Assembly (NCBI GenBank): GCA_965218435.1
Contig: CBDCKW010000005.1
Coordinates: 416,001 to 480,000 of the forward strand
Reading direction: 5' to 3'
Source: Truepera sp.
Lineage (GTDB): Bacteria > Deinococcota > Deinococci > Deinococcales > Trueperaceae
Length of the DNA: 64,000 nucleotides
Shown here: positions 1 to 64,000 of the stretch, in pieces
Layout: every line of letters begins with the position of its first letter
Numbering within the stretch: the stretch's first letter is position 1
The notes under the pieces: generated by a model
Seen by the model: only the letters and a program-made list of their open reading frames with translations
What the model was told of the DNA's origin: nothing
Databases searched by the model: none
Program-made: the position numbers and the translations under genes

Positions 1-400
1 GAGCTGCGCCCGTTGCTGCTGGCGGTGTTGCCGCTACCGGTCGAGGAAACTCGGTTATTTGCCGACGACGCCCCACGACCGCGAAGGCGCACCGCGACCC
101 TTGAGGAGTTGTTCGAGAAACATCCGGCGTTTTAAGGAGGTGTTGCTTGATGCGACGGAACAAGAGATACCTAAACCCAAAGACAAGACCAAGCGCAAGG
201 GAGACTCTACTCGGGCAAGAAAAAGCGCCACACTCTCAAAATCCAAGTGATCACGAGCCGGAGCGGCTTGCTGTTGCACGTGTCGCGGTCGGTCGCCGGT
301 AAGGTCAACGACCTGACCCTCTTGCGGGGCAGCGGCATCTTACGAGAACTCCCGCTGACCTGCCGGTGAGGCTCGACCGCGGCTACGACGGCATCACCCA
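1..400 (+). pseudogene. IS5/ISL2-like (DDE_Tnp_4) transposase remnant, frameshifted
   Basis: Frames piece together to VLLDATEQEIPKPK...YSGKKKRHTLKIQVI...GKVNDLTLLR...LDRGYDGI, typical DDE_Tnp_4 motifs. Confidence 0.75.
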
Positions 401-431
401 CAACTATCCTGAAAGAGGAAGGATTTTCAAC

Positions 432-1127
432 ATGACCATCACCTTGATCACCGGAGCCAACAAGGGTCTCGGCTACGAAACCGCTCGCCGTCTCGTGGTG
501 CAGGGCCACACGGTTTACGTGGGGGCGCGCAGCCCCGAGCGGGGGGAAGCCGCCGCGGCTGACCTCGGCGCAACGTTTGTCCCCCTCGACGTCACCGACG
601 ACGCATCCGTCCAGGCCGCGATGCGGATGATCGAGGCGCGCGACGGTCGGCTCGATGTCCTTGTCAACAACGCCGGGGTCTAGGACCGCCTAGCTGGTGC
701 CGACGGGCTCGACGGAGCCGTCGCCTTCGACCAGTTTGACACCAACGCCATCGGCGTGGTGCGGGTCACGCAGGTCGCGCTGCCGCTGCTCGAAAAGTCC
801 GAGAACCCGGTCGTCGTCAACGTCTCGAGCGGCCTCGGGTCCTTCGCGCTGGTGACCGACCCCGACTCCCACCAGTTCGGCGTGCACTCGATCGTCTATT
901 CGGCGACCAAGGCCGCGATCAATATGCTGACGGTCAGGTACGCGCAGGCCATACCGAGCGTCAAGTTCAACGCGGTGGACCCCGGTTTCCTCGCCACCGA
1001 CCTGCACGGGAACAACAGCGCGGAGGACCCCGCTGTGGGAGCCGAGGTCGTCGCGCGCTTCGCGACCATCGGGAAGGACGGCCCGACCGGCACCTTCCAG
1101 GCCAAGGACGGCGAGTTGGCGTGGTGA
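432..1127 (+). pseudogene. SDR oxidoreductase with internal stop (681-683) and small deletion
   Basis: TGANKGLG, LVNNAG, YSATK motifs split over two ORFs. Confidence 0.85.
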
Positions 1128-1197
1128 CTGTCGCTGCGGTAAACCACGTCGGCTTCACCACGCCTAACATTGTCCCCACTACCGAGAGGAGTGCGAC

Positions 1198-1325
1198 ATG
1201 AATGATGACGCCGGGAGCCGCGTCGCCGTCGTCACCGGCGCGGCGCGCGGGATCGGCAGGGCCTACGCGCAGCGCCTCGCCGCGGACGGTTTGCGCTTAG
1301 CCCTCGCCGACGTGCTGCCGTGCAG
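1198..1325 (+). pseudogene. SDR N-terminal fragment
   Basis: MNDDAGSRVAVVTGAARGIGRAYA, truncated. Confidence 0.75.
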
Positions 1326-1329
1326 TGCA

Positions 1330-1508
1330 AGGCTAACTTCGGCACTCCCTAACCGGCGTGATTGAGCCGGATGATGCTCGCAACCGGACCTTGACGTTCA
1401 GCCGTGGACTCAGTTCGAGTTCGCGTAAGGCTCCATCTTGCTCGGGTGTAAGTTTGAGAAAACGTAACGACCTCGCCATTCCTCAAATGATATACGGGAT
1501 GTACTTAG
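1330..1508 (-). mobile_element. IS630-family left-end remnant
   Basis: Minus strand reads MARSLRFLKLTPEQDGALRELE...KVRLRA, similar to the 25580 OrfA; end CTAAGTACA matches the IR at 25532. Confidence 0.7.
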
Positions 1509-1728
1509 CTGCTATATCATGCACGCGGAGGTGTAAACTCAAAACGATTTGGCATAACCTGTCAGCGTTAACCTTGAGGTATGTGGCGCGGCGAATACCG
1601 ACTATGCCAAACTCGAGAAAAACATATAGAGTTCGCTGGCGGCGGACGAGGTGCAGATAAGATGGGCGATATGTCATCTCGAGCACCTCTAGCTAACCAA
1701 CCGGTTATTCAGCAAGAAAGGAAACGTC

Positions 1729-2150
1729 ATGACTAAAGTTTGGTTCATCACGGGTGCCTCAAAGGTTTTGGAAGGGAATGGGCAGAAGCTGCTTTAGAAC
1801 GAGGTGATAAGGTGGCCGCGACCGCTCGCCGACTCGCGACGCTAGACGCGCTCGTCGTTACCTACGGCGACGCGCTTTTACCCCTTCAGCTCGACGTCAC
1901 CGATAAGGGTGACGACTTTGATGCGGTGAAAAGAGCCGCCGACCACTTCGGCGCACTCGACCTCGTCGTCAACAACGTTGGCTACGGTCACTTCGGTATG
2001 ATCGAGGAACTGACCGAGGAAGAGGTGCGTGCGCAGCTCGAGACGAACTTTTTTGGTGCCCTGTGGGTGACGCAAGCAGCGCTGCCGATCATGCGCGTCC
2101 AGGGCTCGGGTCACATCATCCAGGTGTCGAGTATCGGCGGCGTAGGCGCT
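1729..2150 (+). pseudogene. SDR oxidoreductase, frameshifted and 3'-truncated
   Basis: MTKVWFITGASK then frameshift to GFGREWAEAAL...VVNNVGYG...IIQVSSIGG; YxxxK missing. Confidence 0.85.
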
Positions 2151-2224
2151 CAACATCACTGCTGCCAACAAAACGCCTACCCCAACCCGGGACGTTTTTT
2201 GTCTTAGTATCATTGCTCACCTCC

Positions 2225-2548
2225 CTAGATTTTGTTGGACGGGTACCGCGCGTCCGCTCCTCCGCGCCGATTTGAGTTCGACCCGCCGCGCTTGGGTTTC
2301 GACATGTTTGCCATCTGCCTGAGCATGAATTTGGGAGCGATCCGGCTCATGGCGGCCAGCACATTACTGAGACCAGGACGGATCTCCACCTTGCCCGCTT
2401 CAATTGCGGCGATCACGCGACTGGCGAGCACCTTCACGTCCACGCCCTTCTGCCCCTTCATCTCCTCCTCGAACTCGCCCCGAAAGAGCGGCGTCTCAGT
2501 TCCGGGCGGGGCAAGCTCGACCACCGTAACGTCCGTCCCCTCGAGCTG
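2225..2548 (-). pseudogene. SDR (DltE-like) C-terminal fragment
   Basis: QLEGTDVTVVELAPPGTETPL motif. Confidence 0.7.
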
Positions 2549-2649
2549 AGCGGGTGTGTCAGAGACGGCTGTTAGGCTAAGACCAGCTCGTAAGCATAAG
2601 TGGGCTTAGGTGAGCCGTTACCAAAATTCAGACCTGCTAGACTAAAGTC

Positions 2650-3369
2650 ATGACCAAGCATAACGTCGTCCCTATGAAAACCATCGGCATTTTGGGTGGG
2701 ATGAGTAACGTAGCTACAACGACTTACTATAAAGGCATCAACCAGCGCGTCAACGAGCTGCTGGGCGGGTACAACATCGCTGAAATCATCATGCACAGTG
2801 TGAACTTCGCCAATATCGAAGCCTTTGTTCGAGGGGACGAATGGGACGCTTCGGCTGAGTATCTGGTTGACAAGGCGCAAAAGCTGGAGCGAGCCGGCGC
2901 AGACTTTTTGCTGTGTGTTTCAAATACGATGCACCGCGTTGCACCCCAAATCGAAGCGGCCGTAAGTGTTCCCTTTTTGCATATCGCGGAACCTACCGCC
3001 AAAGCAATCAAAGCAGCAGACTTCCAAACGGTCGGTTTACTAGGAACGATGCCCGTGATGAATGCAAACTATATGCGCGATTACTATGCCAAGCACGGTA
3101 TTGAGGTTTTAGTCCCTAATCAAGACGATATGAAATTAGTTGACACGGTTATCTTCGACGAACTTGTTAAAGACAACGTTGACAGCAGCTCGAAAGAGCA
3201 GTTTGTAAGAATTGCTAAGCTACTCCAAAGCCAAGGTGCACAGGGGATTATTCTAGGTTGCACAGAAATTGCCATGCTCCTAAAACCGGAGGATGTTGCC
3301 GACCTACCGCTGCTCGATACCACGGCCCTGCACGTTGCTGCCGCAGCGACCCTAGCCGTTCAAAGCTAG
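2650..3369 (+). CDS. Aspartate/glutamate racemase family (YgeA/RacX-like)
   Basis: MKTIGILGGMS, SNTMH, ILGCTEI; start may be 2674. Confidence 0.92.
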   Translation: MTKHNVVPMKTIGILGGMSNVATTTYYKGINQRVNELLGGYNIAEIIMHSVNFANIEAFVRGDEWDASAEYLVDKAQKLERAGADFLLCVSNTMHRVAPQIEAAVSVPFLHIAEPTAKAIKAADFQTVGLLGTMPVMNANYMRDYYAKHGIEVLVPNQDDMKLVDTVIFDELVKDNVDSSSKEQFVRIAKLLQSQGAQGIILGCTEIAMLLKPEDVADLPLLDTTALHVAAAATLAVQS

Positions 3370-3599
3370 GCTGCATGAGGGGCCAGCTCGCACCTCTTCC
3401 GCTGCGCAAGCTGAGACAGAAAACCCAAGTTGAATAAATAGATGAGTAGCTACTCAATTCTCTTTGACGTTTCCGTCTTCGTCACGCTCGAGCTTAGACT
3501 TCATGCCGGGTTGTGGTTCATGCACCGTATTTTCGGACAGGTCTTCGCCCTGCGCTTCTTTGGGCTTGGTCTGGTAACTTTGGACAGCCAAAGTATAGC

Positions 3600-4130
3600 C
3601 TAAGCCGCCAAGGCAGCTAAAGCCCTTGGCGGGTGCTGCGAACGCTCGTAGGTTGCCGGGGTCTCGTAGCCGAGCGAACTGTGGAGCCGTTCGCGGTTGT
3701 AATAAATCTCGATGAACTCGAAAATGGCCGTGCGGGCTTCAGCTCGGGTGGCGAAGCGTTCGCGGGGGTAGACGAATTCCCGTTTAAGCGTGACCCAGAA
3801 ACTTTCGATGACGGCGTTGTCGAAGCAGGCTCCTCGACCGGTAAAGCTTGGCAGTATGCCCTGAGCCGCGAGGTTGCTACCGTAGTAGTGGCTAGTGTAT
3901 TGACCTCCGCGGTCCGACCCTTGAATCAGTCCAGGCGCGGGCTTTCGCTTAGTGACGGCGCTCTGCAACGCTTGCACCACCAGCTCAGTCTTCATGTGCT
4001 CGGCCATGGCGTAGCCCACCATCCGCTTGGAAAAACCGTCGATGACGCCCGCTAGATAGAGCCAACCTTCGTCCGTGGGAATGTAGGTGATATCAACGTG
4101 CCACAACTGGTCGATGCCGGTGAGCTCGAG
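3600..4130 (-). pseudogene. IS3-family OrfB (rve) C-terminal remnant
   Basis: WHVDITYI, SDRGGQY, DNAVIESF, YNRERLHSSLGY. Confidence 0.9.
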
Positions 4131-4602
4131 ACCGTCGCCGCCGTGTGCGAGGTATGGCCGGAGGAGTTCCCGCTCTCGGTCAGGTTCGGCGTGATCGAAT
4201 ATGATGGTCGCGACGAGGAAACCCTGACGGAGTCGATAGCATTGGTGAAGCAGATGAAGGCGACAGGAGTCGACATCCTGAGCGTCAGCATGGGCTTCTC
4301 GACCATGACCGCGCAAATCCCGTGGGTTCATGGCTCCGGTCGCCGAACGGGTAAGGCGAGAGGCGGATTTGCCGGTCGCGATCGCCTGGGGCATGGGCAC
4401 CCCGAAGCTCGCCGACGCCGCCGTGCGGAACGGCCAAGGCGATATCGTCAAGATCGGACGGGCTCTCCTCGCCAATCCTCACTGGCCGTACGTGGCTGCA
4501 GCAGCGCTGGGAGTGGAGCGCCCCTCCTGGGCGACCCTTCCGCCGCCCTACGCCTATTGGCTCGAGCGCTATCACCCGGAAACTGGGGTCGCGCCGGTGT
4601 AG
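4125..4602 (+). pseudogene. NADH:flavin oxidoreductase C-terminal fragment, frameshifted
   Basis: LETVAAVCEVWPEEFPLSVRFG; DIVKIGRALLANPHWP. Confidence 0.85.
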
Positions 4603-4632
4603 CGGCCTGCAGGCGCGTGCGGGAGGACCTCG

Positions 4633-4854
4633 CTACTGCGATGCCAGCAAGAGCGATGCCGCACCGTTCAGGTCGGTGACCTCGGTGCACGGTAGCCAGT
4701 CCGGATTGCCGGCTTCGAGCCGGCGGTTCACCCAGGTGCCTCTTAGGCCCAATTCGTGACAGGCCTTCATATCCCAGTACATCCCCATGGCCACATGCAC
4801 CGTTTCGGTCGGCCTCACGCCCATGGCGCGGTAGGTATAGAGAACTGCAATCAT
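4633..4854 (-). pseudogene. Haloacid dehalogenase C-terminal fragment
   Basis: VHVAMGMYWDMKACHELGLRGTWVNR. Confidence 0.75.
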
Positions 4855-5152
4855 CGGCGTCTCGTGCCCGCGTTCATTGCAACTGGGCGCATAAAGGCTG
4901 CATGGGGGATCGCAATCATCGGGGTTGTGCCCACACTGATTGCACGGCAGGGGCGACGCATGAGATTAGATTTGTCTCGCCTGCCGCGCCCTGACGTATG
5001 ATGACGCGCCCTCGCGATTGCGGGGGGCGGAGCATGTCGATCGAGAAGCTGGGACGGTATCTTGGTGCGGTCGAGGACTGACCTTCTCCCGGGAAACAGG
5101 TCCAGGCTGAACGAGAGGAAGCGGCCTAATCTAGAGCACCAAGGAGGCTCAG

Positions 5153-5419
5153 ATGAAAGGGTCGAAGTCCACTGAAAAGCAGATCGCCTTTGCCTTGAAG
5201 CAGGCAGAGTCAGGGATACCGGTTGCCGAAGTGTGCCGCAAGATGGGCGTTTCGGAAAACACCTTTTACGCTTGGAAAAAGAAGTTCTCGGGGCTCGGCG
5301 TGTCCGAGCTGCGGCGCTTGCGGCAGCTCGAGGAAGAGAATAGGAAACTCAAGCAGCTGGTAGCCGACCTGAGCTTGGACAAGGCGATGCTGCAGGACGT
5401 GCTCTCAAAAAAGTTGTGA
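5153..5419 (+). CDS. IS3 transposase OrfA
   Basis: QIAFALKQAESG, LRQLEEENRKLKQLVADL. Confidence 0.92.
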   Translation: MKGSKSTEKQIAFALKQAESGIPVAEVCRKMGVSENTFYAWKKKFSGLGVSELRRLRQLEEENRKLKQLVADLSLDKAMLQDVLSKKL

Positions 5420-6248
5420 AGCCAGCCGGGATGCGGTAACTTGTGCTGAGGTTGCAACAAGGCTACCGGGTGAGCGAACGCCGAGCCGTGAAAGCTCTGG
5501 GAGCGCACCGCTCAGCGATACGTTACCGACCTAAGCGCCCAGCGCTCGACGCGCCTGTTCGTAAGCGGATCGAGGAGATCGCCGCCGTGAGGATTCGCTA
5601 CGGCTACCGGCGGATTCACGTCCTCTTGCAGCGCGAGGGCTGGAACGTCAACCTCAAGCGGGTGTACCGCATCTACTGTCTAGCGGGACTCAACCTCAGG
5701 AGTAAGCGTCCGCTAAGAAGGCGGATGGCGAACCACCGCGTCGCCCGGCCCGACGTCACCCAAGCCAATGATTGCTGGAGTATGGACTTCGTTTCGGACG
5801 CGCTTTTCAACGGCAAACGCTTCCGCGCTCTGACCGTCATGGACCAGTACACCCGCGAGTGCCTAACGATTCACGCCGATCAGCACATCAAGGGAGAGCA
5901 GGTCTCAGCGTCGTGCGTGAACTTGCCGCCAAGCGTGGCGTCCCCAGACGCATTCAGACCGATAACGGTAGCGAGTTCATCAGCAAAGCGCTCGACAAAT
6001 GGGCATACGAGCAGGGAGTCACCATGGATTTCTCCCGCCCTGGACGTCCTACGGACAATCCCTTCATCGAATCGTTCAACGGTTCATTTAGAGATAAGTG
6101 CCTCAATACCAACTGGTTTCTAAGCCTTGAAGATGCCCGCGAGAAGATCGAAACTTGGCAGGTGGAGTACAACGAGTTTCGTCCCCATTCGTCTTTGGGA
6201 AACATCCCGCCTAGACAGTTCGCCGAGCAGGTCTTAAGCTCTCAATAA
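5416..6248 (+). pseudogene. IS3 transposase OrfB with extra frameshift near 5905
   Basis: WSMDFVSD and DNGSEF...ESFNG lie in different frames. Confidence 0.88.
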
Positions 6249-6295
6249 AGCGCGATGCGGTAGCCCTCCCCGGACCAATTTCTGGCAGCGGCTCA

Positions 6296-6952
6296 TCAAG
6301 GCCCGATCCGGTAACACGACCTGGTCCCGATCTGGGGTGAGGCTCGGAGGCGTGTCTCTATGACGGCAGCAACTAGTCCATTCGCGAGACGCTCGATGGC
6401 GTCTGGGTCCAGGGCCTTCCGACGCACCAAGAGTCTCCAATAAAGCGGGCCGATCAGAATATCCAGCGCAACGTCGACATCACAGTCGGCTGGCAGTTCT
6501 CCGCGGTCGATTCCCCGGCGAAGGAGCTCCGCGTAGCGCAGTCTTCGTGGACCTTCGACTGTGTCGCGAAGAAGTATCTCCAACTCCGGATCGCGGTCCA
6601 TCTCCGCCGCAACGGCTGGAATGATGCGGCTTGCCAGCGGATGACGAAACACGGTGGTCATCTGCTTGGTCAGTTCCAGCACGTCGCCTTGGAACGACCC
6701 GGTGTCAGGTAGCTCGTCCGCTTGCGCGGTGACGTTGGTTATCAGAGCGATCGCCATAGCCTTCTTCGTGGGCCACCGGCGGTAGACGGCAGCCTTTCCA
6801 ACGCCAGCTCTTCTCACGATCGAATCGACCGTTAGTTTCCCGTAGCCAACTTCTGCAAGTTCGACGAAAAAGGCCTTGGTAATCGCTGTGGTGACACGGT
6901 CGTGCAGCCGCGGATCGAGCACCTGTCCTGTATGATCGTTGGAAGCGTTCAC
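6296..6952 (-). CDS. TetR/AcrR family regulator
   Basis: IVRRAGVGKAAVYRRWPTK HTH. Confidence 0.92.
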   Translation of the reverse strand: MNASNDHTGQVLDPRLHDRVTTAITKAFFVELAEVGYGKLTVDSIVRRAGVGKAAVYRRWPTKKAMAIALITNVTAQADELPDTGSFQGDVLELTKQMTTVFRHPLASRIIPAVAAEMDRDPELEILLRDTVEGPRRLRYAELLRRGIDRGELPADCDVDVALDILIGPLYWRLLVRRKALDPDAIERLANGLVAAVIETRLRASPQIGTRSCYRIGP

Positions 6953-6971
6953 GGTGTCATCCTACCACTTG

Positions 6972-7033
6972 CGGAACGGTTGCGTTCCGTTTTCTACCGT
7001 GGTATAGTTCACAACGAGACGGAACGGTTCCGT
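6972..7033. promoter_or_regulatory. Two palindromic operators between divergent TetR and Dabb genes
   Basis: CGGAACG-gttg-CGTTCCG and ACGGAAC-g-GTTCCGT flank a TATAGT -10. Confidence 0.7.
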
Positions 7034-7058
7034 TTATTGAATGAAAGGAGTGAAGATC

Positions 7059-7478
7059 ATGATCTATCACGTAAATCGAGTGGCGTTCAAAGCAGATGTC
7101 AGTGCGGAAGACAAGCGTCACAGTCTGGACTTGCTCCGCAAACAGGGTGAAGCCATTCCTGCCGTGAAGTCTTTCGTCGTCGGCACCGACCTCGGAGGAG
7201 ACTACGAGATTGGAGCTATCTTCGTGCTTGAGAATCTTGACGGGTTGTGGGAGTATCTCATCCATCCCATTCACTTCGAGTCAGAGAAGTGGGGATTCCA
7301 TCTTGTTGAACGCTTCGAGGCATTCGACACCACCGACTCCGACGACCCTGAATACGGCGAGAAGATCGCCGCACTGCAAACGCGCAGCTACCAAGAGAAC
7401 CCGGAGCTTGCAGAACTAGTGGCCCAGGTTCCAACCTTTACCGCGCCGGGTGACTTGGGCTCGCCGGAGCAGGTCTGA
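7059..7478 (+). CDS. Dabb family (stress-responsive A/B barrel) protein
   Basis: MIYHVNRVAFK, IPAVKSFVVG, YLIHPIH; AAGGAG RBS. Confidence 0.8.
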   Translation: MIYHVNRVAFKADVSAEDKRHSLDLLRKQGEAIPAVKSFVVGTDLGGDYEIGAIFVLENLDGLWEYLIHPIHFESEKWGFHLVERFEAFDTTDSDDPEYGEKIAALQTRSYQENPELAELVAQVPTFTAPGDLGSPEQV

Positions 7479-7974
7479 CATTTCGAGAGGGCGACAAGTT
7501 GAGAGCAAATTGCCGCCCCTTCTGGAGGGGAACTTAGACTTGGGCTGGCGCGTGTGGGTCGACTCACGGACGCGCCATTTATCGCTGCGAAGATCTGGCC
7601 ACAGAGCGTTGCGGTTCACACCCCCATACTGAGGCGGCGCGTCTTGCTGTGAAACGCAGACTCGAAATCAATGCCCCAGTACTTCCCACAGATATCGGCT
7701 TTCGTTATATTACAGGTCATGGAGTTGCGTCTGTATAACAAGCTGAGGGTGTTGCCTAGGTTGCGTTAGCCCAGACAGTGTGGCCATAAGTTGATTTTCA
7801 CACCCTCACCCATGCGTGGGGCAAGGCGCATCGCCGGATACCAGGGTGCCAATACGTTGGCATGATCTGTTCAGATATGCGTACGCTGTGCCTGCCTCAT
7901 CATAGGAGGTGCAAAGCAGCATGATCATGATAGGTCGTGACCCGCATCTGATGTGACTCCGAAAACCCGAGGGC

Positions 7975-8299
7975 GGCCGGGTGGTTCTACACCGGCTTCA
8001 TGGCCTACCGCACGGCGCGCTCACATCAGTTCGGACTGCACCGCGTGTGGATGATCCGCAACTACGCGCTTTCGTTCGCGGCGGTGCTCTTACGGGTCGG
8101 GATCGCGCTCGGGCTACTTTACACGATGCGCTACCCGGACGGCCCGATCACGCGCGAGGCGACCTACACCACCAGCGTGTGGGGTTCTTTTGTGGTGTCC
8201 TATGTCGTCGCCGAGTGGTTTATTGTGCAGCGCACGCTCGGCCCGCTGGTTCAGAAGTCGAAGGTGGCAAGAGCGCCCGCCTCCAACACGAACGTTTAG
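7975..8299 (+). pseudogene. DUF2306-like membrane protein, C-terminal fragment
   Basis: HRVWMIRNYALSFAAVLLR motif; no N-terminus. Confidence 0.7.
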
Positions 8300-8394
8300 A
8301 TTCGCCGTCGCCTACTCGCTTCACGCCTGAGTCTCGACTTTCGTCCTGTCATGAAGGCGTGCAAGGCTCCTTTGTAGCCCGGTCTATCTCCATA

Positions 8395-9239
8395 GAGCCC
8401 ATCTCAAAAGTGCCTCAATAGAATAATGATGCAGGCAAGCTGAACAAAAGCGGGGTAGTTCCCAGCATGATGCGAACAGGCAAGCGTCTGAAGTTGTAAA
8501 GCCAACTAAAGCAGCGCTCGACTTTCCATCTGCGCTTGTACTGGCGTAGCTTACGACCATTTTGCGTCTCAGCTTTTTTGCGGTTACGCCGGTGTGGTGC
8601 AATCGTGTCTATACCGAATTGGGCTAGCTCCGCGTCTAACGGGTCACTGTCATAAGCTTTGTCACCAATCAGACGTTGGGGTAGATCGGTGACAAAGCTT
8701 GTTTCAATAGTGCTTGTAGTACCCGCACTAGCGGGGGCCTAGTGGCCCTAAACTGTGACAAGCTTGACTTCGTACCTTTGAGCAGTTCGTATATCAGTGG
8801 CGAGCGGAAGACCATGAGCGTCTGTAACGGCCATAATCTCGGTGCCTTCGCCGCGTTTGGTTTTGCCGACTTCGAAATCCCTTTTTTAGCCGGGGCAAAG
8901 GTGCCGTCAATGAAGCATTCGGACAAGTCAATATCTCCTCGAGCGTGTAGGTCATGAGCTAGTCGCTCGAGGATAGCAGGCATCACCGCCGTCTTTGTCC
9001 AACTCTGAAGTCGGTGGCACGTTTGATAAGGCGGATACCGCTCGGGCATAGCTTTCTACGGTGCGCCAGTTCTTAAAATCCGTAGAACCCCATGCACCTC
9101 GCTAGCGTCGCGTCTGGGTCGGCCTCTTGGCTTAGCTGCCGGGAACAATCCAGCAAGCCGTTCCCACTGCTTAGCCGTTAAGTCCATCTCTTGACTTTAT
9201 GCAGCTCTTTACCCTCACTATGCTTTTTGAGATACGCTC
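8395..9239 (-). mobile_element. IS5-family element, decayed
   Basis: IRs GAG(CC/CG)xATCTCAAAA flanked by TA; PERYPPYQTCHR, ECFIDGTF; several stops. Confidence 0.85.
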
Positions 9240-9395
9240 TACTTGCTACTGAATTCTAACTACGCCCGTGTCTGGCGGTAAACGTCGCAGTGGACGTTTT
9301 GAAACGTCAACAGAACCTAGCGCAGCAGAAGTTGACGTTGTCTTTATTTCCGCTTTATCACCGAGGCACTCTGATTGACGCTCGAGAATAACCCT

Positions 9396-10292
9396 TTACG
9401 AGCTGTTCTCCCGAAAGTTGCGTAGAAGCAGGCCGACCCAACTGCGGTAGGGACGCCACTGACCGGCGAGCCTCTCCAGGGTAGCCAAATCGGGTTCGTC
9501 ACCCAGATGATAGACGGTTGCCATCGCTCGGTGCAGACTCTTCTCGGTGCGGGGAAAGATATCGGGGTCGCCGACGCCGCGGATCAGAATAAATTCAGCC
9601 GAGAAAGGCCCGATGCCGGGCAGCTCTTGAAGGTAGGACAGCACCTCATCACGCGCCAGCTCACGCAGCCGGGTAAGGCTGAGCTGACCGCTTGCCGCAG
9701 CAGCGCCGAGGACGCGCAACTGCTCAACCTTGCGTTCAGCCAGACCCTGGATCGGGGGGAGGTCTGCAAGCCGCTCAGGAGCGGGGAAGGTGTGCATCAC
9801 GTGGTCCCCAACCTCAACGCGGACGCCGTGTTCTTCGGCGAGGCGGTCAGTGACCGCGGCGGCCTGTTTGACAGCGAGTCGGTGGCCGATAATCATCCGT
9901 GCCGCGGCTTCGTAGGGGCTGGAGTAGAGCAGGGGGCGTAGCCCTGGGTAACGCTGTTCAAGGCCGGCAACAACCTCATCACGAGCCGTAACTTCGGCAA
10001 AACCGGTCCCCTCAACGTCGAGGGAGAGGATGCGCTCGAGCTGGGTACGCACTTCACCTTTCGCCGCTCCGCCGGGATTGGCGAACACCCTGGCGTGGAC
10101 CCCGGCATCGTCCTGACTGACCCGCACACCGACAGGCGAGTCTTCTAAGAGAAACGCGAGTTCCAGCACCCCGGCGTCGCCTTGAGTGCGACTCGAGTCT
10201 CCTATAAAGGAAGCGCGGGCTGCTACAGAAACGCTCGTCGCCAGCGAGAAGGTACCCGTAAACTGTAAGTCGATAGCGTTAGTACTGGACAT
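9396..10292 (-). CDS. DNA-3-methyladenine glycosylase II (AlkA/HhH-GPD)
   Basis: LQELPGIGPFSA HhH, WRPYRSW. Confidence 0.88.
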   Translation of the reverse strand: MSSTNAIDLQFTGTFSLATSVSVAARASFIGDSSRTQGDAGVLELAFLLEDSPVGVRVSQDDAGVHARVFANPGGAAKGEVRTQLERILSLDVEGTGFAEVTARDEVVAGLEQRYPGLRPLLYSSPYEAAARMIIGHRLAVKQAAAVTDRLAEEHGVRVEVGDHVMHTFPAPERLADLPPIQGLAERKVEQLRVLGAAAASGQLSLTRLRELARDEVLSYLQELPGIGPFSAEFILIRGVGDPDIFPRTEKSLHRAMATVYHLGDEPDLATLERLAGQWRPYRSWVGLLLRNFRENSS

Positions 10293-10415
10293 CGTAGCCT
10301 CCTATGGGTTGAGCTGAAACCGGGGCTACCCCAGCCCGGCGATGAAAGGGCAGCAGGACAAGCCGGTTCGCCCCTGTTGAACACTTTTATGACGTTACAC
10401 CTGCTCCAAAGCCTC

Positions 10416-11339
10416 TTACATCCCGGTTACGATGATCTTGCCGTGGGCGTGGCCCGACGCCTGACGCGCTAACGCCTCGCCGATTTGCGCTACCGAGAAC
10501 GTCTGAGCGACTAAAACCTCTATTGACTTGTCCTGAATTTCAGCCACCAAGGTCTGCAGGGGGATGCCGTCGCGCGTAAGCTGCACCATGCTGACGGAAA
10601 CGCCTTTGGCCCTCGCGGTCTCTTCGTCGGGCGGTGAAACGGTCGAAACGAGGTAACCGCCCGACTTCAGCACCTCAAACGACCGCCTTTGGGTCTCGCC
10701 GCCGACGGTATCGAGGACCACGTCCACGTCATGCACCGCATTCACAAAATCCTCAGATTTATAGTCGATCACCTGGTCTGCCCCGAGGTTTCGTACCGCC
10801 TCGATGCCATCGCCGGAGGCTGTCGCCAAGACATGTGCACCGACGGCGTGAGCGAACTGGACGGCAAAACTGCCGACCCCGCCAGCACCGGCGTGGATCA
10901 GCACCGTTTGGCCCTCTTTAAGACCCGCTGTTTTGAATAGCGCCAGCCACGCCGTACCCGCCGCCGTCGGAATCCCGGCTGCGCTCGTGAAAGGTAGCGA
11001 GGGCGGCAGCGCCGCGCAAGCGTCGGCGGGCAGCTCCGCAAATTCAGCGAGCGCGCCACCTGTAGCTGGCTTAAGTCTGCCAATCACCCTGTCTCCAGGT
11101 TGCCAAGCCGTGACCTCAGCGCCAACTTGGGCAACCGTGCCGGTGAGGTCTGTGCCCAAGGTGTAGGGAAAGGGTAGCGGGAAAAACTTCGCCATCTTGC
11201 CCGCTTTCAGCTGATCGTCAAGGGGGTTGAGCGCCGCCGCCTCGACCCGGACGAGCACCTCGTCGGGTTTGATTTCGGGTGTAGGCACGTCCTCGAGCTT
11301 CGCCTCGTCCTTATAGTTGTGAATACGCACTGCTTTCAT
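10416..11339 (-). CDS. NADP-dependent oxidoreductase (MDR/quinone oxidoreductase)
   Basis: AAALNPLD, IHAGAGGVGSFAVQ, GKIIV. Confidence 0.92.
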   Translation of the reverse strand: MKAVRIHNYKDEAKLEDVPTPEIKPDEVLVRVEAAALNPLDDQLKAGKMAKFFPLPFPYTLGTDLTGTVAQVGAEVTAWQPGDRVIGRLKPATGGALAEFAELPADACAALPPSLPFTSAAGIPTAAGTAWLALFKTAGLKEGQTVLIHAGAGGVGSFAVQFAHAVGAHVLATASGDGIEAVRNLGADQVIDYKSEDFVNAVHDVDVVLDTVGGETQRRSFEVLKSGGYLVSTVSPPDEETARAKGVSVSMVQLTRDGIPLQTLVAEIQDKSIEVLVAQTFSVAQIGEALARQASGHAHGKIIVTGM

Positions 11340-11415
11340 CGTTGAGACTTCCTTTGCTACTAGCGACCGAACCGGCCTGCCCAAATTGAGTACAGTCAAC
11401 TTTTTGTCGGTCTCC

Positions 11416-11600
11416 TATAGGTTGTAAAGTGCTTTCAGCCCCTCTTGTAAGTGAGATAGGCTTGCGCCCGAGTAGGTTCTCCAACTCAGGGCTCACTCCG
11501 TCTTCTTGCCCGTTCTTGATGTCAGTCACAAACCCTACTGCCCGCTTAACAATGATTTCGGGTGTGCCGCGTTCTCTGTCCTCGTCATATAGGCTAGGAC
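11416..11600 (-). pseudogene. NmrA/QorB-like C-terminal fragment
   Basis: FVTDIKNGQEDGVSPELENLLGRKPISL. Confidence 0.55.
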
Positions 11601-11690
11601 GGCTGGTTCGAGCTCTTCCTTACGCCCCTCGAGCAAGCTGGTAGTGGTGAAAGACGCTGCACGCAGAGAACTAGAAGCGCGCATAGGCTT

Positions 11691-12446
11691 CTACACGGGC
11701 ATCTCTTCCCAGGTGCGACCGTCCAAAACTCGGCCGCCGGACTTGGGCGTAGCTCCGCCCCACTGCATAAAGAAAAAAGGTACGCCTTGGCTTGTGCTCT
11801 GGTCACGGAGGTCGCGAACCCAGTCGGCGTCGAGTGGACGGGCACCCGGCCCGGACTCTCCGGCAACCGTGACCCAGCCGACGCCGTCAAGGTTCAGGTT
11901 CGGCAGCGGGCCGAGCAGGGGCTCGAGCGCCAAAAAGCGCACGGCAGCGTCTACCCGGCGGAGATCGTCGGTACGGTGTAGTTGGCGCTCGTCCTCGACC
12001 GAGGTGCCGACCCAGACGTTATCCGGCCAATCAAGCTGCGGGGACAGCTGAGCGAGCCGCCGGGCGCGTTTGGTCAGCACCTGATAGGTATGCTGCGGCG
12101 TCGCACGCATCGTCTCGACCACTTGCTGGATGTAGTCGAGCGGAACCTTGGCGTGGAACAGGTCGCTCATGCTGTCAACGAAAATGTGCCGGGAGCGTTT
12201 CCAGTGTCGGGGCTGCTCGAGCGTATCAGGGTGCAGCGTCAGTCCAAAGCCAGGTCCGCTGGTGCGTGGGTCGCCGTCATGTTGATATTTCGCCTGGCCC
12301 ATTCCCTTGAGCCGTTCTGAAAACGCAAGGGCGTAGCAGTGATCGCACCCTTCAGAAATCCGGTCGCACCCAGTGGTAGGGTTCCACGAGGTCGTTTTCC
12401 ACGCGATAGAGCTGTTGTCCGCCGTCAAAATCTGCCGTGTACCCAT
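11691..12446 (-). CDS. DUF5131 family (phage Gp37/Gp68-like, radical-SAM-like) protein
   Basis: SWNPTTGCDRISEGCDHCYA, DSMSDLFH, LTKRA, EPLLGP, GESG, FFMQWGG; GGAGGA RBS before 12446. Confidence 0.92.
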   Translation of the reverse strand: MGTRQILTADNSSIAWKTTSWNPTTGCDRISEGCDHCYALAFSERLKGMGQAKYQHDGDPRTSGPGFGLTLHPDTLEQPRHWKRSRHIFVDSMSDLFHAKVPLDYIQQVVETMRATPQHTYQVLTKRARRLAQLSPQLDWPDNVWVGTSVEDERQLHRTDDLRRVDAAVRFLALEPLLGPLPNLNLDGVGWVTVAGESGPGARPLDADWVRDLRDQSTSQGVPFFFMQWGGATPKSGGRVLDGRTWEEMPV

Positions 12447-12504
12447 CTTGTCCTCCTGCTCATCGGCGGCGAACCGGTAGATCGCCGCCAGGTTGCTTAG
12501 CGGC

Positions 12505-13368
12505 TCAGGCTTGTGTCGCTTGCGCAAAAACTTGAGCAGGCGTAGTCGTACCCGCGACCGACTCGGTGCCGGGCACGCCGGAGCCGATCCAACCCGAGTT
12601 GTAGGCGTCTTCCATCTCCAGGTAAGGACGGATAAAACCGGGGGGCGTCCCCTGCGTTTCGAGGGTCGCTTCCCACTGCTCGCGGGGAATCGCGCGCGCC
12701 GTAACTTCACGTCCGAGCACCTCAGCCATCGCGCGGGCGAGGTCGTCCGGGGAGGTGGGAGAGCCGAGTTCCACGATCTTTTTACCGCTCCAGTCACCGA
12801 CCAGCAACCGGGCAATCTCAGTGCCGATGTCCTCTGTCGCCGCCATCAAAAAGGTGCGGTCCGTGGGTTGCAAAAAGCTGTCGAAGCGCCCACTCGAGGC
12901 CGCCGCGTCGAGCGAACGGGTGTAGTTTTCCAGAAACGAGCCGGGCCGGACAAAGGCAGTTGGAAAGGGCAGGTCGTTCAGTCCTTCCTCGAGCAAGTGA
13001 GTCGCCGTGATCATTCCGAGACCGCTCTTTTGCTGTGAGCCGATTGAGGAAAGCGCCACCAGTCGTGGTACGGGAACCTGACGCAGCGCCTCACGGAAGC
13101 TGTCAACGATCGCCCGCGCTTCCGGAAAGCCCGGTGCCGGGGTAAAGAAGGGCGGTAACATCAAGTAGGCACCTGCAACACCTTCAAGTGCTGAAGAGAG
13201 GGCGGCAACGTCGTTGAAGTCGCCTTGGCGGATGTCTACGCCCTGCTGCGACCATGCGGCAGCCTTCTCAGGGTCGCGGGTCAGCGCACGCACCGCATGT
13301 CCTTCTTGCAGCAGCCATTGTGCGGTTGCTCCGCCTACTTTTCCGGTAATTCCAGTGATAAAAAACAT
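12505..13368 (-). CDS. NmrA family NAD(P)-binding protein
   Basis: ITGITGKVGG, RPGSFLEN. Confidence 0.9.
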   Translation of the reverse strand: MFFITGITGKVGGATAQWLLQEGHAVRALTRDPEKAAAWSQQGVDIRQGDFNDVAALSSALEGVAGAYLMLPPFFTPAPGFPEARAIVDSFREALRQVPVPRLVALSSIGSQQKSGLGMITATHLLEEGLNDLPFPTAFVRPGSFLENYTRSLDAAASSGRFDSFLQPTDRTFLMAATEDIGTEIARLLVGDWSGKKIVELGSPTSPDDLARAMAEVLGREVTARAIPREQWEATLETQGTPPGFIRPYLEMEDAYNSGWIGSGVPGTESVAGTTTPAQVFAQATQA

Positions 13369-13635
13369 CGTTTTTCCTTTCTTGAGTGCGGGGGCTCGAG
13401 GCGGCCCTAAGAGCGGCGCAAAGGCTGCCCGTCCCACACCTCGCTAACGCCGAGCTGCAAAATCCAGTGATTTGTGATACAGAAAAGCTAGTCCCGGCCT
13501 ACCTCAACTATTTTCGGGTCATATCAGGCGCGAGTGTCGCAAGTACGGACGCCGGGCGCGCGGCCGTAGCAGGGCTGAAAACGTTTCGTGAGGGACAGCT
13601 GTGCTTAAGTGGGGCTCACGGTTTGTCCAGTAAAG

Positions 13636-14280
13636 CTAAGCGGGTGCACCTGCTGCGAAGAGCAGCGTGACGCCGAGACTGCCGTAAGGCTGCCAGACTC
13701 TAGCGATCTCTCCTATTTCCGCTTCAGTCGGGAGGTGGTCGAGGTTGTAACACTTTTTGACTGCTTTACGGAGCATGAGGTCACCCGTCGGCACCACATT
13801 CGTCCGGCGCAGACAGATCAGGAGAGCACCATGGACGGTCCAGGTACCGATACCTTTAATCTGCGTCAGCTCCGAGAGAATTTGCTCATCCGGTAAGGCG
13901 CTGAGCCGCGCCTCGGAAAGCCGTCCGTCGGCGAAGTGCTCGGCGAGGTCAAGCACCGTCTTTGCCTTTCGCCCGGATAAGCCCAGCTCACGAAGGCTCT
14001 CCTCGCGCAGCTTGGCAACTGCTTGCGGACTTGGCAGACGCCCCCCGAACTCGCTGCTCAGTCGCCCTAAAATGGCCCGCGTCGCCTTGACTGAAAGCTG
14101 CTGACCGATGATTTGGAAGACGAGACAGCCGAATAATTCCATGACCGGCAGCTCTTCACGCCAGGCGTCCGGGTCGTCAGCCGGGCGTTCGTCAATCAAG
14201 GCTGCAAGCACCGCGTCGGCCGCGCGGAGGTGCGCAAATCCCCGGCGTATTTCTTGTGTTCGGCTCGTCGTCATGTTCAT
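13636..14280 (-). CDS. DNA-3-methyladenine glycosylase (HhH-GPD)
   Basis: IIGQQLS, LTQIKGIGTWT, PTGDL, WQPYGS. Confidence 0.9.
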   Translation of the reverse strand: MNMTTSRTQEIRRGFAHLRAADAVLAALIDERPADDPDAWREELPVMELFGCLVFQIIGQQLSVKATRAILGRLSSEFGGRLPSPQAVAKLREESLRELGLSGRKAKTVLDLAEHFADGRLSEARLSALPDEQILSELTQIKGIGTWTVHGALLICLRRTNVVPTGDLMLRKAVKKCYNLDHLPTEAEIGEIARVWQPYGSLGVTLLFAAGAPA

Positions 14281-14387
14281 CCTCCCGTCAGCGTGACTGC
14301 TTCGCCCCGGTCAGCGACACAAAAATTCGGTTTTATGCGTCTTATTATCCTCGAGCTGCAGTCAAAAGCTACAGTCAAGAGTTATTT

Positions 14388-14975
14388 TTAGCGGGCCGCG
14401 TCTACGTGGGGTCTAAACGTCCAGTTGATCCTCTCGCCAACGGGACGCGCCGTTTTTGGAACGGCGTGCAGCCAGTTCTCCTGACAGCCGGGGAGCATGA
14501 TCAGTAGCGTTCCACTCTCGAGCTGGTAATCAACCGTTTCACCGCTGTCTTTATGCCTTAGCTTAAACTTGCGCGTGCTGCCCAAGCTCAGTGAGGCAAT
14601 CGCTGGCCTTTCACCCAACTGAGCAAGGTCGTCGGCGTGCCAACCAATCGAGTCTTTGCCCGTCCGGTAGCGGTTGCCGACGGCAAAGTCGAATTTGTAG
14701 CCGCTTGCAGTCTGGATGCGCCCACGGGCCTCGAGCAAAAAATCGGGCCAGGGTTCGGCCTCAATACTGGCACCACGGTAGTTAAACGTCAGACCGGGAT
14801 CGCTGAATAAGACCTCATCGTGCGGTACGGGGACCTTTTTGCCGTACATATTGATCTCGCCTCGCATCCAGCCCAGGTTCTCGGAAGCTTGAAACCAACG
14901 AGCGGCTTCTTCCGGGGTTAGAAAGTTCGGGTAGAACTCGACGGGTGGGTTTAGTTTGGTGGCAAGATCTGTCAT
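14388..14975 (-). CDS. alkB: AlkB-family 2OG-Fe(II) dioxygenase (ALKBH2/3-like)
   Basis: NRYRTGKDSIGWHADD, HAVPK, RINWTFR. Confidence 0.92.
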   Translation of the reverse strand: MTDLATKLNPPVEFYPNFLTPEEAARWFQASENLGWMRGEINMYGKKVPVPHDEVLFSDPGLTFNYRGASIEAEPWPDFLLEARGRIQTASGYKFDFAVGNRYRTGKDSIGWHADDLAQLGERPAIASLSLGSTRKFKLRHKDSGETVDYQLESGTLLIMLPGCQENWLHAVPKTARPVGERINWTFRPHVDAAR

Positions 14976-15102
14976 GCTGGACCTTTCGTGGTGCTCTCTA
15001 GAGACATGTCGTCTTATCTTGGTCTACTAACAGCGTCGCAAAACTGCCCCTTACAGAGTTGTCCCCTCTCTTTTGAGCTCCTCTAGCGCCGGTAGCCACC
15101 GC

Positions 15103-15585
15103 TTAGGGCGAGGTCGAGTCCTCGTTCAGCGCCTCTATGACATCTTCTGTTAGCTCATCGAAAAAGGTGATGATCACGTTTCGTTCTGCAGGCTCGAGCC
15201 TGCTGATGCGGGCACGCAGCCGATCTAAAAAAACGTCGAGCTTAGGAACGCTTAGCGTTTCGCGTGTGAGCGCCTGCACCATAACGCTGCGCCGGTCGCT
15301 CGCGTGAGGTACGCGCTTGACGTAGCCACGTTTGACGAGTCGGTCGATCAGGGCGGTGGTCGCGCCCGAACTCATCTGGACTCGGTGTGCCACCTCTTTG
15401 GCACTTAAGGGACCGTAGAGACGGATGTGATTATAGGCCACGAGATCGGACGGAGCGACCTTTGTTTCAGCAGCGAGCATACTGCTGAGCGAGTGCAGCA
15501 TAGCGTCTAAGGCCATATACGAATCGAATAGTTCGCGACTAGAATCACCCTCCTCGGCACTTTGAGTAGCATCAGTTTCGAACAC
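15103..15585 (-). CDS. MarR family regulator
   Basis: SSGATTALIDRLVKRGYV, DRRSV. Confidence 0.9.
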   Translation of the reverse strand: MFETDATQSAEEGDSSRELFDSYMALDAMLHSLSSMLAAETKVAPSDLVAYNHIRLYGPLSAKEVAHRVQMSSGATTALIDRLVKRGYVKRVPHASDRRSVMVQALTRETLSVPKLDVFLDRLRARISRLEPAERNVIITFFDELTEDVIEALNEDSTSP

Positions 15586-15786
15586 AACTAAACTCTACAT
15601 CAAATTTACTCGTTATTAGAGTATTTTGGATTACGATATTCTCTTTTTTAGTTCTAATATAATACTCGTCGGCAGAGTGACCAAGCGGATAAGGTAGACG
15701 CCTCTGGGGGTACTGAAGTGACAGACTGCTCTATTTTAGTTTTCCTTAGAGTTAGTGGCGCGTTACCCACTACGAGGAGGAAACTA

Positions 15787-16640
15787 GGGAGTGTCATCAG
15801 TTGAAGGTCGAGCAGAGCTGGTTAAGATAGGTTTTTGGAGGGTGCTATGGTACGGCGCTACGCTTTGCGTGATGATCAGTAGGAGCGGATCGAAGATTTG
15901 CTGCCGCGACGAGCAGGCATAGTCGGGGTAACAGCCAAGGCTAACCGTTTGTTTGTCGAGGCAGTTTTGTACCGTTACCGTGCCGGTATTCCTTGGCGTG
16001 ACCTACCCGAACGCTTCGGTGACTTTCGCGTCGTTCATATCCGCCATAGTCGCTGGGCAAAAGCGGGGTGCGGGAACGGGTCTTTGACGCACTGGTAGCT
16101 GACGCAGATAACGAGTACGCGATGAAAGTGCCCCAAGTGAGGAACGAACGGCAGGGTATAGACGTAACCATCATGCGGGTTCACCAGCATAGTACTGGCG
16201 CTTAAAGCGGGTGAACAAGCCCTTGGACGCAGCCGGGGTGGGCTGAGTACCAAGATTCACGCTACCTGTGACGCGCTAGGCAATCCGACCGGCTTTTTCC
16301 TGACCCCCGGTCAAGCGCATGACCTACAAGGAGCCGACGCTCTATTACCGGGAATTGAAGCCGACTACTTACTTGCCGACAAAGCCTACAATGCCCAGGC
16401 ACGCGTCCTTGATATCCTTAGAAAGGTATCAAAGCGGCTATCCCGCCTAAATCCATGCGGCTCACGCCTCGCCGCTATGACGCCGAACGCGACAAAGACA
16501 GACATCATTGAAACCTTCTTCCTGAAACTTAAACACTTTTGTGCTGTCGCTACTCGTTAGGACAAAACCGCTCGTGACTTCCTCGCCGCTATCCACCTAG
16601 CTGCTGCAACCATCCTACTCGCTTAATTGATGACACTCTC
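15787..16640 (+). mobile_element. IS5-family (IS427-like) element, pseudogenised
   Basis: IR CTAG(G/A)GAGTGTCATCA at both ends; WRDLPERFG, GRSRGGLSTKIH; in-frame stops. Confidence 0.9.
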
Positions 16641-16810
16641 TAGTACACCGACCAGGTAGCATAGAGAGATAGACTAGAGAGCTTGTAACCCCGTTTCTGA
16701 CGCAAAAAGTAACTCAAAAACAATCCCTTAGTTCTACCTGGACATAGTACTAGTTGGGCAGCAGCGCGCGGCTTGGCTGCGTGCAGAAGAATTGTGTAAA
16801 ATCAAATGAT

Positions 16811-17431
16811 ATGAGAACACTAATCATCAACGCTTCTCAGCCTGTTGCCGGAATGTCCGAAGGAAAACTCAATGACTTCTTAGCCAAAGTCATTAGAGAT
16901 GAATTGGAACACAACGGACACGAAGTCCGACGCACACAGATTAACAGCGGCTACGACGTTGACGAAGAAGTTGAAAAACATCTTTGGGCCGACTTCATCA
17001 TCACGCAGTCGCCCGTCTACTGGTTCGGAAATCCCTGGATTTATAAAAAGTATGTAGACGAAGTTTTCAATGCCGGGATTCTTCAACAGAAGATGGTCGC
17101 AAATGACGGTCGGACACGCAGCGACCCAACGAAACAATACGGGACAGGCGGCCTAATGCAAGGCAAAAAATATATGCTTTCTCTGACTTGGAACGCCCCT
17201 GCCGAAGCCTTCAACGACGAGAAGCAGTTCTTGTTTGAGGGCAAATCGGTGGACGATTTTTTCATGTTCAACACCGCAAATTACAAGTTCTGTGGCGTAG
17301 AAATCCTGCCTTCTTTCTCTTGTCATGACGTGCTGAAGCAATGTGGAATTGAGCATGCCATCGGGCGTCTAAAGACGCACTTGGCTAGGGTGTTTGGGAA
17401 ATCCCCTCACCTATGTTTAGGTAGGGGGTGA
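16811..17431 (+). CDS. mdaB: MdaB-like NAD(P)H:quinone oxidoreductase (flavodoxin-like)
   Basis: PVYWFGNPW, DGRTRSDP, YGTGG, SLTWNAP; C-terminus runs into the IS5 end. Confidence 0.85.
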   Translation: MRTLIINASQPVAGMSEGKLNDFLAKVIRDELEHNGHEVRRTQINSGYDVDEEVEKHLWADFIITQSPVYWFGNPWIYKKYVDEVFNAGILQQKMVANDGRTRSDPTKQYGTGGLMQGKKYMLSLTWNAPAEAFNDEKQFLFEGKSVDDFFMFNTANYKFCGVEILPSFSCHDVLKQCGIEHAIGRLKTHLARVFGKSPHLCLGRG

Positions 17432-19566
17432 ATGGTCAAGCGAAAGCGGTATACAACGGACTTAAAAGAGCAAGAGTGGCAGGTTCTTGAGCCCTATCTA
17501 TTGCGGCTGATGCCGGAGCAGCCAAAAGGACGAAAAACGAGCTATCAGCTTAAGACACTGATTAACGCAGTTCGTTACGTTTTACGAAATGGCTGTACCT
17601 GGGGAGACTTACCGGGTGACTTTCCCCCTGCAGGTTAGGGTCACTAGACCCTTCGGCTAGAGCCGATGACCTAGTACCCAGCTAACCTGAAGCTTGCACT
17701 TTCGACATGGGGTAGAGCCTTCTGAGCTTAATGCGGGCATCATGGGTGGTGAACTGCTAGTTGATAGTCACAGCCTGCTCGTTGCGACTTTTCTGCCAGG
17801 CGGCGACCTCTCGTTCAAGACGTTGTGGACTCTCGATACGGCGGTTTAGACACTGAGACGAGAGCGCCGAAAGCTCAATCTCAGCCATATTCAACCAACT
17901 GCCATGCTCAGGCGTGTAGTGCCACTCGGTGCGCTCGGTAATAGCACGGGCTTCCTCGGGCTCAAAGGCTTCGTAGAGTGCAGCGGTAGTGTGAGTATTG
18001 AGGTTGTCGGTAATGAGCACCACCTTCTCAGCATACGCGTAGTCTTCCATAACGATGCGGCGCAGTTCATGGGCGAAGTCAATAGCGGTACGTCGCTCAG
18101 TGACTCGCACCGTTCGTTTGCCCGCAAGGGGCTCAACGGCGAGAAACAAATTGGCGGTGCCATGGCGAGTATATTCGTAGTCTTCTCTGGCGAACTGCCC
18201 AGGTTGCAACGCCAGGCTGCCGTGAGGCGTACTGTGCAGCTGCTTGCTCAGTTCGTCGAGACATATAACCGGACGTTTGGCGTTGTAGGGCCGGGCATAG
18301 ACCTCCAGCACATCTTCCATCTTGGCGACAAAGTGGCTGCTCGGCTTAGCTAGACACCAGCTCTTGACTCGCCAAGGCTTAAGTTCGTTTTTTTGAGCCG
18401 CTTGCACACGGCTACATTGCTGATGCTCTCGACGTAGCCCAACTCAACCATCTGCTCAGCTAAAAGCCTCAAGGTCCAGCGCTGTCTTCCGTCAGGGGGT
18501 TCGCTGCACGCCAGCATCACCAGCTTCGCCTCAATCTCTCCGGTGATTTTGGGAGCGGCACCAGGGCGAGTCTTCTCTCGTAGAGCTGTCTCTAAACCCT
18601 CTACGACGTATCGGCGACAGATGCTGCCTACGTGCTCACGCTGCACAGCAGCACTTCAGCGATCTCTTGGTAGTTTCGCTTTGGCTGCCGTTCTCGATCT
18701 GCCAGAAGCAGGATGCGGGCACGCGTGAGGGTGCGGGCCGAACTGCTGCCGGAACGGACCAAGCTGCTTAACTGCTCGTATTCTGCCTCGCTTAGGTGGA
18801 CGTGCAGATGTTGTCCCATGCCTCAGCTTTAACCTGGAAAGGGTAGAAATCAAGTTAGTTGGGTACTAGGCAGAGCGTCTACTATCACTTTGCCAAGTGG
18901 CGAGCGGTAGGGTTGTGGCGCAAGCTCAATAAACATCTGCGGAGAACGCTCAGGAAAAGGCTAGGACGTAACGAAGAACCGAGCGCCGGTCGTGCTGACA
19001 GCCAGTCGGTCAAAGCTGGAAGCTTGCATGGCAACGGCTTTGATGGGGCCAAGAGCGTCAACGGTAGCAAAAGGCATCTGCTGGTCGCTGCCCTCGGGCT
19101 AGTGCTGAGTGTGCTAGTCACGAGCGCGAATATACCCGAACGCAAATATACCCGAACGCAAAGGTCTGTCTTTACCGCTAACCCATAGTAAACCGCACTT
19201 GCCAAGGCTCTACTACTTATGGCTCGACCGAGGCTACAAAGGCGTTGCCTTCACTAATCGTATCCTCTTATGTTTCGGCGTCGTGCTTGAGATTGTTGCT
19301 CGTCGTAGTGAAAAAGGCTTCGGCTTACAAGCTAGGCGCTGGGTGGTGGAACGCACTTTTGCATAGGTGAGCATCGCAGATGCTGGGCACTATGTGCTTA
19401 ACCTATGGCTTGGAAACTACCGCCGACTCAGCAAAGACTACGAAACCCAGCCCACCTCGAGCGAAGCATTTATCTACTTAGCAAGTTGTGACCTTATCAC
19501 TAAGCGCCTTGCTAAAACCAACAACGCACCTTGGAGAAAACGGTGAGTCTATTCCCGAACACCCTC
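17387..19566 (+). mobile_element. IS5-family (IS1031-like) element, decayed and interrupted by IS630
   Basis: IRs AGGGTGTT(T/C)GGGAA; YTTDL, LPGDFPP / QSVYYHF, DSQSVK, RWVVERTF. Confidence 0.88.
17674..18866 (-). mobile_element. IS630-family element (pseudogene) nested in IS5
   Basis: IR GTACCCA(G/A)CTAAC, TA duplication; DNLNTH, HYTPEHGSWLNMAEIE; frameshift in OrfA and premature stop. Confidence 0.92.
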
Positions 19567-19805
19567 TAAGAGAAAGTGACCGACTTATGAGGAAAACTAC
19601 GCCGTATTCCAGCTACTGCTTTATCACCTCAGTTTCTGAACGTGCAAGGTAACCGTGCAGCTGTCTACGCCCCGACCCCGGCCCGTTACCGAACCCACCG
19701 AACGCAGCAACTTAGGCTGCTTTTGGGCCGAACTGCTGCAAAGTGTTGAGGCAGCTTAGTGTAAGTGGCGAAAAATCTCATTTAGCTAAAGAGTCACCTA
19801 AATAC

Positions 19806-19864
19806 TCAACCAGGTGGTTGACATAATGTTGTTCCTTTGCTAACCTTCAGCCAGATGGTTGAAG
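19806..19864 (+). promoter_or_regulatory. Sigma70 promoter overlapped by two TetR-type operators
   Basis: TTGACA-17 nt-TAACCT; TCAACCA-gg-TGGTTGA and TCAGCCA-ga-TGGTTGA. Confidence 0.75.
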
Positions 19865-19882
19865 TGCTGAGAAAGGAGTAAG

Positions 19883-20482
19883 ATGCCAACCCCTAAAACA
19901 CCTACACTTGCCAGCCGTGAAAGCCGTTCTCAGAGCATCGTCAGTGCAGCCTACAGCCTCATCGTTGAACGAGGCTTCGAGGGTTTCCGTATTCGTGAGG
20001 CCGCTGAACGCGCTGGGATTCACCACGCGACGTTGCTGCACTACTTCCCGACCAAAGTGGCGCTGATTCAAGGCGTGATTAAAGACATTGTCAGCCGCAT
20101 CGGCCGCGTGCCGAAGGGTGATCTCGGGGTGCTCCCGCCCCGTGACATCTTACATAACTACTTTGCGCACGTCCTCACGCAGATGAGGGACGTACCCGAG
20201 CAGTTCACCGTGCTTAACGAACTGCTTGCCAGAGCAGCGCGTGACGAAAAACTGCGTGAGGTCCTCGTAACTAACGATAAGAATTGGCAAGAGTTTCTCG
20301 TTTCCTTACTCGAGCTCGGCGTGGCAGAAGGTACGTTTAGACCCGACCTCGAGCCCCAAGCTGTTGCAACGCTCATCATGAGCACATTCAAAGGGTTTGG
20401 GTTTGGGCTGACGCTGACGCCGGAGCAGGCACAGCAGAGCGTGGCGCAGCTCGAGCGCTGGATCGTCGGGGAGAGTGCATAA
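19883..20482 (+). CDS. TetR/AcrR family regulator
   Basis: AERAGIHHATLLHYFPTK. Confidence 0.92.
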   Translation: MPTPKTPTLASRESRSQSIVSAAYSLIVERGFEGFRIREAAERAGIHHATLLHYFPTKVALIQGVIKDIVSRIGRVPKGDLGVLPPRDILHNYFAHVLTQMRDVPEQFTVLNELLARAARDEKLREVLVTNDKNWQEFLVSLLELGVAEGTFRPDLEPQAVATLIMSTFKGFGFGLTLTPEQAQQSVAQLERWIVGESA

Positions 20483-20584
20483 AGTCTGTCTTACGGAGGG
20501 AGCGACCATGAAGTGAACGATCTTATACCGTCAACTCAGCTCGTTTTTGACCTGTAAGTTCAACCTCTAAGAAAGGACGAACAC

Positions 20585-21211
20585 ATGAAACTTATCAATG
20601 CAGGACTAGGCCGTACCGGAACAACCTCGCTTAAGGGGGCGCTCGAGACACTCGGTTTCGCGCCGATCTATCACAGCATCGACTTCTTCGAGAGTCCTGA
20701 CGACCTGCATTTCTGGAAAGAGGCGCTGGAGGGCAAAGAGGTTGATTGGCAAGCTTTTTTTGCTCCGTATGAGGTTGCCGACTGGCCGGTTGCCCTGCGT
20801 TACCAAGACATCATCCGTGCTCACCCGGAGGCCAAGGTGATGCTCAGCGTACGCGACCCCGAAGCGTGGTTTGAAAGCATGAGCGGCACCTTAAATCAGA
20901 TGCTGAGTTTAGATTTACCCAATCCACAAGTCAGAAGGGTCAAAGCGTTTGTAGAAACACACATGATCGGCGGTCTCTTCGAGCGCAAGTCAAACGATCG
21001 AGCATCTATGATAGACGTTTTTGAGCGTCACACAGAGGCGGTCAAGGCGTTTGTCGGCGCTGAGTTGCTGGTTTACAACGTCAAAGAGGGTTGGGAACCG
21101 CTCTGCACCTTTTTAGAGGTGCCAGTTCCAGACGAACCCTTTCCGCGCCTTAACCAACGCGGCAGCCTTAGAGAGATGATTGTCGAGAAGTCTGGGGGTG
21201 CGCAGGAGTAG
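20585..21211 (+). CDS. Sulfotransferase-like P-loop protein
   Basis: INAGLGRTGTTSL, VADWP, RDPEAW, GWEPLC, PFPRLN. Confidence 0.88.
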   Translation: MKLINAGLGRTGTTSLKGALETLGFAPIYHSIDFFESPDDLHFWKEALEGKEVDWQAFFAPYEVADWPVALRYQDIIRAHPEAKVMLSVRDPEAWFESMSGTLNQMLSLDLPNPQVRRVKAFVETHMIGGLFERKSNDRASMIDVFERHTEAVKAFVGAELLVYNVKEGWEPLCTFLEVPVPDEPFPRLNQRGSLREMIVEKSGGAQE

Positions 21212-21222
21212 AGGAAAACGAC

Positions 21223-21712
21223 ATGACGCTGACGAAGATCGTCCAGTTTTTCTAGTTTGACGCTAACGGCACTTTCTACGGGTGTGTTTTACGGTACCAG
21301 GGTCAGTCTAGGTCTATCCAACAAAGATTTCTCGCCAAACACCTACACCGAGGTGCAGCAGGCGGGTCTGCGCAACGTCGCCCCGGTTATGACGCTGCTC
21401 TTGCCGGGGGCCGTCGCAACAAACTTGGCGGTGTTAGCCTTCTCAGCGTGGGAACACCGCTCGCCTACCTTTTTGCTCACTCTGAGTGAGTCTCTCTTAC
21501 GCCGCCTCGCTTGCCCTCGTGGGTTTCCTCGAACTGCCTATCAACATCCAGATGCTGTAAGCTAGTCACCGGAAAATCCTCCGGTGGATTGGGAGACTTT
21601 GAGAGACCGCTGGGGCGCGGTCCATACGGTAAGGACGGCGATCTCGGTGATCGGGTTTAGCTTTCTGGCGGCGGCAGCTCTGCTACCCTCGGCGCGTCCC
21701 AGCGGTGACTAG
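21223..21712 (+). pseudogene. DUF1772/anthrone oxygenase-like membrane protein
   Basis: Hydrophobic ORF with stops; PPVDWETLRDRWGAVHTVRT. Confidence 0.75.
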
Positions 21713-22216
21713 GTCGTCAAGCTACTCGGTCTATCTTCCTGACCGGGTTCAAGCTGTAGCCGAGATGGTGAGATTTAGACCAGCCTATTGGAGCGGAAAA
21801 CTCATCAGCAATGTGTACTAGATTGGGTAAACGTAAAACCGACAGGCAGCTTTTACCTTATACCTAAAGATGTTACGCATGTGATGAGCGCAAACTCGCC
21901 GTTGTATCTCATAACCTACTCACCACCAACAATCCTGATTCAGTGTAAAAAAGCTACGGCCTCTAGCGATAATTTTGGACTTCGGCAACAGTATAGCCCA
22001 GCACGCTGCTTATGCCGAGCGTAGTAGCGAGTGCCTAACGCGATAGGTGAACCGCTTATCATCAGCACTAACGCACCCTTCCTGTACACAGCGGCCACGT
22101 ACGCCGGAACCCAGTTCACACTTCGCCTCAGCAGTTACCTCGCTACATAAACAATGCCAGTTTCCGCCATTAGCACTTGGCCCACGGCGGCTAGGGCCGG
22201 AACGTCGCAGAGGCGC

Positions 22217-23374
22217 TTACGCTACTGCTCCCGGAAGAGCGTCGATGTCGATGTTAAGCCCGGCCGCCCGAAGCCGTACCACCAGAGCCTCGCCTATCCC
22301 GATGCTTGGCGTTAGTACGCCGAATTCGTCCGGTAGCGCCGCGTCGTTGGAGACGAGCGTCAGGGCACACTCGCACGCGCACAGGATGGTGATGCGGTTG
22401 CCTGGGTCGCCTACGCCGCGCACCCGCACACCCAGCCGCTGTCCATCCGCCGACGTGCCAATCACATGGAGATCGTAGCTAGCGCGATCAGAGCTTCCCC
22501 CCGGCTTTTCGCTGAGACGGGACAGCCGGCCGAGCAGTGCCCGCGTCGGACGCCATCGCAACGCTGCCCGAAGACTTCCGAGCGCAGCCCACGTCGTCGC
22601 GGCGCGTGCGGCATCGTCGAAGGCAAGATACTCTTGGAATACGGTGTCGCGCCCGGCCAGCACTGCGCTCCAGCGCACCGCCCGGGTATCGGATACGCCG
22701 AGCGGAGAGAACACGGTCCAAGCGTCCATGTCACGGTCGTAGCGGACGCCGCGCGGATCGCGCTCTACCGGTTCTGGCGATCTGTTATTGGGACCGAGCA
22801 AGAAGGGATTGGTCTCGCGCTTGGCGTCTCCCGAAGTGACAGCCTCGCCGATGCTTGCGATAGTGCCCGAGCCGAAGCTTCCGCCCTGCAGGCGCAGTGC
22901 CGCTTTGATTGTCGACCGACCCGCGCCAAGCTTGGCCAAGAGCAGGTAGACGGCCATATCGGCTGGTACGGAACTCGCGCCGCAGAACGGCACGATGCGC
23001 AGCCGCTGCTCCGCTGCTTGCCGGTGGTGGCGGTCAATCAGGTCGCGGATGCGGGCCGTCTCGCCGCTAATATCGCAATAATGGGTACCCTGACGTATAC
23101 ATCCATCGACCACCGGATCACCATATCGTCGAAACGGCCCAGCCATGTTGAGGACGAAACGGGTCCGTGCAACTAGTTCGTCAATCTGCCTCGCGTCCTG
23201 CGAGTCCGCGACGAGTGCAGGCACCTTCAGGCCTAATGCGTCCAACCGCGATTGGTTACGCCCTGCTACTGCCCAGCGCAGTCCGTTTAGCTTGCAGCCG
23301 TCAAGGTACTTGGCCGCCTGCCTGCCGGTAGCGCCCGTCGCGCCGTAGAGGACAAGATCGAATTCTCTGCTCAT
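22217..23374 (-). CDS. Saccharopine dehydrogenase-like / trans-acting enoyl reductase
   Basis: LYGATGATG, AGPFRRYG, YCDISGE, GVLTP. Confidence 0.9.
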   Translation of the reverse strand: MSREFDLVLYGATGATGRQAAKYLDGCKLNGLRWAVAGRNQSRLDALGLKVPALVADSQDARQIDELVARTRFVLNMAGPFRRYGDPVVDGCIRQGTHYCDISGETARIRDLIDRHHRQAAEQRLRIVPFCGASSVPADMAVYLLLAKLGAGRSTIKAALRLQGGSFGSGTIASIGEAVTSGDAKRETNPFLLGPNNRSPEPVERDPRGVRYDRDMDAWTVFSPLGVSDTRAVRWSAVLAGRDTVFQEYLAFDDAARAATTWAALGSLRAALRWRPTRALLGRLSRLSEKPGGSSDRASYDLHVIGTSADGQRLGVRVRGVGDPGNRITILCACECALTLVSNDAALPDEFGVLTPSIGIGEALVVRLRAAGLNIDIDALPGAVA

Positions 23375-23723
23375 GCTGGCGTCCTATCCGGCGCATTTAA
23401 GCGGCACCGCTCTCTTATCCACTTCGCCTAATCCGACGGAACGACGGAAATGTAGTAGTGGTCCGCAGCATAACCGTTTAGGATGGTTGTGCCTCCGTTT
23501 AGTCATTACCGCCGCAGCGTATACCAGCATTATACAAATGAACGGCACCCTTCCTTGTCTGAACCCTGTCGGAAGTTGCGAGTTTCAATTCCTCATAGGA
23601 AAGCTAAGGCAATAACATACTTGAGACACCTAACCTAGAGAAATTCCCTCCCTCATGAGTCGTTGTAGCGCGCCGTGGGTGTCAAGCAAGCGGTTTAATT
23701 CGGGCGTTAGACGCCAAGGAGAC

Positions 23724-24179
23724 ATGATGACGGTCAAGCGTATGGACAACGTCGGTATCGTGGTAGAGGACATCGACGCCGTCAGCGAGTTCTTCACCGA
23801 GCTCGGCCTCGAGCTCGAGGGGCGAGACATGGTCGAAGGAGAATGGGCTAGGCGCGTCACTGGACTGAGCCCACAGCGCGTCGAGATCGCCATGATGCGT
23901 ACGCCGGACGGTCACAGCCGGCTCGAGCTGTCCCGCTTCCTCGCGCCGCCGGTGGTCGCCGATCACCGCAGTGCCCCGGTGAACGCTCTTGGTTACCTAT
24001 GGGTCATGTTCACCGTAGAGGATATCGACGATACGCTCGCCCGGCTTGGTAAGCGGGGCGCGGAGCTCGTCGGCGAAGTGGTCCAGTACGGAGACGTGTA
24101 TCGGCTCTGCTACATCCGGGGTCCCGAAGGGATTCTCATCGGGCTCGCTCAAGAACTCGGGCAGCAGACTTCCCAATGA
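23724..24179 (+). CDS. VOC/glyoxalase family protein
   Basis: RMDNVGIVVED, LCYIRGPEG. Confidence 0.9.
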   Translation: MMTVKRMDNVGIVVEDIDAVSEFFTELGLELEGRDMVEGEWARRVTGLSPQRVEIAMMRTPDGHSRLELSRFLAPPVVADHRSAPVNALGYLWVMFTVEDIDDTLARLGKRGAELVGEVVQYGDVYRLCYIRGPEGILIGLAQELGQQTSQ

Positions 24180-24244
24180 GTACATGCGACACGTACTGAC
24201 CTGGTAGGGGTGCGCACTCGCGGTGGCTAGTTGCCGTTTGGGGC

Positions 24245-24312
24245 GTCTAAAAAACCGCTCAGGCCCTCCTCCAGCCTTCAGCCTCCGGGGCGGCTTAGCT
24301 CAACCGTTATGC
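24245..24312 (+). other. attC-like integron cassette site
   Basis: GTCTAAA...CGCTCAGG...CGGCTTAGCTCAACC-GTTATGC; GGCGTCTAA complements TTAGACGCC at the cassette start (23707). Confidence 0.6.
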
Positions 24313-24359
24313 GTGAAACGAGCGCAACGACGGCAACGCATCCACCTCCCACCTTTTTT

Positions 24360-24791
24360 CTAATGCGTTTCATCGCCTCTTGCATTTGCGAGCGCCAGCC
24401 CCAACTGCAACCCCGGTACCCGCTCGAAGTGGCGGATGTTTCCGGTTACTAAAATAAGCCCGTAGTGTAGTGCAGTCGCCGCAATCTGCAAATCGGCATC
24501 GGCCAAGCGCCGACCTTCTTTTTCTAAGCGGGCACTAAGCTCACCAAAAACGTGAGCGACGTTCGTATCGAATGGCAAAATGGACACAGCAGGTAACACG
24601 CGCTCACGAATGTTTTTAAGATGCCGCTCACGCGCCTGTGAGCGGTAGGCACCTTTGAAAAGTTCGCCTAGCGATATTGCACTCGTGAACTGGTTTTCAC
24701 GTGTGATAGTACTCAGCCATTCGATGTACGCTGGCGCAGGCTGAGGTCGTAAAACTTCTGAGATAGCGTCGGTGTCGAACAGGTAAGCCAT
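24360..24791 (-). CDS. vapC: VapC PIN-domain toxin
   Basis: YLFDTDAIS, DLQIAATA, LVTGNIRHF. Confidence 0.92.
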   Translation of the reverse strand: MAYLFDTDAISEVLRPQPAPAYIEWLSTITRENQFTSAISLGELFKGAYRSQARERHLKNIRERVLPAVSILPFDTNVAHVFGELSARLEKEGRRLADADLQIAATALHYGLILVTGNIRHFERVPGLQLGLALANARGDETH

Positions 24792-25069
24792 TATTCGAGA
24801 TCAAGAAGGGCGCGTCCATAGGTGCGTGTGTGCAACTGGGTGTTGCGTACCAGTTCCTCAGAACTTTCCCAACCTCCAGCAAGTCCAGCTAAGCCAGCAT
24901 TAGCACCTGCTGCACGTAACCGCTTAAGTTGCTCGAGATCCTCATTGCTTACGAGTGCGGCGACGGGCTTGCCGCGGCGCGTGATCACGACGGCTTCACC
25001 GTATTCAGCGTGACGTAGCCAGCTAGAAAGCTGCTTTTTAGCCTCTGCGACCGTGACCTCTTTACTCAT
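24791..25069 (-). CDS. Phd/YefM antitoxin
   Basis: VTVAEAKKQLS, VITRRGKPVA; TAATG overlap with the toxin. Confidence 0.9.
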   Translation of the reverse strand: MSKEVTVAEAKKQLSSWLRHAEYGEAVVITRRGKPVAALVSNEDLEQLKRLRAAGANAGLAGLAGGWESSEELVRNTQLHTRTYGRALLDLE

Positions 25070-25254
25070 GACACGTCCTCCTAGATAGTCATTATAGTCT
25101 AAATAACTATCTGAGAACGGGTCTCGAGCATGATAGCTTGGCTGGCACTTATGCGTGCATTGGGCCGTACAAATACGCAAAGAAATTTTCTTAATGGTAA
25201 AGGTGACGACAGTAAGCCCTATTGATCCAAACTGCCTGATCGTATGACCCACGA

Positions 25255-27100
25255 GTGAGCACCTTACGTCGTAGTGAAACCTCGCCACCTGTAGGCCGAC
25301 CCTTCTTCATGCTGCTGGCCTTCGGCACCTTCGGCCTGATGTACGGCGTCTGGCAGGTGTTACTCGCCGACCTCCGGGTCGCCTGCGAGCTTTCGCCCGG
25401 GGCTTTAGGGGCGGCGCTCACCGACGGTTTCGTCGGGTCGCTCCCGGCGATGCTCCTCGCGGGCCGTTTGGCCGACCGTTTCGGGGCGCAGACCCTGATC
25501 GCCGTCACCGGCTTGGCGATGGCCGGGGCTACTAAGTACACCCAACCTAAAGAAGTAGGCTAAAGGCGAATAATAAAGAATGGCAAAGCGAGGACGAAGG
25601 TTTATCGAGTTGAGCCAAGCAGAGAACGAGAAGTTAAGAGCCTTGGAGCAGAACGCGCATATAAATGCCAAGGTGCGTCTGCGCGCCCAGATTCTGAGAC
25701 TATCAAATCAGAGAATGAGCCTGGAGCAGATTTCAGAGCATGTAGCGAGGAACTACGAAACCTTGAGAAGGACGTTTAACCGCTGGGAAAAAGAAGGTTA
25801 CGCAGGTTTAGCCGATCACTACGAAGCACACGGACAAAAGCCTGTAATCACCGACGCCATCACAAGCTTTATGGAGACGAAGTTGGTAGAACAGAGAACT
25901 TGGACGTGTGAGCAACTTTCAGCGGCTATCGCTGAAGGCTACGGCGTCAAGGTAGGCGCTGAAGGCATCTGCAAACGACTTAAAGCTATGGGCTACAGCT
26001 GGAAAAAGGGACGCTTCGTCCCTGCCAAGCGTCCTGGCGAGGACGACCTCAAGCACCATAAAGCAGCATTGGACACGTTAAAAAAGGGGCGCTGGAGCAA
26101 AGATTGAAACTGCTTTATCTCGATCAGGTAGGTTTTAGCTTAGCCCTTAAGCCGATCAAAACCTGGACGCCTAAAGGTTCAGAGATTCAGTTCGAGATTC
26201 CTTCACGGCAGGGCTCGGTAGGTCGGCTCAATCTCATCGGGGCGCTGGACTTCGCCGCTAACAAGCTCGGTTACCGTGATCTGGCAGGGAGCTGTGACGC
26301 AGAGAAGTGTGAGGCGTTTCTCGACAGCCTCGCGCAGCAAGCCAATCCCGGAGGTTTAACGGTCGTTGTTTTAGATAACGCTCGCTTCCACAAAGCTCAA
26401 AACATCAAGGCCAAAGAATCTCTCTGGCAAGCCAAAGGCTTATTCCTTCGTTACCTTCCCCCTTACTCCCCGCAACTCAATCCTATCGAAGCACTGTGGC
26501 GTGTTCTCAAGAGCTTTCTCCTACCTAGACGCTTATATGCTTCCCTTAAAGACCTCAAGGATGCCGTCTTCGCCGCGCTTTCTCTCTTGAATGCTGTTAT
26601 CCTATGGTTTTAGGTTGGGTGTACTTAGTTGGCGTCGCCCTGACGGGCAGCTACGGCCTCCTCGTGCTCCTGCTGATCTTCTACGGAGCGGCGCCTACGA
26701 CGTGGGCATCAACGCTGCCTCGATCGCCCTCGAGCAGCGGTCGGGGCGTAAGCTCATCGCCTACTGCCACGCCGCCTTCAGCAGGTTCGTTGCCCTAGGT
26801 GCGTTGGTCACGGGTCTGCTCCTAGTGGCGGGTGTGCCCTTGAAGCTGCTTTACGTCGTCGCGGCGCTTGTTTACGTCGGCTTCATCGCCGCGATGTTGA
26901 CGACCAGGGCGCTACCGCATGAGGCAGACACCGAAGGTCACGCTGCTCCTGCTGGCGGTTATCGTCGCGCTGGCGTTCATCTTGGAGAGTGCTTTAGAGG
27001 TTTCCCCAACGCAACTCGGCAGGGGCACGAGGCGCACCTTAGAGGCCACGTATCGTGGCCATTCGGGGAACCACCCGGCACTCGGCACCGCCGGGTGACT
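25255..27100 (+). pseudogene. MFS transporter interrupted by IS630 and frameshifted
   Basis: GRLADRFG motif; transmembrane segments on both sides of the IS. Confidence 0.8.
25535..26625 (+). mobile_element. IS630-family element, apparently intact (OrfA 25580-26107, OrfB 26104-26613)
   Basis: IR AGTACACCCAACCTAAA, TA duplication, A-run/GGGG slippery site, DNARFH, PYSPQLNPIE. Confidence 0.93.
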
Positions 27101-27101
27101 A

Positions 27102-27825
27102 GAAGTCATCTCAAAAACAGCAGGTAGGGCAAACCGGGTATAGAACGGGCGGATGGAACTGACCGATCAGCAGTGGACGGTGCTTGGGCCTTTGATTCCG
27201 CAAGCACCGCGGCGAGAAGACGGTAGAGGTGTCATAGGCGCTTTCAAGAATGAGCTAGCGGCGGGGTCCTAAAAGACGTGCTCAAGACGTTAGCCCAAGA
27301 CATGGAGGCACGCGGCGAACTCGACCTCTCGGAGTGCTTTATCGACGGGACGTTTGTGACCGCGAAAACGGGGGGTCGGACGTCGGTAAGACTAAGCGGG
27401 GCAAGGGTAGCAAGATCATGGCAATTGCAGACGCTGCTGGTGTTTGCCTCGCCCTCCACCTTACGTCTGCTTCGCCGCATGAGGTCACGCTGGTACACGA
27501 GACTCTCGCATCTCGACACGTCAGCGGCAAGCCCGCAAAACTTATCGGCGACAAAGCGTATGACAGCGACCCGTTAGACGCCGAGTTGGCTGAACAAGAC
27601 ATCGACATGATCGCCCCACACCGCGCAAACTGCAAAAAACCCAAGACCCAAGACGGTCGAAGACTTAGACGGTACAAACGGCGTTGGAAGATCGAACGAC
27701 TGTTCGCCCACCTCGGCAACTTCCGCCGCTTGGTCGTCCGCTACGAACGCCTCGCCGACAACTTCCTCGGTTTCCTCCGGCTCGGCTGCATCAAATTCCT
27801 GCTTAAGCATTTTTGAGATGGCTTC
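27102..27825 (+). mobile_element. IS5-family element with internal deletion
   Basis: IR GAAG(T/C)[27 protein letters not shown]. Confidence 0.88.
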
Positions 27826-27949
27826 GAAGTAAGTTACCTTCCCTGTGCCACGAGCCTGAACACATCTACCTTGTCCGGTCGGTTTTCTTGACGCAGGTTA
27901 GTGCCCTGGGCGCTAGGTCTAGTGACCCTAAGGCACTTGACAAACCGAA

Positions 27950-28110
27950 ACTGCTCATGGAGACCGGGCTTTGCCCGTTCTGAACCGAGCACACCCGCTA
28001 CTATGAGCCTGCCAACTTCGCCGTTGATCTCCTTGCGGGCCTCGTCGCCTACACCCTTTCAGCTAAGAAGCTGGCTTTTCATCCACCTGCCGATCTACCT
28101 CGGCTTCCAC
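27950..28110 (+). pseudogene. IS982-like transposase C-terminal remnant
   Basis: EHTRYYEPANFAVDLLAGLVAY. Confidence 0.5.
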
Positions 28111-28195
28111 AGCCGATTTACGCTTCGAACTCAGGTAGGTCTAGGTCCACCCTTCGATTCGGCATCGTATGCTCGGTAAGCGGATGAGGAGGCGT

Positions 28196-29116
28196 ATGCT
28201 CGAGATTGATCAGATACCACTAGGGACGCTCGTACGCGACCTTGTGCAAACCGTCACCGATCCCGTAAGCCAGGTTCCGCGGATCGTAGTGAAGGGTAAG
28301 AGGCAGGGTCCGGTGTTGCTCGTCACGGCCGGAGTTCACGGCGCTGAATACGCGTCCATCGAAGCCGCCAATCGCCTTGCCCAGATCGACCCCCTGATCT
28401 TGTCAGGGACGTTGGTGGTGCTACCGGTCGTGAACCAACCAAGTTTCGCCGCGCGCTCGATTTACCTCAACCCGCTCGACGGGAAAAACCTCAACCGTGT
28501 GTTTCCCGGGTTGGTTGATGGGACCTTTGCCGACCAACTAGCTTACTGGTTGACGCATACCCTAATCGCCCACGCTGACGCCTATATCGACCTGCACGGC
28601 GGCGACCTGAACGAGGTGCTGACGCCCTTCGTAATCTACGCGCCGGGTGATTCGCAGGCCGAGCGGTACGCCCACGCCTTCGGCCTACCGAACGTCATCG
28701 CCTCGGCCATCGGCGGTAGTTCTTACGCCGCGGGTACCGCGTTGGGCGTACCTTCTATCGTCGCCGAAGCCGGGGGACAAGGGCAATTCCTTGAGAATGA
28801 CGTCTCGGTTTTGGTGGATGGCGTCCAGCGGGTTATGCAGGTGCTGGGAATGCTGCCCGGTGAAGAAGTACCAGTCCAGACGACGACCTACTCGGCGTTC
28901 GTTTGGCTGCGTTCGCGCCATGCCGGCTTTTGGTACCTGGAAGTCGATCCGGGTGACACGGTGGTAGTCGGCCAGCGTCTAGGTTTCATCAAGGACTTCC
29001 GCGGCGAGGTTGTTCAAGAAGCCACCTCCGAAGTGGCCGGAAAGGTTGTTTTCGCGGTTACGAGTCTGGCGATCAATACAGACGATCCTTTGGTGGCGGT
29101 CGGCTGCCGAACCTAG
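28196..29116 (+). CDS. Succinylglutamate desuccinylase/aspartoacylase (M14) family
   Basis: AGVHGAE, NLNRVFPG, IDLHGG, EAGG. Confidence 0.9.
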   Translation: MLEIDQIPLGTLVRDLVQTVTDPVSQVPRIVVKGKRQGPVLLVTAGVHGAEYASIEAANRLAQIDPLILSGTLVVLPVVNQPSFAARSIYLNPLDGKNLNRVFPGLVDGTFADQLAYWLTHTLIAHADAYIDLHGGDLNEVLTPFVIYAPGDSQAERYAHAFGLPNVIASAIGGSSYAAGTALGVPSIVAEAGGQGQFLENDVSVLVDGVQRVMQVLGMLPGEEVPVQTTTYSAFVWLRSRHAGFWYLEVDPGDTVVVGQRLGFIKDFRGEVVQEATSEVAGKVVFAVTSLAINTDDPLVAVGCRT

Positions 29117-29472
29117 GCGGGGTCACGCAGAAACCGCTACCGAGCAGAGCTAACGTGGCTGAGCTTTAAGTCGGCGGCTGAACCTTGACGCCTCACCCTG
29201 AAGGCGGTTCGCGGGCACCACTTTGTGTATCTCGTGCAATATCATCTGTCGGCGTAGGCGGGTTTGAATCAGTGAACGGGCGCTGGGCTGTGAGTTCTAA
29301 CGAACATACACTGAAGTGTTGCCGCAGCGGTCAGCCTGCCTCATCTCCCCCAGCAGGCTGTTCAGGCGGTCTTCTGCGCTGAGGGTCTGACCGGTGGTGG
29401 GGTTTGCCGTGACCGCCGCGAAACTGTCGATGACGATCTGCCCGTGTTTACTCCCGACAAGTGACGACAGAG

Positions 29473-30375
29473 TCAGTGGCTGACGGACATTTTGAGGAGC
29501 GCCGCATTAGTCCGGACCCAGCTCTCGAGCGTGGTCTGCTCGATAGGCAGCACTTTCAGCACCGGCTGCATATTCACCACATTGGCATCCATGGGCGCGG
29601 CCTCTCCAGCCCGTGCGCCCGCCGTAAAGGCCGCTTCGGCCTCCGGCCCCATCATGCTGCCCATGATCTTGCCGAAGGCCTCAGGGCTGACCGTCTCGAA
29701 CCGGACGGCGCGGCCCAGGCCAGCGGAAAAGCTGCGGGCGATGTCGGCCCCTGTGAGCGCCTCTGGCCCCCCCACGTCGTACGCCTGACCGGTCAGCTCC
29801 GGGTGCCCAAGCGCAGCCACGGCCAGGCGGCCCAGGTCTTCAGCAGCGATCCAAGAGGTAGGGCGGGCCTCACCTACCGGGAAGGCGATCACGTCTTCTC
29901 GCTGCAGGCGCTGAACGATCCACGGGGCCAGGAAGTTCTCCATATATGAGGTGGGCCGCAAGATGACGTTAGGCACCCCGCTCTCCCGCAGGGTGCGCTC
30001 GACGTGAATTCTAAAATCCATCATCGGCGCGCCGGTCTCTTCCTTGGGCGTCAGGCCGCTGGTGTTGAAGACCAGCAGCTTGACACCGTTGTCTCGAGCC
30101 GCCTGAATAGCATTCTGGGCGTACTCCAGCGGGTTTCCTCCGGCTGTAGACGGCAGCATCAGGAACACCTTATCTACGCCCTGGGTGGCCTGCTGCACGC
30201 TCTCCGGGTCGGCCAAATCGCCCTGGACCAGCTCAGCGCCCGCCCGCTTCAAAGCCTGATTCTTCTCGAGTTTTTTGACCAGTGCCCGGACCCGGTAGCC
30301 CTGCTGGAGAAGGTTTTGCGCGACGGGTGCGCCCTGCGCACCGCCTGCACCATAGGTTAAAACAAGTTCACTCAT
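29473..30375 (-). CDS. NmrA family NAD(P)-binding protein
   Basis: YGAGGAQG, RPTSYMEN. Confidence 0.9.
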   Translation of the reverse strand: MSELVLTYGAGGAQGAPVAQNLLQQGYRVRALVKKLEKNQALKRAGAELVQGDLADPESVQQATQGVDKVFLMLPSTAGGNPLEYAQNAIQAARDNGVKLLVFNTSGLTPKEETGAPMMDFRIHVERTLRESGVPNVILRPTSYMENFLAPWIVQRLQREDVIAFPVGEARPTSWIAAEDLGRLAVAALGHPELTGQAYDVGGPEALTGADIARSFSAGLGRAVRFETVSPEAFGKIMGSMMGPEAEAAFTAGARAGEAAPMDANVVNMQPVLKVLPIEQTTLESWVRTNAALLKMSVSH

Positions 30376-30499
30376 TATAAACTCCCTAAAACTTTAAGAC
30401 TTTTGCGTCAGCTCCCCGTAAGAAGGGGACTGAATGTGGGAAACGGTTGGGACCATTGGACACTCGGCCTGTTTAGTGCACTGCTGTTGGTGGGCTGCT

Positions 30500-31588
30500 T
30501 TAGTTCACCGCACCCAAAGCCGGATAGTCGGTGTAGCCCTGAGGACCCTCGCCGTACATGGTGGCTTGGTCAGGCGTGTTTAGCGGGGCGTCCTCACGGT
30601 AACGCTCAACTAGATCGGGGTTGGCGAGGAACGGCACGCCGAACGACACCAGGTCGGCGGTGCCCGCTGCTAGGACGGCGTTGCCCTTAGCTTTGTCGAA
30701 GCCGCCATTGGCGATCAGGGGCACGGAGATGAGGGGGCGGAAGGCTTCGGCGACGTGTTCGACTTGAACGGTGTTGGTCTGGACGTCACCCGCGTTCGGC
30801 TCCATCAGGTGTAAGTACCCCACATGCATGGCACCAAGCTGGGTGATGATGTGCCCGAAGGTGCCCTGCGCGTCACGGTCGAACATGCCGTGGTGGCGGT
30901 TGGAGGGGGATAACTTGACGCCGACCCGCTCGGGTCCCCAGACGCCGATCATGGCCTCGAGTACTTCCAACAGAAAACGGGCGCGGTTCTGCACCGAGCC
31001 GCCGTAACGGTCGGTGCGCGTGTTGCTGCCGTCTTGCAGGAACTGGTCGGGCAGGTAGCCGAAGGCCCCATGCAGCTCCACACCGTCGAAGCCAGCGTCC
31101 TTGGCGTGCTGGGCGGCTCGGCCAAAGTCCTCGACGATGCCGGGAATTTCAGCCGTTTCCAGCGCACGCGGTACCGGGTACGCGGCGGGGCCGCTGGGCA
31201 GGTAGAACTGGCCCGACGCGGCGATGGCCGAGGGTGCCACCGGCAGCTCGCCGCCTCGGATGTCCGGGTGGGATACCCGGCCACTGTGCCAGAGCTGGTT
31301 GTAGATGCGCCCGCCCGCAGCGTGAACGGCGTCCGTGATCATGCGCCAGCCGTCCACCTGGTCTTGGCGGTGCAGGCCGGGCGCGCGGATGATGCCGTGA
31401 CCCTGGTCGGAGACCTGGGTACACTCGGTGACGATCAGCCCGGCAGACGCCCGCTGCACGTAGTAGTCGCGCATCAGTTCGGTGGGCACGCCGTCTTCGG
31501 TGGCGCGGGTGCGGGTCATGGGGGCCATCACCAGGCGGTTGGGTAGGTATAGGCCGTGCAGGTCAAAAGGATCGAACAGGGTGTTCAT
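30500..31588 (-). CDS. Alkene reductase (old yellow enzyme, NemA-like)
   Basis: MAPMTRTR, QLWHSGR, FLANPDL, GYTDYP. Confidence 0.93.
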   Translation of the reverse strand: MNTLFDPFDLHGLYLPNRLVMAPMTRTRATEDGVPTELMRDYYVQRASAGLIVTECTQVSDQGHGIIRAPGLHRQDQVDGWRMITDAVHAAGGRIYNQLWHSGRVSHPDIRGGELPVAPSAIAASGQFYLPSGPAAYPVPRALETAEIPGIVEDFGRAAQHAKDAGFDGVELHGAFGYLPDQFLQDGSNTRTDRYGGSVQNRARFLLEVLEAMIGVWGPERVGVKLSPSNRHHGMFDRDAQGTFGHIITQLGAMHVGYLHLMEPNAGDVQTNTVQVEHVAEAFRPLISVPLIANGGFDKAKGNAVLAAGTADLVSFGVPFLANPDLVERYREDAPLNTPDQATMYGEGPQGYTDYPALGAVN

Positions 31589-31706
31589 GCGTACTCCTGT
31601 CAAGGGGTCAAGATAGCGTCAGGCTTGGTTTTCCGAGCGTCCTGCCGAGCGGGCTTGAGGCGAGTGGGTCTGGGAGTGGTGCCGAGGGGTAGAAGGGGTG
31701 TAGGCC

Positions 31707-32603
31707 CTACTTGAAGAAGCGGCTCAACCGCTCCGACACCCAGGCGGGATTGTCCTCGGCGTAGGTATGGCCGCTGTTCGGGACCACATCGGCCTCGACC
31801 TGGGCCGCGACCTGCTGCGCCCCAGCGAGCGGCTGCGTGGGCGGCAGGCCCCGGTCGCCGTTCAGGACCAGCACAGGCATGGTCAGCTTGCTCTTGAAGC
31901 GAGCGCGGTTTTCCTGGCCGTCGTCCAGCAGTGTCTCGTAATGCCGGAACCCGGCCCGCATCCCGCCAGCGGCGAGGTAATGCGGCAGATAGATGTTTTT
32001 CGCCGACTCCGCCGCTTCTGCTGAGGCCGACATCATGGTCATGGTGGGCAGCAGGTAAGCTGCCTCCTTGCCTTCGGTCAACATCGTGGCGACATCGACC
32101 TGCATATGGAAGCCGAAATGCCAGTACCCGCCGGTCGCCGGGTTCATCAGTTCCTCCAAGCCGAAGCCAGGGAGCACCGATTCGGACAGCACCAGCCGTC
32201 GCACTTCGTCCGGGTACGACGCGGCGTAAGCGTACGCGACCATCGTGCCGATGTCGGTGCCTACCAGGTTGATTTCCCGATGACCCAGGTGAAGTGCAAG
32301 TTCGTGAATGTCCTTCGCGACGTTGGCTTTCGAGTAACCGGACGCCGCTTTAGCGGAGTCGCCCAGGCCGCGCAGGTCGGGGGCAATCACCGTGTAGCCC
32401 GCTTCGGCCAGCAGCGGCATCAGTTTGCGCCACAACGCCCAGGTGTACGGCCACCCGTGCAGCAGCACCACCGCGGGTCCGCTGCCGCCGGCGACGTAAT
32501 GCAGGCGCGTGCCGTTGACCCCGGCGTAGCCGTGTTCGAAGCCGGGCATGCCGGGAACAGGGCCGGCGGACGGAAGCAGTCCACCGAAATGCACTTCTGC
32601 CAT
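31707..32603 (-). CDS. Alpha/beta hydrolase (epoxide hydrolase-like)
   Basis: LLHGWP, PDLRGLG, GTDIG. Confidence 0.9.
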   Translation of the reverse strand: MAEVHFGGLLPSAGPVPGMPGFEHGYAGVNGTRLHYVAGGSGPAVVLLHGWPYTWALWRKLMPLLAEAGYTVIAPDLRGLGDSAKAASGYSKANVAKDIHELALHLGHREINLVGTDIGTMVAYAYAASYPDEVRRLVLSESVLPGFGLEELMNPATGGYWHFGFHMQVDVATMLTEGKEAAYLLPTMTMMSASAEAAESAKNIYLPHYLAAGGMRAGFRHYETLLDDGQENRARFKSKLTMPVLVLNGDRGLPPTQPLAGAQQVAAQVEADVVPNSGHTYAEDNPAWVSERLSRFFK

Positions 32604-32927
32604 CTCAGTTCACCGCCTGCGCGGTTTGGAAACTAATAACGCTTCCGTCTTCACGTTGTTCGGTACGGGGGGCAAGATCGGGGCTCATGGCGTCTCCTTA
32701 ACGGGTGTGGGTTTGGGGTTCACGAAACGCTAGAACGTCCGCGTGTCTCGCAAAGACAGCTGGGTGAATCTTGGTGACCTGATCAAAAGCCAACCGCGGT
32801 GCCGGGGGTGGGTGCTGCACTGCCGGGGCGAAAGGGTGAAGGCGAATGTCGTTCACTGCTTCGTCCCATCTAGCATAGACCTTTCACTTCCTTGTGGGAA
32901 GTACGTACCTTAAGGTAAGCTGCTGAC

Positions 32928-33344
32928 ATGACCGAAACCACCATGCTCGAATCTAAGCAGACCGTCTTTGCGTCCGACACCTTCGACCGCGATTGTCCAG
33001 GCCGGGCCATCATGGATCAGATCAGCAACCGCTGGGCGGTCCTGATCCTGGCCGCACTGGCTGGCGGACCATACCGCTTCTCCGCCCTGCACGGCAAAGT
33101 GAGTGGAATCAGCCAGAAGATGCTGTCGCAGAACCTCAAGGCGCTGGTGCGCCTTGGGTTGGTGGAACGCTGGGTTGAGCCCACCGTACCGCCACAGGTC
33201 ACCTATACGCTCAGCGACCTGGGCCGCGATTTCACCGGGCCACTCTCGGCCCTGATGCAGTGGATCAGCGTCAACACCCATGAGTTACTAGCAGCTCAGT
33301 CCCGCCACGACACTGGATTAAAGCAGGCAGGAGTACGCCAGTAG
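32928..33344 (+). CDS. HxlR family winged-helix regulator
   Basis: CPGR, GISQKMLSQNLK, PTVPPQVTYTL. Confidence 0.92.
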   Translation: MTETTMLESKQTVFASDTFDRDCPGRAIMDQISNRWAVLILAALAGGPYRFSALHGKVSGISQKMLSQNLKALVRLGLVERWVEPTVPPQVTYTLSDLGRDFTGPLSALMQWISVNTHELLAAQSRHDTGLKQAGVRQ

Positions 33345-33899
33345 ACAACTGGAGGTCTGTGTCAAGTTGTTTCAGGACAGCGTTGGCTTAGGCTATCCAA
33401 GTTTGTTTCGCCAGCGGCCTCATGATTTGTTTCAAGGAAAGACGAAGAAACTTTAGTGAGCCGAACGGGACGGGATAAGTCCATGGCGACGCCGTGCTCG
33501 TACGCCCCCCATTTGTCGAGCACTTTGCCACCAAGCAAGGGCGTAGAGGCAACCTGCACAAGCGTTAGCGACGCTTCGCTGGCGATCGAGGGTAACGGCG
33601 TTAACTTCATCCACGGCTTCTGATTTTACACAACTACCTCTCGAGTCGAACTCCCGCAGGCCGCTCAGCGCCTCGGTCGCGAGTCGGTGTGAGATGCCGA
33701 GCAGCGCTCCTAGCCCCCTGTCATTCCTAACTTATACTCAACCGTTTCTAACGCGTGCGGTTGAGAAAATTCCTTTGCTGGCTCCACCTGTAGCTGCCCT
33801 TCTCGCTTTTGCGTAGCAGCTCACGACCTATGCCATGTTTCGGCGTCGTTGATCGGGTGAAGACGACCAAGGTCCCCGCCTCGGGTCGTTCCAACCACT

Positions 33900-33990
33900 C
33901 GGTTCAGCCTGCCCGCCCCCGCCCCCCCTGCTGGATCTCCCGTTCGAGAAAGTAGTTGAGCAGCGTCCGCAGGAGCACGATGGCCCCTGA
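33900..33990 (-). pseudogene. DUF1622-like C-terminal fragment
   Basis: AIVLLRTLLNYFLEREI. Confidence 0.5.
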
Positions 33991-34122
33991 GTTACACTGA
34001 TCTGAAAAGCATACCCTCGCATCGCCGTTTGAAGTGATTTCTGGAGCAGTGCCACCTCAATAAAACATCCCTCAGAAAATTTGGTCGGGACGAGAAAACC
34101 GAGTCTGAAACAGTTTAGTCAA

Positions 34123-35849
34123 GATACCGTTGCCGAACTAAGCTGCGAGCCTAGCAAAACGTGAGACACGAGTTTTCGAGCGAGGTTTATAATCAAACCA
34201 GGCTGCTAAGCGTGTCACATTAATGGCCGTAGCTATAGCAACGTTCTGGAACTGCATTTTGGATTGCCCAAAATAGCGGGAGCGCCGCAAGCCAAATGCT
34301 CTAACGCCTTGCGACAAAGTGCCCTCGATACCCGAACGTTTGCTATAAATCGCGTGCCACTCGGATGTTTGTTGGTTGCGTCGGGCCGCTTGGAGTGCTT
34401 CATGCTTCTCTTGCGGTTTGAAAGCGATAGCCCGTGGATCTTTCGTTGAGCGGTGGCAACGCGCACGCTGCTCACACGAAAAACAGTCTGCTTTAGCGAA
34501 CAACATATAGATAAGCTCATTGCCGTTTCGTTTATCAATACGCTCCGACCAGTACACGCTTTTCTTATCGTTGGGACAAGTCACCTGCTCAGTCTCCCAA
34601 TTGATGGCGAAGTCGTTGATACTGTAGGCTCCTTCGGTCTTGGCTTGCCAACGGTGATTCGCGGGCAACGGGCCACACAACGTCACGTCATAGCTTTTCT
34701 GGCTCTCTACTAATAGTTCAGTGTCCATGTAGCCAACATCAACGAGATGCACGTCTGGCAGCAGGTTCCTACTTTCCAAGTTGCGGTGAAGGTCAGGAAT
34801 GGATTGGTTATCGTGGCGACTAGGGGTATCGGTGGCCACATGGGTGATGAGGTGGACAAAGTCTTCCTCACACGTTTCGGTAACATGGACTTTGTAGCCC
34901 TTCCAGCGCAGGTCGCGTTTGCTGCCCAGCCGCGCGTCGGGGTCACAGGGTGAAGCGAGAAGGATGCTGTTCGGAGGCAAGTCTTTAGCTTCGCGCCAGC
35001 GCACCTCACCATCATCGAGCCAAAACTGCTGTACCCACATGCGCCTGAGTATCTCTATGGCCTCTAACTCATCTAGTCTCGTTGATGTTTCGGAAGCGTA
35101 AACCTCCGCTAGCAGGTGAAATCCATCTTCGCCGGTGATCTTGGCAAGCTCGCTAATTTTCTCTTTGCCCTTGGGTAATCTGAAACTTTCAAATCGTTCA
35201 CCATAACGCTCAAACCAGCTGTCGGGAACCCGTGATCTTAGCCACTCCGGTTCGACTGTAGCTAGCGTATTGAGCGCAAGCCGCATCGTTTCAACCAGGT
35301 TGCCGAGCCGATTCAAGCTTCTGACTTTGGACAGTACATGGGTCGAGTCGGTTCTTGCCTGACCACGTTTCTTAATCAATCCTTTCGCCGCACAAGCAGC
35401 GAGAAGTTGGTCCAGCAACCGATGCTCGGCGTTGCCCTGAAGCAGTCGTTTGCGAAACTTGCTGAGTACTGTAAAGTCAAAACCGGAATCGGTGAGTTCT
35501 AGGCCCAGTGCATACTTCCAGTCGATGCGGTTTCTGACAGCATCAGCAGCTTCTCGGTCGGGCAAATCTTCGGCAAATTGCAGCACGGTAACTACTGCTA
35601 AGCGCCAGGGTGCCTCAGCTGCTTGTCCTACAACCGGGTACAAGTCGGCGAACAGCTCATCGTGATAAATGCCCGCTAGCTCATCGCGTAAATTCATCGC
35701 TAAATTGCCTCTGCGATAGATGGCTTTGGCAACGCGGACGGTTTCTTCAGGGACAAACAGCGGGTTGCTGGGCTGAAGCGACATAGTGGCCTCCTAAGTC
35801 GCTTCAGTTTAGATTCGCCAACTTCGCTTTTTGATTCGGCAACGGTATC
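34123..35849 (-). mobile_element. IS1182-family element, copy 1 (1727 bp)
   Basis: Perfect 15-bp IR GATACCGTTGCCGAA; single transposase. Confidence 0.92.
34138..35784 (-). CDS. IS1182-family transposase
   Basis: DSTH, GYKVHVTE, DVGY, Cys cluster, RSGIEGTLSQG. Confidence 0.92.
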   Translation of the reverse strand: MSLQPSNPLFVPEETVRVAKAIYRRGNLAMNLRDELAGIYHDELFADLYPVVGQAAEAPWRLAVVTVLQFAEDLPDREAADAVRNRIDWKYALGLELTDSGFDFTVLSKFRKRLLQGNAEHRLLDQLLAACAAKGLIKKRGQARTDSTHVLSKVRSLNRLGNLVETMRLALNTLATVEPEWLRSRVPDSWFERYGERFESFRLPKGKEKISELAKITGEDGFHLLAEVYASETSTRLDELEAIEILRRMWVQQFWLDDGEVRWREAKDLPPNSILLASPCDPDARLGSKRDLRWKGYKVHVTETCEEDFVHLITHVATDTPSRHDNQSIPDLHRNLESRNLLPDVHLVDVGYMDTELLVESQKSYDVTLCGPLPANHRWQAKTEGAYSINDFAINWETEQVTCPNDKKSVYWSERIDKRNGNELIYMLFAKADCFSCEQRARCHRSTKDPRAIAFKPQEKHEALQAARRNQQTSEWHAIYSKRSGIEGTLSQGVRAFGLRRSRYFGQSKMQFQNVAIATAINVTRLAAWFDYKPRSKTRVSRFARLAA

Positions 35850-35995
35850 TGGGCAATACTGTTTCAGGTGACTTAAGACTTTATCCATAAATTAAGATGA
35901 ACTCTAAGCTAAAAACTGGTGCGAACTGTTGGGCACACCACTGCCGGTAGGACCGGTAAGTCAGATGTGTTAGCAAGAAGTGCTAACATATCAGC

Positions 35996-36208
35996 ATGAC
36001 TGACGAACTCCGCGCTCAAATTAGGCAGTATCTCAGAGATCATGGTCTTACACAAACCGCACTTGCGATGGAAGTCGGTACCGACCGGCACACCATTAAC
36101 CGTGCACTCAGCACCAACGGGGCCGTACCGCCCATCTGGCAGAAGATGCTAGACGCTCTTGGCCTTGAGCTCGTGTTACGCCCTAAGACTGCAAGCAGGA
36201 CGACGTGA
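35996..36208 (+). CDS. Small XRE-type HTH protein
   Basis: GLTQTALAMEVGTDRHTINRAL, LDALGLEL. Confidence 0.75.
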   Translation: MTDELRAQIRQYLRDHGLTQTALAMEVGTDRHTINRALSTNGAVPPIWQKMLDALGLELVLRPKTASRTT

Positions 36209-36242
36209 GGTGTATGGCAGGGGTGCTGCCACAAGGTGAGTT

Positions 36243-36854
36243 ATGGCGTTAATGCGTTATCCTGTTCGGTTTTACGGGGACCCGATTCTCCGCCGCCGCT
36301 CTGCTCCCGTTCGTGACCTTAAGGCTGACTTTGCTGTACCCGGCTTCGAGGCTGTCAGCTTGCCGCAGCTCACACGCAACATGCTCGAGACGATGTACGA
36401 GGCGCACGGTGTTGGTCTCGCCGCGCCGCAGGTCGGGCTACCCCTTCGCCTGTTTGTTGCTGCCGAATATGCCGACGACGAAAACGAGGGCACCACCTCG
36501 CTCAAGAGCCGGGTGTTGCGCGAGTTCGTGATAGTCAATCCGGTGCTCGAGATTCTCGATCCCTATAAAGAGGCGCGCTATGAAGACGGGTGCCTGTCGA
36601 TACCCGGCGTTTACGAGCCGGGGGTCTTGCGGGAGCGAGCACTGCGTATCCACTATTACGACGAGCATGGCGAACAGCATGTCGTCGAAGCGGACGATTA
36701 CCTTGCACGCGTCTTCCACCACGAATACGAACACCTTGATGGCAAGCTGTATCTCGACCAGCTACCGCCGAGTGTGAAGCAAAAACATCGCGTGTATCTC
36801 GCATCATTACAGCGACAAGCTAAGGCGTACCTGAAGCAACTGGCCGAGCGATAA
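36243..36854 (+). CDS. def: Peptide deformylase
   Basis: GVGLAAPQVG, DGCLSIPG, HEYEHLDG. Confidence 0.93.
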   Translation: MALMRYPVRFYGDPILRRRSAPVRDLKADFAVPGFEAVSLPQLTRNMLETMYEAHGVGLAAPQVGLPLRLFVAAEYADDENEGTTSLKSRVLREFVIVNPVLEILDPYKEARYEDGCLSIPGVYEPGVLRERALRIHYYDEHGEQHVVEADDYLARVFHHEYEHLDGKLYLDQLPPSVKQKHRVYLASLQRQAKAYLKQLAER

Positions 36855-36894
36855 CAATCATCGTGCAACGCTAGCCCTGCAACCGAATAGCGAA

Positions 36895-37036
36895 GATACC
36901 GTTGCCGAGCTCCTATGACGGCACTTCACGAGATGAAGGATGAAGCAGGAAAGTCGGCTAGCACGGTCGAATGCGATGCTCGAAATCCTGAATCATATGC
37001 TTTGGGAGATAATAAGCTTAATTCGGCAACGGTATC
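36895..37036. mobile_element. MITE 1 (142 bp) with IS1182 ends
   Basis: 14-bp IR GATACCGTTGCCGA identical to the neighbouring IS1182 IR; no ORF. Confidence 0.88.
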
Positions 37037-37043
37037 TTCGCTA

Positions 37044-37153
37044 GATACTGTTTCCTAATTGCATATAGGCTTGAACTGCTTAACCCCAACTCCCGTGGAT
37101 AAGGGCATTTATACCGTCTGACCAACTATGTATCTGAATTAGGAAACAGTATC
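37044..37153. mobile_element. MITE 2 (110 bp), related IS1182-type ends
   Basis: 17-bp perfect IR GATACTGTTTCCTAATT; 9-bp direct repeat TCTTCGCTA. Confidence 0.88.
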
Positions 37154-37216
37154 TCTTCGCTAGAGTGTTTCAACTTCCCCAAGGCTCAAACCATTTTACA
37201 GCGACCCTGCTAGCAA

Positions 37217-38143
37217 TTATGACAATGCTGGGGCTGGCACCGCCATACCCATAATGAGTTCGTGGTTCAGCATCGCTGCCGCTTTGGTACCACTGGCTGC
37301 TGCCATAATCACTGAATGCATAGGCATAACCATATCGCCCGCCGCATAGACACCAGGTACACTCGTTTGACCCAGATCATTAACAACGACCTGCAAGCCG
37401 TCATCACTCAGCGTACAACCTAGCTGCTGAGGTAAATCCCCTCGCAAACTCAGGGGGGGCCGCATAAAAACAGCCTGACGCGCCAGCTGGTGACCGTTGG
37501 AAAGATACAAGGCACTCAATTTACCCTGCTGACTTTCGTACTCGGTTACGCTGGCCTCAATGACCTTGACGCCACGGGCATGGAGATCGTCGAGCTGCTC
37601 ATCGCTTAAAGTCGTGTTCCCGCCTGTCAGCAAAACGACGTCACGGCTCCAATTTTGAATGAGCCGCACAAATCCATAACCCAGGTCACCATCACCAAGA
37701 ACAGCTAGCGGCGTGTCTCTCACCTCCCAGCCGTGGCAGTAGGGGCAGGTATAAACGCTTTTGCCCCATAGCTCACGTAAACCCGGCACATCAGGTAGGT
37801 CGTCAGATACCCCGGTTGCTAACAGCAAGCGCTCGGCGCTTAGGGATCCCCCCTGAGCTAAGGTAAGGTGAAACTTCCCCTTGCTCCCGGTTACTTTAGA
37901 TACGCGAGTTTTGAGAAAGTGAACTTCATAAGGCGCGAGCTGCTCGCGTCCAATCCGGCGCAGCTCATCGGGCGGCGTGCCATCACGGGTATAGATATTA
38001 TGGGCGTGGCTTGCTGGGGCGTTACGGGGGGTACTGTCATCTATAACGGCGACATTGCGGCGAGAACGTCCTAAAGCGAGTGCTGCGCTTAACCCCGCAT
38101 TGCTCCCGCCAATGACAGCGACTTCTACGTGTGATAAATTCAC
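37217..38143 (-). CDS. Thioredoxin reductase-like NAD(P)/FAD oxidoreductase
   Basis: IGGSNAGLSAA, CPYCHGWE, TSVPGVYAAGD. Confidence 0.92.
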   Translation of the reverse strand: MNLSHVEVAVIGGSNAGLSAALALGRSRRNVAVIDDSTPRNAPASHAHNIYTRDGTPPDELRRIGREQLAPYEVHFLKTRVSKVTGSKGKFHLTLAQGGSLSAERLLLATGVSDDLPDVPGLRELWGKSVYTCPYCHGWEVRDTPLAVLGDGDLGYGFVRLIQNWSRDVVLLTGGNTTLSDEQLDDLHARGVKVIEASVTEYESQQGKLSALYLSNGHQLARQAVFMRPPLSLRGDLPQQLGCTLSDDGLQVVVNDLGQTSVPGVYAAGDMVMPMHSVIMAAASGTKAAAMLNHELIMGMAVPAPALS

Positions 38144-38398
38144 GGCTACTCCTACAAAACAAGCAAAAAGTGACGATAACAAGCCGAAATGACCTGATTT
38201 TGATAAATGCGTAGATTGTTAGGGGAGAAGGTCAGCTAGAGTCTTGCAATTTATAGATGCACCGTGAGCAAGCGCACCTTGCCGTCGGAACGGCGTAGGC
38301 GAGTTTGTTACGAAGCGCATTTGAGAACACGTTCTCACTATAACAAGGTTTCGTGTGCGCGGTGTGTTATGAGGCGATACGCGCAACAAAATAGGAAA

Positions 38399-40125
38399 GA
38401 TACCGTTGCCGAATTAAGCTGCGAGGCTAGCAAAACGTGAGACACGCGTTTTAGAGCAAGGTTTTTGCTCGAACCAATCTCTGAGGCGAGCTGCATTGAT
38501 GGCAGTGGCTACGGCGATGTTCTGAAACTGCGTTTTGGGCTGTCCGACGTAGCGGGAGCGCCGTAAACCGAATGCCCTAACGCCTTGCGACAAGGTGCCT
38601 TCGATGCCCGAGCGCTTGCTGTAGATGGCGCGCCACTCGGGCGTTTGCTGGTTGTGCCGGGCGGCTTGGAGCGCTTCGTGCTTTTTCCTAGGTTTGAAGG
38701 CAACTGAACGGGCCTGCTTCGTCACGCGGTGGCAACGTGCCCGCTGCTCGCAGACCAAACAGTCGTTTTGGGCGAACAGCACGACAATCAAGTCGTTGTC
38801 GTTGCGCTTATCTTTGCGTTCCGACCAATACACGCTTTTCTTGTTGCTAGGGCAGGTTACGTATTTGGCATCCCAATCGATGGCGAAGTCGTCGATGTTG
38901 TAAGCCCCCGCAGGTTTAGCCTGCCAACGGTGATTGGCGGGTAAGGAACCATGCAACTTCACGTCAAAGCGTTTCTGACTTTCCACTAACAGTTCGGTGT
39001 CCATATAGCCTGTATCCACAAGATGTACGGCTGGCAGAATGTTCTTACTTTTCAAGCCGCGGTGGATATTGGGAACGAGCTGGTTGTCGTGACGGTTCGG
39101 TTGACTGGTCGCTACATGAGTTATGAGGTGAACGGCGTCTTCTTCACACGTTTCCGTGACGTGTACTTTGTGGCCCGTCCAGCGCAGGTCGCGTTTGCTA
39201 CCTAAGCGCACGTCGGGGTCATAAGGTGAAACGAGAAGCACACGGTTCGGGGGCAAGTTCTTGGCGTCGTGCCAGCGCACCTCGCCGTCGTCGAGCCAGT
39301 ACTGCTGCACCCACATGCGCCTGAGGAGTTCGACAGCCTCCAGCTCGGCTAGGTTGGACGGCGCATCGGAAGCGTAAACGCGCTCTAGCAAGTAAAACCC
39401 GTCCTCACCCGTGATCCCAGCAAGGTCGCTAATTTTCTCTTTCCCCTTGGGTAATCTGAAACTTTCAAATCGTTCACCATAACGCTCGAACCAAGTCTCG
39501 GGAACCCATGCGCTAAGCCACTTCGGTTCGCGGGTAGCCAGCGTGTTGAGAACGAGCCGCATCGTTTCAACCAGGTTGCCGAGCCGGTTCAAGCTTCTGA
39601 CTTTGGCGAGCACGTGGGTCGAGTCGGTTCTGGCTTGACCGCGCTTTTTGATCAACCCCTTCGCAGTGCAGGCCGCTAAAAGTTCGTTCAGCAGTCGGTA
39701 TTCGGCCTGACCTTCAAGGAGCCGTTTGCGAAACTTGCTCAGAACCGTAAAATCAAAGCCTGAATCGATAAGCTCTAGGCCCAGCGCATACTTCCAGTCG
39801 ATACGATTTCTGACCGCATCGGCAGCTTCCCGGTCGGGCAGGTCTTCGGCAAATTGCAGCACAGTCACTAACGCAAGCCGCCAGGGTGCTTCAGCCGCTT
39901 GTCCCACAACCGGGTATAGGTCGGCGAATAACTCGTCACGGTAAACGCCCGCTAGCTCATCGCGTAAATGAATTGCCAAATTACCTCTGCGATAAATAGC
40001 TTTAGCAACACGGGCGGTTTCTTCAGGGACAAACAGCGGGTTACTCGGTTGAAGCGACATAGTGGCCTCCTAAGTCGCTTCAGTTTAGACTTGCCAACTT
40101 GGTTTTTTGATTCGGCAACGGTATC
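38399..40125 (-). mobile_element. IS1182-family element, copy 2 (1727 bp, diverged isoform)
   Basis: Same IR and length as copy 1. Confidence 0.92.
38414..40060 (-). CDS. IS1182-family transposase
   Basis: 548 aa paralog of 34138-35784. Confidence 0.92.
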   Translation of the reverse strand: MSLQPSNPLFVPEETARVAKAIYRRGNLAIHLRDELAGVYRDELFADLYPVVGQAAEAPWRLALVTVLQFAEDLPDREAADAVRNRIDWKYALGLELIDSGFDFTVLSKFRKRLLEGQAEYRLLNELLAACTAKGLIKKRGQARTDSTHVLAKVRSLNRLGNLVETMRLVLNTLATREPKWLSAWVPETWFERYGERFESFRLPKGKEKISDLAGITGEDGFYLLERVYASDAPSNLAELEAVELLRRMWVQQYWLDDGEVRWHDAKNLPPNRVLLVSPYDPDVRLGSKRDLRWTGHKVHVTETCEEDAVHLITHVATSQPNRHDNQLVPNIHRGLKSKNILPAVHLVDTGYMDTELLVESQKRFDVKLHGSLPANHRWQAKPAGAYNIDDFAIDWDAKYVTCPSNKKSVYWSERKDKRNDNDLIVVLFAQNDCLVCEQRARCHRVTKQARSVAFKPRKKHEALQAARHNQQTPEWRAIYSKRSGIEGTLSQGVRAFGLRRSRYVGQPKTQFQNIAVATAINAARLRDWFEQKPCSKTRVSRFASLAA

Positions 40126-40169
40126 TAGCGAAGAGTGTTTCAGAGGTGAACCGAACAGCCCGAGCCGGG

Positions 40170-40300
40170 CGGGGTCAGTTGACCGTGACCGAGCAGGAAA
40201 GGCACGAGGTCAATGTGGATTTCGTCGAGCAGGCCAGCGTCGAGACATTGCTGCACGATAGTCGTACTGGCGACCGCGACGTTCTTGCTACCCAAAACCG
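40170..40300 (-). pseudogene. RibD_C/DHFR-like fragment
   Basis: KNVAVASTTIVQQCLDAGLLDEIHIDLVPFLLG. Confidence 0.75.
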
Positions 40301-40377
40301 TGGCCGGGCTGCCCTTCGTTGCCTTGCCTGCTTGATGCTCACCCGCTTCTTTACCTCCTGAAAGTGCAGAACACGGT

Positions 40378-40941
40378 TCAAGCGCTGTAAGGCGGTTGCC
40401 CCGCGGGGCGATATTCCAGCAGCAGGACGCGCCCGTCCAGAACCTTGGTCGAGAGCAGGTCGAAGCCGATGTCGGGCAACTCTTTGAAAAAGGGCTCCAC
40501 CCCTGTTTGCGGGAGAATCAGGGGGCAGACGACGAGCTTAAGACGATCTACCAGGCCAGCGGTAAGCAGTTGCTGAACCAGCGACACGCTGCCCAGGGTC
40601 CGCAACTCGGGGCCGACTCTACGCTTCAGTTCACCTACAAAGCCCACCAGGTCATCATGGACGATTTTTAGCTCCGGCCAATCTGTTGTCTCCAGAGTGT
40701 GCGAGAACAACCAGCCTGGCGTTGTGCTCATCGTTTCCCATCCTTCGTCCCGCAACTCGGTAGGTAGGCCGTTTAGCATCTCGTAGGTCTTACGTCCGAC
40801 GAGCATTCGGTGGGGAACGGCCGTATTTGTCTTAATCCAGTCGTCAAAATCGGGGCCAGAATAGCCGTAATAACCCGGAGACCGCTGGCCCCTGGCATAG
40901 CCGTCGAGCGTGACGATCAGTTCACAAACAAGCTCGGTCAC
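40378..40941 (-). CDS. Dihydrofolate reductase-like (RibD_C) protein
   Basis: VTLDGY, GRKTYE, GSVSLVQQL, GLVDRL. Confidence 0.88.
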   Translation of the reverse strand: MTELVCELIVTLDGYARGQRSPGYYGYSGPDFDDWIKTNTAVPHRMLVGRKTYEMLNGLPTELRDEGWETMSTTPGWLFSHTLETTDWPELKIVHDDLVGFVGELKRRVGPELRTLGSVSLVQQLLTAGLVDRLKLVVCPLILPQTGVEPFFKELPDIGFDLLSTKVLDGRVLLLEYRPAGQPPYSA

Positions 40942-41039
40942 GTGCTACCTCCAATTGAATTTCGGCGATCATAAAAACAGCTTAAAATCCTAAGCGCTCA
41001 AATTCGCAACAGTCTAGCCACGCGTGTTTCAGTGAATAC

Positions 41040-41258
41040 TTACCTCTTGTCGTTCTGCTCCTGGTAGTAGCCAACGAGAGCGTTCGCATGTCCATGTCCG
41101 ATGTTGTGTTCTTTTTTAAGGGCGCTCACCATTTCCAAGTGCTTTTTCCCCTTCATCTCACCTAAGATTTTCAGCCAGTGGTCGATGGGCTGACCGTAGG
41201 TCTTTTCGATAGACGGAAAGTAAGAGGCCGGGCCTTTTACCTTAGGTGTGTCGGTCAT
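41040..41258 (-). CDS. DUF4287 family protein
   Basis: KGPASYFPSIEKTYG, GHGHANALV. Confidence 0.88.
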   Translation of the reverse strand: MTDTPKVKGPASYFPSIEKTYGQPIDHWLKILGEMKGKKHLEMVSALKKEHNIGHGHANALVGYYQEQNDKR

Positions 41259-41347
41259 TGAAGCTACCTCCTGAAAATCATTGCAACAATAACTCTTGGT
41301 TAACGCACGCTTGCTGACAGCATTCAAATCAGTCAGAAGGTGACAGG

Positions 41348-41833
41348 CTATGCCAAACTTTTAACCAGTTCAACGAGCTGGTCGAGGCACAGCCCCCATC
41401 CTTCAAAAAAGCCCATGTCCTCGTGCTGCTGCCGTCCCGCTGGGTCTTTGTGTTTAGCAATAGCCGTGTACTTGGTTCCTGTCGCTGTAGGCTCGAGCGT
41501 TACGATGGCGGTAAAAAAAGGTTGTTCGCTCGGTCTATAGCCTGGAGCGAGCGCGTTGGTAAAGACCAGCTTCTCGTTGGGAACAATCTCCAAGTAGCAT
41601 CCCATGTTGGGAAACGCTTGCCCTTCAGGTGACTGCATAACGGTGTAGAACTGACCGCCCGGTTGCAGGTCGATCTCGCACTCGGAAATCGTCCAGGGAG
41701 CTGGGGCAAACCACTTTTTGATGTGTTCGGGCTGTGTCCAAGCTCGCCAGACAAGCTCAGCGGGCACGTCGATCTCACGCTCTAAAACGAGATCGAGGGT
41801 GGGGTCAATGTCAACATACAGTGGTTTACTCAT
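41348..41833 (-). CDS. SRPBCC/AHSA1 family protein
   Basis: [25 protein letters not shown]. Confidence 0.9.
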
Positions 41834-42167
41834 GACTTTCCTCCTTGACGAGTTCTTTGACGTAGCTGTCGAACTGATCGAGCCTTTTTTCCCACAGTCC
41901 AAGCTGCACCTTCAGCCACTGCTCGGCGCTTTCAACTTGTTCGGGTACAAGATGAAACGTCCGTATCCGGCCTACTTTTTCTGAGCGAACCAGTCGGCCC
42001 CTTTCTAGTACCTGAAGGTGCTGCATAAACGAAGGTAGTGCCATCTCAAACGGCTCGGCCAGCTCGGTTACTGAGGCAGGGCCACGACTAAGCCGCTCTA
42101 AGACTTGCCGCCGGGTCGGGTCGGCAAGGGCCTGAAAAGTCTGGTCGAGGTTCTGATAGTTAGGCAC
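41826..42167 (-). CDS. ArsR/SmtB family regulator
   Basis: [17 protein letters not shown]. Confidence 0.92.
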
Positions 42168-42192
42168 TTGCCTAAGCGTACATCAAAAGGAC

Positions 42193-42210
42193 ACTTAGGT
42201 CAATACCTAA
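42193..42210. promoter_or_regulatory. Palindromic ArsR-type operator
   Basis: CTTAGGT-caat-ACCTAAG just upstream of the ArsR gene. Confidence 0.65.
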
Positions 42211-42318
42211 GCGTTGGCTCAGGCTTAATCAGCTCGTGTGCTTAATGAAAAAATCTTCTGCCGATAACCCAACCGCTATGCTGCTTTAGATCATGCTCTG
42301 CGGCTGTTTTTAACGCTG

Positions 42319-42756
42319 TCATGATTGGGTAGATAGATCCGAAACAAAACGGAGCTGTACCTCATCGGCTTCACTCAAACCCGACTGCTCAAAGGCTTCT
42401 TGCAGCGTGTCGTAGCGAGCGACGTAACTAACCTGGCCGTTCTCAACCCGGTAATGAGAGGCGAGCTTAGCTTGGCTCACGATGTCACCGGTCATCACGT
42501 CACCGGTGGTTAGGTCGCGCCAGACGCCGAGTTGTTCATTGACCACCGTTTTACCTCGAGCGAAACTACGACGCGTTTCTAGGCTCAACCCTGCTTGAGC
42601 AAGCCAGTCTCTAAGCATGTCGCGTCCGAAGGCGGAGCCGCGCGGCCCGACCAGCTCTATCTCAGGGTGCGAAAGGTCGAGTAGGCGCTCTACCTCAGCT
42701 GTGTTGACGGTTTCTTCCCAAATACGGACAATCTCAGCAGCTTCTTGAAGTTTCAT
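42319..42756 (-). CDS. SnoaL/NTF2-like protein
   Basis: WEETVN, IELVGPRG, VARYDTL. Confidence 0.75.
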   Translation of the reverse strand: MKLQEAAEIVRIWEETVNTAEVERLLDLSHPEIELVGPRGSAFGRDMLRDWLAQAGLSLETRRSFARGKTVVNEQLGVWRDLTTGDVMTGDIVSQAKLASHYRVENGQVSYVARYDTLQEAFEQSGLSEADEVQLRFVSDLSTQS

Positions 42757-42795
42757 CGTTTCTCCAGTCTTTGACTTGTCTCAATAACAAGCTTA

Positions 42796-42816
42796 ATGTA
42801 TGTATAGCACATACAT
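42796..42816. promoter_or_regulatory. Palindromic MarR-type operator
   Basis: ATGTATGT-atagc-ACATACAT between divergent genes. Confidence 0.65.
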
Positions 42817-42852
42817 ATTTGTTTTGCACGTACTTGATGATATCATTGAACT

Positions 42853-43365
42853 GTGAACTCAGAAAAAGTTGTCCAGTTACCCGACAATGCGTTGCCAAGT
42901 GACGCCGGAAAAGCGCTGTTCCGGTTGGGGAGATTCCTCAATAAGCAGTCCTTACCCGAATCGCTAAAAACTCGAACCGCAGGGGGGATAGAGCTTTCAC
43001 AGATTTTGACGGTTCAAGCTGTTGAAGCGGTTCTCGAGACCGGTCAAGAGGCAACTGTGGGCGCGGTCGCGCTGAACCTTGGTCTCGAGCCCTCAACCGC
43101 CAGCCGTATAGTCGCGGAAGCTGTACAGCATGGCCTGTTAACCCGTGGTGCGTCTCAAGCTGACGGACGGCGCAGCCTACTTGAACTCACGCAGGCAGGG
43201 CGGAGCTTGGCAGAAGATGCCGCTGACTATCAGCGGTCGGTCTTCGAGTCGGTTACAGATAGTTGGGCAGCTGAGGAACGTAAAGAGTTCGCACGCCTGT
43301 TCGTCATGTTTGTCGAAAGATTAGCTAGTTTGCCCACAAGTGAAGGTATACAAGAAGCAAAATAG
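42853..43365 (+). CDS. MarR family regulator
   Basis: LEPSTASRIV, DGRRSLLELT. Confidence 0.9.
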   Translation: MNSEKVVQLPDNALPSDAGKALFRLGRFLNKQSLPESLKTRTAGGIELSQILTVQAVEAVLETGQEATVGAVALNLGLEPSTASRIVAEAVQHGLLTRGASQADGRRSLLELTQAGRSLAEDAADYQRSVFESVTDSWAAEERKEFARLFVMFVERLASLPTSEGIQEAK

Positions 43366-43520
43366 CGAAGCGTGTTACAGCCCAAACGGGTTATCGAGTT
43401 AGCTGCTCTTTATGCGCGCCATGTCGTCGGGGTTCGTGACCAAGGCGAGCCGTTACCACCGCTTTGGTCCCAACCCAGAACCAGACTTCAGCAGCGATTT
43501 CCATCTGGCGCGTCGTGAGC

Positions 43521-44054
43521 TTAAGCAGGCAGGTAGGTCAACCTGAGCACATCCTCGCCAATCCGATCATGAGCCACAAGGCGGAGCGGCGGCCGGGGTC
43601 CGGCAAAATAGGGCTTGCCGTGACCTAGCACGACCGGGTGCAGGTAGATTCGGTACTCATCGATCAGACCAAGGTCAGTGAGGTTTTGCGCCAAGTTCGG
43701 GCCAGCGACTTCGATCTCCCCGTCGCGCTCAGCCTTCAGCTCGCGGATCGTGCCCTCGAGATCAGCCTTAACAAGTCTGGCGTTGGGGCCGACCGACGTG
43801 AGCGAGCGTGAGACGACCCATTTCGGCTGGTTTCGCCACGCCGCTGCGAAGGCGTGTTCCGCTGCGTCCCATTCAGGCTGATCGTCATCCCAGTAACGCA
43901 TGAGCTCATACACATTGCGACCGTAGACACTGCCCACCTGCCTCTGAGCCTCTTCGATGAAGTGGCGGAAGAGCAGAGGGCTTGGCACGGGCAACGCCGT
44001 ATGATCGACGTAGCCGTCCAATGATTGATTCATCCCGAACACGAGCTTAGCCAT
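43521..44054 (-). CDS. Dihydrofolate reductase-like (RibD_C) protein
   Basis: MNQSLDGYVD, GLIDEYRIYLHPVVLG. Confidence 0.9.
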   Translation of the reverse strand: MAKLVFGMNQSLDGYVDHTALPVPSPLLFRHFIEEAQRQVGSVYGRNVYELMRYWDDDQPEWDAAEHAFAAAWRNQPKWVVSRSLTSVGPNARLVKADLEGTIRELKAERDGEIEVAGPNLAQNLTDLGLIDEYRIYLHPVVLGHGKPYFAGPRPPLRLVAHDRIGEDVLRLTYLPA

Positions 44055-44247
44055 TGCCTGTACCCAATAAGGTTTTCATATGTGGGTTACCTCCCAAGGT
44101 CAAACCTAGCAAGATTACGACTGCGCTGCTTCTTGAATCTTGCGCGTTTAAGGAACTCGCTTGTTTATCTTGTTCGTCAAGCGGTTGGCTAGCACGCCTG
44201 TGAATGAGAGTAGAGAAGAAACACTCTTCGCTAGAGTGTTTCTTCTC

Positions 44248-45129
44248 TCATGACAGGTAACGAACGATACGTTCACACCGAGCAGGGTCACAAGTGAGAC
44301 CGACACTTAGCCCCCACAGCCAGTAGTCCACGCAGCGAACGTAGGTCCATAAACGCGTCAGCTCGTCACCTAGCTCCGCAGCTTCAACCAACGTTCGGAA
44401 ATGCGTCTCGAAACCACCTTGCGCTTCGATATCCTCCAAGCGACACCAGAAAAGCTGGGCGACCCCAAATTCAGGCTTACCCACCACAACTTTCGGATCG
44501 ACAACTAGCCACGGTTCGCGCTCGCTTGCAAGGGTATCAAGGTAATGAAGGTCGTAGTTCACCAGCAGGGTACCCGTGCTATCAGCCAGCTGAGCGGTAA
44601 GCTCACAGGTGTGGTCAAGAACTTGTCTGGGCAGAGCTTGACCGTATTTTGCCCAACGCTGCGGCATCATCTCGAGGGCTTCTTGCCCCCACTCCCAAGT
44701 CGTCATGACGCCAACCGGAGCAGGAACGGCTAGGCGGCGCAGTAATTGACCTGCTACGGGTATGGCCTCTTTAATGAGAATGTCGTTGAGAGAACGTTTG
44801 AAGTCCAACCGCTCTAATACCATCGCGCCGTGTTGTGGCGAGGTTTCCAGTAACCGAACAGCTCCCCGACCGCCCCAGATGGCGAGTGCGAGAGATTCGG
44901 TGCGAGTAGAGCCGTCCAGCCAAGAGACTTTGAGAACGCACGCTTCCTCTCCTCTCTGGACCGGAAAAGCTAAACTTAGACCACCGTGCATCACGGGACC
45001 ATCAACCCGCAAATCCCACTGCCGACACAGCATCTCAACAAGGGCCGGTAAGTGGTCGAGCCATGCCTGGCCCGCTACGCCCTCACGAGCTACCGTATCG
45101 GCAGCAAAGCGTCTGGGAACTACAATCAT
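44248..45129 (-). CDS. Aminoglycoside/hydroxyurea phosphotransferase (APH(6)-like)
   Basis: AWLDHLP, VLERLD, NYDLHYLD, WLVVDPK. Confidence 0.85.
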   Translation of the reverse strand: MIVVPRRFAADTVAREGVAGQAWLDHLPALVEMLCRQWDLRVDGPVMHGGLSLAFPVQRGEEACVLKVSWLDGSTRTESLALAIWGGRGAVRLLETSPQHGAMVLERLDFKRSLNDILIKEAIPVAGQLLRRLAVPAPVGVMTTWEWGQEALEMMPQRWAKYGQALPRQVLDHTCELTAQLADSTGTLLVNYDLHYLDTLASEREPWLVVDPKVVVGKPEFGVAQLFWCRLEDIEAQGGFETHFRTLVEAAELGDELTRLWTYVRCVDYWLWGLSVGLTCDPARCERIVRYLS

Positions 45130-45216
45130 AGAGGTACTTTACAGCATCGATTTGCGTGTGCTCAGTAGAAATCTGAAATGGAATAGCGAAGAGTGTTTCA
45201 ACTTGTCTTCAGATGT

Positions 45217-45663
45217 TCAGTTATCTTCAAACCAGTCTTCAAGTGCTTTCCACTCGTTCTCTCTGACGGGAAAGTTCGTTCCTCTTGCCTGGGCAAAGAT
45301 CGAGAGATTCCATAAGTCGGGGTCACACTGCAAAAAATCGCGGTAGAGCGGCTTCTCGACGATGACCTTTTCATATTTTACTTTGACACGCGGATGGACT
45401 CTGAGACCGTCGTTAGGATCTGTCCAGTAGCTTCGTCCCTGCACGGAATCCGGGCGCACAACGGGATCGGTCGTGACAATTCCTAAAGCGTAGACGCCTG
45501 CCTTTTTACCGGAGATCCAGATCAGCACTCTATCGCCCATTTTGATTTTTGCATGGTGCTGTTTGCAGTTCCAGAACTCCTCGGCTTCTACGGCTAAAGA
45601 GGTGTGGATGTCGTAGAGGTTCGGATTTGCCTGAAATATCCAGGTAGCTTGGCTGCTCGTCAT
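45217..45663 (-). CDS. EVE domain protein
   Basis: WIFQANP, GDRVLIWISG, GTNFPV. Confidence 0.8.
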   Translation of the reverse strand: MTSSQATWIFQANPNLYDIHTSLAVEAEEFWNCKQHHAKIKMGDRVLIWISGKKAGVYALGIVTTDPVVRPDSVQGRSYWTDPNDGLRVHPRVKVKYEKVIVEKPLYRDFLQCDPDLWNLSIFAQARGTNFPVRENEWKALEDWFEDN

Positions 45664-46628
45664 GCTTGGTTTTCCTCTGGTAAAGCATCGAGGGAGGTTA
45701 ATTCTCGTCCGTCTACGGCGATGTACCTCGGGTAAGGAGGCAAGACGTCGCGTCCGTAGAAGTGGGGTATTTCCGAAGGGTTAACGGTGCGGCCTTGCCA
45801 AGGCAGGGGTGGGGCGTACATGATGGCCGCTTCACGCTCAACGCATAAGAGTGACGACATCAGGGTAGCGTCGTCGTCTAGGTGATAGCGGTGCAACTGT
45901 GGGAGTTGTGTGGTGACACCCAAACCGTGATTGATAAGGAAGGTCTGGGTTGCCAACATTGACGCCCTCGTCCATAGACGTTCGTGGTCGGTGGGGAGCA
46001 AGATGTACCCTGCCGACCGCACACTGTTTGTAAGTTCGCACCCTCGTGTGATGAAGAGGCGTGCGCTCGCACCCGAATTGCTGGCTCCGTAGGATGGGTT
46101 GGTATAAAACGCGTCGAAGGTACCGATAAGTTCTTTTGGAGGCGGATCGAACACGTTATAAAGCCTGCCTGCAAACCACTCTGAGAAATGATGCCCTTCG
46201 GCGAATGTCCTGGCGACCTCGAGGAGACAGTCGTCAAAATCGAGTAGCGCCATCTGTGCTGGACCCCTAAGTAGGCCGTGGCTACTGAGTAGACCCAGGA
46301 GTAGACTGGTTCCGTCATGATCGCCGACAAACACGACGCGCTTGCCCGCCAGATGCGGCGCAATCAGCTTGACCTGACATAAGAGGTCGCTTCCGCGCAT
46401 CGGAATCTGATCGAAGTCCCTTAGCGACTCCGGGCGGGCATCTTCCCAAAGTGCGAGCAGCTGCTCCTCTTCGGGCGTGACTTGCCGATAAACAGCGTTC
46501 TTCAGAAGACTGCCGAGTGCTGCGTAAGCGCCCGTTCCTCCTGCTACCGTTACGTCTGAGGATGACGATATATGAGCAGGCATCCTAGGATGCCTGCTCA
46601 TATTAAGTCCTTGGTCGGGCGACCTCAT
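45660..46628 (-). CDS. BpsA-like (DUF43) SAM/dcSAM-dependent transferase
   Basis: LRDFDQ, VFVGDHDGTS, LDFD, YNVFDPPP, FYTNPSY, LFITRG. Confidence 0.75.
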   Translation of the reverse strand: MRSPDQGLNMSRHPRMPAHISSSSDVTVAGGTGAYAALGSLLKNAVYRQVTPEEEQLLALWEDARPESLRDFDQIPMRGSDLLCQVKLIAPHLAGKRVVFVGDHDGTSLLLGLLSSHGLLRGPAQMALLDFDDCLLEVARTFAEGHHFSEWFAGRLYNVFDPPPKELIGTFDAFYTNPSYGASNSGASARLFITRGCELTNSVRSAGYILLPTDHERLWTRASMLATQTFLINHGLGVTTQLPQLHRYHLDDDATLMSSLLCVEREAAIMYAPPLPWQGRTVNPSEIPHFYGRDVLPPYPRYIAVDGRELTSLDALPEENQA

Positions 46629-47206
46629 GCGGCCGCCTCCAGATCGTCACCCTGCTGGTAGTGATCCCAGAGATTGAGCGTTTTGATCCGCATCTCGACG
46701 AGCTCGACACTGGCCCCGTACTTGCCAGCGATGTGCGCGGCACTGTCACCTCGGTAAACCGCTTTGGCGACCTCTTTTGAAGGAAGTAGAGCGGCAGCAG
46801 CCGTAAACTTGGCTTCTTGCTCTTCTTCCTGATAGTAGGCGGCGCGTCCGCTGGAGCCGATGCTCACAGGGGTATGTCCGTGGTAGTGATGTGCAACCTC
46901 TTCGAGAAGTGTAACGCGGGCACGCTCAGGCGTCTGTTGACGGTTTAGCACTACAAAGAGTTTCCCTATAGGCAGTTCGTGGCTCATCCCAGACCACTCT
47001 TTGGCGTCTAAACGGTCCAACTCCGCCAGAACCTCTTCAGATAAGTTAGGAATCTCGTCGTGATATTTCAACACGACGCCTAGCTCGGCTTGCAAAGTTA
47101 AGGGGTCAAAAGGCTCATAGGATCCGACGCCTGCTTTTGCCCTAAGTGACCTGGCGCTCTCCTCGTAGTGATGCATGATGTCTTTAGTCAGTTGGGGCTT
47201 GGGCAC
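46625..47206 (-). CDS. ImmA/IrrE family metallopeptidase (EExxH variant)
   Basis: RARVTLLEEVAHHYHGH, EQEA...AAAALLP, IAGKYGAS. Confidence 0.85.
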   Translation of the reverse strand: MPKPQLTKDIMHHYEESARSLRAKAGVGSYEPFDPLTLQAELGVVLKYHDEIPNLSEEVLAELDRLDAKEWSGMSHELPIGKLFVVLNRQQTPERARVTLLEEVAHHYHGHTPVSIGSSGRAAYYQEEEQEAKFTAAAALLPSKEVAKAVYRGDSAAHIAGKYGASVELVEMRIKTLNLWDHYQQGDDLEAAA

Positions 47207-47223
47207 GTCATCTCCTTATCTCC

Positions 47224-47838
47224 TTAAGCAGTTTCTTCGTTCGCAGCGGCTTCATAAGCAAACTGGAACATCTGTGCAAGATTTTTAGCGGCTTTGGGGC
47301 TTAGTTTGGGATCAGCACGCAAGAAGGCAGATACCTGATGCGGCACATTCGTGGGCGGAACCATCTCTGCTAAATCCTGAGCAGTCTCTACACCACGAAG
47401 CTCTCTATGCAGATTGACCCCAAAATGCTCTTCCATCTGAAACGAGATGCCCATAGCCTCGAGGATGCGTTGTGCCCGCTCGACAGTCACGCCGTGGTAC
47501 TCATTGCGCTCGTCACGTGATACTTGCGCGTCGGATACGCCAAGCTCTTGGGCAAGTTCTTTTTGACTCCAACCTCGGGCAATACGTGCGCCGATCAGCC
47601 ACCGACCCACGCTTTCTAAGCTCTCGAGCGTCCCAAGGTCGCCCCGCTTCATGTTCTCGTAAGCCAAGACCTCCTCCTCGAGCTGGGCTCGAAACGAAAG
47701 TAAAGGATGCAGGGCGCGCTCGAGCGCGTCACCCGTCAGGCCAGCCTCTACAAGTTGGTTTCTTTGAGCCTCCAGCTGTATTTTTCCTTCCTCGAGCTGT
47801 TTGAGCATTCTTTGGTATTCGCTTTCGGTGCGGATCAT
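47224..47838 (-). CDS. XRE family HTH regulator
   Basis: ARIARGWSQKELAQELGVSDAQVSRDE. Confidence 0.88.
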   Translation of the reverse strand: MIRTESEYQRMLKQLEEGKIQLEAQRNQLVEAGLTGDALERALHPLLSFRAQLEEEVLAYENMKRGDLGTLESLESVGRWLIGARIARGWSQKELAQELGVSDAQVSRDERNEYHGVTVERAQRILEAMGISFQMEEHFGVNLHRELRGVETAQDLAEMVPPTNVPHQVSAFLRADPKLSPKAAKNLAQMFQFAYEAAANEETA

Positions 47839-48380
47839 CTTAGACCTCCTTCCTTTTGTAGTAAGACGACCCCCTTCTGGGCAAAGGTGGCGCGTTGTAA
47901 TCGAAACGCTGAGGGGAACGTCAAGGGTTGACCGTAGGGATCGGTGATCCCTGAAAACTGATCAAAGTGGGGGAAGAGTTCGACCCGGTAACGGTGCCAC
48001 ATGGGGAGCTGCTTTTTGATATGCCCCCGATAAGGTCGCCGCGTTGCCGGATCCCAAGTCCAGACCTTATGGGGATCGAGAGCGTTGAGCTGCCGCGTGA
48101 GATCGTCTAAGGCAACCGCGTCACAAGTAAAGTAGCCGTCGATATCATTGGGATGAGCTTTATCTTCGACAAAAGAACCGTCTAGTACGACTTCAGCAAT
48201 TCCTACCTCCCATAACTGCCTGACAAGAATCTCGGCCTGGTTGACCAATTGCAAGCGCCAGTCTCGATCCCAGCCTTCGCGGTCGTTCTCTACTAAGGAC
48301 GATTCACGGAGTTGGGAGAAGGTGGTGGGGTAGTCACCTGCTGGTAGCAGGCCCCGGTTATCGAAGTCAGGAATCGTCAC
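47835..48380 (-). CDS. DUF6932-like nucleotidyltransferase-fold protein
   Basis: IPDFDNRGLLPAG, LDGSFVEDKAHPNDID, KGVV. Confidence 0.75.
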   Translation of the reverse strand: MTIPDFDNRGLLPAGDYPTTFSQLRESSLVENDREGWDRDWRLQLVNQAEILVRQLWEVGIAEVVLDGSFVEDKAHPNDIDGYFTCDAVALDDLTRQLNALDPHKVWTWDPATRRPYRGHIKKQLPMWHRYRVELFPHFDQFSGITDPYGQPLTFPSAFRLQRATFAQKGVVLLQKEGGLR

Positions 48381-48389
48381 TTCGATATA

Positions 48390-48408
48390 TTATCATAAAT
48401 GATGATAA
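48390..48408. promoter_or_regulatory. Palindromic operator upstream of the five-gene operon
   Basis: TTATCAT-aaatg-ATGATAA about 10 nt before the GTG start. Confidence 0.6.
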
Positions 48409-48513
48409 ATTACTAGACGATAAACATTTATGTTAATTTCTGGATTGTTAAACGCTGTAGCGTTGGCAGCAGGTGTAGATTGCTCAAGCAGAACTACAAC
48501 CATCTGCTCAGTT

Positions 48514-48828
48514 TTAGTGAGGTAGAACTTGTATCCGGTACCGCCCCACTCGGTTCGCCGCAGGCTCGAGCCCTTCCAAGAGCCCTAGCTCGACAAGCCT
48601 TTGCAGCGCCTCGGTCGCGTTCCGGTGCGAGATGCCTAGCAGCCCCTCGAGCTGCCTGACCGACACCTCAACCTCACCGTAGGGCTCGAGATAGAGGTAA
48701 ACGAGCCGCGTTGTCAGCGTCTCATCTTTAAGTGCTTCAGACAGGTGCGGCGGGTCTCTAGGCACGTCACGTCCGTCACTAGCGCCAAGGTGTGTTGGGT
48801 TTCCCCTCAGTTCGACCGCCTGGTACAC
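48514..48828 (-). CDS. Winged-HTH hypothetical protein, possibly truncated
   Basis: SVRQLEGLLGISHRNATEALQRLVELGLL. Confidence 0.55.
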   Translation of the reverse strand: MYQAVELRGNPTHLGASDGRDVPRDPPHLSEALKDETLTTRLVYLYLEPYGEVEVSVRQLEGLLGISHRNATEALQRLVELGLLEGLEPAANRVGRYRIQVLPH

Positions 48829-48989
48829 CGCTCGGACTGCTCGGCGCGGCTTTTAGCGCAGGTTCGATCTTCGGCGCGGCTTGGCACGCAGCCCGAAAAC
48901 GCGCTTCCCCCGCAAGACTCTAAACTCTGAGTGCTTTTCTGCTTGCAGCTGCACTTATTGCATTAGCGTTTACACCTGACTCACCAAGC

Positions 48990-49260
48990 GCGTCTTTAGC
49001 GTTATTTCTTGCGGGAGCATTCGCCGTTATCTTCAAAGTGAGTAACGAGTCCAGCATTCAGCTCAGTGTTCCAGACGTGCTACGTGGCAGGGTGCTCAGC
49101 GTGTATTTCTTTTTAGGTGGCGGCTCAGCGCCGCTCAGCTCGCTACTCCTTGCAGGTGCGATGGGGTCGTGGGGCCACGCCGAGAACTTATTGTGGTGGC
49201 AGTTCTGGCACTCGGTGGTATCGGTGTACGGGGCAGATTGTACGGCGTCCTCTTTGAAAA
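48990..49260 (+). pseudogene. MFS transporter fragment
   Basis: IQLSVPDVLRGRVLSVY motif. Confidence 0.65.
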
Positions 49261-49561
49261 TCTACAACCTTGTGCGGTGGTTGAGCGCGATGCGCGCGTC
49301 CCCACGTTCAAGAATCGAGCTTTGTTCTGTTGTTCATCTCGGACGTGCTCCTCGAGGTCGGCTCTAACCCAGATTTTATCGCCGGTCGTGTCATAGCTCG
49401 AACATCACGCTTCTATCCGCGCTTCTGCCGCCGACAATTCAAAGCCGCAATTGTGGTCTGCAGGTTACTCGCTACGGCAGATGGACTCGCGCTGCGTGTG
49501 CTGATCGGTCAGCTGAGCACAGCAGAAGCTGTAGAGAGCCTCGAGCAGGATTTGACCAGGC

Positions 49562-50134
49562 TCAGGCAGGCTCGACGGTACGGGTGACGACCCAGCGGTG
49601 GGGCGAGATCGACCGGGTACGCGTGAAGCCGTGGTTCTCGAAGGCGGCCATCGGGCCGGTGTGGAGAAACGAGCCCGATACCGAGCGGTCGTCGGTCTCC
49701 TCGGGGTAACCCTCGACCGTGCCACCACCGTGGCGGGCAATCTCGACCAGCGCCCCGCCGAGCGCGGCGTTAGCCACGCCGCGTCCGCGCCCACCCTTCC
49801 CGGTGAAAAAGCACGTGACGCGCCAGTCGGGCAGCGTCGTGAGGCCCTTTTCGTATTTCCGCTTGCTCTTGACCTCCGGCAGCTCAGCGGGCGAGCCGAA
49901 CTGGCACCAGCCCAGGCAGGTGTCGCCGTCGAAGACGAGTGCGGCGTGGGCGCGACCCTCGCGGACCCGTTGCTCTTTCTCCGCCCGGTTCTGCTGAGCG
50001 GTTCGTCCCTTGCCGAGCTTGACGTGGAAGCCCATACACCAGCAACCGCCCCACACGCCGTTGTTCGCTTCGACCAGCCGAGCGAAGTCGGGCCAGGTGC
50101 TTTCGTCCAGCGGTCTTACGCTAAATTCGGTCAT
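49562..50134 (-). CDS. GNAT family acetyltransferase
   Basis: GGCWCMGFH, GWCQFG, RGRGVA, VEGYP. Confidence 0.88.
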   Translation of the reverse strand: MTEFSVRPLDESTWPDFARLVEANNGVWGGCWCMGFHVKLGKGRTAQQNRAEKEQRVREGRAHAALVFDGDTCLGWCQFGSPAELPEVKSKRKYEKGLTTLPDWRVTCFFTGKGGRGRGVANAALGGALVEIARHGGGTVEGYPEETDDRSVSGSFLHTGPMAAFENHGFTRTRSISPHRWVVTRTVEPA

Positions 50135-50146
50135 CGTTTCTCCCTT

Positions 50147-50434
50147 CTAGCGACCAACCTCGAGCTTTATCGTTATCGTGTCACCTTCCTCGAGCTTTTC
50201 CGCCTTACGCACACTGTCTTTAAGGGGCACGAGGTAACGACCCTGTTTGGGAAACAGCGAGGTCTTCCAGGTAGTCTTGCCGATTTGCACCTCGACTGGA
50301 ATCATGCCCCAGCCGTAGGTGACGAGCTTCGACACGTCCTTGATGATGTCGCTTTCGTCTTCGGGTACGGCGACGAAGTAGTACGGGGAGGGGCCACGCC
50401 AGTACAGAAGGGCACCGCTGAACTCGAGGCTCAC
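50147..50434 (-). CDS. DUF1905 family protein
   Basis: WRGPSPYYFV, GWGMIPV, WKTSLFPK; GTGA overlap with the upstream gene. Confidence 0.85.
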   Translation of the reverse strand: MSLEFSGALLYWRGPSPYYFVAVPEDESDIIKDVSKLVTYGWGMIPVEVQIGKTTWKTSLFPKQGRYLVPLKDSVRKAEKLEEGDTITIKLEVGR

Positions 50435-50768
50435 TGCTCTGTCTTTTTGCCTCTCCAAACATCCCAGGTGAGCGGCCCGGCTTCCTTATCGCTGATCGGA
50501 TAACCCGCCGCCTTGAGGGCCAGCTTGATCTGACCGTGATGGTAGCCCTCGTGCCACAGCAAGAGCTGGAGCATCAGGACCGGGTGGTCGTAGTTGAGGT
50601 CTAAGTCCCGACCTGCCAGCACTCTCTCCCTCACCGCGTCCCGCACCGCCCTAGCACTGTCATTAAGCATCTGCGCGATGCGCTCCTCCTCACGCTCGTC
50701 TCGCCACTCTTCTTCGGGTACATTCCTGGCGAGTTCGGGAGCTTCCTCGAAAACGGATACCAGCCGCT
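50431..50768 (-). pseudogene. DinB family protein truncated by IS3
   Basis: LLWHEGYHHGQIKLALK; 5' part missing. Confidence 0.85.
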
Positions 50769-52042
50769 TGGAGTTACCCCGCTTTAGTGGATACCAATAC
50801 GCTTGAGATAGCGTGAGGAAGAGGTATCTATGCCCAGAAGTCACCTTCCATATCCACCCGAATTCAAAGCCGAAGCTGTAAGGCTTTATCACGCGAGCGA
50901 TAGAAGTCTGCAAAAGGTCGCTGACGACCTCGGCATCACCGCGAACTCGCTGAGAGAGTGGGTACGACGTATCGAGGTCGAAGACGGCAGCGGTGAGAGT
51001 CTTACGCAGGGCGAACGGGCAGAACTAAGCCGTTTACGCCGTGAAAACAAAGTTCTTAAAGAAGAACGAGAAATACTCCGAAAAGCGACCGCCTTCTTCG
51101 TCAAGGAAACCGACCGGACAAGATAGGCGTATTCCGGCTCGTAGAGCGAGAGAAGGCGAATCATAGTGTCAAGCGACTATGCAAGGTGCTAGGCGTTTCC
51201 CCTAGCGGCTATTATGCGTGGCGTCAGCGTGGCCCATCTCAGAGAGCGCAGAGAGACGCCGAACTGTCAAAGCGGATCAAGGCCGTCCACGCTAGGAGCC
51301 GTGGCATCTACGGTGCTCCTCGTGTCCATGCCGAGCTGCACCGCACATACGATGTTCACTGCTCTCGCAAGCGTGTCGCTCGGCTTATGCGGGAAGCGGG
51401 GCTGGTGGGTATCCATAGAAGGCGTAAACGAGGTGGCACAAAGCGTGCCCCGGCCCATCCTAGCTATACCGACCTGGTGAAGCGCGAATTCACCCCTAGT
51501 GTTCCCGACCGTTTGTGGGTCGCTGACATCACTCAACACCCGACTAACGAGGGCTGGCTTTATCTAGCGGTCGTCATCGACGCCTATTCTCGCAAAGTCG
51601 TCGGTTGGTCAATGGCTGAACACCTTCAAGCTGAACTCGTGATCAAAGCCCTTGAAATGGCGTTGTGGAACCGGCAGCCCTTTCCAGGTCTAATTCACCA
51701 TAGTGATCACGGCTCGCAGTACACTTCCCTGGCTTTCGGCCAACGGCTCGAGCAAGCCCACATCCTGGGTTCAATGGGTACGGTTGGAGATGCCTTGGAT
51801 AACGCCGTGGCAGAAAGCTTCTTTGCTACACTCCAAGTCGAACTGCTAGACCGGCAACGCTGGGAGACACGCCAACAGCTCACTACGGCCATCTTTAATT
51901 ACATTGAGGTCTTCTTCAACCGCCAGCGTCTCCACTCGACCTTGGGCTATCTCAGTCCGTCCGAGTTCGAGGAGGTGTATGCTCTCCAGCAGGCGGCGTG
52001 ACCGCCAAGTCCTAAACCTTCCACTAAATCGGGTCAACTCCA
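50769..52042 (+). mobile_element. IS3-family element (OrfA 50830-51126, OrfB about 51123-52001)
   Basis: IR TGGAGTT...TTTAGTGGA; WVADIT, HSDHGSQY, DNAVAESFF. Confidence 0.93.
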
Positions 52043-52117
52043 CCGCCCGCCAACCGCCTTTGGCGGACGGTCTTGCGGCTGCTAGAATGGCGCACATCTA
52101 GTATCGGGAGTACTTTT

Positions 52118-53257
52118 ATGACGGCGCGCGTCTTAACGATTAATGAGCGGCATCTCCAGACCCCCGGCGAGCTCGCCAGCCTGGCCGATTTTACTTATGT
52201 AGAGGGTAAAGGGGTCGACCCGGCTGTCGTTGTCTACGACCCCGACCTCGGCCTCTACTGCCTCGACGACGAGACGAGGCGCGCCATCTTCGTCCGGCTC
52301 CCCCCGAGCGTCGACCTCACAAGATCGCCGTTCATCTACCAGACGCAAGGGGAGCAAGCAGAACACCTGGTCGCCGTTCCTTATGACGACTTCGGGCGGC
52401 TCGCCGCCGGACTACCGAAGGTTGAGCACTTCATCCTCGTCTACGGCACCGGGCGTAGCGGCTCGACCCTGCTCAGCCACGTCTTCAACGCGTCGGGTGC
52501 CGTCGTGAGTCTGTCCGAGCCTGACGTGACCGACCAGTTCGCCTTCATCCGCGCCCCGGACGGGGGCCGAGACGCCGAACTCTCCGGACTGCTCGATAGC
52601 ACGGTGCGTTTCTTGTTCAAGCCCAGCCGGTACAAGCGGGCTACGGCCTGCGCCCTCAAGTTCCGCGGCGAGGGGGTCCGGGCGATGGACCTTTACCAGA
52701 AGACCTTCCCGGGAACCAAGAATCTGCTCTTGTACCGCGACGCGGTCGGCTGGGTGGCGTCGTTCTACCGGGTGTTCAGGAACTTCGGGACTCCGGAGCG
52801 CGAACCCGCCCAGCAGTGGGCCGAGTACCTCGGGCGGTCGCTCGGGAGGACCCCGGACGAGGTGAGGGCTAAGCTGGGCGAGGACGAGAACGAGGACGTG
52901 TCGCTGGTCGAGGCGCTCGCCGTGTGGTGGCTGTTCGTGATGGAGGACTGTCTGGAACAGCACGAGCGGGGCGTCACCTCCTTGGCGGTGCGCTACGACG
53001 ACCTGAACGCGCACCGGGAGGCGGTCGTGGGCGAGATCTTCGGCTACTGCGGCCTGCCGACCGCCGACGTCAGCAAGGCGCTCGGAGCGTTCGACAAGGA
53101 CGCGCAGGCGGGTACGCCGCTGGCTCGGGCGGACGCCAAGCGGGGCAACGCCGTGCGGCTGACCGACCAGCAACTTGCCGACCTCCACACAGTCTTGCAG
53201 TGCCACCCGGTCGTCAACACGCCCGACTTCGTGCTGCCCGGAACGCTTGAGGTCTGA
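52118..53257 (+). CDS. Sulfotransferase-fold hypothetical protein
   Basis: GTGRSGSTLL, SLSEPD, YRD, VRYDDL. Confidence 0.7.
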   Translation: MTARVLTINERHLQTPGELASLADFTYVEGKGVDPAVVVYDPDLGLYCLDDETRRAIFVRLPPSVDLTRSPFIYQTQGEQAEHLVAVPYDDFGRLAAGLPKVEHFILVYGTGRSGSTLLSHVFNASGAVVSLSEPDVTDQFAFIRAPDGGRDAELSGLLDSTVRFLFKPSRYKRATACALKFRGEGVRAMDLYQKTFPGTKNLLLYRDAVGWVASFYRVFRNFGTPEREPAQQWAEYLGRSLGRTPDEVRAKLGEDENEDVSLVEALAVWWLFVMEDCLEQHERGVTSLAVRYDDLNAHREAVVGEIFGYCGLPTADVSKALGAFDKDAQAGTPLARADAKRGNAVRLTDQQLADLHTVLQCHPVVNTPDFVLPGTLEV

Positions 53258-53339
53258 GCGGCCTGGTTCAAAGCGGTAGGCGGCTGATGATGTTGATACT
53301 GTCGGTGAAGAAGGCACCCCACCCGCCTTACCTGGGCAC

Positions 53340-53480
53340 CCGACTTTTTGCTCCCTAAAGACGCACCCATTCTGGCAGCGGCAGTCGAGGCGGGTGCCGA
53401 GCTGCTGGTTACAGGTGACCGAGTACATTTCGGGATGCTTTATGGACGGACGTTCGAGGGAACTAGCGCACACTTCTCCG
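53340..53480 (+). pseudogene. PIN-domain C-terminal fragment
   Basis: PKDAPILAAAVEAGAELLVTGDRVHFG. Confidence 0.7.
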
Positions 53481-53517
53481 CTGCGACATACGACTTGTAC
53501 ATGTTGTACACTAGGCT

Positions 53518-53769
53518 ATGAACAAGCCACTACCAACCGAAGTCACTGCCAGTGCGTTGCGCGACAACCTCGCTGCCTACCTCGACGCCGCCGAACACGG
53601 TGCTACTATCACCATTACCCGCCGGGGCCGACCCAGCCTCCAACTCGCCGTGGTAGGGGAGACGCCCGAAGCCCTCGACCTCGAGGACTTGCGCGCGTTC
53701 CGGGCGTCGCTGGGGGTAAGCGTTGAGCAGAGTGGGGTCGTCGCTGCCCGGCAGGACGAGCGGTATTAG
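53518..53769 (+). CDS. Phd/YefM antitoxin
   Basis: LRDNLAAYLD, ITRRGRP. Confidence 0.85.
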   Translation: MNKPLPTEVTASALRDNLAAYLDAAEHGATITITRRGRPSLQLAVVGETPEALDLEDLRAFRASLGVSVEQSGVVAARQDERY

Positions 53770-54220
53770 GTACTACGACACCAGCGCCGTACTGCCGCTT
53801 TATCTGGAAGAATCCGCCACTAGAGCAGCCCACGACGCCCTAGCGCGTGACGCTGGACAACTCGTGACGTCGGTCCTGACGCTCGTCGAGGTGCGCTCAG
53901 GGCTCGCCCGCTACGGGCGGGAAGGCGTACTGAACGCTTTACAGATCGAAGCTGTTTTCGAGCGAGTCCAGCATGACTTGGAACGCACCCCCCGGCGGCT
54001 CGAGCTAACCTCTGATGTTTTAACCGAAGCCGTAAGGCTTTTTAGAACGCAGCTAGCCCTGCCGCTACGGACGTTGGACACCTTGCATGTCGCCACCTGC
54101 TTGCGTTACGGTACCCGCAGCTTCGTGACGGGCGACCGCCAGCAGGTGCGCCTCGCCCAAGCGGCAGGGCTAGACGTGCATCTGCTTGGAGGCGAGCACC
54201 CGGGAGAAAGCAGCCGATGA
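53723..54220 (+). CDS. vapC: VapC PIN-domain toxin
   Basis: YYDTSAV, LRTLDTLHVA, FVTGD; start uncertain. Confidence 0.88.
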   Translation: MSRVGSSLPGRTSGIRYYDTSAVLPLYLEESATRAAHDALARDAGQLVTSVLTLVEVRSGLARYGREGVLNALQIEAVFERVQHDLERTPRRLELTSDVLTEAVRLFRTQLALPLRTLDTLHVATCLRYGTRSFVTGDRQQVRLAQAAGLDVHLLGGEHPGESSR

Positions 54221-54264
54221 AGTCACGAACAAAAGCTGCTGCTACAGCTCAGGAGGCTAGTTAA

Positions 54265-54831
54265 ATGAGCGACGTCGGCGAACGGATGATCCGTGAGTTA
54301 CAGGCGATTCGTAAAGCGCTCGAGACCTCGCAACCGCTGGGCTTCGGCAAAAAGGTGCAGCCGGTGTATGTGTTCGTTAAGCATTCACTAGAAAGTCTCT
54401 GGTACAGCCGGGATAAAGCAGTAGGAGAGAACGTACCGATTCTCGAGCGTGACCTGACCGGGTATTTGCTTAACGTCTGGCGCTTCAACAGGACGGATGA
54501 GGCAACCGGGGAAGTCGTCCCCAAACTCAACATCCAGAGCAAGGCCGATCAAGACTATGTGATTCAGTCGGGCTTCTCGACGAACTTCGCCCGCACGTTT
54601 CTCGCTGGCTTGTTGGAGCTCGAGCCCGGAGCACTTAAAGAGCCGTTGACGTTGGTGCTTGAAGATAATGCAGGCTCGCGGGCCAGACCTACGGTGTTCT
54701 GCCGGGTCGAGTCGAAGGGACAGCGAATGACGCCGACGTTAACCCGGGAGACAAAGGCTGAAGCACTCTATTATGAGGTCGTCCAGAAATTCGGGTTTGG
54801 CGACCCTTATGCGGTGGGGGAGAGCGGCTAG
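54265..54831 (+). CDS. Hypothetical protein
   Basis: 188-aa ORF with AGGAGG RBS; no motif recognised. Confidence 0.7.
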   Translation: MSDVGERMIRELQAIRKALETSQPLGFGKKVQPVYVFVKHSLESLWYSRDKAVGENVPILERDLTGYLLNVWRFNRTDEATGEVVPKLNIQSKADQDYVIQSGFSTNFARTFLAGLLELEPGALKEPLTLVLEDNAGSRARPTVFCRVESKGQRMTPTLTRETKAEALYYEVVQKFGFGDPYAVGESG

Positions 54832-54929
54832 AAACGACGAGGTCTATTCACGCCAGTGGCAAAGCGGAAACCCAACGCCGACGGAGGTTTTAGCTGTACT
54901 TAGTCTACCACTTAGTCTATAGTTAGTTT

Positions 54930-55157
54930 ATGAGTACGACCGTCAATATTCACGAGGCCAAAACGCATTTCTCTAGGCTGCTCGAGCGGGTAGCTTTGGG
55001 CGAGGAGATTGTGATCGCCCGGGCGGGAGAGCCTGTCGCCAAGCTCACTTCGCTAACACCTAAGCGAGCACGCACACCAGGGGGAGCGGTAGAGGTAAAG
55101 GTCACCGACAGCTTCTTCGATCCCTTGCCACCTGAGATCCTCACGTCCTTCGAATGA
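54930..55157 (+). CDS. Phd/YefM antitoxin
   Basis: VNIHEAKTHFSRLL, IARAGEPVA. Confidence 0.92.
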   Translation: MSTTVNIHEAKTHFSRLLERVALGEEIVIARAGEPVAKLTSLTPKRARTPGGAVEVKVTDSFFDPLPPEILTSFE

Positions 55158-55540
55158 GACTACTCCTAGATACGCACGCCTTTTTGTGGTGGTGTGCGGA
55201 TGACGTGCGCCTCAGCGAAGGGGCACGCCAAGGGATCGCAGATGCAGCAAACGAAGTCTATGTCAGTGCTGCGAGTGGTTGGGAAATCGCCATCAAAGCC
55301 AGAATTGGTAAGCTTGAGCTGGGTAGAGCGCCCGAGGCCTTTATGCTTCGTATGTTGGAACGGCACGCATTCGGTGTCCTGCCGATTACTTTGCGGCACG
55401 CCCTGTATGACTACGCCCTACCCACTTATCACTCGGACCCGTTCGACCGGCTGCTAATTGTTCAGGCACAGTTGGAAAACCTGACATTGGTGACAAACGA
55501 CAACCAGATCGCCAGGTACGACGTGTCGTCATTGTGGTGA
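55154..55540 (+). CDS. vapC: VapC PIN-domain toxin
   Basis: LLDTHAFLWW, HSDPFDRLL; ATGA overlap. Confidence 0.93.
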   Translation: MRLLLDTHAFLWWCADDVRLSEGARQGIADAANEVYVSAASGWEIAIKARIGKLELGRAPEAFMLRMLERHAFGVLPITLRHALYDYALPTYHSDPFDRLLIVQAQLENLTLVTNDNQIARYDVSSLW

Positions 55541-55634
55541 AGAATTCTTTCACTTTTGGTTCCCGTAAGTACATCAGATTTGCAGAGCACCCAACTTACG
55601 AACCCTTACAAGTTCATCACAGCAACAAACTGAC

Positions 55635-58600
55635 ATGACTTTCGAGCGCCGCCGAACTGCCTCTAAAAACCTTGGTGACGACTACCGCGATGTTATCGGG
55701 CTTGAGTACCTCATCGAGATGGTGCGTGCCCCTGAAGATGTTCTCTGGGTGAGCTTCGAGGCCGATGATGCAGGCAGCCTCGATGACGTCTATGTTGGGC
55801 GTACTGAGGGCGTCGAGTACATCCAAGCCAAGTATGCGGTTGAGCCGGGTGAGTGGTCATTGGAAGATCTTTTAGAACGCGAAGACGGCCCCCGTGCCCG
55901 CAGCCTGTTGCAGAAGTGGGTGGACTCTTGGCGTAAGGTAAGAAGCTTAGGGCACGCTTATACGCTAACCGTACGAACACGCCGCCGCCCGAATAGTGAA
56001 CTGGCCGCTTTATTTGAGGGTAACACCTTGTCCACCAGGATTCTCGATGGCGAAAGCTTCGGCGTAGAGAAAGCTGCCGTTTTCGGCCACCTCGGTGAGC
56101 ATGGTTATGAAGCAGCCGACATCCGACGGTTTCTTGGCGAATTACGTTTCGACTTCGAAGGCGTAGATGTGGAGGCGAAGCGAAACGACCTTAAGCGCGC
56201 TTTCCTCGCGCTCGGGGCGGAGGAGGAGAACTGGCTCGCGCTGCTCGACGCTCTGCGCACTTGGGTCCGCTACAAACAGCCCGGATCTGACGGTCTCGTT
56301 AGGCTCGGCGACATGCGCAAGGCGGCACGCTTGTGGAGCCCTGAGGAGGTGCGCCTGCCTCAAGACTTTCCCCTGGACGCTACGATCTACATCCTCGATT
56401 ACGGTCGGCGTCGGCAGGTCGAAACACTTTTAGAGGAAGCGGCAGGCAGTATGACGCTCCTACGTGGCGCGCCGGGCAGCGGCAAGAGCAGCTTTCTCTC
56501 CTGGCTCGCGGGCAACCCACCTATGGGCGTTAATCACGTGTTCCGGCATCACTGTTTCTTGGGCCTCGAGGACGATACGGCCGGTGCCAGGTTGGACGCG
56601 GATCGAGCCGCCTTGGCCCTCCTCGCCGAGGTAGTCACCGCAGCCCGCGAGCTCATCTCCGAGCCTGAGAAAAACAACCCGGCGGCGCTCGAGCGTGCCT
56701 TGCAAGAGGTAGCAGCGGCAGTGCACGCCGACGGGGGCAAGGTGCTCATCATTCTTGACGGGCTCGACCACGTGGTGAGAGAACACGACCTCGAGGAGGC
56801 CCGGCGACTGCTCAACTACCTGCCTTCCCCCGCTCCCGAGGGTCTTCATATTTTGATCGGCACGCAGCCCGTACAAGACCTGCTCGCGCCCCGATTCCAG
56901 CGCACCCCCAACACCGAGGTCTGGGTGGACGGGTTTAGCCTTGAGGGCACTGCCGCGTACCTTATGGCTCATGCGCAGCAGCACATCGACGACACACTTG
57001 TGCAGGCCGTCCACGAGAAATCCGATGGGAACCCCCTCTACCTGCACTATCTGGTTGAAGCAACGGTCGGCGCAGGTGAGGTGCTCACTGACCGCGCGGT
57101 GGCCCGCCTGCCCGCGTACGGCGGCGACATCGCGGCCTACTACCACGCCCTTTGGAACCGCCCGAACAGCGGACCGGTCAGCGACCGTGAGGCCGGAGAG
57201 GCCGTGCGCTTGCTGCTCGCGCTGCTCGGGTGGGCTAGCTTCGCGCTCCCCCGGGAGGACCTCGGGTACTTCGCCCGCCAGCTCGGGGTACCCGTCGTAC
57301 AGCTGAGCGCCGCTCTGCGTGACGCGACGCATCTACTCGACAGGCGTCGGCTGGAGCAAGGCACCCTTCGGCTCTACCACGAGAGCCTGCGCCGTTTCGT
57401 GCGCGAGCAGGATGAGGCCAAGACGTATCGCGAGACGGCGCTCGAGGCGCTCCTAAGCTGGGTTAAAGAGCGCGCCGATACGGCGACACGTTGGAGTGCC
57501 GAGTGGGAGCTCGAGCTGCTCCTCGGCAACCCAGAGCCACTGCTCGCCGGAGTGACGCGCGATTGGGCAATCGCGTCTCTCGACGCCCACCGACCCCACC
57601 AACGCCTTCTAGAGCTTTCACAATTAGCTGTTGAGGTCGCCGCCGATGCGGGTGACTTAGCTGAGCTTCTGAGGCGAGGTTGGCTCCTTCACTATGTAGG
57701 CGAGGCAACCGGTCATGAACGCCGGGACGCCGCGGGCTTTCATCTAAGTGCACGAGTAAGTAATGGCATGTCCAGAGACGAACTGACCAATATCCTGGCG
57801 AGCAAGAACGTCTACGGAGCGCAAAGTCTCGCAGCACTCGCGCACGCCGCCTTTCGCGATGGTTCTACCGAAGCGCCACGTCAGCTGCTCGACATGCTCG
57901 AGCATCAGCACCGCAAGGATGAGGCTTTCCTTACAACGCTTTTCAAGCTGCTAGCCTACGCCGAAATCGGTCCAGCCGGAGTGCTCACCTACTACATCAC
58001 TAACCTTAAGCACACGAAATCTACAGTGAGGTTTAATCAAGACTCGCCGTACCGCTGGCGAAGTGGATTCCGAACTTACCTGGACACGCTTACCCTGACT
58101 GGACAGGAAGAAGCCCTTCGTCACGTTGGCGAGGCGGAAGACTTAAGCCTTGCCGACCGTCAGACGGTTTACGACGCACAACTTTCTTTGGTCGTTAGCG
58201 AAGAGCGAGTAGAAGACGCTGTGAGCTTCGTAAATCAAGGCACTCGCTCAGCCTACGGTCAATGTGTCGCGCTAGCTCTAGGGCTTACGACACTACCTCC
58301 AGAAGGCGAGACGCTGCTCAGGCGCGATCCGGCACCTCGCGAAGTAAGATACAACGACGATGCAGGCTGGTCGAGCGACCACCTGCAGCTGGTGTGGTCG
58401 AGCGTCTGGTGGGCGGCACATGGTAGGCATGAAGCCCTTGAAGCCGAGGCCGAGAGGTTAGAGGGGCTCGGCATTCATGGTTGTTTCCTCAACTATCTAA
58501 TTCGGCTTGGGATGCGTGTACACGCATCCCTCGAAACGTCGAGCGAACTGGACTTATCCGCCGTCATCGCAGAACTACAGTCGCTCGTGCACCCTAAGTA

Positions 58601-61550
58601 TCCCAGCGAAGATGACTATTATGCGTGGCGGACTGGAGTCGACCATCTTCTAGAGTATCTGTCAAGAGTATCAGAACTGACCGCCCTCAAAAACCTAAAG
58701 CTTTGCGTACGTGCCGAGCATATGAGAGCCCTTCTTCACAGCCCTATCCAGCTTGAGCGAGTGCTTGACTGGCTCGTTACCAAAGGGCACCGGTGGGTGC
58801 CACAGGAGGAGCAAAACGCTATTTTAGAGGTTCTCGAAAGCTGGATCATGCCCATGCGCGAGCATTTTTCAACGCGCGCGCAACTCCTCAGCCGCCTCGC
58901 GGAGCTGGCCGCCCTGTTCGGCCAGGCAGAGCGCGCTGAGGCGCTGCTCCGGCGTGGCGCGGCGAACCTGCTCGGCTACGGTTTCCATAAAGATGCGTTG
59001 CTGTACGAGGTCATGAACGCGCTAAGCGCAGCGCACACCGCGGAATACCCTGACTACGAAAGAGATCTGCTCAGGATCGCGCCGCTGGTCGATGCAATGC
59101 CCGAGGTGACGGACGGGGACGAGACGCGGGGGTTCGGCCTAGACCTCCACAAGGGGTTACGGCAGGCGGGATCCGGCACCGCCAACAAGCTCGCCCTTCG
59201 TTACAGCGCCGAGGAGGACGTCTTTAGCTTCGACAGGGCAATAGCCCACATGCTCGGAGCGGCCGCACCTGACGACCCGGTGGCTCACGCTATGGCACAT
59301 ACGCTCACAAGCGATATCGGAGCGGCGAAAGAATTCTTTGGAAGACGCCTGAGCTACCTGCGCCAGAATGATGTTGATAGTGCGCCTCGAGCTGAAGCCG
59401 CCTACAGGCGGTGGCTCGAAGTTGAGTGCCCACCGAACCTCCGTGGCGAGCCTGAGGTGCGTCAACCAGAACGCGCATATGAAGGCGAACCCTTGCCGGA
59501 GAAGCTCGAGCGATTAACAGGACCGGCGGACCTACTTTCCTTGATTCAGGATGAACCCAGCTTCGTTTTCGATTATTCGACCTCTCCATGGATTACGCAT
59601 TTAATCCTGATATGGGAAGCAGATCGAGTTAAGGTGAACCGATCGGACGCGCGGACCCTTGCTCGAGTTTTTCTGAGCGACGAACGCTCTCGCGTTAGGT
59701 ATGACCTCTACGACGCGCTGCACACCATGCTCTGGCGCATTGGGGAGCGTCAACTTGCATTTGAGGCTCTCGTAGTGGCGCACTCTGAGGCGTGGGGTTG
59801 GTCGCGCTATATGACCTCATTCGAGGCCAACTCGGCTCGTATAGACCTCGTACTGGAACGTTTTCCGGGAGACTTCCTCACTTTTATCGTTCGAACGGCC
59901 CGTAGCGGCGGCGCGGTTATGTCGACAGGCCGAATTGTAGAGGCCCTGATCCGCGGAGGCAACCGAAGCCTCGCGTTCGACATCGTGCGGTCGTTCGTCG
60001 ATTTCGCGACCACGCTCAGGGCCGACCTAAACCTGCACCAGCCCGACTGGATAGAGGGACCAGAGGTTTCCGACGCCATCATCCTCTTCGAGCGGCTTGC
60101 ACATACCGAAATCGCCGTCCGGGAGCGAGCGGCACACGCTGTGGCGGACCTCATCAGTGAGCAGCCACAGGTGTGTGGTGCCCTTGCGTCGTGGCTATGT
60201 GATCAGCAGCAGGAGACGCGAACTTACGCCGGTCTGCTCGCTCTCACGCTCGCGTCCCAGCGGAAGCACGTGCCTATAGCGGACGTACTTCCGCGACTGC
60301 AAGCTCACTTGCGCGGTATGAGCGTCACCGCTCAGCTCCTATTCGACGTGCTCTCTGCAAATGCCGGGTGGGCACGCTCGCCTGACCGCCAACCTCCTAG
60401 CTTGCTTTTCAACGAACCCGATATGTCTACACCCCCGGAATGGTTTGAGAAATCACTTGCGAACTGGCCGGGCTTTGTGGAATGGTTGAGGGAGATAGAG
60501 AGCACAGCGCCAGGGTTGACGGTAAACGTATGGCGGTTCGCGCGCACGTTAGGGCTAACAGAAGGCATGGTGGACGAGAGCAACCAGCTTCTACGTCGTT
60601 ACGTCGATTATCGGAAACGTTTTCAGAGCTATATCTACCCTCGTGCTCGCGACGTCTTGGAGTCATCCTTAAGTCTCGCGCTGACGCACAGGCTCCAAAC
60701 CGCTGGGGTAGACGATGAAGCTATACTTCTACAGCTAGAAAGACCTCCTGTCGATCCCTTTCTCGAGCAGCTTGAGATCGACCCTAAACCTACCTGGCTT
60801 CCCCGACCCGGTAAGCAGGAGAGAGGGCTTACGACGTGGTCCGCTCAAGCGGAATCCGAAGTAAGAGCACAACTTACTTTGGATAAGGTAGGGGACACTA
60901 TTCTCTCCCTCGATGCGGGGCTGGTCGAGGGAGATGGCGAGACGTTGTGGCGTGCCGAGGCGATCGCATTCCTCCATAAAACGCGGGGAATCTTGCCGCA
61001 TGCTCAAGATCTGTGGGAAAGACTCGAGAACCTAACCGCGGGTTCGGTAGCACCTCTTTCGTGGCGACTTGGAGGGGAAGGAGACATTGTCTCGTTTCCT
61101 TCTGACGGCTCGTTTATAATGCGCGGGCTCGAGGTGCTTCCCTTGGTAGGAACGCTGCGCACGCAGGGCGGCTACTGGCATCAGCTCGCGCTGAGCACAA
61201 ACATGCGTATTCCGTTGCTCGACCATGGTTTTTTTGACGATCTGATCCCTGTTCTATCCGACGGACACCTTAGTTACCGAGACAGGGCGAAGAATGCCGA
61301 GCGGATCCGGATGAGTATTTGGCAAGACGGGATGCTCAGCAGGTTGTTCAGCGGTGTGGCTGCTAATAACTGCGGCAGTTTTTTGTCGGTCGACGCAAGG
61401 TACTTAAACGGCCGATTAGACGGCAGTGGCTGGTCCCTAGGTTGGGCACTCTCGAGTCGGACACAAGTGCGGCAAGGTTACCAGGACGAACTCGCGGAGG
61501 CAAAATGTTTCGAGCTTATCAATGTGTCTTCCATCATAAGACGTTTCTAG
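55635..61550 (+). CDS. Large STAND/NACHT NTPase with N-terminal PD-(D/E)xK nuclease-like domain (Avs-like)
   Basis: LDDV...YIQAKY; GAPGSGKS; ILDGLDH; GNPLYL; long helical C-terminus. Confidence 0.82.
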   Translation: MTFERRRTASKNLGDDYRDVIGLEYLIEMVRAPEDVLWVSFEADDAGSLDDVYVGRTEGVEYIQAKYAVEPGEWSLEDLLEREDGPRARSLLQKWVDSWRKVRSLGHAYTLTVRTRRRPNSELAALFEGNTLSTRILDGESFGVEKAAVFGHLGEHGYEAADIRRFLGELRFDFEGVDVEAKRNDLKRAFLALGAEEENWLALLDALRTWVRYKQPGSDGLVRLGDMRKAARLWSPEEVRLPQDFPLDATIYILDYGRRRQVETLLEEAAGSMTLLRGAPGSGKSSFLSWLAGNPPMGVNHVFRHHCFLGLEDDTAGARLDADRAALALLAEVVTAARELISEPEKNNPAALERALQEVAAAVHADGGKVLIILDGLDHVVREHDLEEARRLLNYLPSPAPEGLHILIGTQPVQDLLAPRFQRTPNTEVWVDGFSLEGTAAYLMAHAQQHIDDTLVQAVHEKSDGNPLYLHYLVEATVGAGEVLTDRAVARLPAYGGDIAAYYHALWNRPNSGPVSDREAGEAVRLLLALLGWASFALPREDLGYFARQLGVPVVQLSAALRDATHLLDRRRLEQGTLRLYHESLRRFVREQDEAKTYRETALEALLSWVKERADTATRWSAEWELELLLGNPEPLLAGVTRDWAIASLDAHRPHQRLLELSQLAVEVAADAGDLAELLRRGWLLHYVGEATGHERRDAAGFHLSARVSNGMSRDELTNILASKNVYGAQSLAALAHAAFRDGSTEAPRQLLDMLEHQHRKDEAFLTTLFKLLAYAEIGPAGVLTYYITNLKHTKSTVRFNQDSPYRWRSGFRTYLDTLTLTGQEEALRHVGEAEDLSLADRQTVYDAQLSLVVSEERVEDAVSFVNQGTRSAYGQCVALALGLTTLPPEGETLLRRDPAPREVRYNDDAGWSSDHLQLVWSSVWWAAHGRHEALEAEAERLEGLGIHGCFLNYLIRLGMRVHASLETSSELDLSAVIAELQSLVHPKYPSEDDYYAWRTGVDHLLEYLSRVSELTALKNLKLCVRAEHMRALLHSPIQLERVLDWLVTKGHRWVPQEEQNAILEVLESWIMPMREHFSTRAQLLSRLAELAALFGQAERAEALLRRGAANLLGYGFHKDALLYEVMNALSAAHTAEYPDYERDLLRIAPLVDAMPEVTDGDETRGFGLDLHKGLRQAGSGTANKLALRYSAEEDVFSFDRAIAHMLGAAAPDDPVAHAMAHTLTSDIGAAKEFFGRRLSYLRQNDVDSAPRAEAAYRRWLEVECPPNLRGEPEVRQPERAYEGEPLPEKLERLTGPADLLSLIQDEPSFVFDYSTSPWITHLILIWEADRVKVNRSDARTLARVFLSDERSRVRYDLYDALHTMLWRIGERQLAFEALVVAHSEAWGWSRYMTSFEANSARIDLVLERFPGDFLTFIVRTARSGGAVMSTGRIVEALIRGGNRSLAFDIVRSFVDFATTLRADLNLHQPDWIEGPEVSDAIILFERLAHTEIAVRERAAHAVADLISEQPQVCGALASWLCDQQQETRTYAGLLALTLASQRKHVPIADVLPRLQAHLRGMSVTAQLLFDVLSANAGWARSPDRQPPSLLFNEPDMSTPPEWFEKSLANWPGFVEWLREIESTAPGLTVNVWRFARTLGLTEGMVDESNQLLRRYVDYRKRFQSYIYPRARDVLESSLSLALTHRLQTAGVDDEAILLQLERPPVDPFLEQLEIDPKPTWLPRPGKQERGLTTWSAQAESEVRAQLTLDKVGDTILSLDAGLVEGDGETLWRAEAIAFLHKTRGILPHAQDLWERLENLTAGSVAPLSWRLGGEGDIVSFPSDGSFIMRGLEVLPLVGTLRTQGGYWHQLALSTNMRIPLLDHGFFDDLIPVLSDGHLSYRDRAKNAERIRMSIWQDGMLSRLFSGVAANNCGSFLSVDARYLNGRLDGSGWSLGWALSSRTQVRQGYQDELAEAKCFELINVSSIIRRF

Positions 61551-61760
61551 TGGGGTTACGTTTTTCGCTGATTCGAAGGTGATCTCCAAATGCCTAACTA
61601 AATAAGAACCCCTGTGCCTATATCGCATCCGCTTCACCGGATGGGGTTTTGGGAATAAGCATTCTTGTCAGGAGGATGTGCAGGGGCTGCTCTGTCTTAG
61701 GCGCAAATTCTCACACCTACTGTGGCCAGAAAGCTCAGATTACAGAACCGTTCTGATATT

Positions 61761-64000
61761 TTGAAGACCGTGCAGTATTTTAGGAATGAGAAGCCTTATC
61801 AGTGGCCCCGCTACTGGTATCCGCGCGAAACAGCGATAGATATCAAGGAAGGCTTTCTCTATCTTCCAGAGGGCCGGTATGCCGCTTATCAGACGTCCGC
61901 TGCCAAAAGCCTAACAGCGCTCCATAAGCATAATTGCCTTATCTTGCTTGGTGAACCTGGTATAGGTAAAACCTACACCTTAAAGAACTACCCTATTGCT
62001 GAAGGTGCGCAACTTCTTCACGTTGACCTTGGCGAATTAAGCACAAAAGAGGAAGTGTCGCAACAAATCTTTCAGGATCATCGCTTCCGATCTTGGAGTG
62101 AGGGGCGTCATGATCTCCACCTCCTACTCGATAGCTTTGACGAGTGCCATCTGTCTTTGGGAACGCTGGGACATGTACTTGTTAACGAGTTCCGAAAGGC
62201 TCTTGGTTTTGCTAACGTTTCGGAGGCTGAGTACCGAGCATTCAAAAAGGCTCATCCTGAGCCCTACGCTGACCTCGAGCCGTTCACTCAAATGGTAGAT
62301 CAAGCGAGATGGCGTATCGACTTGGAAGCGTTACAGAAAGATGAATCGGTATCGTCTGAGGTACATACTTGGTTGTACGACAAAATGCCGTTATCCCGCC
62401 TTCACCTTCGAATTGCCTGTCGCACCGCCGACTTCCCACCGACATTCTATGAGCGCCTCAAAGAACTCTTTGGTTCTGTGGAGATCTTTGTTTTAGCACC
62501 CTTGCGCCGTAACGATGTATATATCGCGGCGGAGCAGCATAACATCGACGCTGAGGCGTTCCTAGACGAGGTCCAGCGCAGCGGGTTTGGCCCGCTGGCG
62601 TCTGTACCGGTCACACTAAACCTGCTTCTAAGCGAATTCAGGACGTCGGGAACACTCGAGGTGCAAGGTGAACATCCCTTCGTCAGCGGTGGTAGGCGGT
62701 TATGTCAAGAGTTGAATCAAAGTCGCCTAGACACCTACCGTAGCAGCTTGGTTAGCCCAGAACGGTGCTTCATGGTTGCAGCTCGAATCGCGGCTTTACT
62801 GACCTTCTCCAATAAAGATACTGTCTTTACCGGAGATGTCATAGAAGCTATGGAGGACGAACTGCTGCTACAAGATATCTGCGGTCACTCTGAACAGGCT
62901 CATCAAGAGTCCTTCACCGTTGACGAGGCCATCGCTAAAGAAACTCTACGCCGCGGTCTTTTTGCTGACCGTGGTAGATCTCGTCGTGGGTTTCTTCACC
63001 GGCAGTTTCGCGAGTATTTAGCCGCTTGGTACTTAAGCGAGCGGCAGCTCCCCGTTAAACAGATGCTAAACCTTCTTGAACATCCGGTAGATGGTGAGAT
63101 CGTACCACAGCTTGCGGAAACAGCTGCTGCTTTAGCGTCGCTTGTCCCAGGCGTATATTCCCATTTTCTGGCGAAAGACCCGACAATTCTCGTCCGGGGC
63201 AACCTATCTAATCTTGAGGAGCAAGAACGAGCCAGTTTAGTTGAGGCTCTCATACGAAAATTTGAAAGTAGTGGCCCTCCCACTGCCGACGATTCGCTGT
63301 ACGGACAACTCTGGAAGGTACGTCATAAGGATTTGGCAACGCAGCTTGTGCAGCTCCTTGACCCACTACAATATCGAGATAAAGACTACAAACGCTTCGC
63401 CCTACGTTTTGCCTGGTACGTTAAGCTTGAGGAGCTCTCAGAGCGAACGGCGACTATTGCGCTAGACCCGCATGAAGCTGAGGACGTTAGATATCTCGCG
63501 GCTATGGCAGCAGCTCAGCTCGGTAGCGCCCAAATCCGACGTTCGTTGCAGACGCTACTCGAGGAGAATGATCCACTTGATGAGTTCAAGGGCATCGTCC
63601 TGAAGGCGCTGTGGCCGGAGCATCTTAGTGCAGCACAGTTGTTCACGCACCTCACACCACCTAAACGCTCAAGCTTACTCGGAAGCTACAAAATATTCCT
63701 CGGAAATTTTTCGACGGATCCTAGTGAACCTGCCGGTTTTGTGGAGTTCCTCAAGCCAGAGGATCTTCCCACTGCGCTTGACTGGTTGGCAGAGAACGAA
63801 AGAACAAACTACACAGATGACGATTTTCGTGAAGCGGGTGACGGCATCATGCTTAAAGCGTGGCGAGCATTTGACCGCTCGGAGATTGCCGAGCGATTCG
63901 CTCGCCACGCTTTGCGGCGTCTTAATGGACATCTACGGATCGTAGGCAATGCGCAAAACAATTTCGAGAACGCCTTCACCGAAAATTTACGTCTTGAACC
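61761..64000 (+). CDS. Second NACHT/STAND NTPase, runs off the window (not in ORF track)
   Basis: LILLGEPGIGKT, LLLDSFDE, RIACR, PVTLNLL, FLHRQFREYLAA; start at 61722, 61761 or 61770. Confidence 0.85.
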   Translation, partial: MKTVQYFRNEKPYQWPRYWYPRETAIDIKEGFLYLPEGRYAAYQTSAAKSLTALHKHNCLILLGEPGIGKTYTLKNYPIAEGAQLLHVDLGELSTKEEVSQQIFQDHRFRSWSEGRHDLHLLLDSFDECHLSLGTLGHVLVNEFRKALGFANVSEAEYRAFKKAHPEPYADLEPFTQMVDQARWRIDLEALQKDESVSSEVHTWLYDKMPLSRLHLRIACRTADFPPTFYERLKELFGSVEIFVLAPLRRNDVYIAAEQHNIDAEAFLDEVQRSGFGPLASVPVTLNLLLSEFRTSGTLEVQGEHPFVSGGRRLCQELNQSRLDTYRSSLVSPERCFMVAARIAALLTFSNKDTVFTGDVIEAMEDELLLQDICGHSEQAHQESFTVDEAIAKETLRRGLFADRGRSRRGFLHRQFREYLAAWYLSERQLPVKQMLNLLEHPVDGEIVPQLAETAAALASLVPGVYSHFLAKDPTILVRGNLSNLEEQERASLVEALIRKFESSGPPTADDSLYGQLWKVRHKDLATQLVQLLDPLQYRDKDYKRFALRFAWYVKLEELSERTATIALDPHEAEDVRYLAAMAAAQLGSAQIRRSLQTLLEENDPLDEFKGIVLKALWPEHLSAAQLFTHLTPPKRSSLLGSYKIFLGNFSTDPSEPAGFVEFLKPEDLPTALDWLAENERTNYTDDDFREAGDGIMLKAWRAFDRSEIAERFARHALRRLNGHLRIVGNAQNNFENAFTENLRLE

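What the first reader, a model, noticed from the sequence alone, without database searches (positions are those of the whole stretch)
34106..45200. Integron-like array of gene modules separated by a palindromic site with a 7-bp core
Seen: a site of form arm7-N3-core7-N3-arm7 sits at successive module boundaries. Intact copies: cgcaaca gtc TAGCCAC gcg tgtttca (41005); agaagca aaa TAGCGAA gcg tgttaca (43353); agaaaca ctc TTCGCTA gag tgtttct (44217); tgaaatg gaa TAGCGAA gag tgtttca (45174). Three more are split by IS/MITEs (34106/35866, 36878/37172, 38382/40142). The core is asymmetric and occurs in both orientations (TTCGCTA is the reverse complement of TAGCGAA). Right arms are conserved and left arms degenerate. 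Genes abut the sites: the MarR stop codon is the TAG of a core, and the APH, DUF4287 and EVE stops lie 4, 8 and 16 nt from an arm. Cargo is HTH+def, TrxB-like, DHFR-like, ArsR/SRPBCC/SnoaL/MarR, DHFR-like, APH, then the EVE operon. Known: inverted arms around a 6-8 bp asymmetric spacer is the layout of tyrosine-recombinase sites, but this sequence is not attC, dif/pdif or parS. Inference: a cassette capture and shuffling system, driven by a recombinase outside the window or by the IS1182 transposase.
Basis: partly seen in the sequence, partly recalled or inferred. Interest (0 to 1): 0.9.

Follow-up and report, generated by a model that had tools for sequence, protein, structure and literature searches.

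The report
Gene modules joined by a palindromic site
A short, rare palindromic DNA site marks the joints between small accessory gene modules on this bacterium's second replicon, relatives carry different modules at the same joints, and one family of jumping genes inserts exactly into the site's centre, so it looks like a new gene-shuffling system whose enzyme is still unidentified.

Summary
A roughly 27-bp site, consensus CTGAAACACTC-TAGCGAA-GAGTGTTTCAG, occurs seven times in window 34106-45200. It is otherwise almost absent from the 4.8-Mb genome: I found three more full sites and a few half sites, all beside IS ends or on accessory DNA.

It is not a genome-wide repeat, a terminator or a plausible operator. 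Every site lies between gene modules.

Three sequence comparisons put homology breakpoints at the 7-bp core:
- the RibD_C paralog
- metagenome locus L150 against site S8
- metagenome locus L156 against site S7, where another module replaces the APH gene

Assembled contigs from the sample's sequencing runs hint at a variant without the APH module.

Six of the ten full sites in this genome hold IS1182-family IS or MITE copies, inserted exactly in the core with the 7 bp on both sides. Three of these are perfect 7-bp duplications. Twelve of 19 exact IS or MITE ends abut the arm motif, against a background of 0.003.

No recombinase lies within about 40 kb, and the replicon's canonical dif-like site is unrelated.

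The enzyme is unresolved:
- IS1182 transposase acting on IR-like junction sites: about 0.45
- a trans-acting tyrosine recombinase: about 0.3
- a passive IS hot spot: about 0.2

The parts
34105..34122 (.). S1 left half: arm CTGAAACAG, then TT, then 7-mer TAGTCAA
   Evidence: abuts the IS1 tip at 34123
34123..35849 (-). IS1, an IS1182-family insertion sequence (transposase 34138-35784, 548 aa), ends GATACCGTTGCCGAA
   Evidence: DDE_Tnp_1_6, DUF772, DDE_Tnp_1; homologs in plasmid records are annotated as IS1182 family
35850..35867 (.). S1 right half: 7-mer TGGGCAA, then TAC, then arm TGTTTCAG
   Evidence: 8 of 10 match to the arm motif
35996..36854 (+). Module: HTH protein plus peptide deformylase
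36877..36894 (.). S2 left half: CTGCAACCGAA plus core TAGCGAA
36895..37036 (.). MITE-A, 142 bp with IS1/IS2-type ends; its flanking 7-mers are inverted (TAGCGAA / TTCGCTA)
   Evidence: 71% similar to a MITE at C7:11302-11460
37044..37153 (.). MITE-B, 110 bp, ends GATACTGTTTCCTAATT (the end type of the G005 IS); flanked by direct TTCGCTA repeats
   Evidence: a second MITE with the same 17-19-nt ends lies at C5:543266-543374 with a perfect TSD
37154..37172 (.). S2 right half: TC, core TTCGCTA, GAG, arm TGTTTCA
37217..38182 (-). Module: thioredoxin-reductase-like flavoprotein
38380..38398 (.). S3 left half: CGCGCAACAAAA plus 7-mer TAGGAAA
38399..40125 (-). IS2, a second IS1182-family IS, 79% identical to IS1 (transposase 38414-40060)
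40126..40143 (.). S3 right half: TAGCGAA GAG TGTTTCAG (consensus)
40175..40941 (-). Module: RibD_C / DHFR-like gene 1. The main ORF is 40378-40941; a 68-aa ORF at 40175-40381 abuts its 3' end with no Pfam match
41005..41032 (.). S4, intact site: CGCAACA GTC TAGCCAC GCG TGTTTCAG
41040..43365 (.). Module: DUF4287, AHSA1/SRPBCC, ArsR, SnoaL (all on -) and MarR (+). The MarR stop codon is the TAG of the S5 core
   Evidence: G003 keeps DUF4287-AHSA1-ArsR together without any site
43353..43380 (.). S5, intact site: AGAAGCA AAA TAGCGAA GCG TGTTACAG
   Evidence: Homology to the paralog at C5:518072 starts at base 43363, the first base of the core
43521..44054 (-). Module: RibD_C / DHFR-like gene 2
44213..44247 (.). 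S6, intact site with 14-bp perfect arms: GAGAAGAAACACTC TTCGCTA GAGTGTTTCTTCTC. Its core is inverted relative to its neighbours
44248..45129 (-). Module: APH(6)-like kinase
   Evidence: Replaced by an unrelated 975-bp module in L156. A contig joint 44223->45182 in run X3 suggests a variant without it
45174..45200 (.). S7, intact site: TGAAATG GAA TAGCGAA GAG TGTTTCA
   Evidence: Homology to L156 starts at 45185
45217..48380 (-). Module: EVE, BpsA_C-like, M78 peptidase, HTH and DUF6932 genes
   Evidence: 83% identical to L156:1117-4358

Best explanation
The sites are the joints of a mosaic of small accessory gene modules, and the module set differs between relatives exactly at these joints.

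Most likely the joints belong to the biology of the resident IS1182-family DDE transposons. Each site has the layout 'IR-like arm, 7 bp, IR-like arm'. That is the layout of two transposon ends abutted across one target duplication.

The transposase family present here makes 7-bp duplications. Its IS and MITE copies insert precisely into the 7-bp spacer and duplicate it. Repeated insertion into the spacer next to an existing end stacks units (IS, MITEs and arm-bounded gene modules) head to tail. Transposase action and recombination between copies sitting in different sites then swap, lose or replace modules at the cores.

Shown:
- the site family exists and is rare
- IS and MITE copies insert into the core with 7-bp duplication
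- breakpoints fall at the cores

Inferred:
- the arms act as surrogate ends or binding sites
- the transposase, rather than another enzyme, moves IS-free modules
For: (1) Occupancy. Six of the ten full sites in G000 hold IS1182-type elements exactly in the core: S1, S2, S3, S8 at C5:517915-518088, S9 at C7:11300 and S10 at C5:543249-543391.

(2) Perfect 7-bp direct repeats inside the arms occur at S10 (TCGGCGA), around MITE-B in S2 (TTCGCTA) and at G005 copy A (TTACACA).

(3) A 7-bp TSD is a property of this IS clade even away from such sites: L055 AACTTTT, L124 AGATACT, L111 AGAATTG.

(4) Twelve of 19 exact IS/MITE ends in G000, G005 and L156 have at least 7 of 10 matches to GAGTGTTTCA at offset 7. 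The background for random genomic 10-mers is 0.0032.

(5) At least three diverged element lineages use the site: IS1, IS2 (79% identical to IS1), and the G005 IS (67%) with MITE-B.

(6) The arms share TGTTTC with the IS ends. TACTGTTTCAG at S1 matches TACTGTTTCCG of the G005-type end at 10 of 11 positions, though with a 2-nt offset from the tip (my reading).

(7) A low-depth contig in run X3 joins one IS end to another IS end across 7 bp (40128->34122 with AAT between, depth 6). End-7 bp-end junctions therefore form in this sample.

(8) Most of the other contig joints shown lie at IS or MITE tips: 38398, 37154, 40131.

(9) Literature: IS1272, an IS1182-family member, targets inverted-repeat structures, and a loop-duplication pathway has been modelled (PMC4923244, passages; PMC5678879, abstract, section 22 and discussion passages).
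Against: - The asymmetric core TAGCGAA and one arm are conserved in IS-free sites across genomes (G002, G008 and eight metagenome loci). Yet the IS tolerates other cores (TTACACA, TCAGTAA, TAGGTTA). A transposon that moves does not carry its flanking duplication, so core conservation fits conservative site-specific recombination better.
- One conserved arm plus one degenerate arm is the pattern of Rci sfx sites (PMC4176322, figure legend).
- The left arms of S3, S5 and S7 are poor inverted repeats, so the modules lack two good ends.
- The arm-to-IS-end similarity is short and offset by 2 nt.
- Several IS and MITE copies do not have matching 7-mers: IS1 5 of 7, IS2 5 of 7, MITE-A inverted, G005 copies B and C unrelated.
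- G002 has at least five sites but no transposase hit, although it is only 91% complete and in 380 contigs.
- The 2.9-kb island in G002 did not insert at a site. The empty loci in G000, G004 and G005 have none.
- No movement of an IS-free module by any enzyme has been seen.
Confidence: 0.45

Rival explanations
1. The site is the substrate of a conservative site-specific (tyrosine) recombinase encoded elsewhere. Modules are cassettes exchanged at the 7-bp overlap region. The IS1182 elements are parasites that home to the dyad centre of the site, as ISAjo2-like IS home to pdif sites.
For: - The layout is 10-7-10 with an asymmetric core conserved across genomes, one conserved arm and one degenerate arm. 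The same pattern is described for sfx sites of the Rci shufflon (PMC4176322, figure legend).
- Breakpoints lie at the core.
- Site pairs in direct orientation flank modules in G002.
- A perfect site lies 95 bp from a 197-aa tyrosine recombinase in L139, and S9 lies 650 bp from a recombinase fragment on C7.
- There is precedent for module systems without an adjacent recombinase and for IS that target the module sites (PMC10132070 and PMC6449649, abstracts).
Against: - No recombinase lies in the 64-kb window or within about 40 kb of the array.
- The L139 enzyme has no homolog in G000 above 25% identity.
- Only 1 of the 7 metagenome site loci whose ORFs within about 4.5 kb of the site were scanned had a recombinase.
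- The cores of S6 and S2R are inverted relative to their neighbours.
- The replicon's canonical dif-like site (C5:157149, TTAACATAA-ACCGCT-TTATGTTAA) is unrelated, so host Xer is unlikely.
- Of the four go-back joints shown in table 5c of the laid contigs, none links the two ends of an IS-free module. Contigs drop rare forms, and some joints were not shown.
Confidence: 0.3
2. The site has no machinery of its own. It is a relic palindrome that happens to be the preferred target of these IS. The breakpoints arise from ordinary homologous recombination between IS or MITE copies sitting in different sites, followed by IS loss, and from transfer of multi-module fragments.
For: - IS-family targeting of palindromes is known (PMC4923244, passages).
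- The G002 island carries its sites internally and did not insert at a site.
- Mismatched flanking 7-mers around IS1, IS2 and G005 copies B and C are what flank swapping would give.
Against: - It does not explain why an 18-nt core-plus-arm sequence is kept at joints between unrelated modules in several genomes and metagenomes.
- It does not explain how the number of sites grows.
- Three perfect TSDs show recent insertions into sites that already existed.
Confidence: 0.2
3. The site is a transcription terminator or the operator of one of the local regulators (MarR, ArsR, HTH).
For: - Sites sit 0-45 nt after stop codons.
- S4, S6 and S7 also lie upstream of the next gene.
Against: - None of the 9 terminator-like calls in 33500-46000 is at a site, and that count is below the shuffle mean of 13.4.
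- S4, S5 and S7 fold no better than shuffles.
- S2 and S5 lie between convergent genes.
- In L150 the site lies between divergent genes.
- Homologous operons in G003 and G002 lack the site.
Confidence: 0.03

Closest known systems
dif modules bounded by pdif sites in Acinetobacter plasmids, and the ISAjo2-like (IS1202 family) IS that target them (PMC10132070, PMC6449649, PMC13141974: abstracts seen)
   Same: - Small accessory modules (toxin-antitoxin, resistance-like and regulator genes) are each bounded by a short arm-spacer-arm site.
- There is no adjacent dedicated recombinase.
- Modules are shuffled between relatives.
- A family of IS homes to the sites.
   Different: - The site sequence and geometry differ: 10-7-10 here against 11-6-11.
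- The site is unrelated to the canonical dif-like site on the same replicon.
- Sites are mostly in direct orientation rather than alternating (alternation is recalled for pdif).
- The IS inserts in the spacer centre with a 7-bp duplication.
- The host is a different lineage, related to sequences in a hot-spring metagenome.
IS1272 / TnSha1 (IS1182 family) targeting of hairpins (PMC4923244 passages; PMC5678879 abstract, section 22, discussion passages)
   Same: - Same IS family by Pfam domains.
- Insertion into inverted-repeat targets.
- The paper's model includes a pathway in which the loop alone is duplicated.
- TnSha1 uses a degenerate extra IR to carry a passenger gene.
   Different: - IS1272 deletes the stem-loop and leaves no duplication, and its targets share no sequence.
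- Here both arms are kept, exactly 7 bp are duplicated, and the targets share a conserved sequence.
R64 shufflon sfx sites and the Rci recombinase (PMC4176322 figure legend; PMC11852207 abstract)
   Same: Sites share a central spacer and one conserved arm, while the other arm is barely conserved. One site lies between successive DNA segments.
   Different: - Shufflon segments are alternative 3' ends of one gene (recalled).
- sfx sites alternate in orientation and only invert (PMC4176322 legend).
- An rci gene adjoins the array (recalled).
- None of these holds here.
Integron cassette arrays and CALINs (attC clusters without an integrase)
   Same: An array of single-gene or few-gene units, each followed by a short imperfect palindrome. 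The cargo is of adaptive or defence type.
   Different: - No intI.
- The site is 27 bp and lacks the attC R'/R'' consensus (recalled).
- Orientations are mixed and the modules have their own regulators.
- No Rfam match at all in 33500-46500. Rfam was not checked to hold an attC model, so this is weak evidence.

Membership tests
Integron / CALIN | intI tyrosine integrase beside the array (integron), or attC sites of 57-141 bp with R''/L''-L'/R' and GTTRRRY (consensus recalled) | tested here: not met
   No PF00589 hit in the 81 ORFs of the window scanned, and none within about 40 kb genome-wide. The site is 27 bp, and its arm TGTTTCA does not fit the recalled GTTRRRY.
Integron / CALIN | Co-oriented, mostly promoterless cassettes | tested here: not met
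   Genes lie on both strands, and the modules include their own regulators (ArsR, MarR, HTH).
pdif / dif modules (Xer-dependent) | The site resembles the host dif site (XerC arm, 6-bp spacer, XerD arm) | tested here: not met
   A canonical dif-like site, TTAACATAA-ACCGCT-TTATGTTAA, lies at C5:157149. The module site shares neither its arms nor its spacer length. No good copy of the module site lies at the GC-skew extremes of C9.
pdif / dif modules (Xer-dependent) | Accessory modules are bounded by the sites and shuffled between replicons | tested here: met
   Breakpoints at cores: S5 against C5:518072, L150 against S8, and L156 against S7. Site pairs flank modules in G002.
IS1182-family insertion sequence (for IS1 and IS2) | DDE transposase with DUF772 plus DDE_Tnp_1_6, terminal inverted repeats, target duplication | tested here: met
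   Pfam domains. 15-bp perfect IRs. 7-bp TSDs in the clade. Homologs are annotated as IS1182 family.
IS1182-family palindrome targeting | Insertion into inverted-repeat targets | tested here: met
   Twelve of 19 exact ends abut the arm motif against a background of 0.0032. Unlike IS1272, the target is kept and its centre is duplicated.
Cargo-bearing non-autonomous IS derivative (MIC / transporter-IS kind) for the gene modules | Both module ends are IRs recognisable by the transposase, and each unit has its own target duplication | tested here: inconclusive
   The right arms are conserved and share TGTTTC with the IS ends, offset by 2 nt. The left arms are weak (S3, S5, S7). The flanking cores are alike but shared with neighbours, and S6 and S2R are inverted.
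Cargo-bearing non-autonomous IS derivative (MIC / transporter-IS kind) for the gene modules | Mobilisation in trans by the transposase | not testable with these tools
   Needs a transposition assay.
Shufflon (Rci / sfx) | Shared spacer plus one conserved arm, the other arm not conserved | tested here: met
   The core plus right arm is conserved while the left arm is variable. The comparison is to the legend in PMC4176322.
Shufflon (Rci / sfx) | Alternating inverted sites, an adjacent rci gene, segments that are alternative gene ends | tested here: not met
   Sites are mostly direct, there is no recombinase nearby, and the modules are whole genes.
REP / BIME repeats | High copy number across the genome | tested here: not met
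   Seven PWM hits score 24.9 or more, all at the listed sites. At a score of 14 or more there are 63 hits against 52 in the reversed-genome control. The PWM was built from these same sites.
Intrinsic terminator | Stable GC-rich hairpin followed by a U tract | tested here: not met
   No site is called terminator-like. Only S6 folds strongly, and it has no T run.

The most novel reading that the evidence does not exclude
This is a previously undescribed gene-module exchange system. A 10-7-10 junction site is carried by every module, and modules are captured, lost and replaced at its 7-bp core. Two routes remain open. One is a DDE (IS1182-type) transposase using arm-7-arm junctions as reactive sites, which would be a transposase-driven counterpart of integron or pdif cassette arrays. 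The other is an unknown trans-acting recombinase, with a dedicated IS lineage parasitising its site.
Probability: 0.4. Interest if true: 0.8.

Novelty: new variant of a known kind. Interest (0 to 1): 0.62.

Why it matters
Short sites that let bacteria swap ready-made gene modules drive the spread of resistance and defence genes. Integron attC and Acinetobacter pdif are the known examples.

Here a third, unrelated site does the same bookkeeping in an environmental bacterium related to sequences in a hot-spring metagenome. The cargo includes aminoglycoside-kinase-like, DHFR-like, toxin-antitoxin and defence genes.

If a DDE transposase runs it, that would be a new way to build cassette arrays. 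If a recombinase runs it, there is an unrecognised recombinase-site pair plus an IS lineage that homes to it.

Either way the site is a simple, searchable marker for module boundaries in this clade. It also turns the question of how such mosaics form into a testable problem with a defined 27-bp substrate.

Tried and rejected
- **Genome-wide repeat:** rejected. Arm-only palindromes with a 13-nt spacer number 12, against 3-12 for other spacings.
- **Terminator or operator:** rejected (gene orientations).
- **Rfam:** 0 matches in 33500-46500 at E up to 1.
- **Recombinase hunt:**
  - PF00589 gave 23 hits in G000, the nearest to the array being fragments at C5:502987 and C5:378492.
  - PF00239 gave 2 hits, at C5:523735 and C9:871873.
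  - The L139 small recombinase has no G000 homolog above 25% identity.
- **dif link:**
  - The E. coli-type consensus with up to 8 mismatches found nothing.
  - A degenerate pattern found a canonical dif-like site at C5:157149 that is unlike the module site.
  - Two weak PWM hits near the C9 skew extremes (1427934 and 3370165) are within chance; about 1 is expected.
- **Plasmid database:** no close relative of the array or the IS; best IS identity 72%.
- **Genome collection, transposase query:** only relatives at 59% amino-acid identity or less.
- **Viral contigs:** 4 hits, none with a left arm.
- **Metagenome scan:** 113 hits, 80 fetched. Most have no arm; the 33 not fetched were not examined.
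- **Empty-site search for the three G005 IS copies in G000:** none found.
- **An IS with ends like the arms:** none among the 29 family-level and collection IS copies examined (14, 15).
- **Earlier notes of this scan:** nothing relevant.
- **Tool problems:** one search failed on a seed-length limit and was not repeated. One search timed out and was rerun.
- **Read-laying:** only contigs were available, so the absence of circular one-site modules is uninformative. The joints 35866->43523 (likely the S8 paralog laid on the window), 37154->40131, 37083->38398 and 40090->37018 could not be reconstructed into a haplotype.

Full report
**Setting.** The window is G000:C5:416001-480000. C5 is a 685-kb replicon beside a 3.9-Mb chromosome, C9. 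Pfam on 81 ORFs (21, 60) shows a mosaic of small detoxification, regulator and toxin-antitoxin genes with IS3, IS630, IS5-like and IS1182 elements. There is no tyrosine or serine recombinase in the 64 kb. Same-genus genomes share only scattered pieces of the window, so the whole region is accessory DNA.

**The observation.**
- All seven sites are at the stated coordinates.
- The core-plus-arm 17-mer matches 5 times in the window against 0.14 expected, and 0 of 100 shuffles reach 5.
- The gene calls and stop-codon distances are right.
- In the whole genome a PWM built from the sites gives 7 hits scoring 24.9 or more, all at listed sites. At 14 or more there are 63 hits against 52 in a reversed-genome control. 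The site is therefore rare, not a REP-like repeat.
- Further full sites in G000 are S8 (C5:517915-518088), S9 (C7:11300) and S10 (C5:543249-543391). Degenerate or half sites lie at C7:9953, C5:95582, C5:237367 and C9:2464783, the last three beside IS-end remnants.
- Only S6 is a strong hairpin. S4, S5 and S7 fold no better than shuffles, and no site is terminator-like.
- The conserved unit is TAGCGAA-GAG-TGTTTCAG. The left arm is weaker.

**IS and MITE copies sit in the core.**
- IS1 and IS2 are IS1182-family elements (annotation of homologs). They are only 79% identical to each other.
- IS1, IS2, MITE-A, MITE-B, the S8 and S9 MITEs and the S10 MITE all lie between the arms, with a 7-mer on each side.
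- Perfect 7-bp direct repeats occur at S10 (TCGGCGA), around MITE-B (TTCGCTA) and at copy A of a 67%-identical IS in sister genome G005 (TGAAAAACTC TTACACA [IS] TTACACA GAGCGTTTCC). These prove insertion into the spacer of a site that was already there.
- Related IS in the family and in cyanobacterial or Chloroflexi records also make perfect 7-bp duplications, mostly without such arms.
- Twelve of 19 exact IS/MITE ends have at least 7 of 10 matches to GAGTGTTTCA at offset 7, against a background of 0.0032.
- Against a simple picture: IS1 and IS2 have 5 of 7 matching 7-mers, S8 has 6 of 7, MITE-A has inverted 7-mers, and G005 copies B and C share the 13 nt next to one end but have unrelated 7-mers on the other side.
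- Targeting of inverted repeats by IS1272, a member of the same family, is published. There the target is deleted, not duplicated (PMC4923244 passages; PMC5678879 abstract, section 22 and discussion).

**The sites are module joints.**
1. The RibD_C-2 module has an 86%-identical paralog at C5:518072-518752. The homology starts at the first base of the core in both copies, while the left neighbours differ.
2. Metagenome locus L150 is 85% identical to the SDR side of S8 up to the core. It then continues into an Ada-like gene instead of RibD_C, and its site is empty of the MITE.
3. Locus L156 is 83% identical to the EVE operon from base 45185, inside the S7 core. To the left it has an unrelated 975-bp module, then a consensus half site abutting an IS end, where G000 has the APH gene.
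4. In run X3 a contig joins 44223 to 45182 with one extra A, at depth 39 against about 305 for the main contig. This gives a well-formed hybrid site, AGAAACA AAA TAGCGAA GAG TGTTTCA, without the APH module. A 12%-divergent contig of similar depth suggests a co-occurring relative. Side lengths were not shown and only contigs were laid, so this is a hint.
5. In G002 two pairs of same-oriented sites about 2.4 kb apart flank modules: small ORFs plus an Imm5-like gene, and EamA plus a MocR-type regulator.
6. Locus L143 has three sites flanking an AAA_33 kinase fragment and an APH gene. On C7 two sites flank an APH-like gene.

There is evidence against mobility at the site itself. The 2.9-kb G002 island containing two sites is bounded 100 and 335 bp outside them, and the empty loci in G000, G004 and G005 have no site. 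Upstream of RibD_C-2, homology to the paralog and to G002 ends at the start codon, about 160 bp short of S6. Homologous operons in G003 and G002 lack the site, which shows the site is not part of the cargo genes.

**Distribution.**
- With up to 1 mismatch, 14 of 61 related genomes (including G000) match the 17-mer. Of the 20 hits outside G000, 5 have a recognisable left arm or an adjacent IS end, in G002, G005 and G008. The reversed-pattern control gives 7 hits.
- Across five same-genus genomes there are 17 hits against 8 control hits.
- In JGI metagenomes there are 113 exact hits, of which 80 were fetched. Real sites occur in eight loci, mostly from one assembly series.
- The cargo there is again toxin-antitoxin, defence, kinase, restriction-modification and redox genes.

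**Which enzyme?**
- *For the transposase.* It is the only enzyme family shown to act at the sites. The spacer length equals its duplication length. The arms share TGTTTC with its ends. A low-depth contig shows IS end-7 bp-IS end. Most of the other joints shown are at IS or MITE tips.
- *For a recombinase.* The asymmetric core and one arm are conserved in IS-free sites across genomes, a pattern described for sfx sites (PMC4176322 legend). The IS tolerates other cores. IS that home to module-boundary recombination sites are known (PMC10132070 abstract).
- *Against a recombinase.* None lies within about 40 kb. Only 1 of the 7 metagenome site loci scanned has one nearby, and G000 lacks its homolog. 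The canonical dif-like site at C5:157149 is unrelated.

I rank the transposase-linked model first (0.45), a trans-acting tyrosine recombinase second (0.3), a passive hot spot third (0.2) and an operator or terminator last (0.03).

**Comparison and novelty.** The system works most like pdif module arrays with their site-homing IS. It fails the defining tests for pdif, integron and shufflon membership. My full-text searches on IS1182 target sites returned only the IS1272 work. I cannot say more widely that it is not in print. I file it as a new variant of a known kind.

Noticed in passing
window 34122/40128 (run X3): A low-depth contig (depth 6 against about 500) joins the IS2-type right end to the IS1-type left end across 7 bp (TAG+AAT+A). 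This looks like a transposon-circle or tandem-IS junction, possibly of the 6-kb IS1...IS2 composite. The spacer matches neither flank.
   Followed up: partly
window 37018-40182 (runs X2 and X3): Several contig joints at roughly a third to a half of the main depth (40090->37018 with 16 extra nt, 37154->40131, 37083->38398 on opposite strands, an insertion at 40181/40182). They point to a second arrangement of the MITE / TrxR / IS2 segment in the same sample. I could not reconstruct it.
   Followed up: partly
G000 C5:157149-157172: A canonical dif-like palindrome, TTAACATAA-ACCGCT-TTATGTTAA, lies between tyrosine recombinase genes at C5:152983 and C5:160397. It is probably the replicon's dimer-resolution site.
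   Followed up: no
G000 C7:1-12337 (L250): This small contig is another accessory mosaic. It carries a streptomycin adenylyltransferase-like gene, two APH-family genes, an Xre/RES toxin-antitoxin pair, SnoaL plus an MmyB-like regulator, two of the sites, a MITE, and a tyrosine recombinase cut by the contig end.
   Followed up: partly
G005 C8 (L041, L043): Two 100%-identical IS copies at different loci share the same 13 nt (ACACTCTAGCCGA) outside one end but have unrelated sequence outside the other. A simple target duplication does not explain this.
   Followed up: partly
G000 C5:337518-339268 (L129): A third IS1182-family IS, 43% identical at the amino-acid level, with ends GATACCGCTGGTTTAC and no arm motif in its flanks. 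Its transposase gene contains a chance-level PWM hit (score 22).
   Followed up: no
window 55635-61550: A 1971-aa ORF with NACHT/AAA domains, preceded by PIN-domain toxin-antitoxin genes. It is probably a defence-type STAND NTPase.
   Followed up: no
window 40175-40941: A 68-aa ORF (40175-40381, no Pfam match) abuts the 3' end of RibD_C gene 1 (40378-40941). The gene may be frameshifted or truncated next to S3.
   Followed up: no
L139:90-3835 (metagenome): A perfect site lies between an AAA ATPase plus subtilase pair and a 197-aa tyrosine recombinase that has only the catalytic domain.
   Followed up: partly
window 36006-36758 (runs X2 and X3): A second 753-bp contig with 93 differences covers the deformylase gene at about a tenth of the main depth. 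The sequenced sample seems to hold a related second strain.
   Followed up: no

Follow-up and report, generated by a model that had tools for sequence, protein, structure and literature searches.

The operon considered here lies on the minus strand of a 64,000-nt stretch of Truepera sp. DNA (the window, in which all coordinates are positions) and consists of five tightly coupled genes, four of which, encoding an XRE repressor, an ImmA-type protease, a BpsA-fold transferase and an EVE protein, form the conserved unit. The five co-oriented ORFs described by a first-pass annotation were all found where it had placed them; the ATGA overlaps (47835-38, 46625-28 and 45660-63) are real, as is the 17-nt gap (47207-47223), inside which a GGAG/AAGGAG ribosome site is present. 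Listed from the upstream end, the features are the following.

48449..48473, minus strand: possible upstream half-site of the array that flanks the operon (left arm 2/10, core 4/5, right arm 7/10)
48421..48436, minus strand: putative operator 1, of the TTAAC-N6-GTTAA type, with one mismatch
48387..48408, minus strand: putative operator 2 (48390-48405, degenerate) together with an overlapping -10-like hexamer; contains a 7-bp palindrome
47835..48380, minus strand: DUF6932 pol-beta-like nucleotidyltransferase (NTase), assigned by Pfam and invariant columns; predicted toxin, accessory to the core
47224..47838, minus strand: chimeric XRE repressor/antitoxin with an antitoxin-like head and a core-type tail
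46625..47206, minus strand: ImmA/IrrE (M78) protease-like protein with E102-E103-x-x-H106, E129 and a C-terminal HTH, without GAF
45660..46628, minus strand: BpsA-fold class I SAM transferase; motif I G102-D-H-D105, motif IV N177-P-S-Y180
45217..45663, minus strand: EVE (PUA-like) domain protein; W8, F10, Y17, W31, W49, Y58 and W80 invariant
45175..45199, minus strand: array joint site downstream of the operon (left arm 10/10, core 5/5, right arm 5/10)

All five products match Pfam families above the curated cut-off (DUF6932, 1e-27; HTH_3, 2e-11; Peptidase_M78, 2e-12; BpsA_C, 2.5e-14; EVE, 8e-17) and, upon comparison with two relatives, all five genes prove to be under purifying selection (dN/dS 0.05–0.13). 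The array site reported past the last stop does begin 16 nt beyond it and has five matches in the window against 0.22 expected, the joint site having been scored against the palindromic copy at 44218-44242; the upstream half-site is weak, since comparable scores occur elsewhere in the window, in which no tRNA was found.

Four phyla (Deinococcota, Chloroflexota, Armatimonadota and Actinomycetota) contain the core operon, the order XRE-ImmA-transferase-EVE being kept in 12 of 19 named genome loci. Its distribution is patchy: among 364 Deinococcota genomes the transferase is present in seven and the EExxH protease in nine, the two being adjacent in all seven. The genes had been proposed to constitute a five-gene unit; they do co-occur elsewhere, but the unit is the core of four, the NTase being present in only 10 of 101 loci, which form one clade in a quick tree (built without rows under 225 aa and nine near-duplicate loci). 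This restriction to a single clade, together with the finding that stand-alone NTase and antitoxin-HTH pairs occur alone, rules out the five-gene operon as the ancestral system. Instead, the NTase is a later addition from a common toxin-antitoxin-like NTase-HTH pair, whose antitoxin became fused to the repressor tail, the operator changing with it. Residues 1-137 of the XRE are similar to the stand-alone antitoxin-HTH proteins and residues ~160-204, including L173-R174, are the conserved tail of the core operon.

The assignment of the NTase to the pol-beta type is borne out by sequence, GS, DxD and a third carboxylate being all present (G68-S69, D79-x-D81 and E134, invariant in 26 sequences). 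The protein has no sequence match in the PDB, the Atlas offers a lead only (NTP_transf_2/Polbeta, at 0.82), and the N-half weakly matches PADLOC PDC-M63A (1e-10). The NTase is predicted to be the toxin of the grafted pair, which resembles PDC-M63 and the stand-alone DUF6932-HTH pairs in this N-half match and in the association of NTase with antitoxin-HTH, but differs from them in that the antitoxin bears an extra, predicted-cleavable tail and heads a larger operon.

Upstream of the first gene a palindromic operator had been noted; the 7-bp palindrome is present at 48390-48408, but the conserved operator lies in another register, as TTAAC-N6-GTTAA. Putative operator 2 overlaps a -10-like TAATAT (48387-48392) placed 6 nt before the GTG start, and its position at about −28 is also occupied (−26 to −28) in nine of ten related NTase-led loci, the tenth having −32. 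Operator type A is found in 11/11 NTase-led and 0/20 core loci, type B in 16/20 core and 0/11 NTase-led loci, the motifs having been derived from the same loci that were later counted; these counts show that the operator type changes together with the DNA-binding head of the repressor. The hexamer so close to the GTG suggests a leaderless start of the first gene, with which the reported lack of an obvious RBS agrees; a sigma-70 scan returned no promoter on the minus strand. Genome-wide, 146 operator-like sites with at most one mismatch and three tandem pairs were counted without a background control, and no wider regulon emerged from this uncontrolled scan, none of them lying at an examined target.

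The protease retains M78 features, with E103, H106 and E129 invariant, and aligns with IrrE and CapP, but the canonical HExxH zinc motif is absent and is replaced by EExxH in 69/69 homologues. No GAF domain was found in the 193-aa protein, whose profile matches to IrrE and CapP are confined to the peptidase and HTH regions. Because of these two features DNA-damage induction is not supported, and the earlier view of the pair as a damage-induced switch finds no backing here: GAF-less ImmA and Rir are not stimulated by ssDNA (PMC12828697), and induction by ssDNA or damage was discarded as unsupported for a protein that has no GAF domain. Furthermore, EExxH lacks one zinc-binding His, so that the protein may have no proteolytic activity and work by binding only, as suggested for Rir (PMC12828697), a possibility that weighs against the predicted cutting of the repressor. 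On the repressor side, L/F-R-A occurs within the last 75 aa of 36/37 XREs and L173-R174 is the predicted cleavage site; for comparison, DdrO is cleaved at L106-R107 (PMC12828697) and CapH at F82-R83 (10.1101/2022.04.27.489752). The arrangement resembles CapH/CapP, IrrE/DdrO and ImmA/ImmR in its XRE with a hydrophobic-Arg tail site, in the M78 protease encoded next to it and in operators that overlie the promoter (10.1101/2022.04.27.489752; PMC12828697), but differs from them in EExxH instead of HExxH, the missing GAF, the co-oriented operon and the cargo, which is transferase-EVE and not CBASS, DISARM or a mobile element.

Automatic annotation makes the transferase a branched-polyamine synthase, which the operon would place under stress induction, and BpsA (EC 2.5.1.128) is the best match in both sequence and structure (model pLDDT 89.9; Foldseek E 3e-15; Z 26.4 to 5xnc); the structures ranking next are those of METTL5, an m6A methylase (Z 19.7, rmsd 2.9, 197 aligned), and of PH1948 (Z 18.6). 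With BpsA it has in common its fold, the motif RP..FDQ and all but one of the three aspartates of motif I (PMC12979288; PDB 5XNC, 6J27); the glycine-rich motif I of methyltransferases is absent and GD-x-D takes its place as in BpsA, so that the transferred group may not be methyl. In addition, the Asp equivalent to D160 is invariant in the family and one archaeal GDDD relative adjoins a SAM decarboxylase. Against polyamine synthesis, however, stand a clade separate from BpsA (support 100, quick tree), another gene context and a distribution not limited to thermophile genera. Motif IV is NPPY in 101/109 homologues (NPPF and NPPW also occur) and DPVE/DPPE in 6/6 true BpsA; the middle motif I Asp is mostly replaced, GDDD being kept in 2/109 homologues and GDHD being present in the window; and the acidic carrier tail DEE-x-(S/T)T is found in 0/105 homologues under 400 aa versus 6/6 true BpsA, the C-terminus of the window copy having a few acidic residues but being disordered and unconserved. 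Moreover, no SAM decarboxylase was found in three operon-bearing genomes at least 99% complete, the match in the window's own genome has Ala in place of the self-cleavage Ser, and a polyamine synthase does not need an EVE partner. A PF01536 search gave no matches and is uninformative, its controls being likewise unmatched. Having NPPY but neither GDDD nor the acidic tail, the transferase is unlikely to synthesize polyamines; motifs, clade, missing SAM decarboxylase and EVE partner rule out polyamine synthesis as the main reading and leave it highly improbable.

Amino-group SAM transferases of the N6-adenine/N4-cytosine type carry a motif IV of the form (N/D/S)PP(Y/F/W), and NPPY enzymes also methylate proteins (PrmC/HemK). 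The transferase is predicted to be a base-modifying writer; two facts weigh against this, namely that the window copy has NPSY (1/109) and that protein methylases are among the NPPY enzymes. The EVE protein, in which both the Pfam match and the conserved aromatic residues are present, is predicted to be the reader, the idea that EVE binds a modified base being drawn from PMC7641849. In distant relatives EVE is replaced by an unrelated, weakly YTH/PUA-like protein: among 76 loci whose sequence continues for 700 nt or more downstream, EVE lies within 5 kb in 36, the alternative partner in 33 and neither in 7, and the two occur together in none of the gene maps. The ten best structural matches of the alternative partner are all YTH or McrB-N domains, albeit weak (best Z 3.8), and the Atlas places it near a Pua-like cluster; it has no Pfam match, no PDB sequence match and no Foldseek match at E<=0.001. 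Homology between EVE and this partner was considered and is unsupported, there being no profile match (probability 0.25) and only weak structural matches of the YTH/EVE type. Among the neighbours are an AAA_17 kinase (in 17 loci), guanylate kinase, HhH-GPD, MazG, Nudix and Ham1; nucleotide kinases, MazG, Nudix or Ham1 are additions made in the distant relatives. The NPPY motif, the swap of EVE for a YTH/PUA-like protein and these nucleotide-enzyme neighbours together suggest that transferase and EVE are the writer and the reader of a modified base.

The same partners can be accommodated in an addiction or dormancy module in which the transferase would be a toxin acting on tRNA, rRNA or protein, with EVE targeting or neutralizing it and post-segregational killing as the outcome. 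An EVE or PUA-like partner plus AAA_17 kinase follows the logic of modules predicted in PMC7641849, the transferase fold is near that of RNA methylases, four homologues are transferase-EVE fusions, and members of the operon reside on plasmids, on two viral contigs and near integrases. Ham1, MazG, Nudix and the kinases, on the other hand, suggest free nucleotides, and we consider this explanation unlikely. A same-genus genome has a decayed copy of the operon inside a TA/RM island, a location that belongs to the defence-like context; from this copy transferase and EVE have been lost, which does not discriminate for or against addiction.

The context of the operon is in part defence-like: RM, Argonaute, TIR, AbiJ or similar genes lie within 7 kb in 9 of 20 loci scanned without a background control, the others having mobile-element genes only (4), a PIN toxin only (1) or neither defence nor mobile genes (6), and TIR, AbiJ, Argonaute, MazG, kinase, RES or Uma2 genes directly follow EVE, co-oriented, in 10/29 loci. 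A search of 50,697 phage genome records gave a single unannotated partial match.

We assign a probability of about one half to the reading that the four-gene core with its grafted NTase is a switchable anti-phage or anti-plasmid system, in which the protease cuts the repressor, the transferase marks a base and EVE binds the mark. XRE would occupy the two operators over its own leaderless promoter until a stress or infection signal, probably not ssDNA, causes the EExxH protease to cut the repressor tail at L173-R174. Judging from NPPY, fold and partners, the transferase would then alkylate a base at an exocyclic amine, with adenine N6 the likeliest, in a free nucleotide or nucleic acid. For the window copy, SAM (giving methyl or 3-amino-3-carboxypropyl) is a more probable donor than its decarboxylated form. 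EVE would bind the marked product and direct or limit its action. In Deinococcota, cutting of the repressor would also release the DUF6932 nucleotidyltransferase from its antitoxin and lead to growth arrest. The earlier proposal of an inducible anti-phage or toxin-antitoxin system survives in this form as far as the defence-like context and the writer-reader fit are concerned, but without its damage-induced control. Against a defence function, an intact NTase-XRE-protease trio in one genome (G170) and related XRE-ImmA pairs in four genomes (no cargo within 1.5 kb) persist without cargo; deletion of PDC-M63AB, to which the NTase has its weak match among PADLOC candidates, showed no effect on defence in one study (10.1101/2024.12.20.629700); and the core operon contains no nuclease or other recognised effector to explain how a base mark stops a phage.

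Alternatively, the operon could be a signal relay, the transferase making a modified-nucleotide signal that the EVE or PUA-like partner senses, thereby switching on the GAF-less protease and releasing an effector; candidates for the latter are the NTase toxin, a two-helix membrane protein, a PIN-like protein and downstream TIR/Argonaute genes. Three different ImmA-type proteins accompany transferase and reader, namely an EExxH form with XRE, an HExxH form with a 2-TM protein (no co-oriented HTH being seen upstream in 12 loci) and a larger ImmA with a PIN-like gene. The protease is devoid of the GAF sensor of IrrE and CapP, and a precedent is provided by PUA-Cal-HAD, triggered when its PUA binds m6-dAMP (10.64898/2026.01.15.699771). 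Yet many distant loci have transferase, reader and kinase without ImmA, the G170 trio is kept without EVE, and XRE-ImmA pairs regulate many operons generically, so that such a relay appears rather unlikely. More speculative is the reading, put forward tentatively and rather improbable, that a polyamine-synthase fold has been repurposed to write a new base modification, N6-aminocarboxypropyl- or N6-aminopropyl-adenine, which would serve the cell as its own immune signal or as an antiviral nucleotide, read by interchangeable EVE or YTH-like domains and relayed via the non-canonical EExxH protease to plug-in effectors.

The switchable four-gene system is apparently undescribed so far. The first-pass annotation did not recognise a named system, and PADLOC has no model for either the transferase or EVE, PADLOC-DB 2.0 yielding only weak generic matches for the whole operon (capH, 4e-5; capP, 1e-6; PDC-M63A, 1e-10; mad2, 0.02). 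The text and three supplements of PMC7641849 do not mention the operon; its (PIN)-GNAT-EVE/ASCH/AAA_17 modules are similar in coupling or fusing a group-transfer enzyme to an EVE or PUA-like partner, in the AAA_17 kinase of relatives and in frequent RM neighbours, but have an acetyltransferase in place of a SAM-dependent BpsA-fold NPPY transferase under protease-repressor control. No description was found in the literature, the PUA-Cal-HAD preprint being covered apart from Figure S1 and Table S1, which may include the distant, PUA-like variant of the present operon. PUA-Cal-HAD resembles the proposed system in that a PUA-type domain reads a modified adenine nucleotide, and it is reported to be linked with N6-adenine methylases, with modified-base operons and with MazG (10.64898/2026.01.15.699771); the present operon has no calcineurin or HAD, contains its own writer and uses EVE as the reader.

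As to its significance, the operon documents how domain fusion joined a toxin-antitoxin pair to a predicted protease switch while the operator changed along with it, and represents a natural test of whether the EExxH variant of ImmA/IrrE is active and of what triggers GAF-less members. It would supply a matched writer-reader pair for learning what a bacterial EVE domain binds and, although databases call the transferase a polyamine synthase, the chemistry suggested by its motifs and partners is a new one that modifies bases. If true, the repurposed fold would establish nucleotide-signalling defence of a new class, present in bacteria and in some archaea.

The operon is real and conserved. Re-reading of the sequence bore out the layout described in the first-pass annotation, i.e., five ORFs with three ATGA overlaps and one 17-nt gap, and the array site said to lie 16 nt beyond the last stop is present, the operon terminating at a joint of a module array; an upstream half-site of the array, a weak match, may precede it. 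The ORFs belong to the Pfam families DUF6932, HTH_3, Peptidase_M78, BpsA_C and EVE, all above their own cut-offs, PADLOC and NCBIfam returned only weak generic matches for the five proteins, and dN/dS, estimated against two relatives (loci L020 and L021), is 0.05–0.13 for all five genes. The window belongs to contig C5 (685 kb) of genome G000, and its features are:

45217-48408, minus strand: operon (NTase, XRE repressor, ImmA-type protease, BpsA-fold transferase, EVE)
34105-48473: array of small gene modules with a 25-bp palindromic site at the joints (perfect copy at 44218-44242) and two 548-aa transposase genes at joint sites
44248-45129: next downstream module, an APH_6_hur family kinase (Pfam) without link to the operon in relatives, though L021 has an APH-family gene close by
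48514-48828: small ORF of winged-helix-like type, preceding the operon; a 55-nt stretch recurs with 80% identity at 33666-33720, 15 kb off
55635-61550: ORF of 1971 aa

One database search yielded 109 transferase homologues, four of them fused to EVE, and a broader profile yielded 149 clusters (50% identity, E ≤ 1e-30), the weaker matches including true BpsA and other methyltransferases. The 101 loci fetched (19 from genomes, 80/81 from metagenomes and 2 viral) include some near-duplicates and many short sequences. The co-occurrence in other genomes expected at first holds for XRE-ImmA-transferase-EVE, found in this order in 12 of the 19 named genome loci (Chloroflexota 5, Deinococcota 4, Armatimonadota 2, Actinomycetota 1), and only in part for the NTase, which is present in 10 of the 101 loci, as against 57 for ImmA clusters, 41 for EVE and 37 for XRE. 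Where at least 700 nt of downstream sequence is available (76 loci), EVE is found in 36, a different partner of ~190 aa in 33 and neither in 7. Within the phylum of the window, probably Deinococcota to judge by the closest named loci in a quick tree, the transferase occurs in 7/364 genomes (0/127 other genomes of the same family) and the EExxH protease in 9/364, adjoining the transferase in those seven. Of the remaining two genomes, G200 retains a degenerate copy within a TA/RM island, and G170 has the NTase-XRE-protease trio intact but lacks the cargo. In G200 (L129:4700-6800) NTase and transferase are truncated and EVE is absent; the genes of the surrounding island are of the PIN, Doc-like, RelE/HigA-like and type I RM kinds, named from translations and not from a family scan. 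In G170 (L130:3531-5304) the trio, lacking transferase and EVE, is set among housekeeping genes. Among 401 genomes of a second phylum, all three strong protease matches (one being the seed genome) carry the four-gene operon, which is absent within 1.5 kb of five weaker matches in four genomes.

The NTase is a graft onto the core operon. Its homologues are far commoner (2783/2819 candidates) and form stand-alone pairs with a 140–170-aa HTH protein ending shortly past the HTH (L117, L118, L121, L123, L125, L128); the operon version of this protein has an added tail, homologous to that of the core XRE. In a quick tree the NTase-led loci constitute one clade of 10 rows, one of them cut off upstream (SH-aLRT 99), nested among the core loci. 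The operator type switched along with the DNA-binding head of the repressor: TTAAC-N6-GTTAA (≤2 mismatches) is found upstream of 11/11 NTase-led loci (shuffled mean 0.95) and 0/20 core loci, TTTCA-N4-TGAAA upstream of 16/20 core loci (shuffled mean 2.4) and 0/11 NTase-led loci, and, since the motifs were derived from the same loci as counted and the starts of L022 and L024 were reset by eye, the informative part is the reciprocal exclusion. The proximal operator overlaps a −10-like hexamer, 6 nt ahead of the start codon, an arrangement that would fit a leaderless, autoregulated transcript.

The transferase model (pLDDT 89.9) matches BpsA best, followed by METTL5 and PH1948, and yet the family departs from BpsA in its motifs. 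In a review, as given in its available passages (PMC12979288), two features define BpsA: the GDDD motif, in which Asp159 and Asp160 hold the aminopropyl group of dcSAM in place, and a C-terminal carrier tail of acidic character. The present family retains GD-x-D, but no more than 2/109 homologues have the middle Asp, and the acidic tail pattern occurs in 0/105. In a quick tree true BpsA stands apart as a clade on a long branch, and at the position of its DPVE/DPPE 101 of the 109 homologues have NPPY (NPSY in the window copy). NPPY is a mark of enzymes acting on planar amines, e.g., adenine N6. Tests of host genomes found SAM decarboxylase in 2/5 and 2/5, but not in any of the three that are at least 99% complete, and the weak match in the window genome (L119, G000:C9:1651041-1651337), possibly inactive or repurposed, has Ala in the place of Ser, the self-cleavage residue. 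The absence from the three genomes and this substitution make SAM itself the likelier donor for the window transferase; polyamine synthesis, the function of BpsA, appears highly improbable. A Woesearchaeota operon (L019:6581-10378), in which SAM decarboxylase lies directly upstream of a GDDD/NPPY transferase and Ham1, an AAA_17 kinase and a B12-binding radical SAM enzyme lie downstream, looks like a self-contained aminopropyl-nucleotide pathway; it is the sole one of the 101 loci with SAM decarboxylase beside the transferase, two other GDDD loci being without it.

IrrE and CapP both align with the protease, which departs from CapP in that the first zinc His is Glu in 69/69 homologues; a GAF domain is absent. 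The available parts of the sources place the CapP cut in CapH at F82-R83 (10.1101/2022.04.27.489752) and the IrrE cut in DdrO at L106-R107, and indicate that a GAF-less ImmA is not stimulated by ssDNA and that cleavage was not observed for Rir (PMC12828697). In the XRE tail Arg follows Leu or Phe in 36/37 cases, and L173-R174 is a plausible cut site in the window repressor. The induction by DNA damage initially proposed finds no support in the protease anatomy, the GAF domain being missing. The operon would work like the CapH/CapP-controlled immune operons, yet is not a member of that family; a signal relay via the protease, a rival reading, seems unlikely.

EVE retains its invariant aromatic residues across homologues. 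The alternative partner of the distant relatives has no detectable sequence link to EVE; its model (pLDDT 91.4) gave no Foldseek match, its ten best structural alignments, with YTH or McrB-N domains, are weak (Z 3.2–3.8), and its third Atlas hit is a cluster with PF24405 (Pua-like) in 12% of members. Distant loci vary in what they add: 17 have an AAA_17 kinase, some pair an HExxH ImmA with a membrane protein of two helices (the membrane protein occurs in 14), some pair a larger ImmA with a PIN-like gene, and others have genes for radical SAM, AsnB, HhH-GPD, Nudix, MazG and guanylate kinase. These partners would point to base or nucleotide chemistry; an addiction module modifying RNA or protein is unlikely. 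Short transferase variants (L073, L076, L077, L084, L085) accompanied by radical SAM/SPASM, HhH-GPD glycosylase, AsnB, Nudix, MazG and guanylate kinase resemble a base hypermodification cluster, and one homologue (P0284) is a fusion of radical SAM and transferase. Two viral contigs and large plasmids (L100, L101, L080, L013, L114-L116) carry transferase and PUA-like gene, adjoined by a large ImmA and a PIN-like gene as well as by a second PUA-like paralogue that has diverged. L060:5955-8374 and related loci are candidates for a variant with a protease-activated membrane effector: they combine an HExxH ImmA and a two-helix membrane protein, which weakly matches AbiZ (6e-4), with the transferase and the PUA-like gene.

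RM, Argonaute, TIR, AbiJ/DUF499, MrfA-type or RES-TA/ThiF genes neighbour 9 of 20 scanned loci, a count without background control in which L028 rests on a weak Mrr match; the others have mobile-element genes only (4), a PIN toxin only (1) or neither (6). The scan covered 146/170 picked ORFs and 20/23 long loci (L048, L049 and L088 left out). With 5 near-duplicates dropped, 10 of 29 loci have TIR (3), MazG (2), AbiJ-NTD, Argonaute, AAA_17 kinase, RES or Uma2 as the co-oriented gene that follows EVE.

The operon is apparently undescribed, a literature search covering few subscription papers having found no description of it. The EVE survey describes (PIN)-GNAT-EVE/ASCH/AAA_17 modules, and its available passages and three supplements make no mention of the present transferase (PMC7641849); the operon has a GNAT-EVE-like cargo and is not a member of these modules. 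The PUA-Cal-HAD preprint, in its available part, connects N6-adenine methylases and operons for modified bases with the PUA family that it describes (10.64898/2026.01.15.699771), and its supplement may cover the distant PUA-like variant. In one study, as far as its available text goes, deletion of PDC-M63AB was without defence effect (10.1101/2024.12.20.629700). The reading that we favor, with a probability of about 0.5 for the chain as a whole, is that the transferase would modify a base, EVE would read this modification, the protease would cleave the repressor and the operon would serve in defence.
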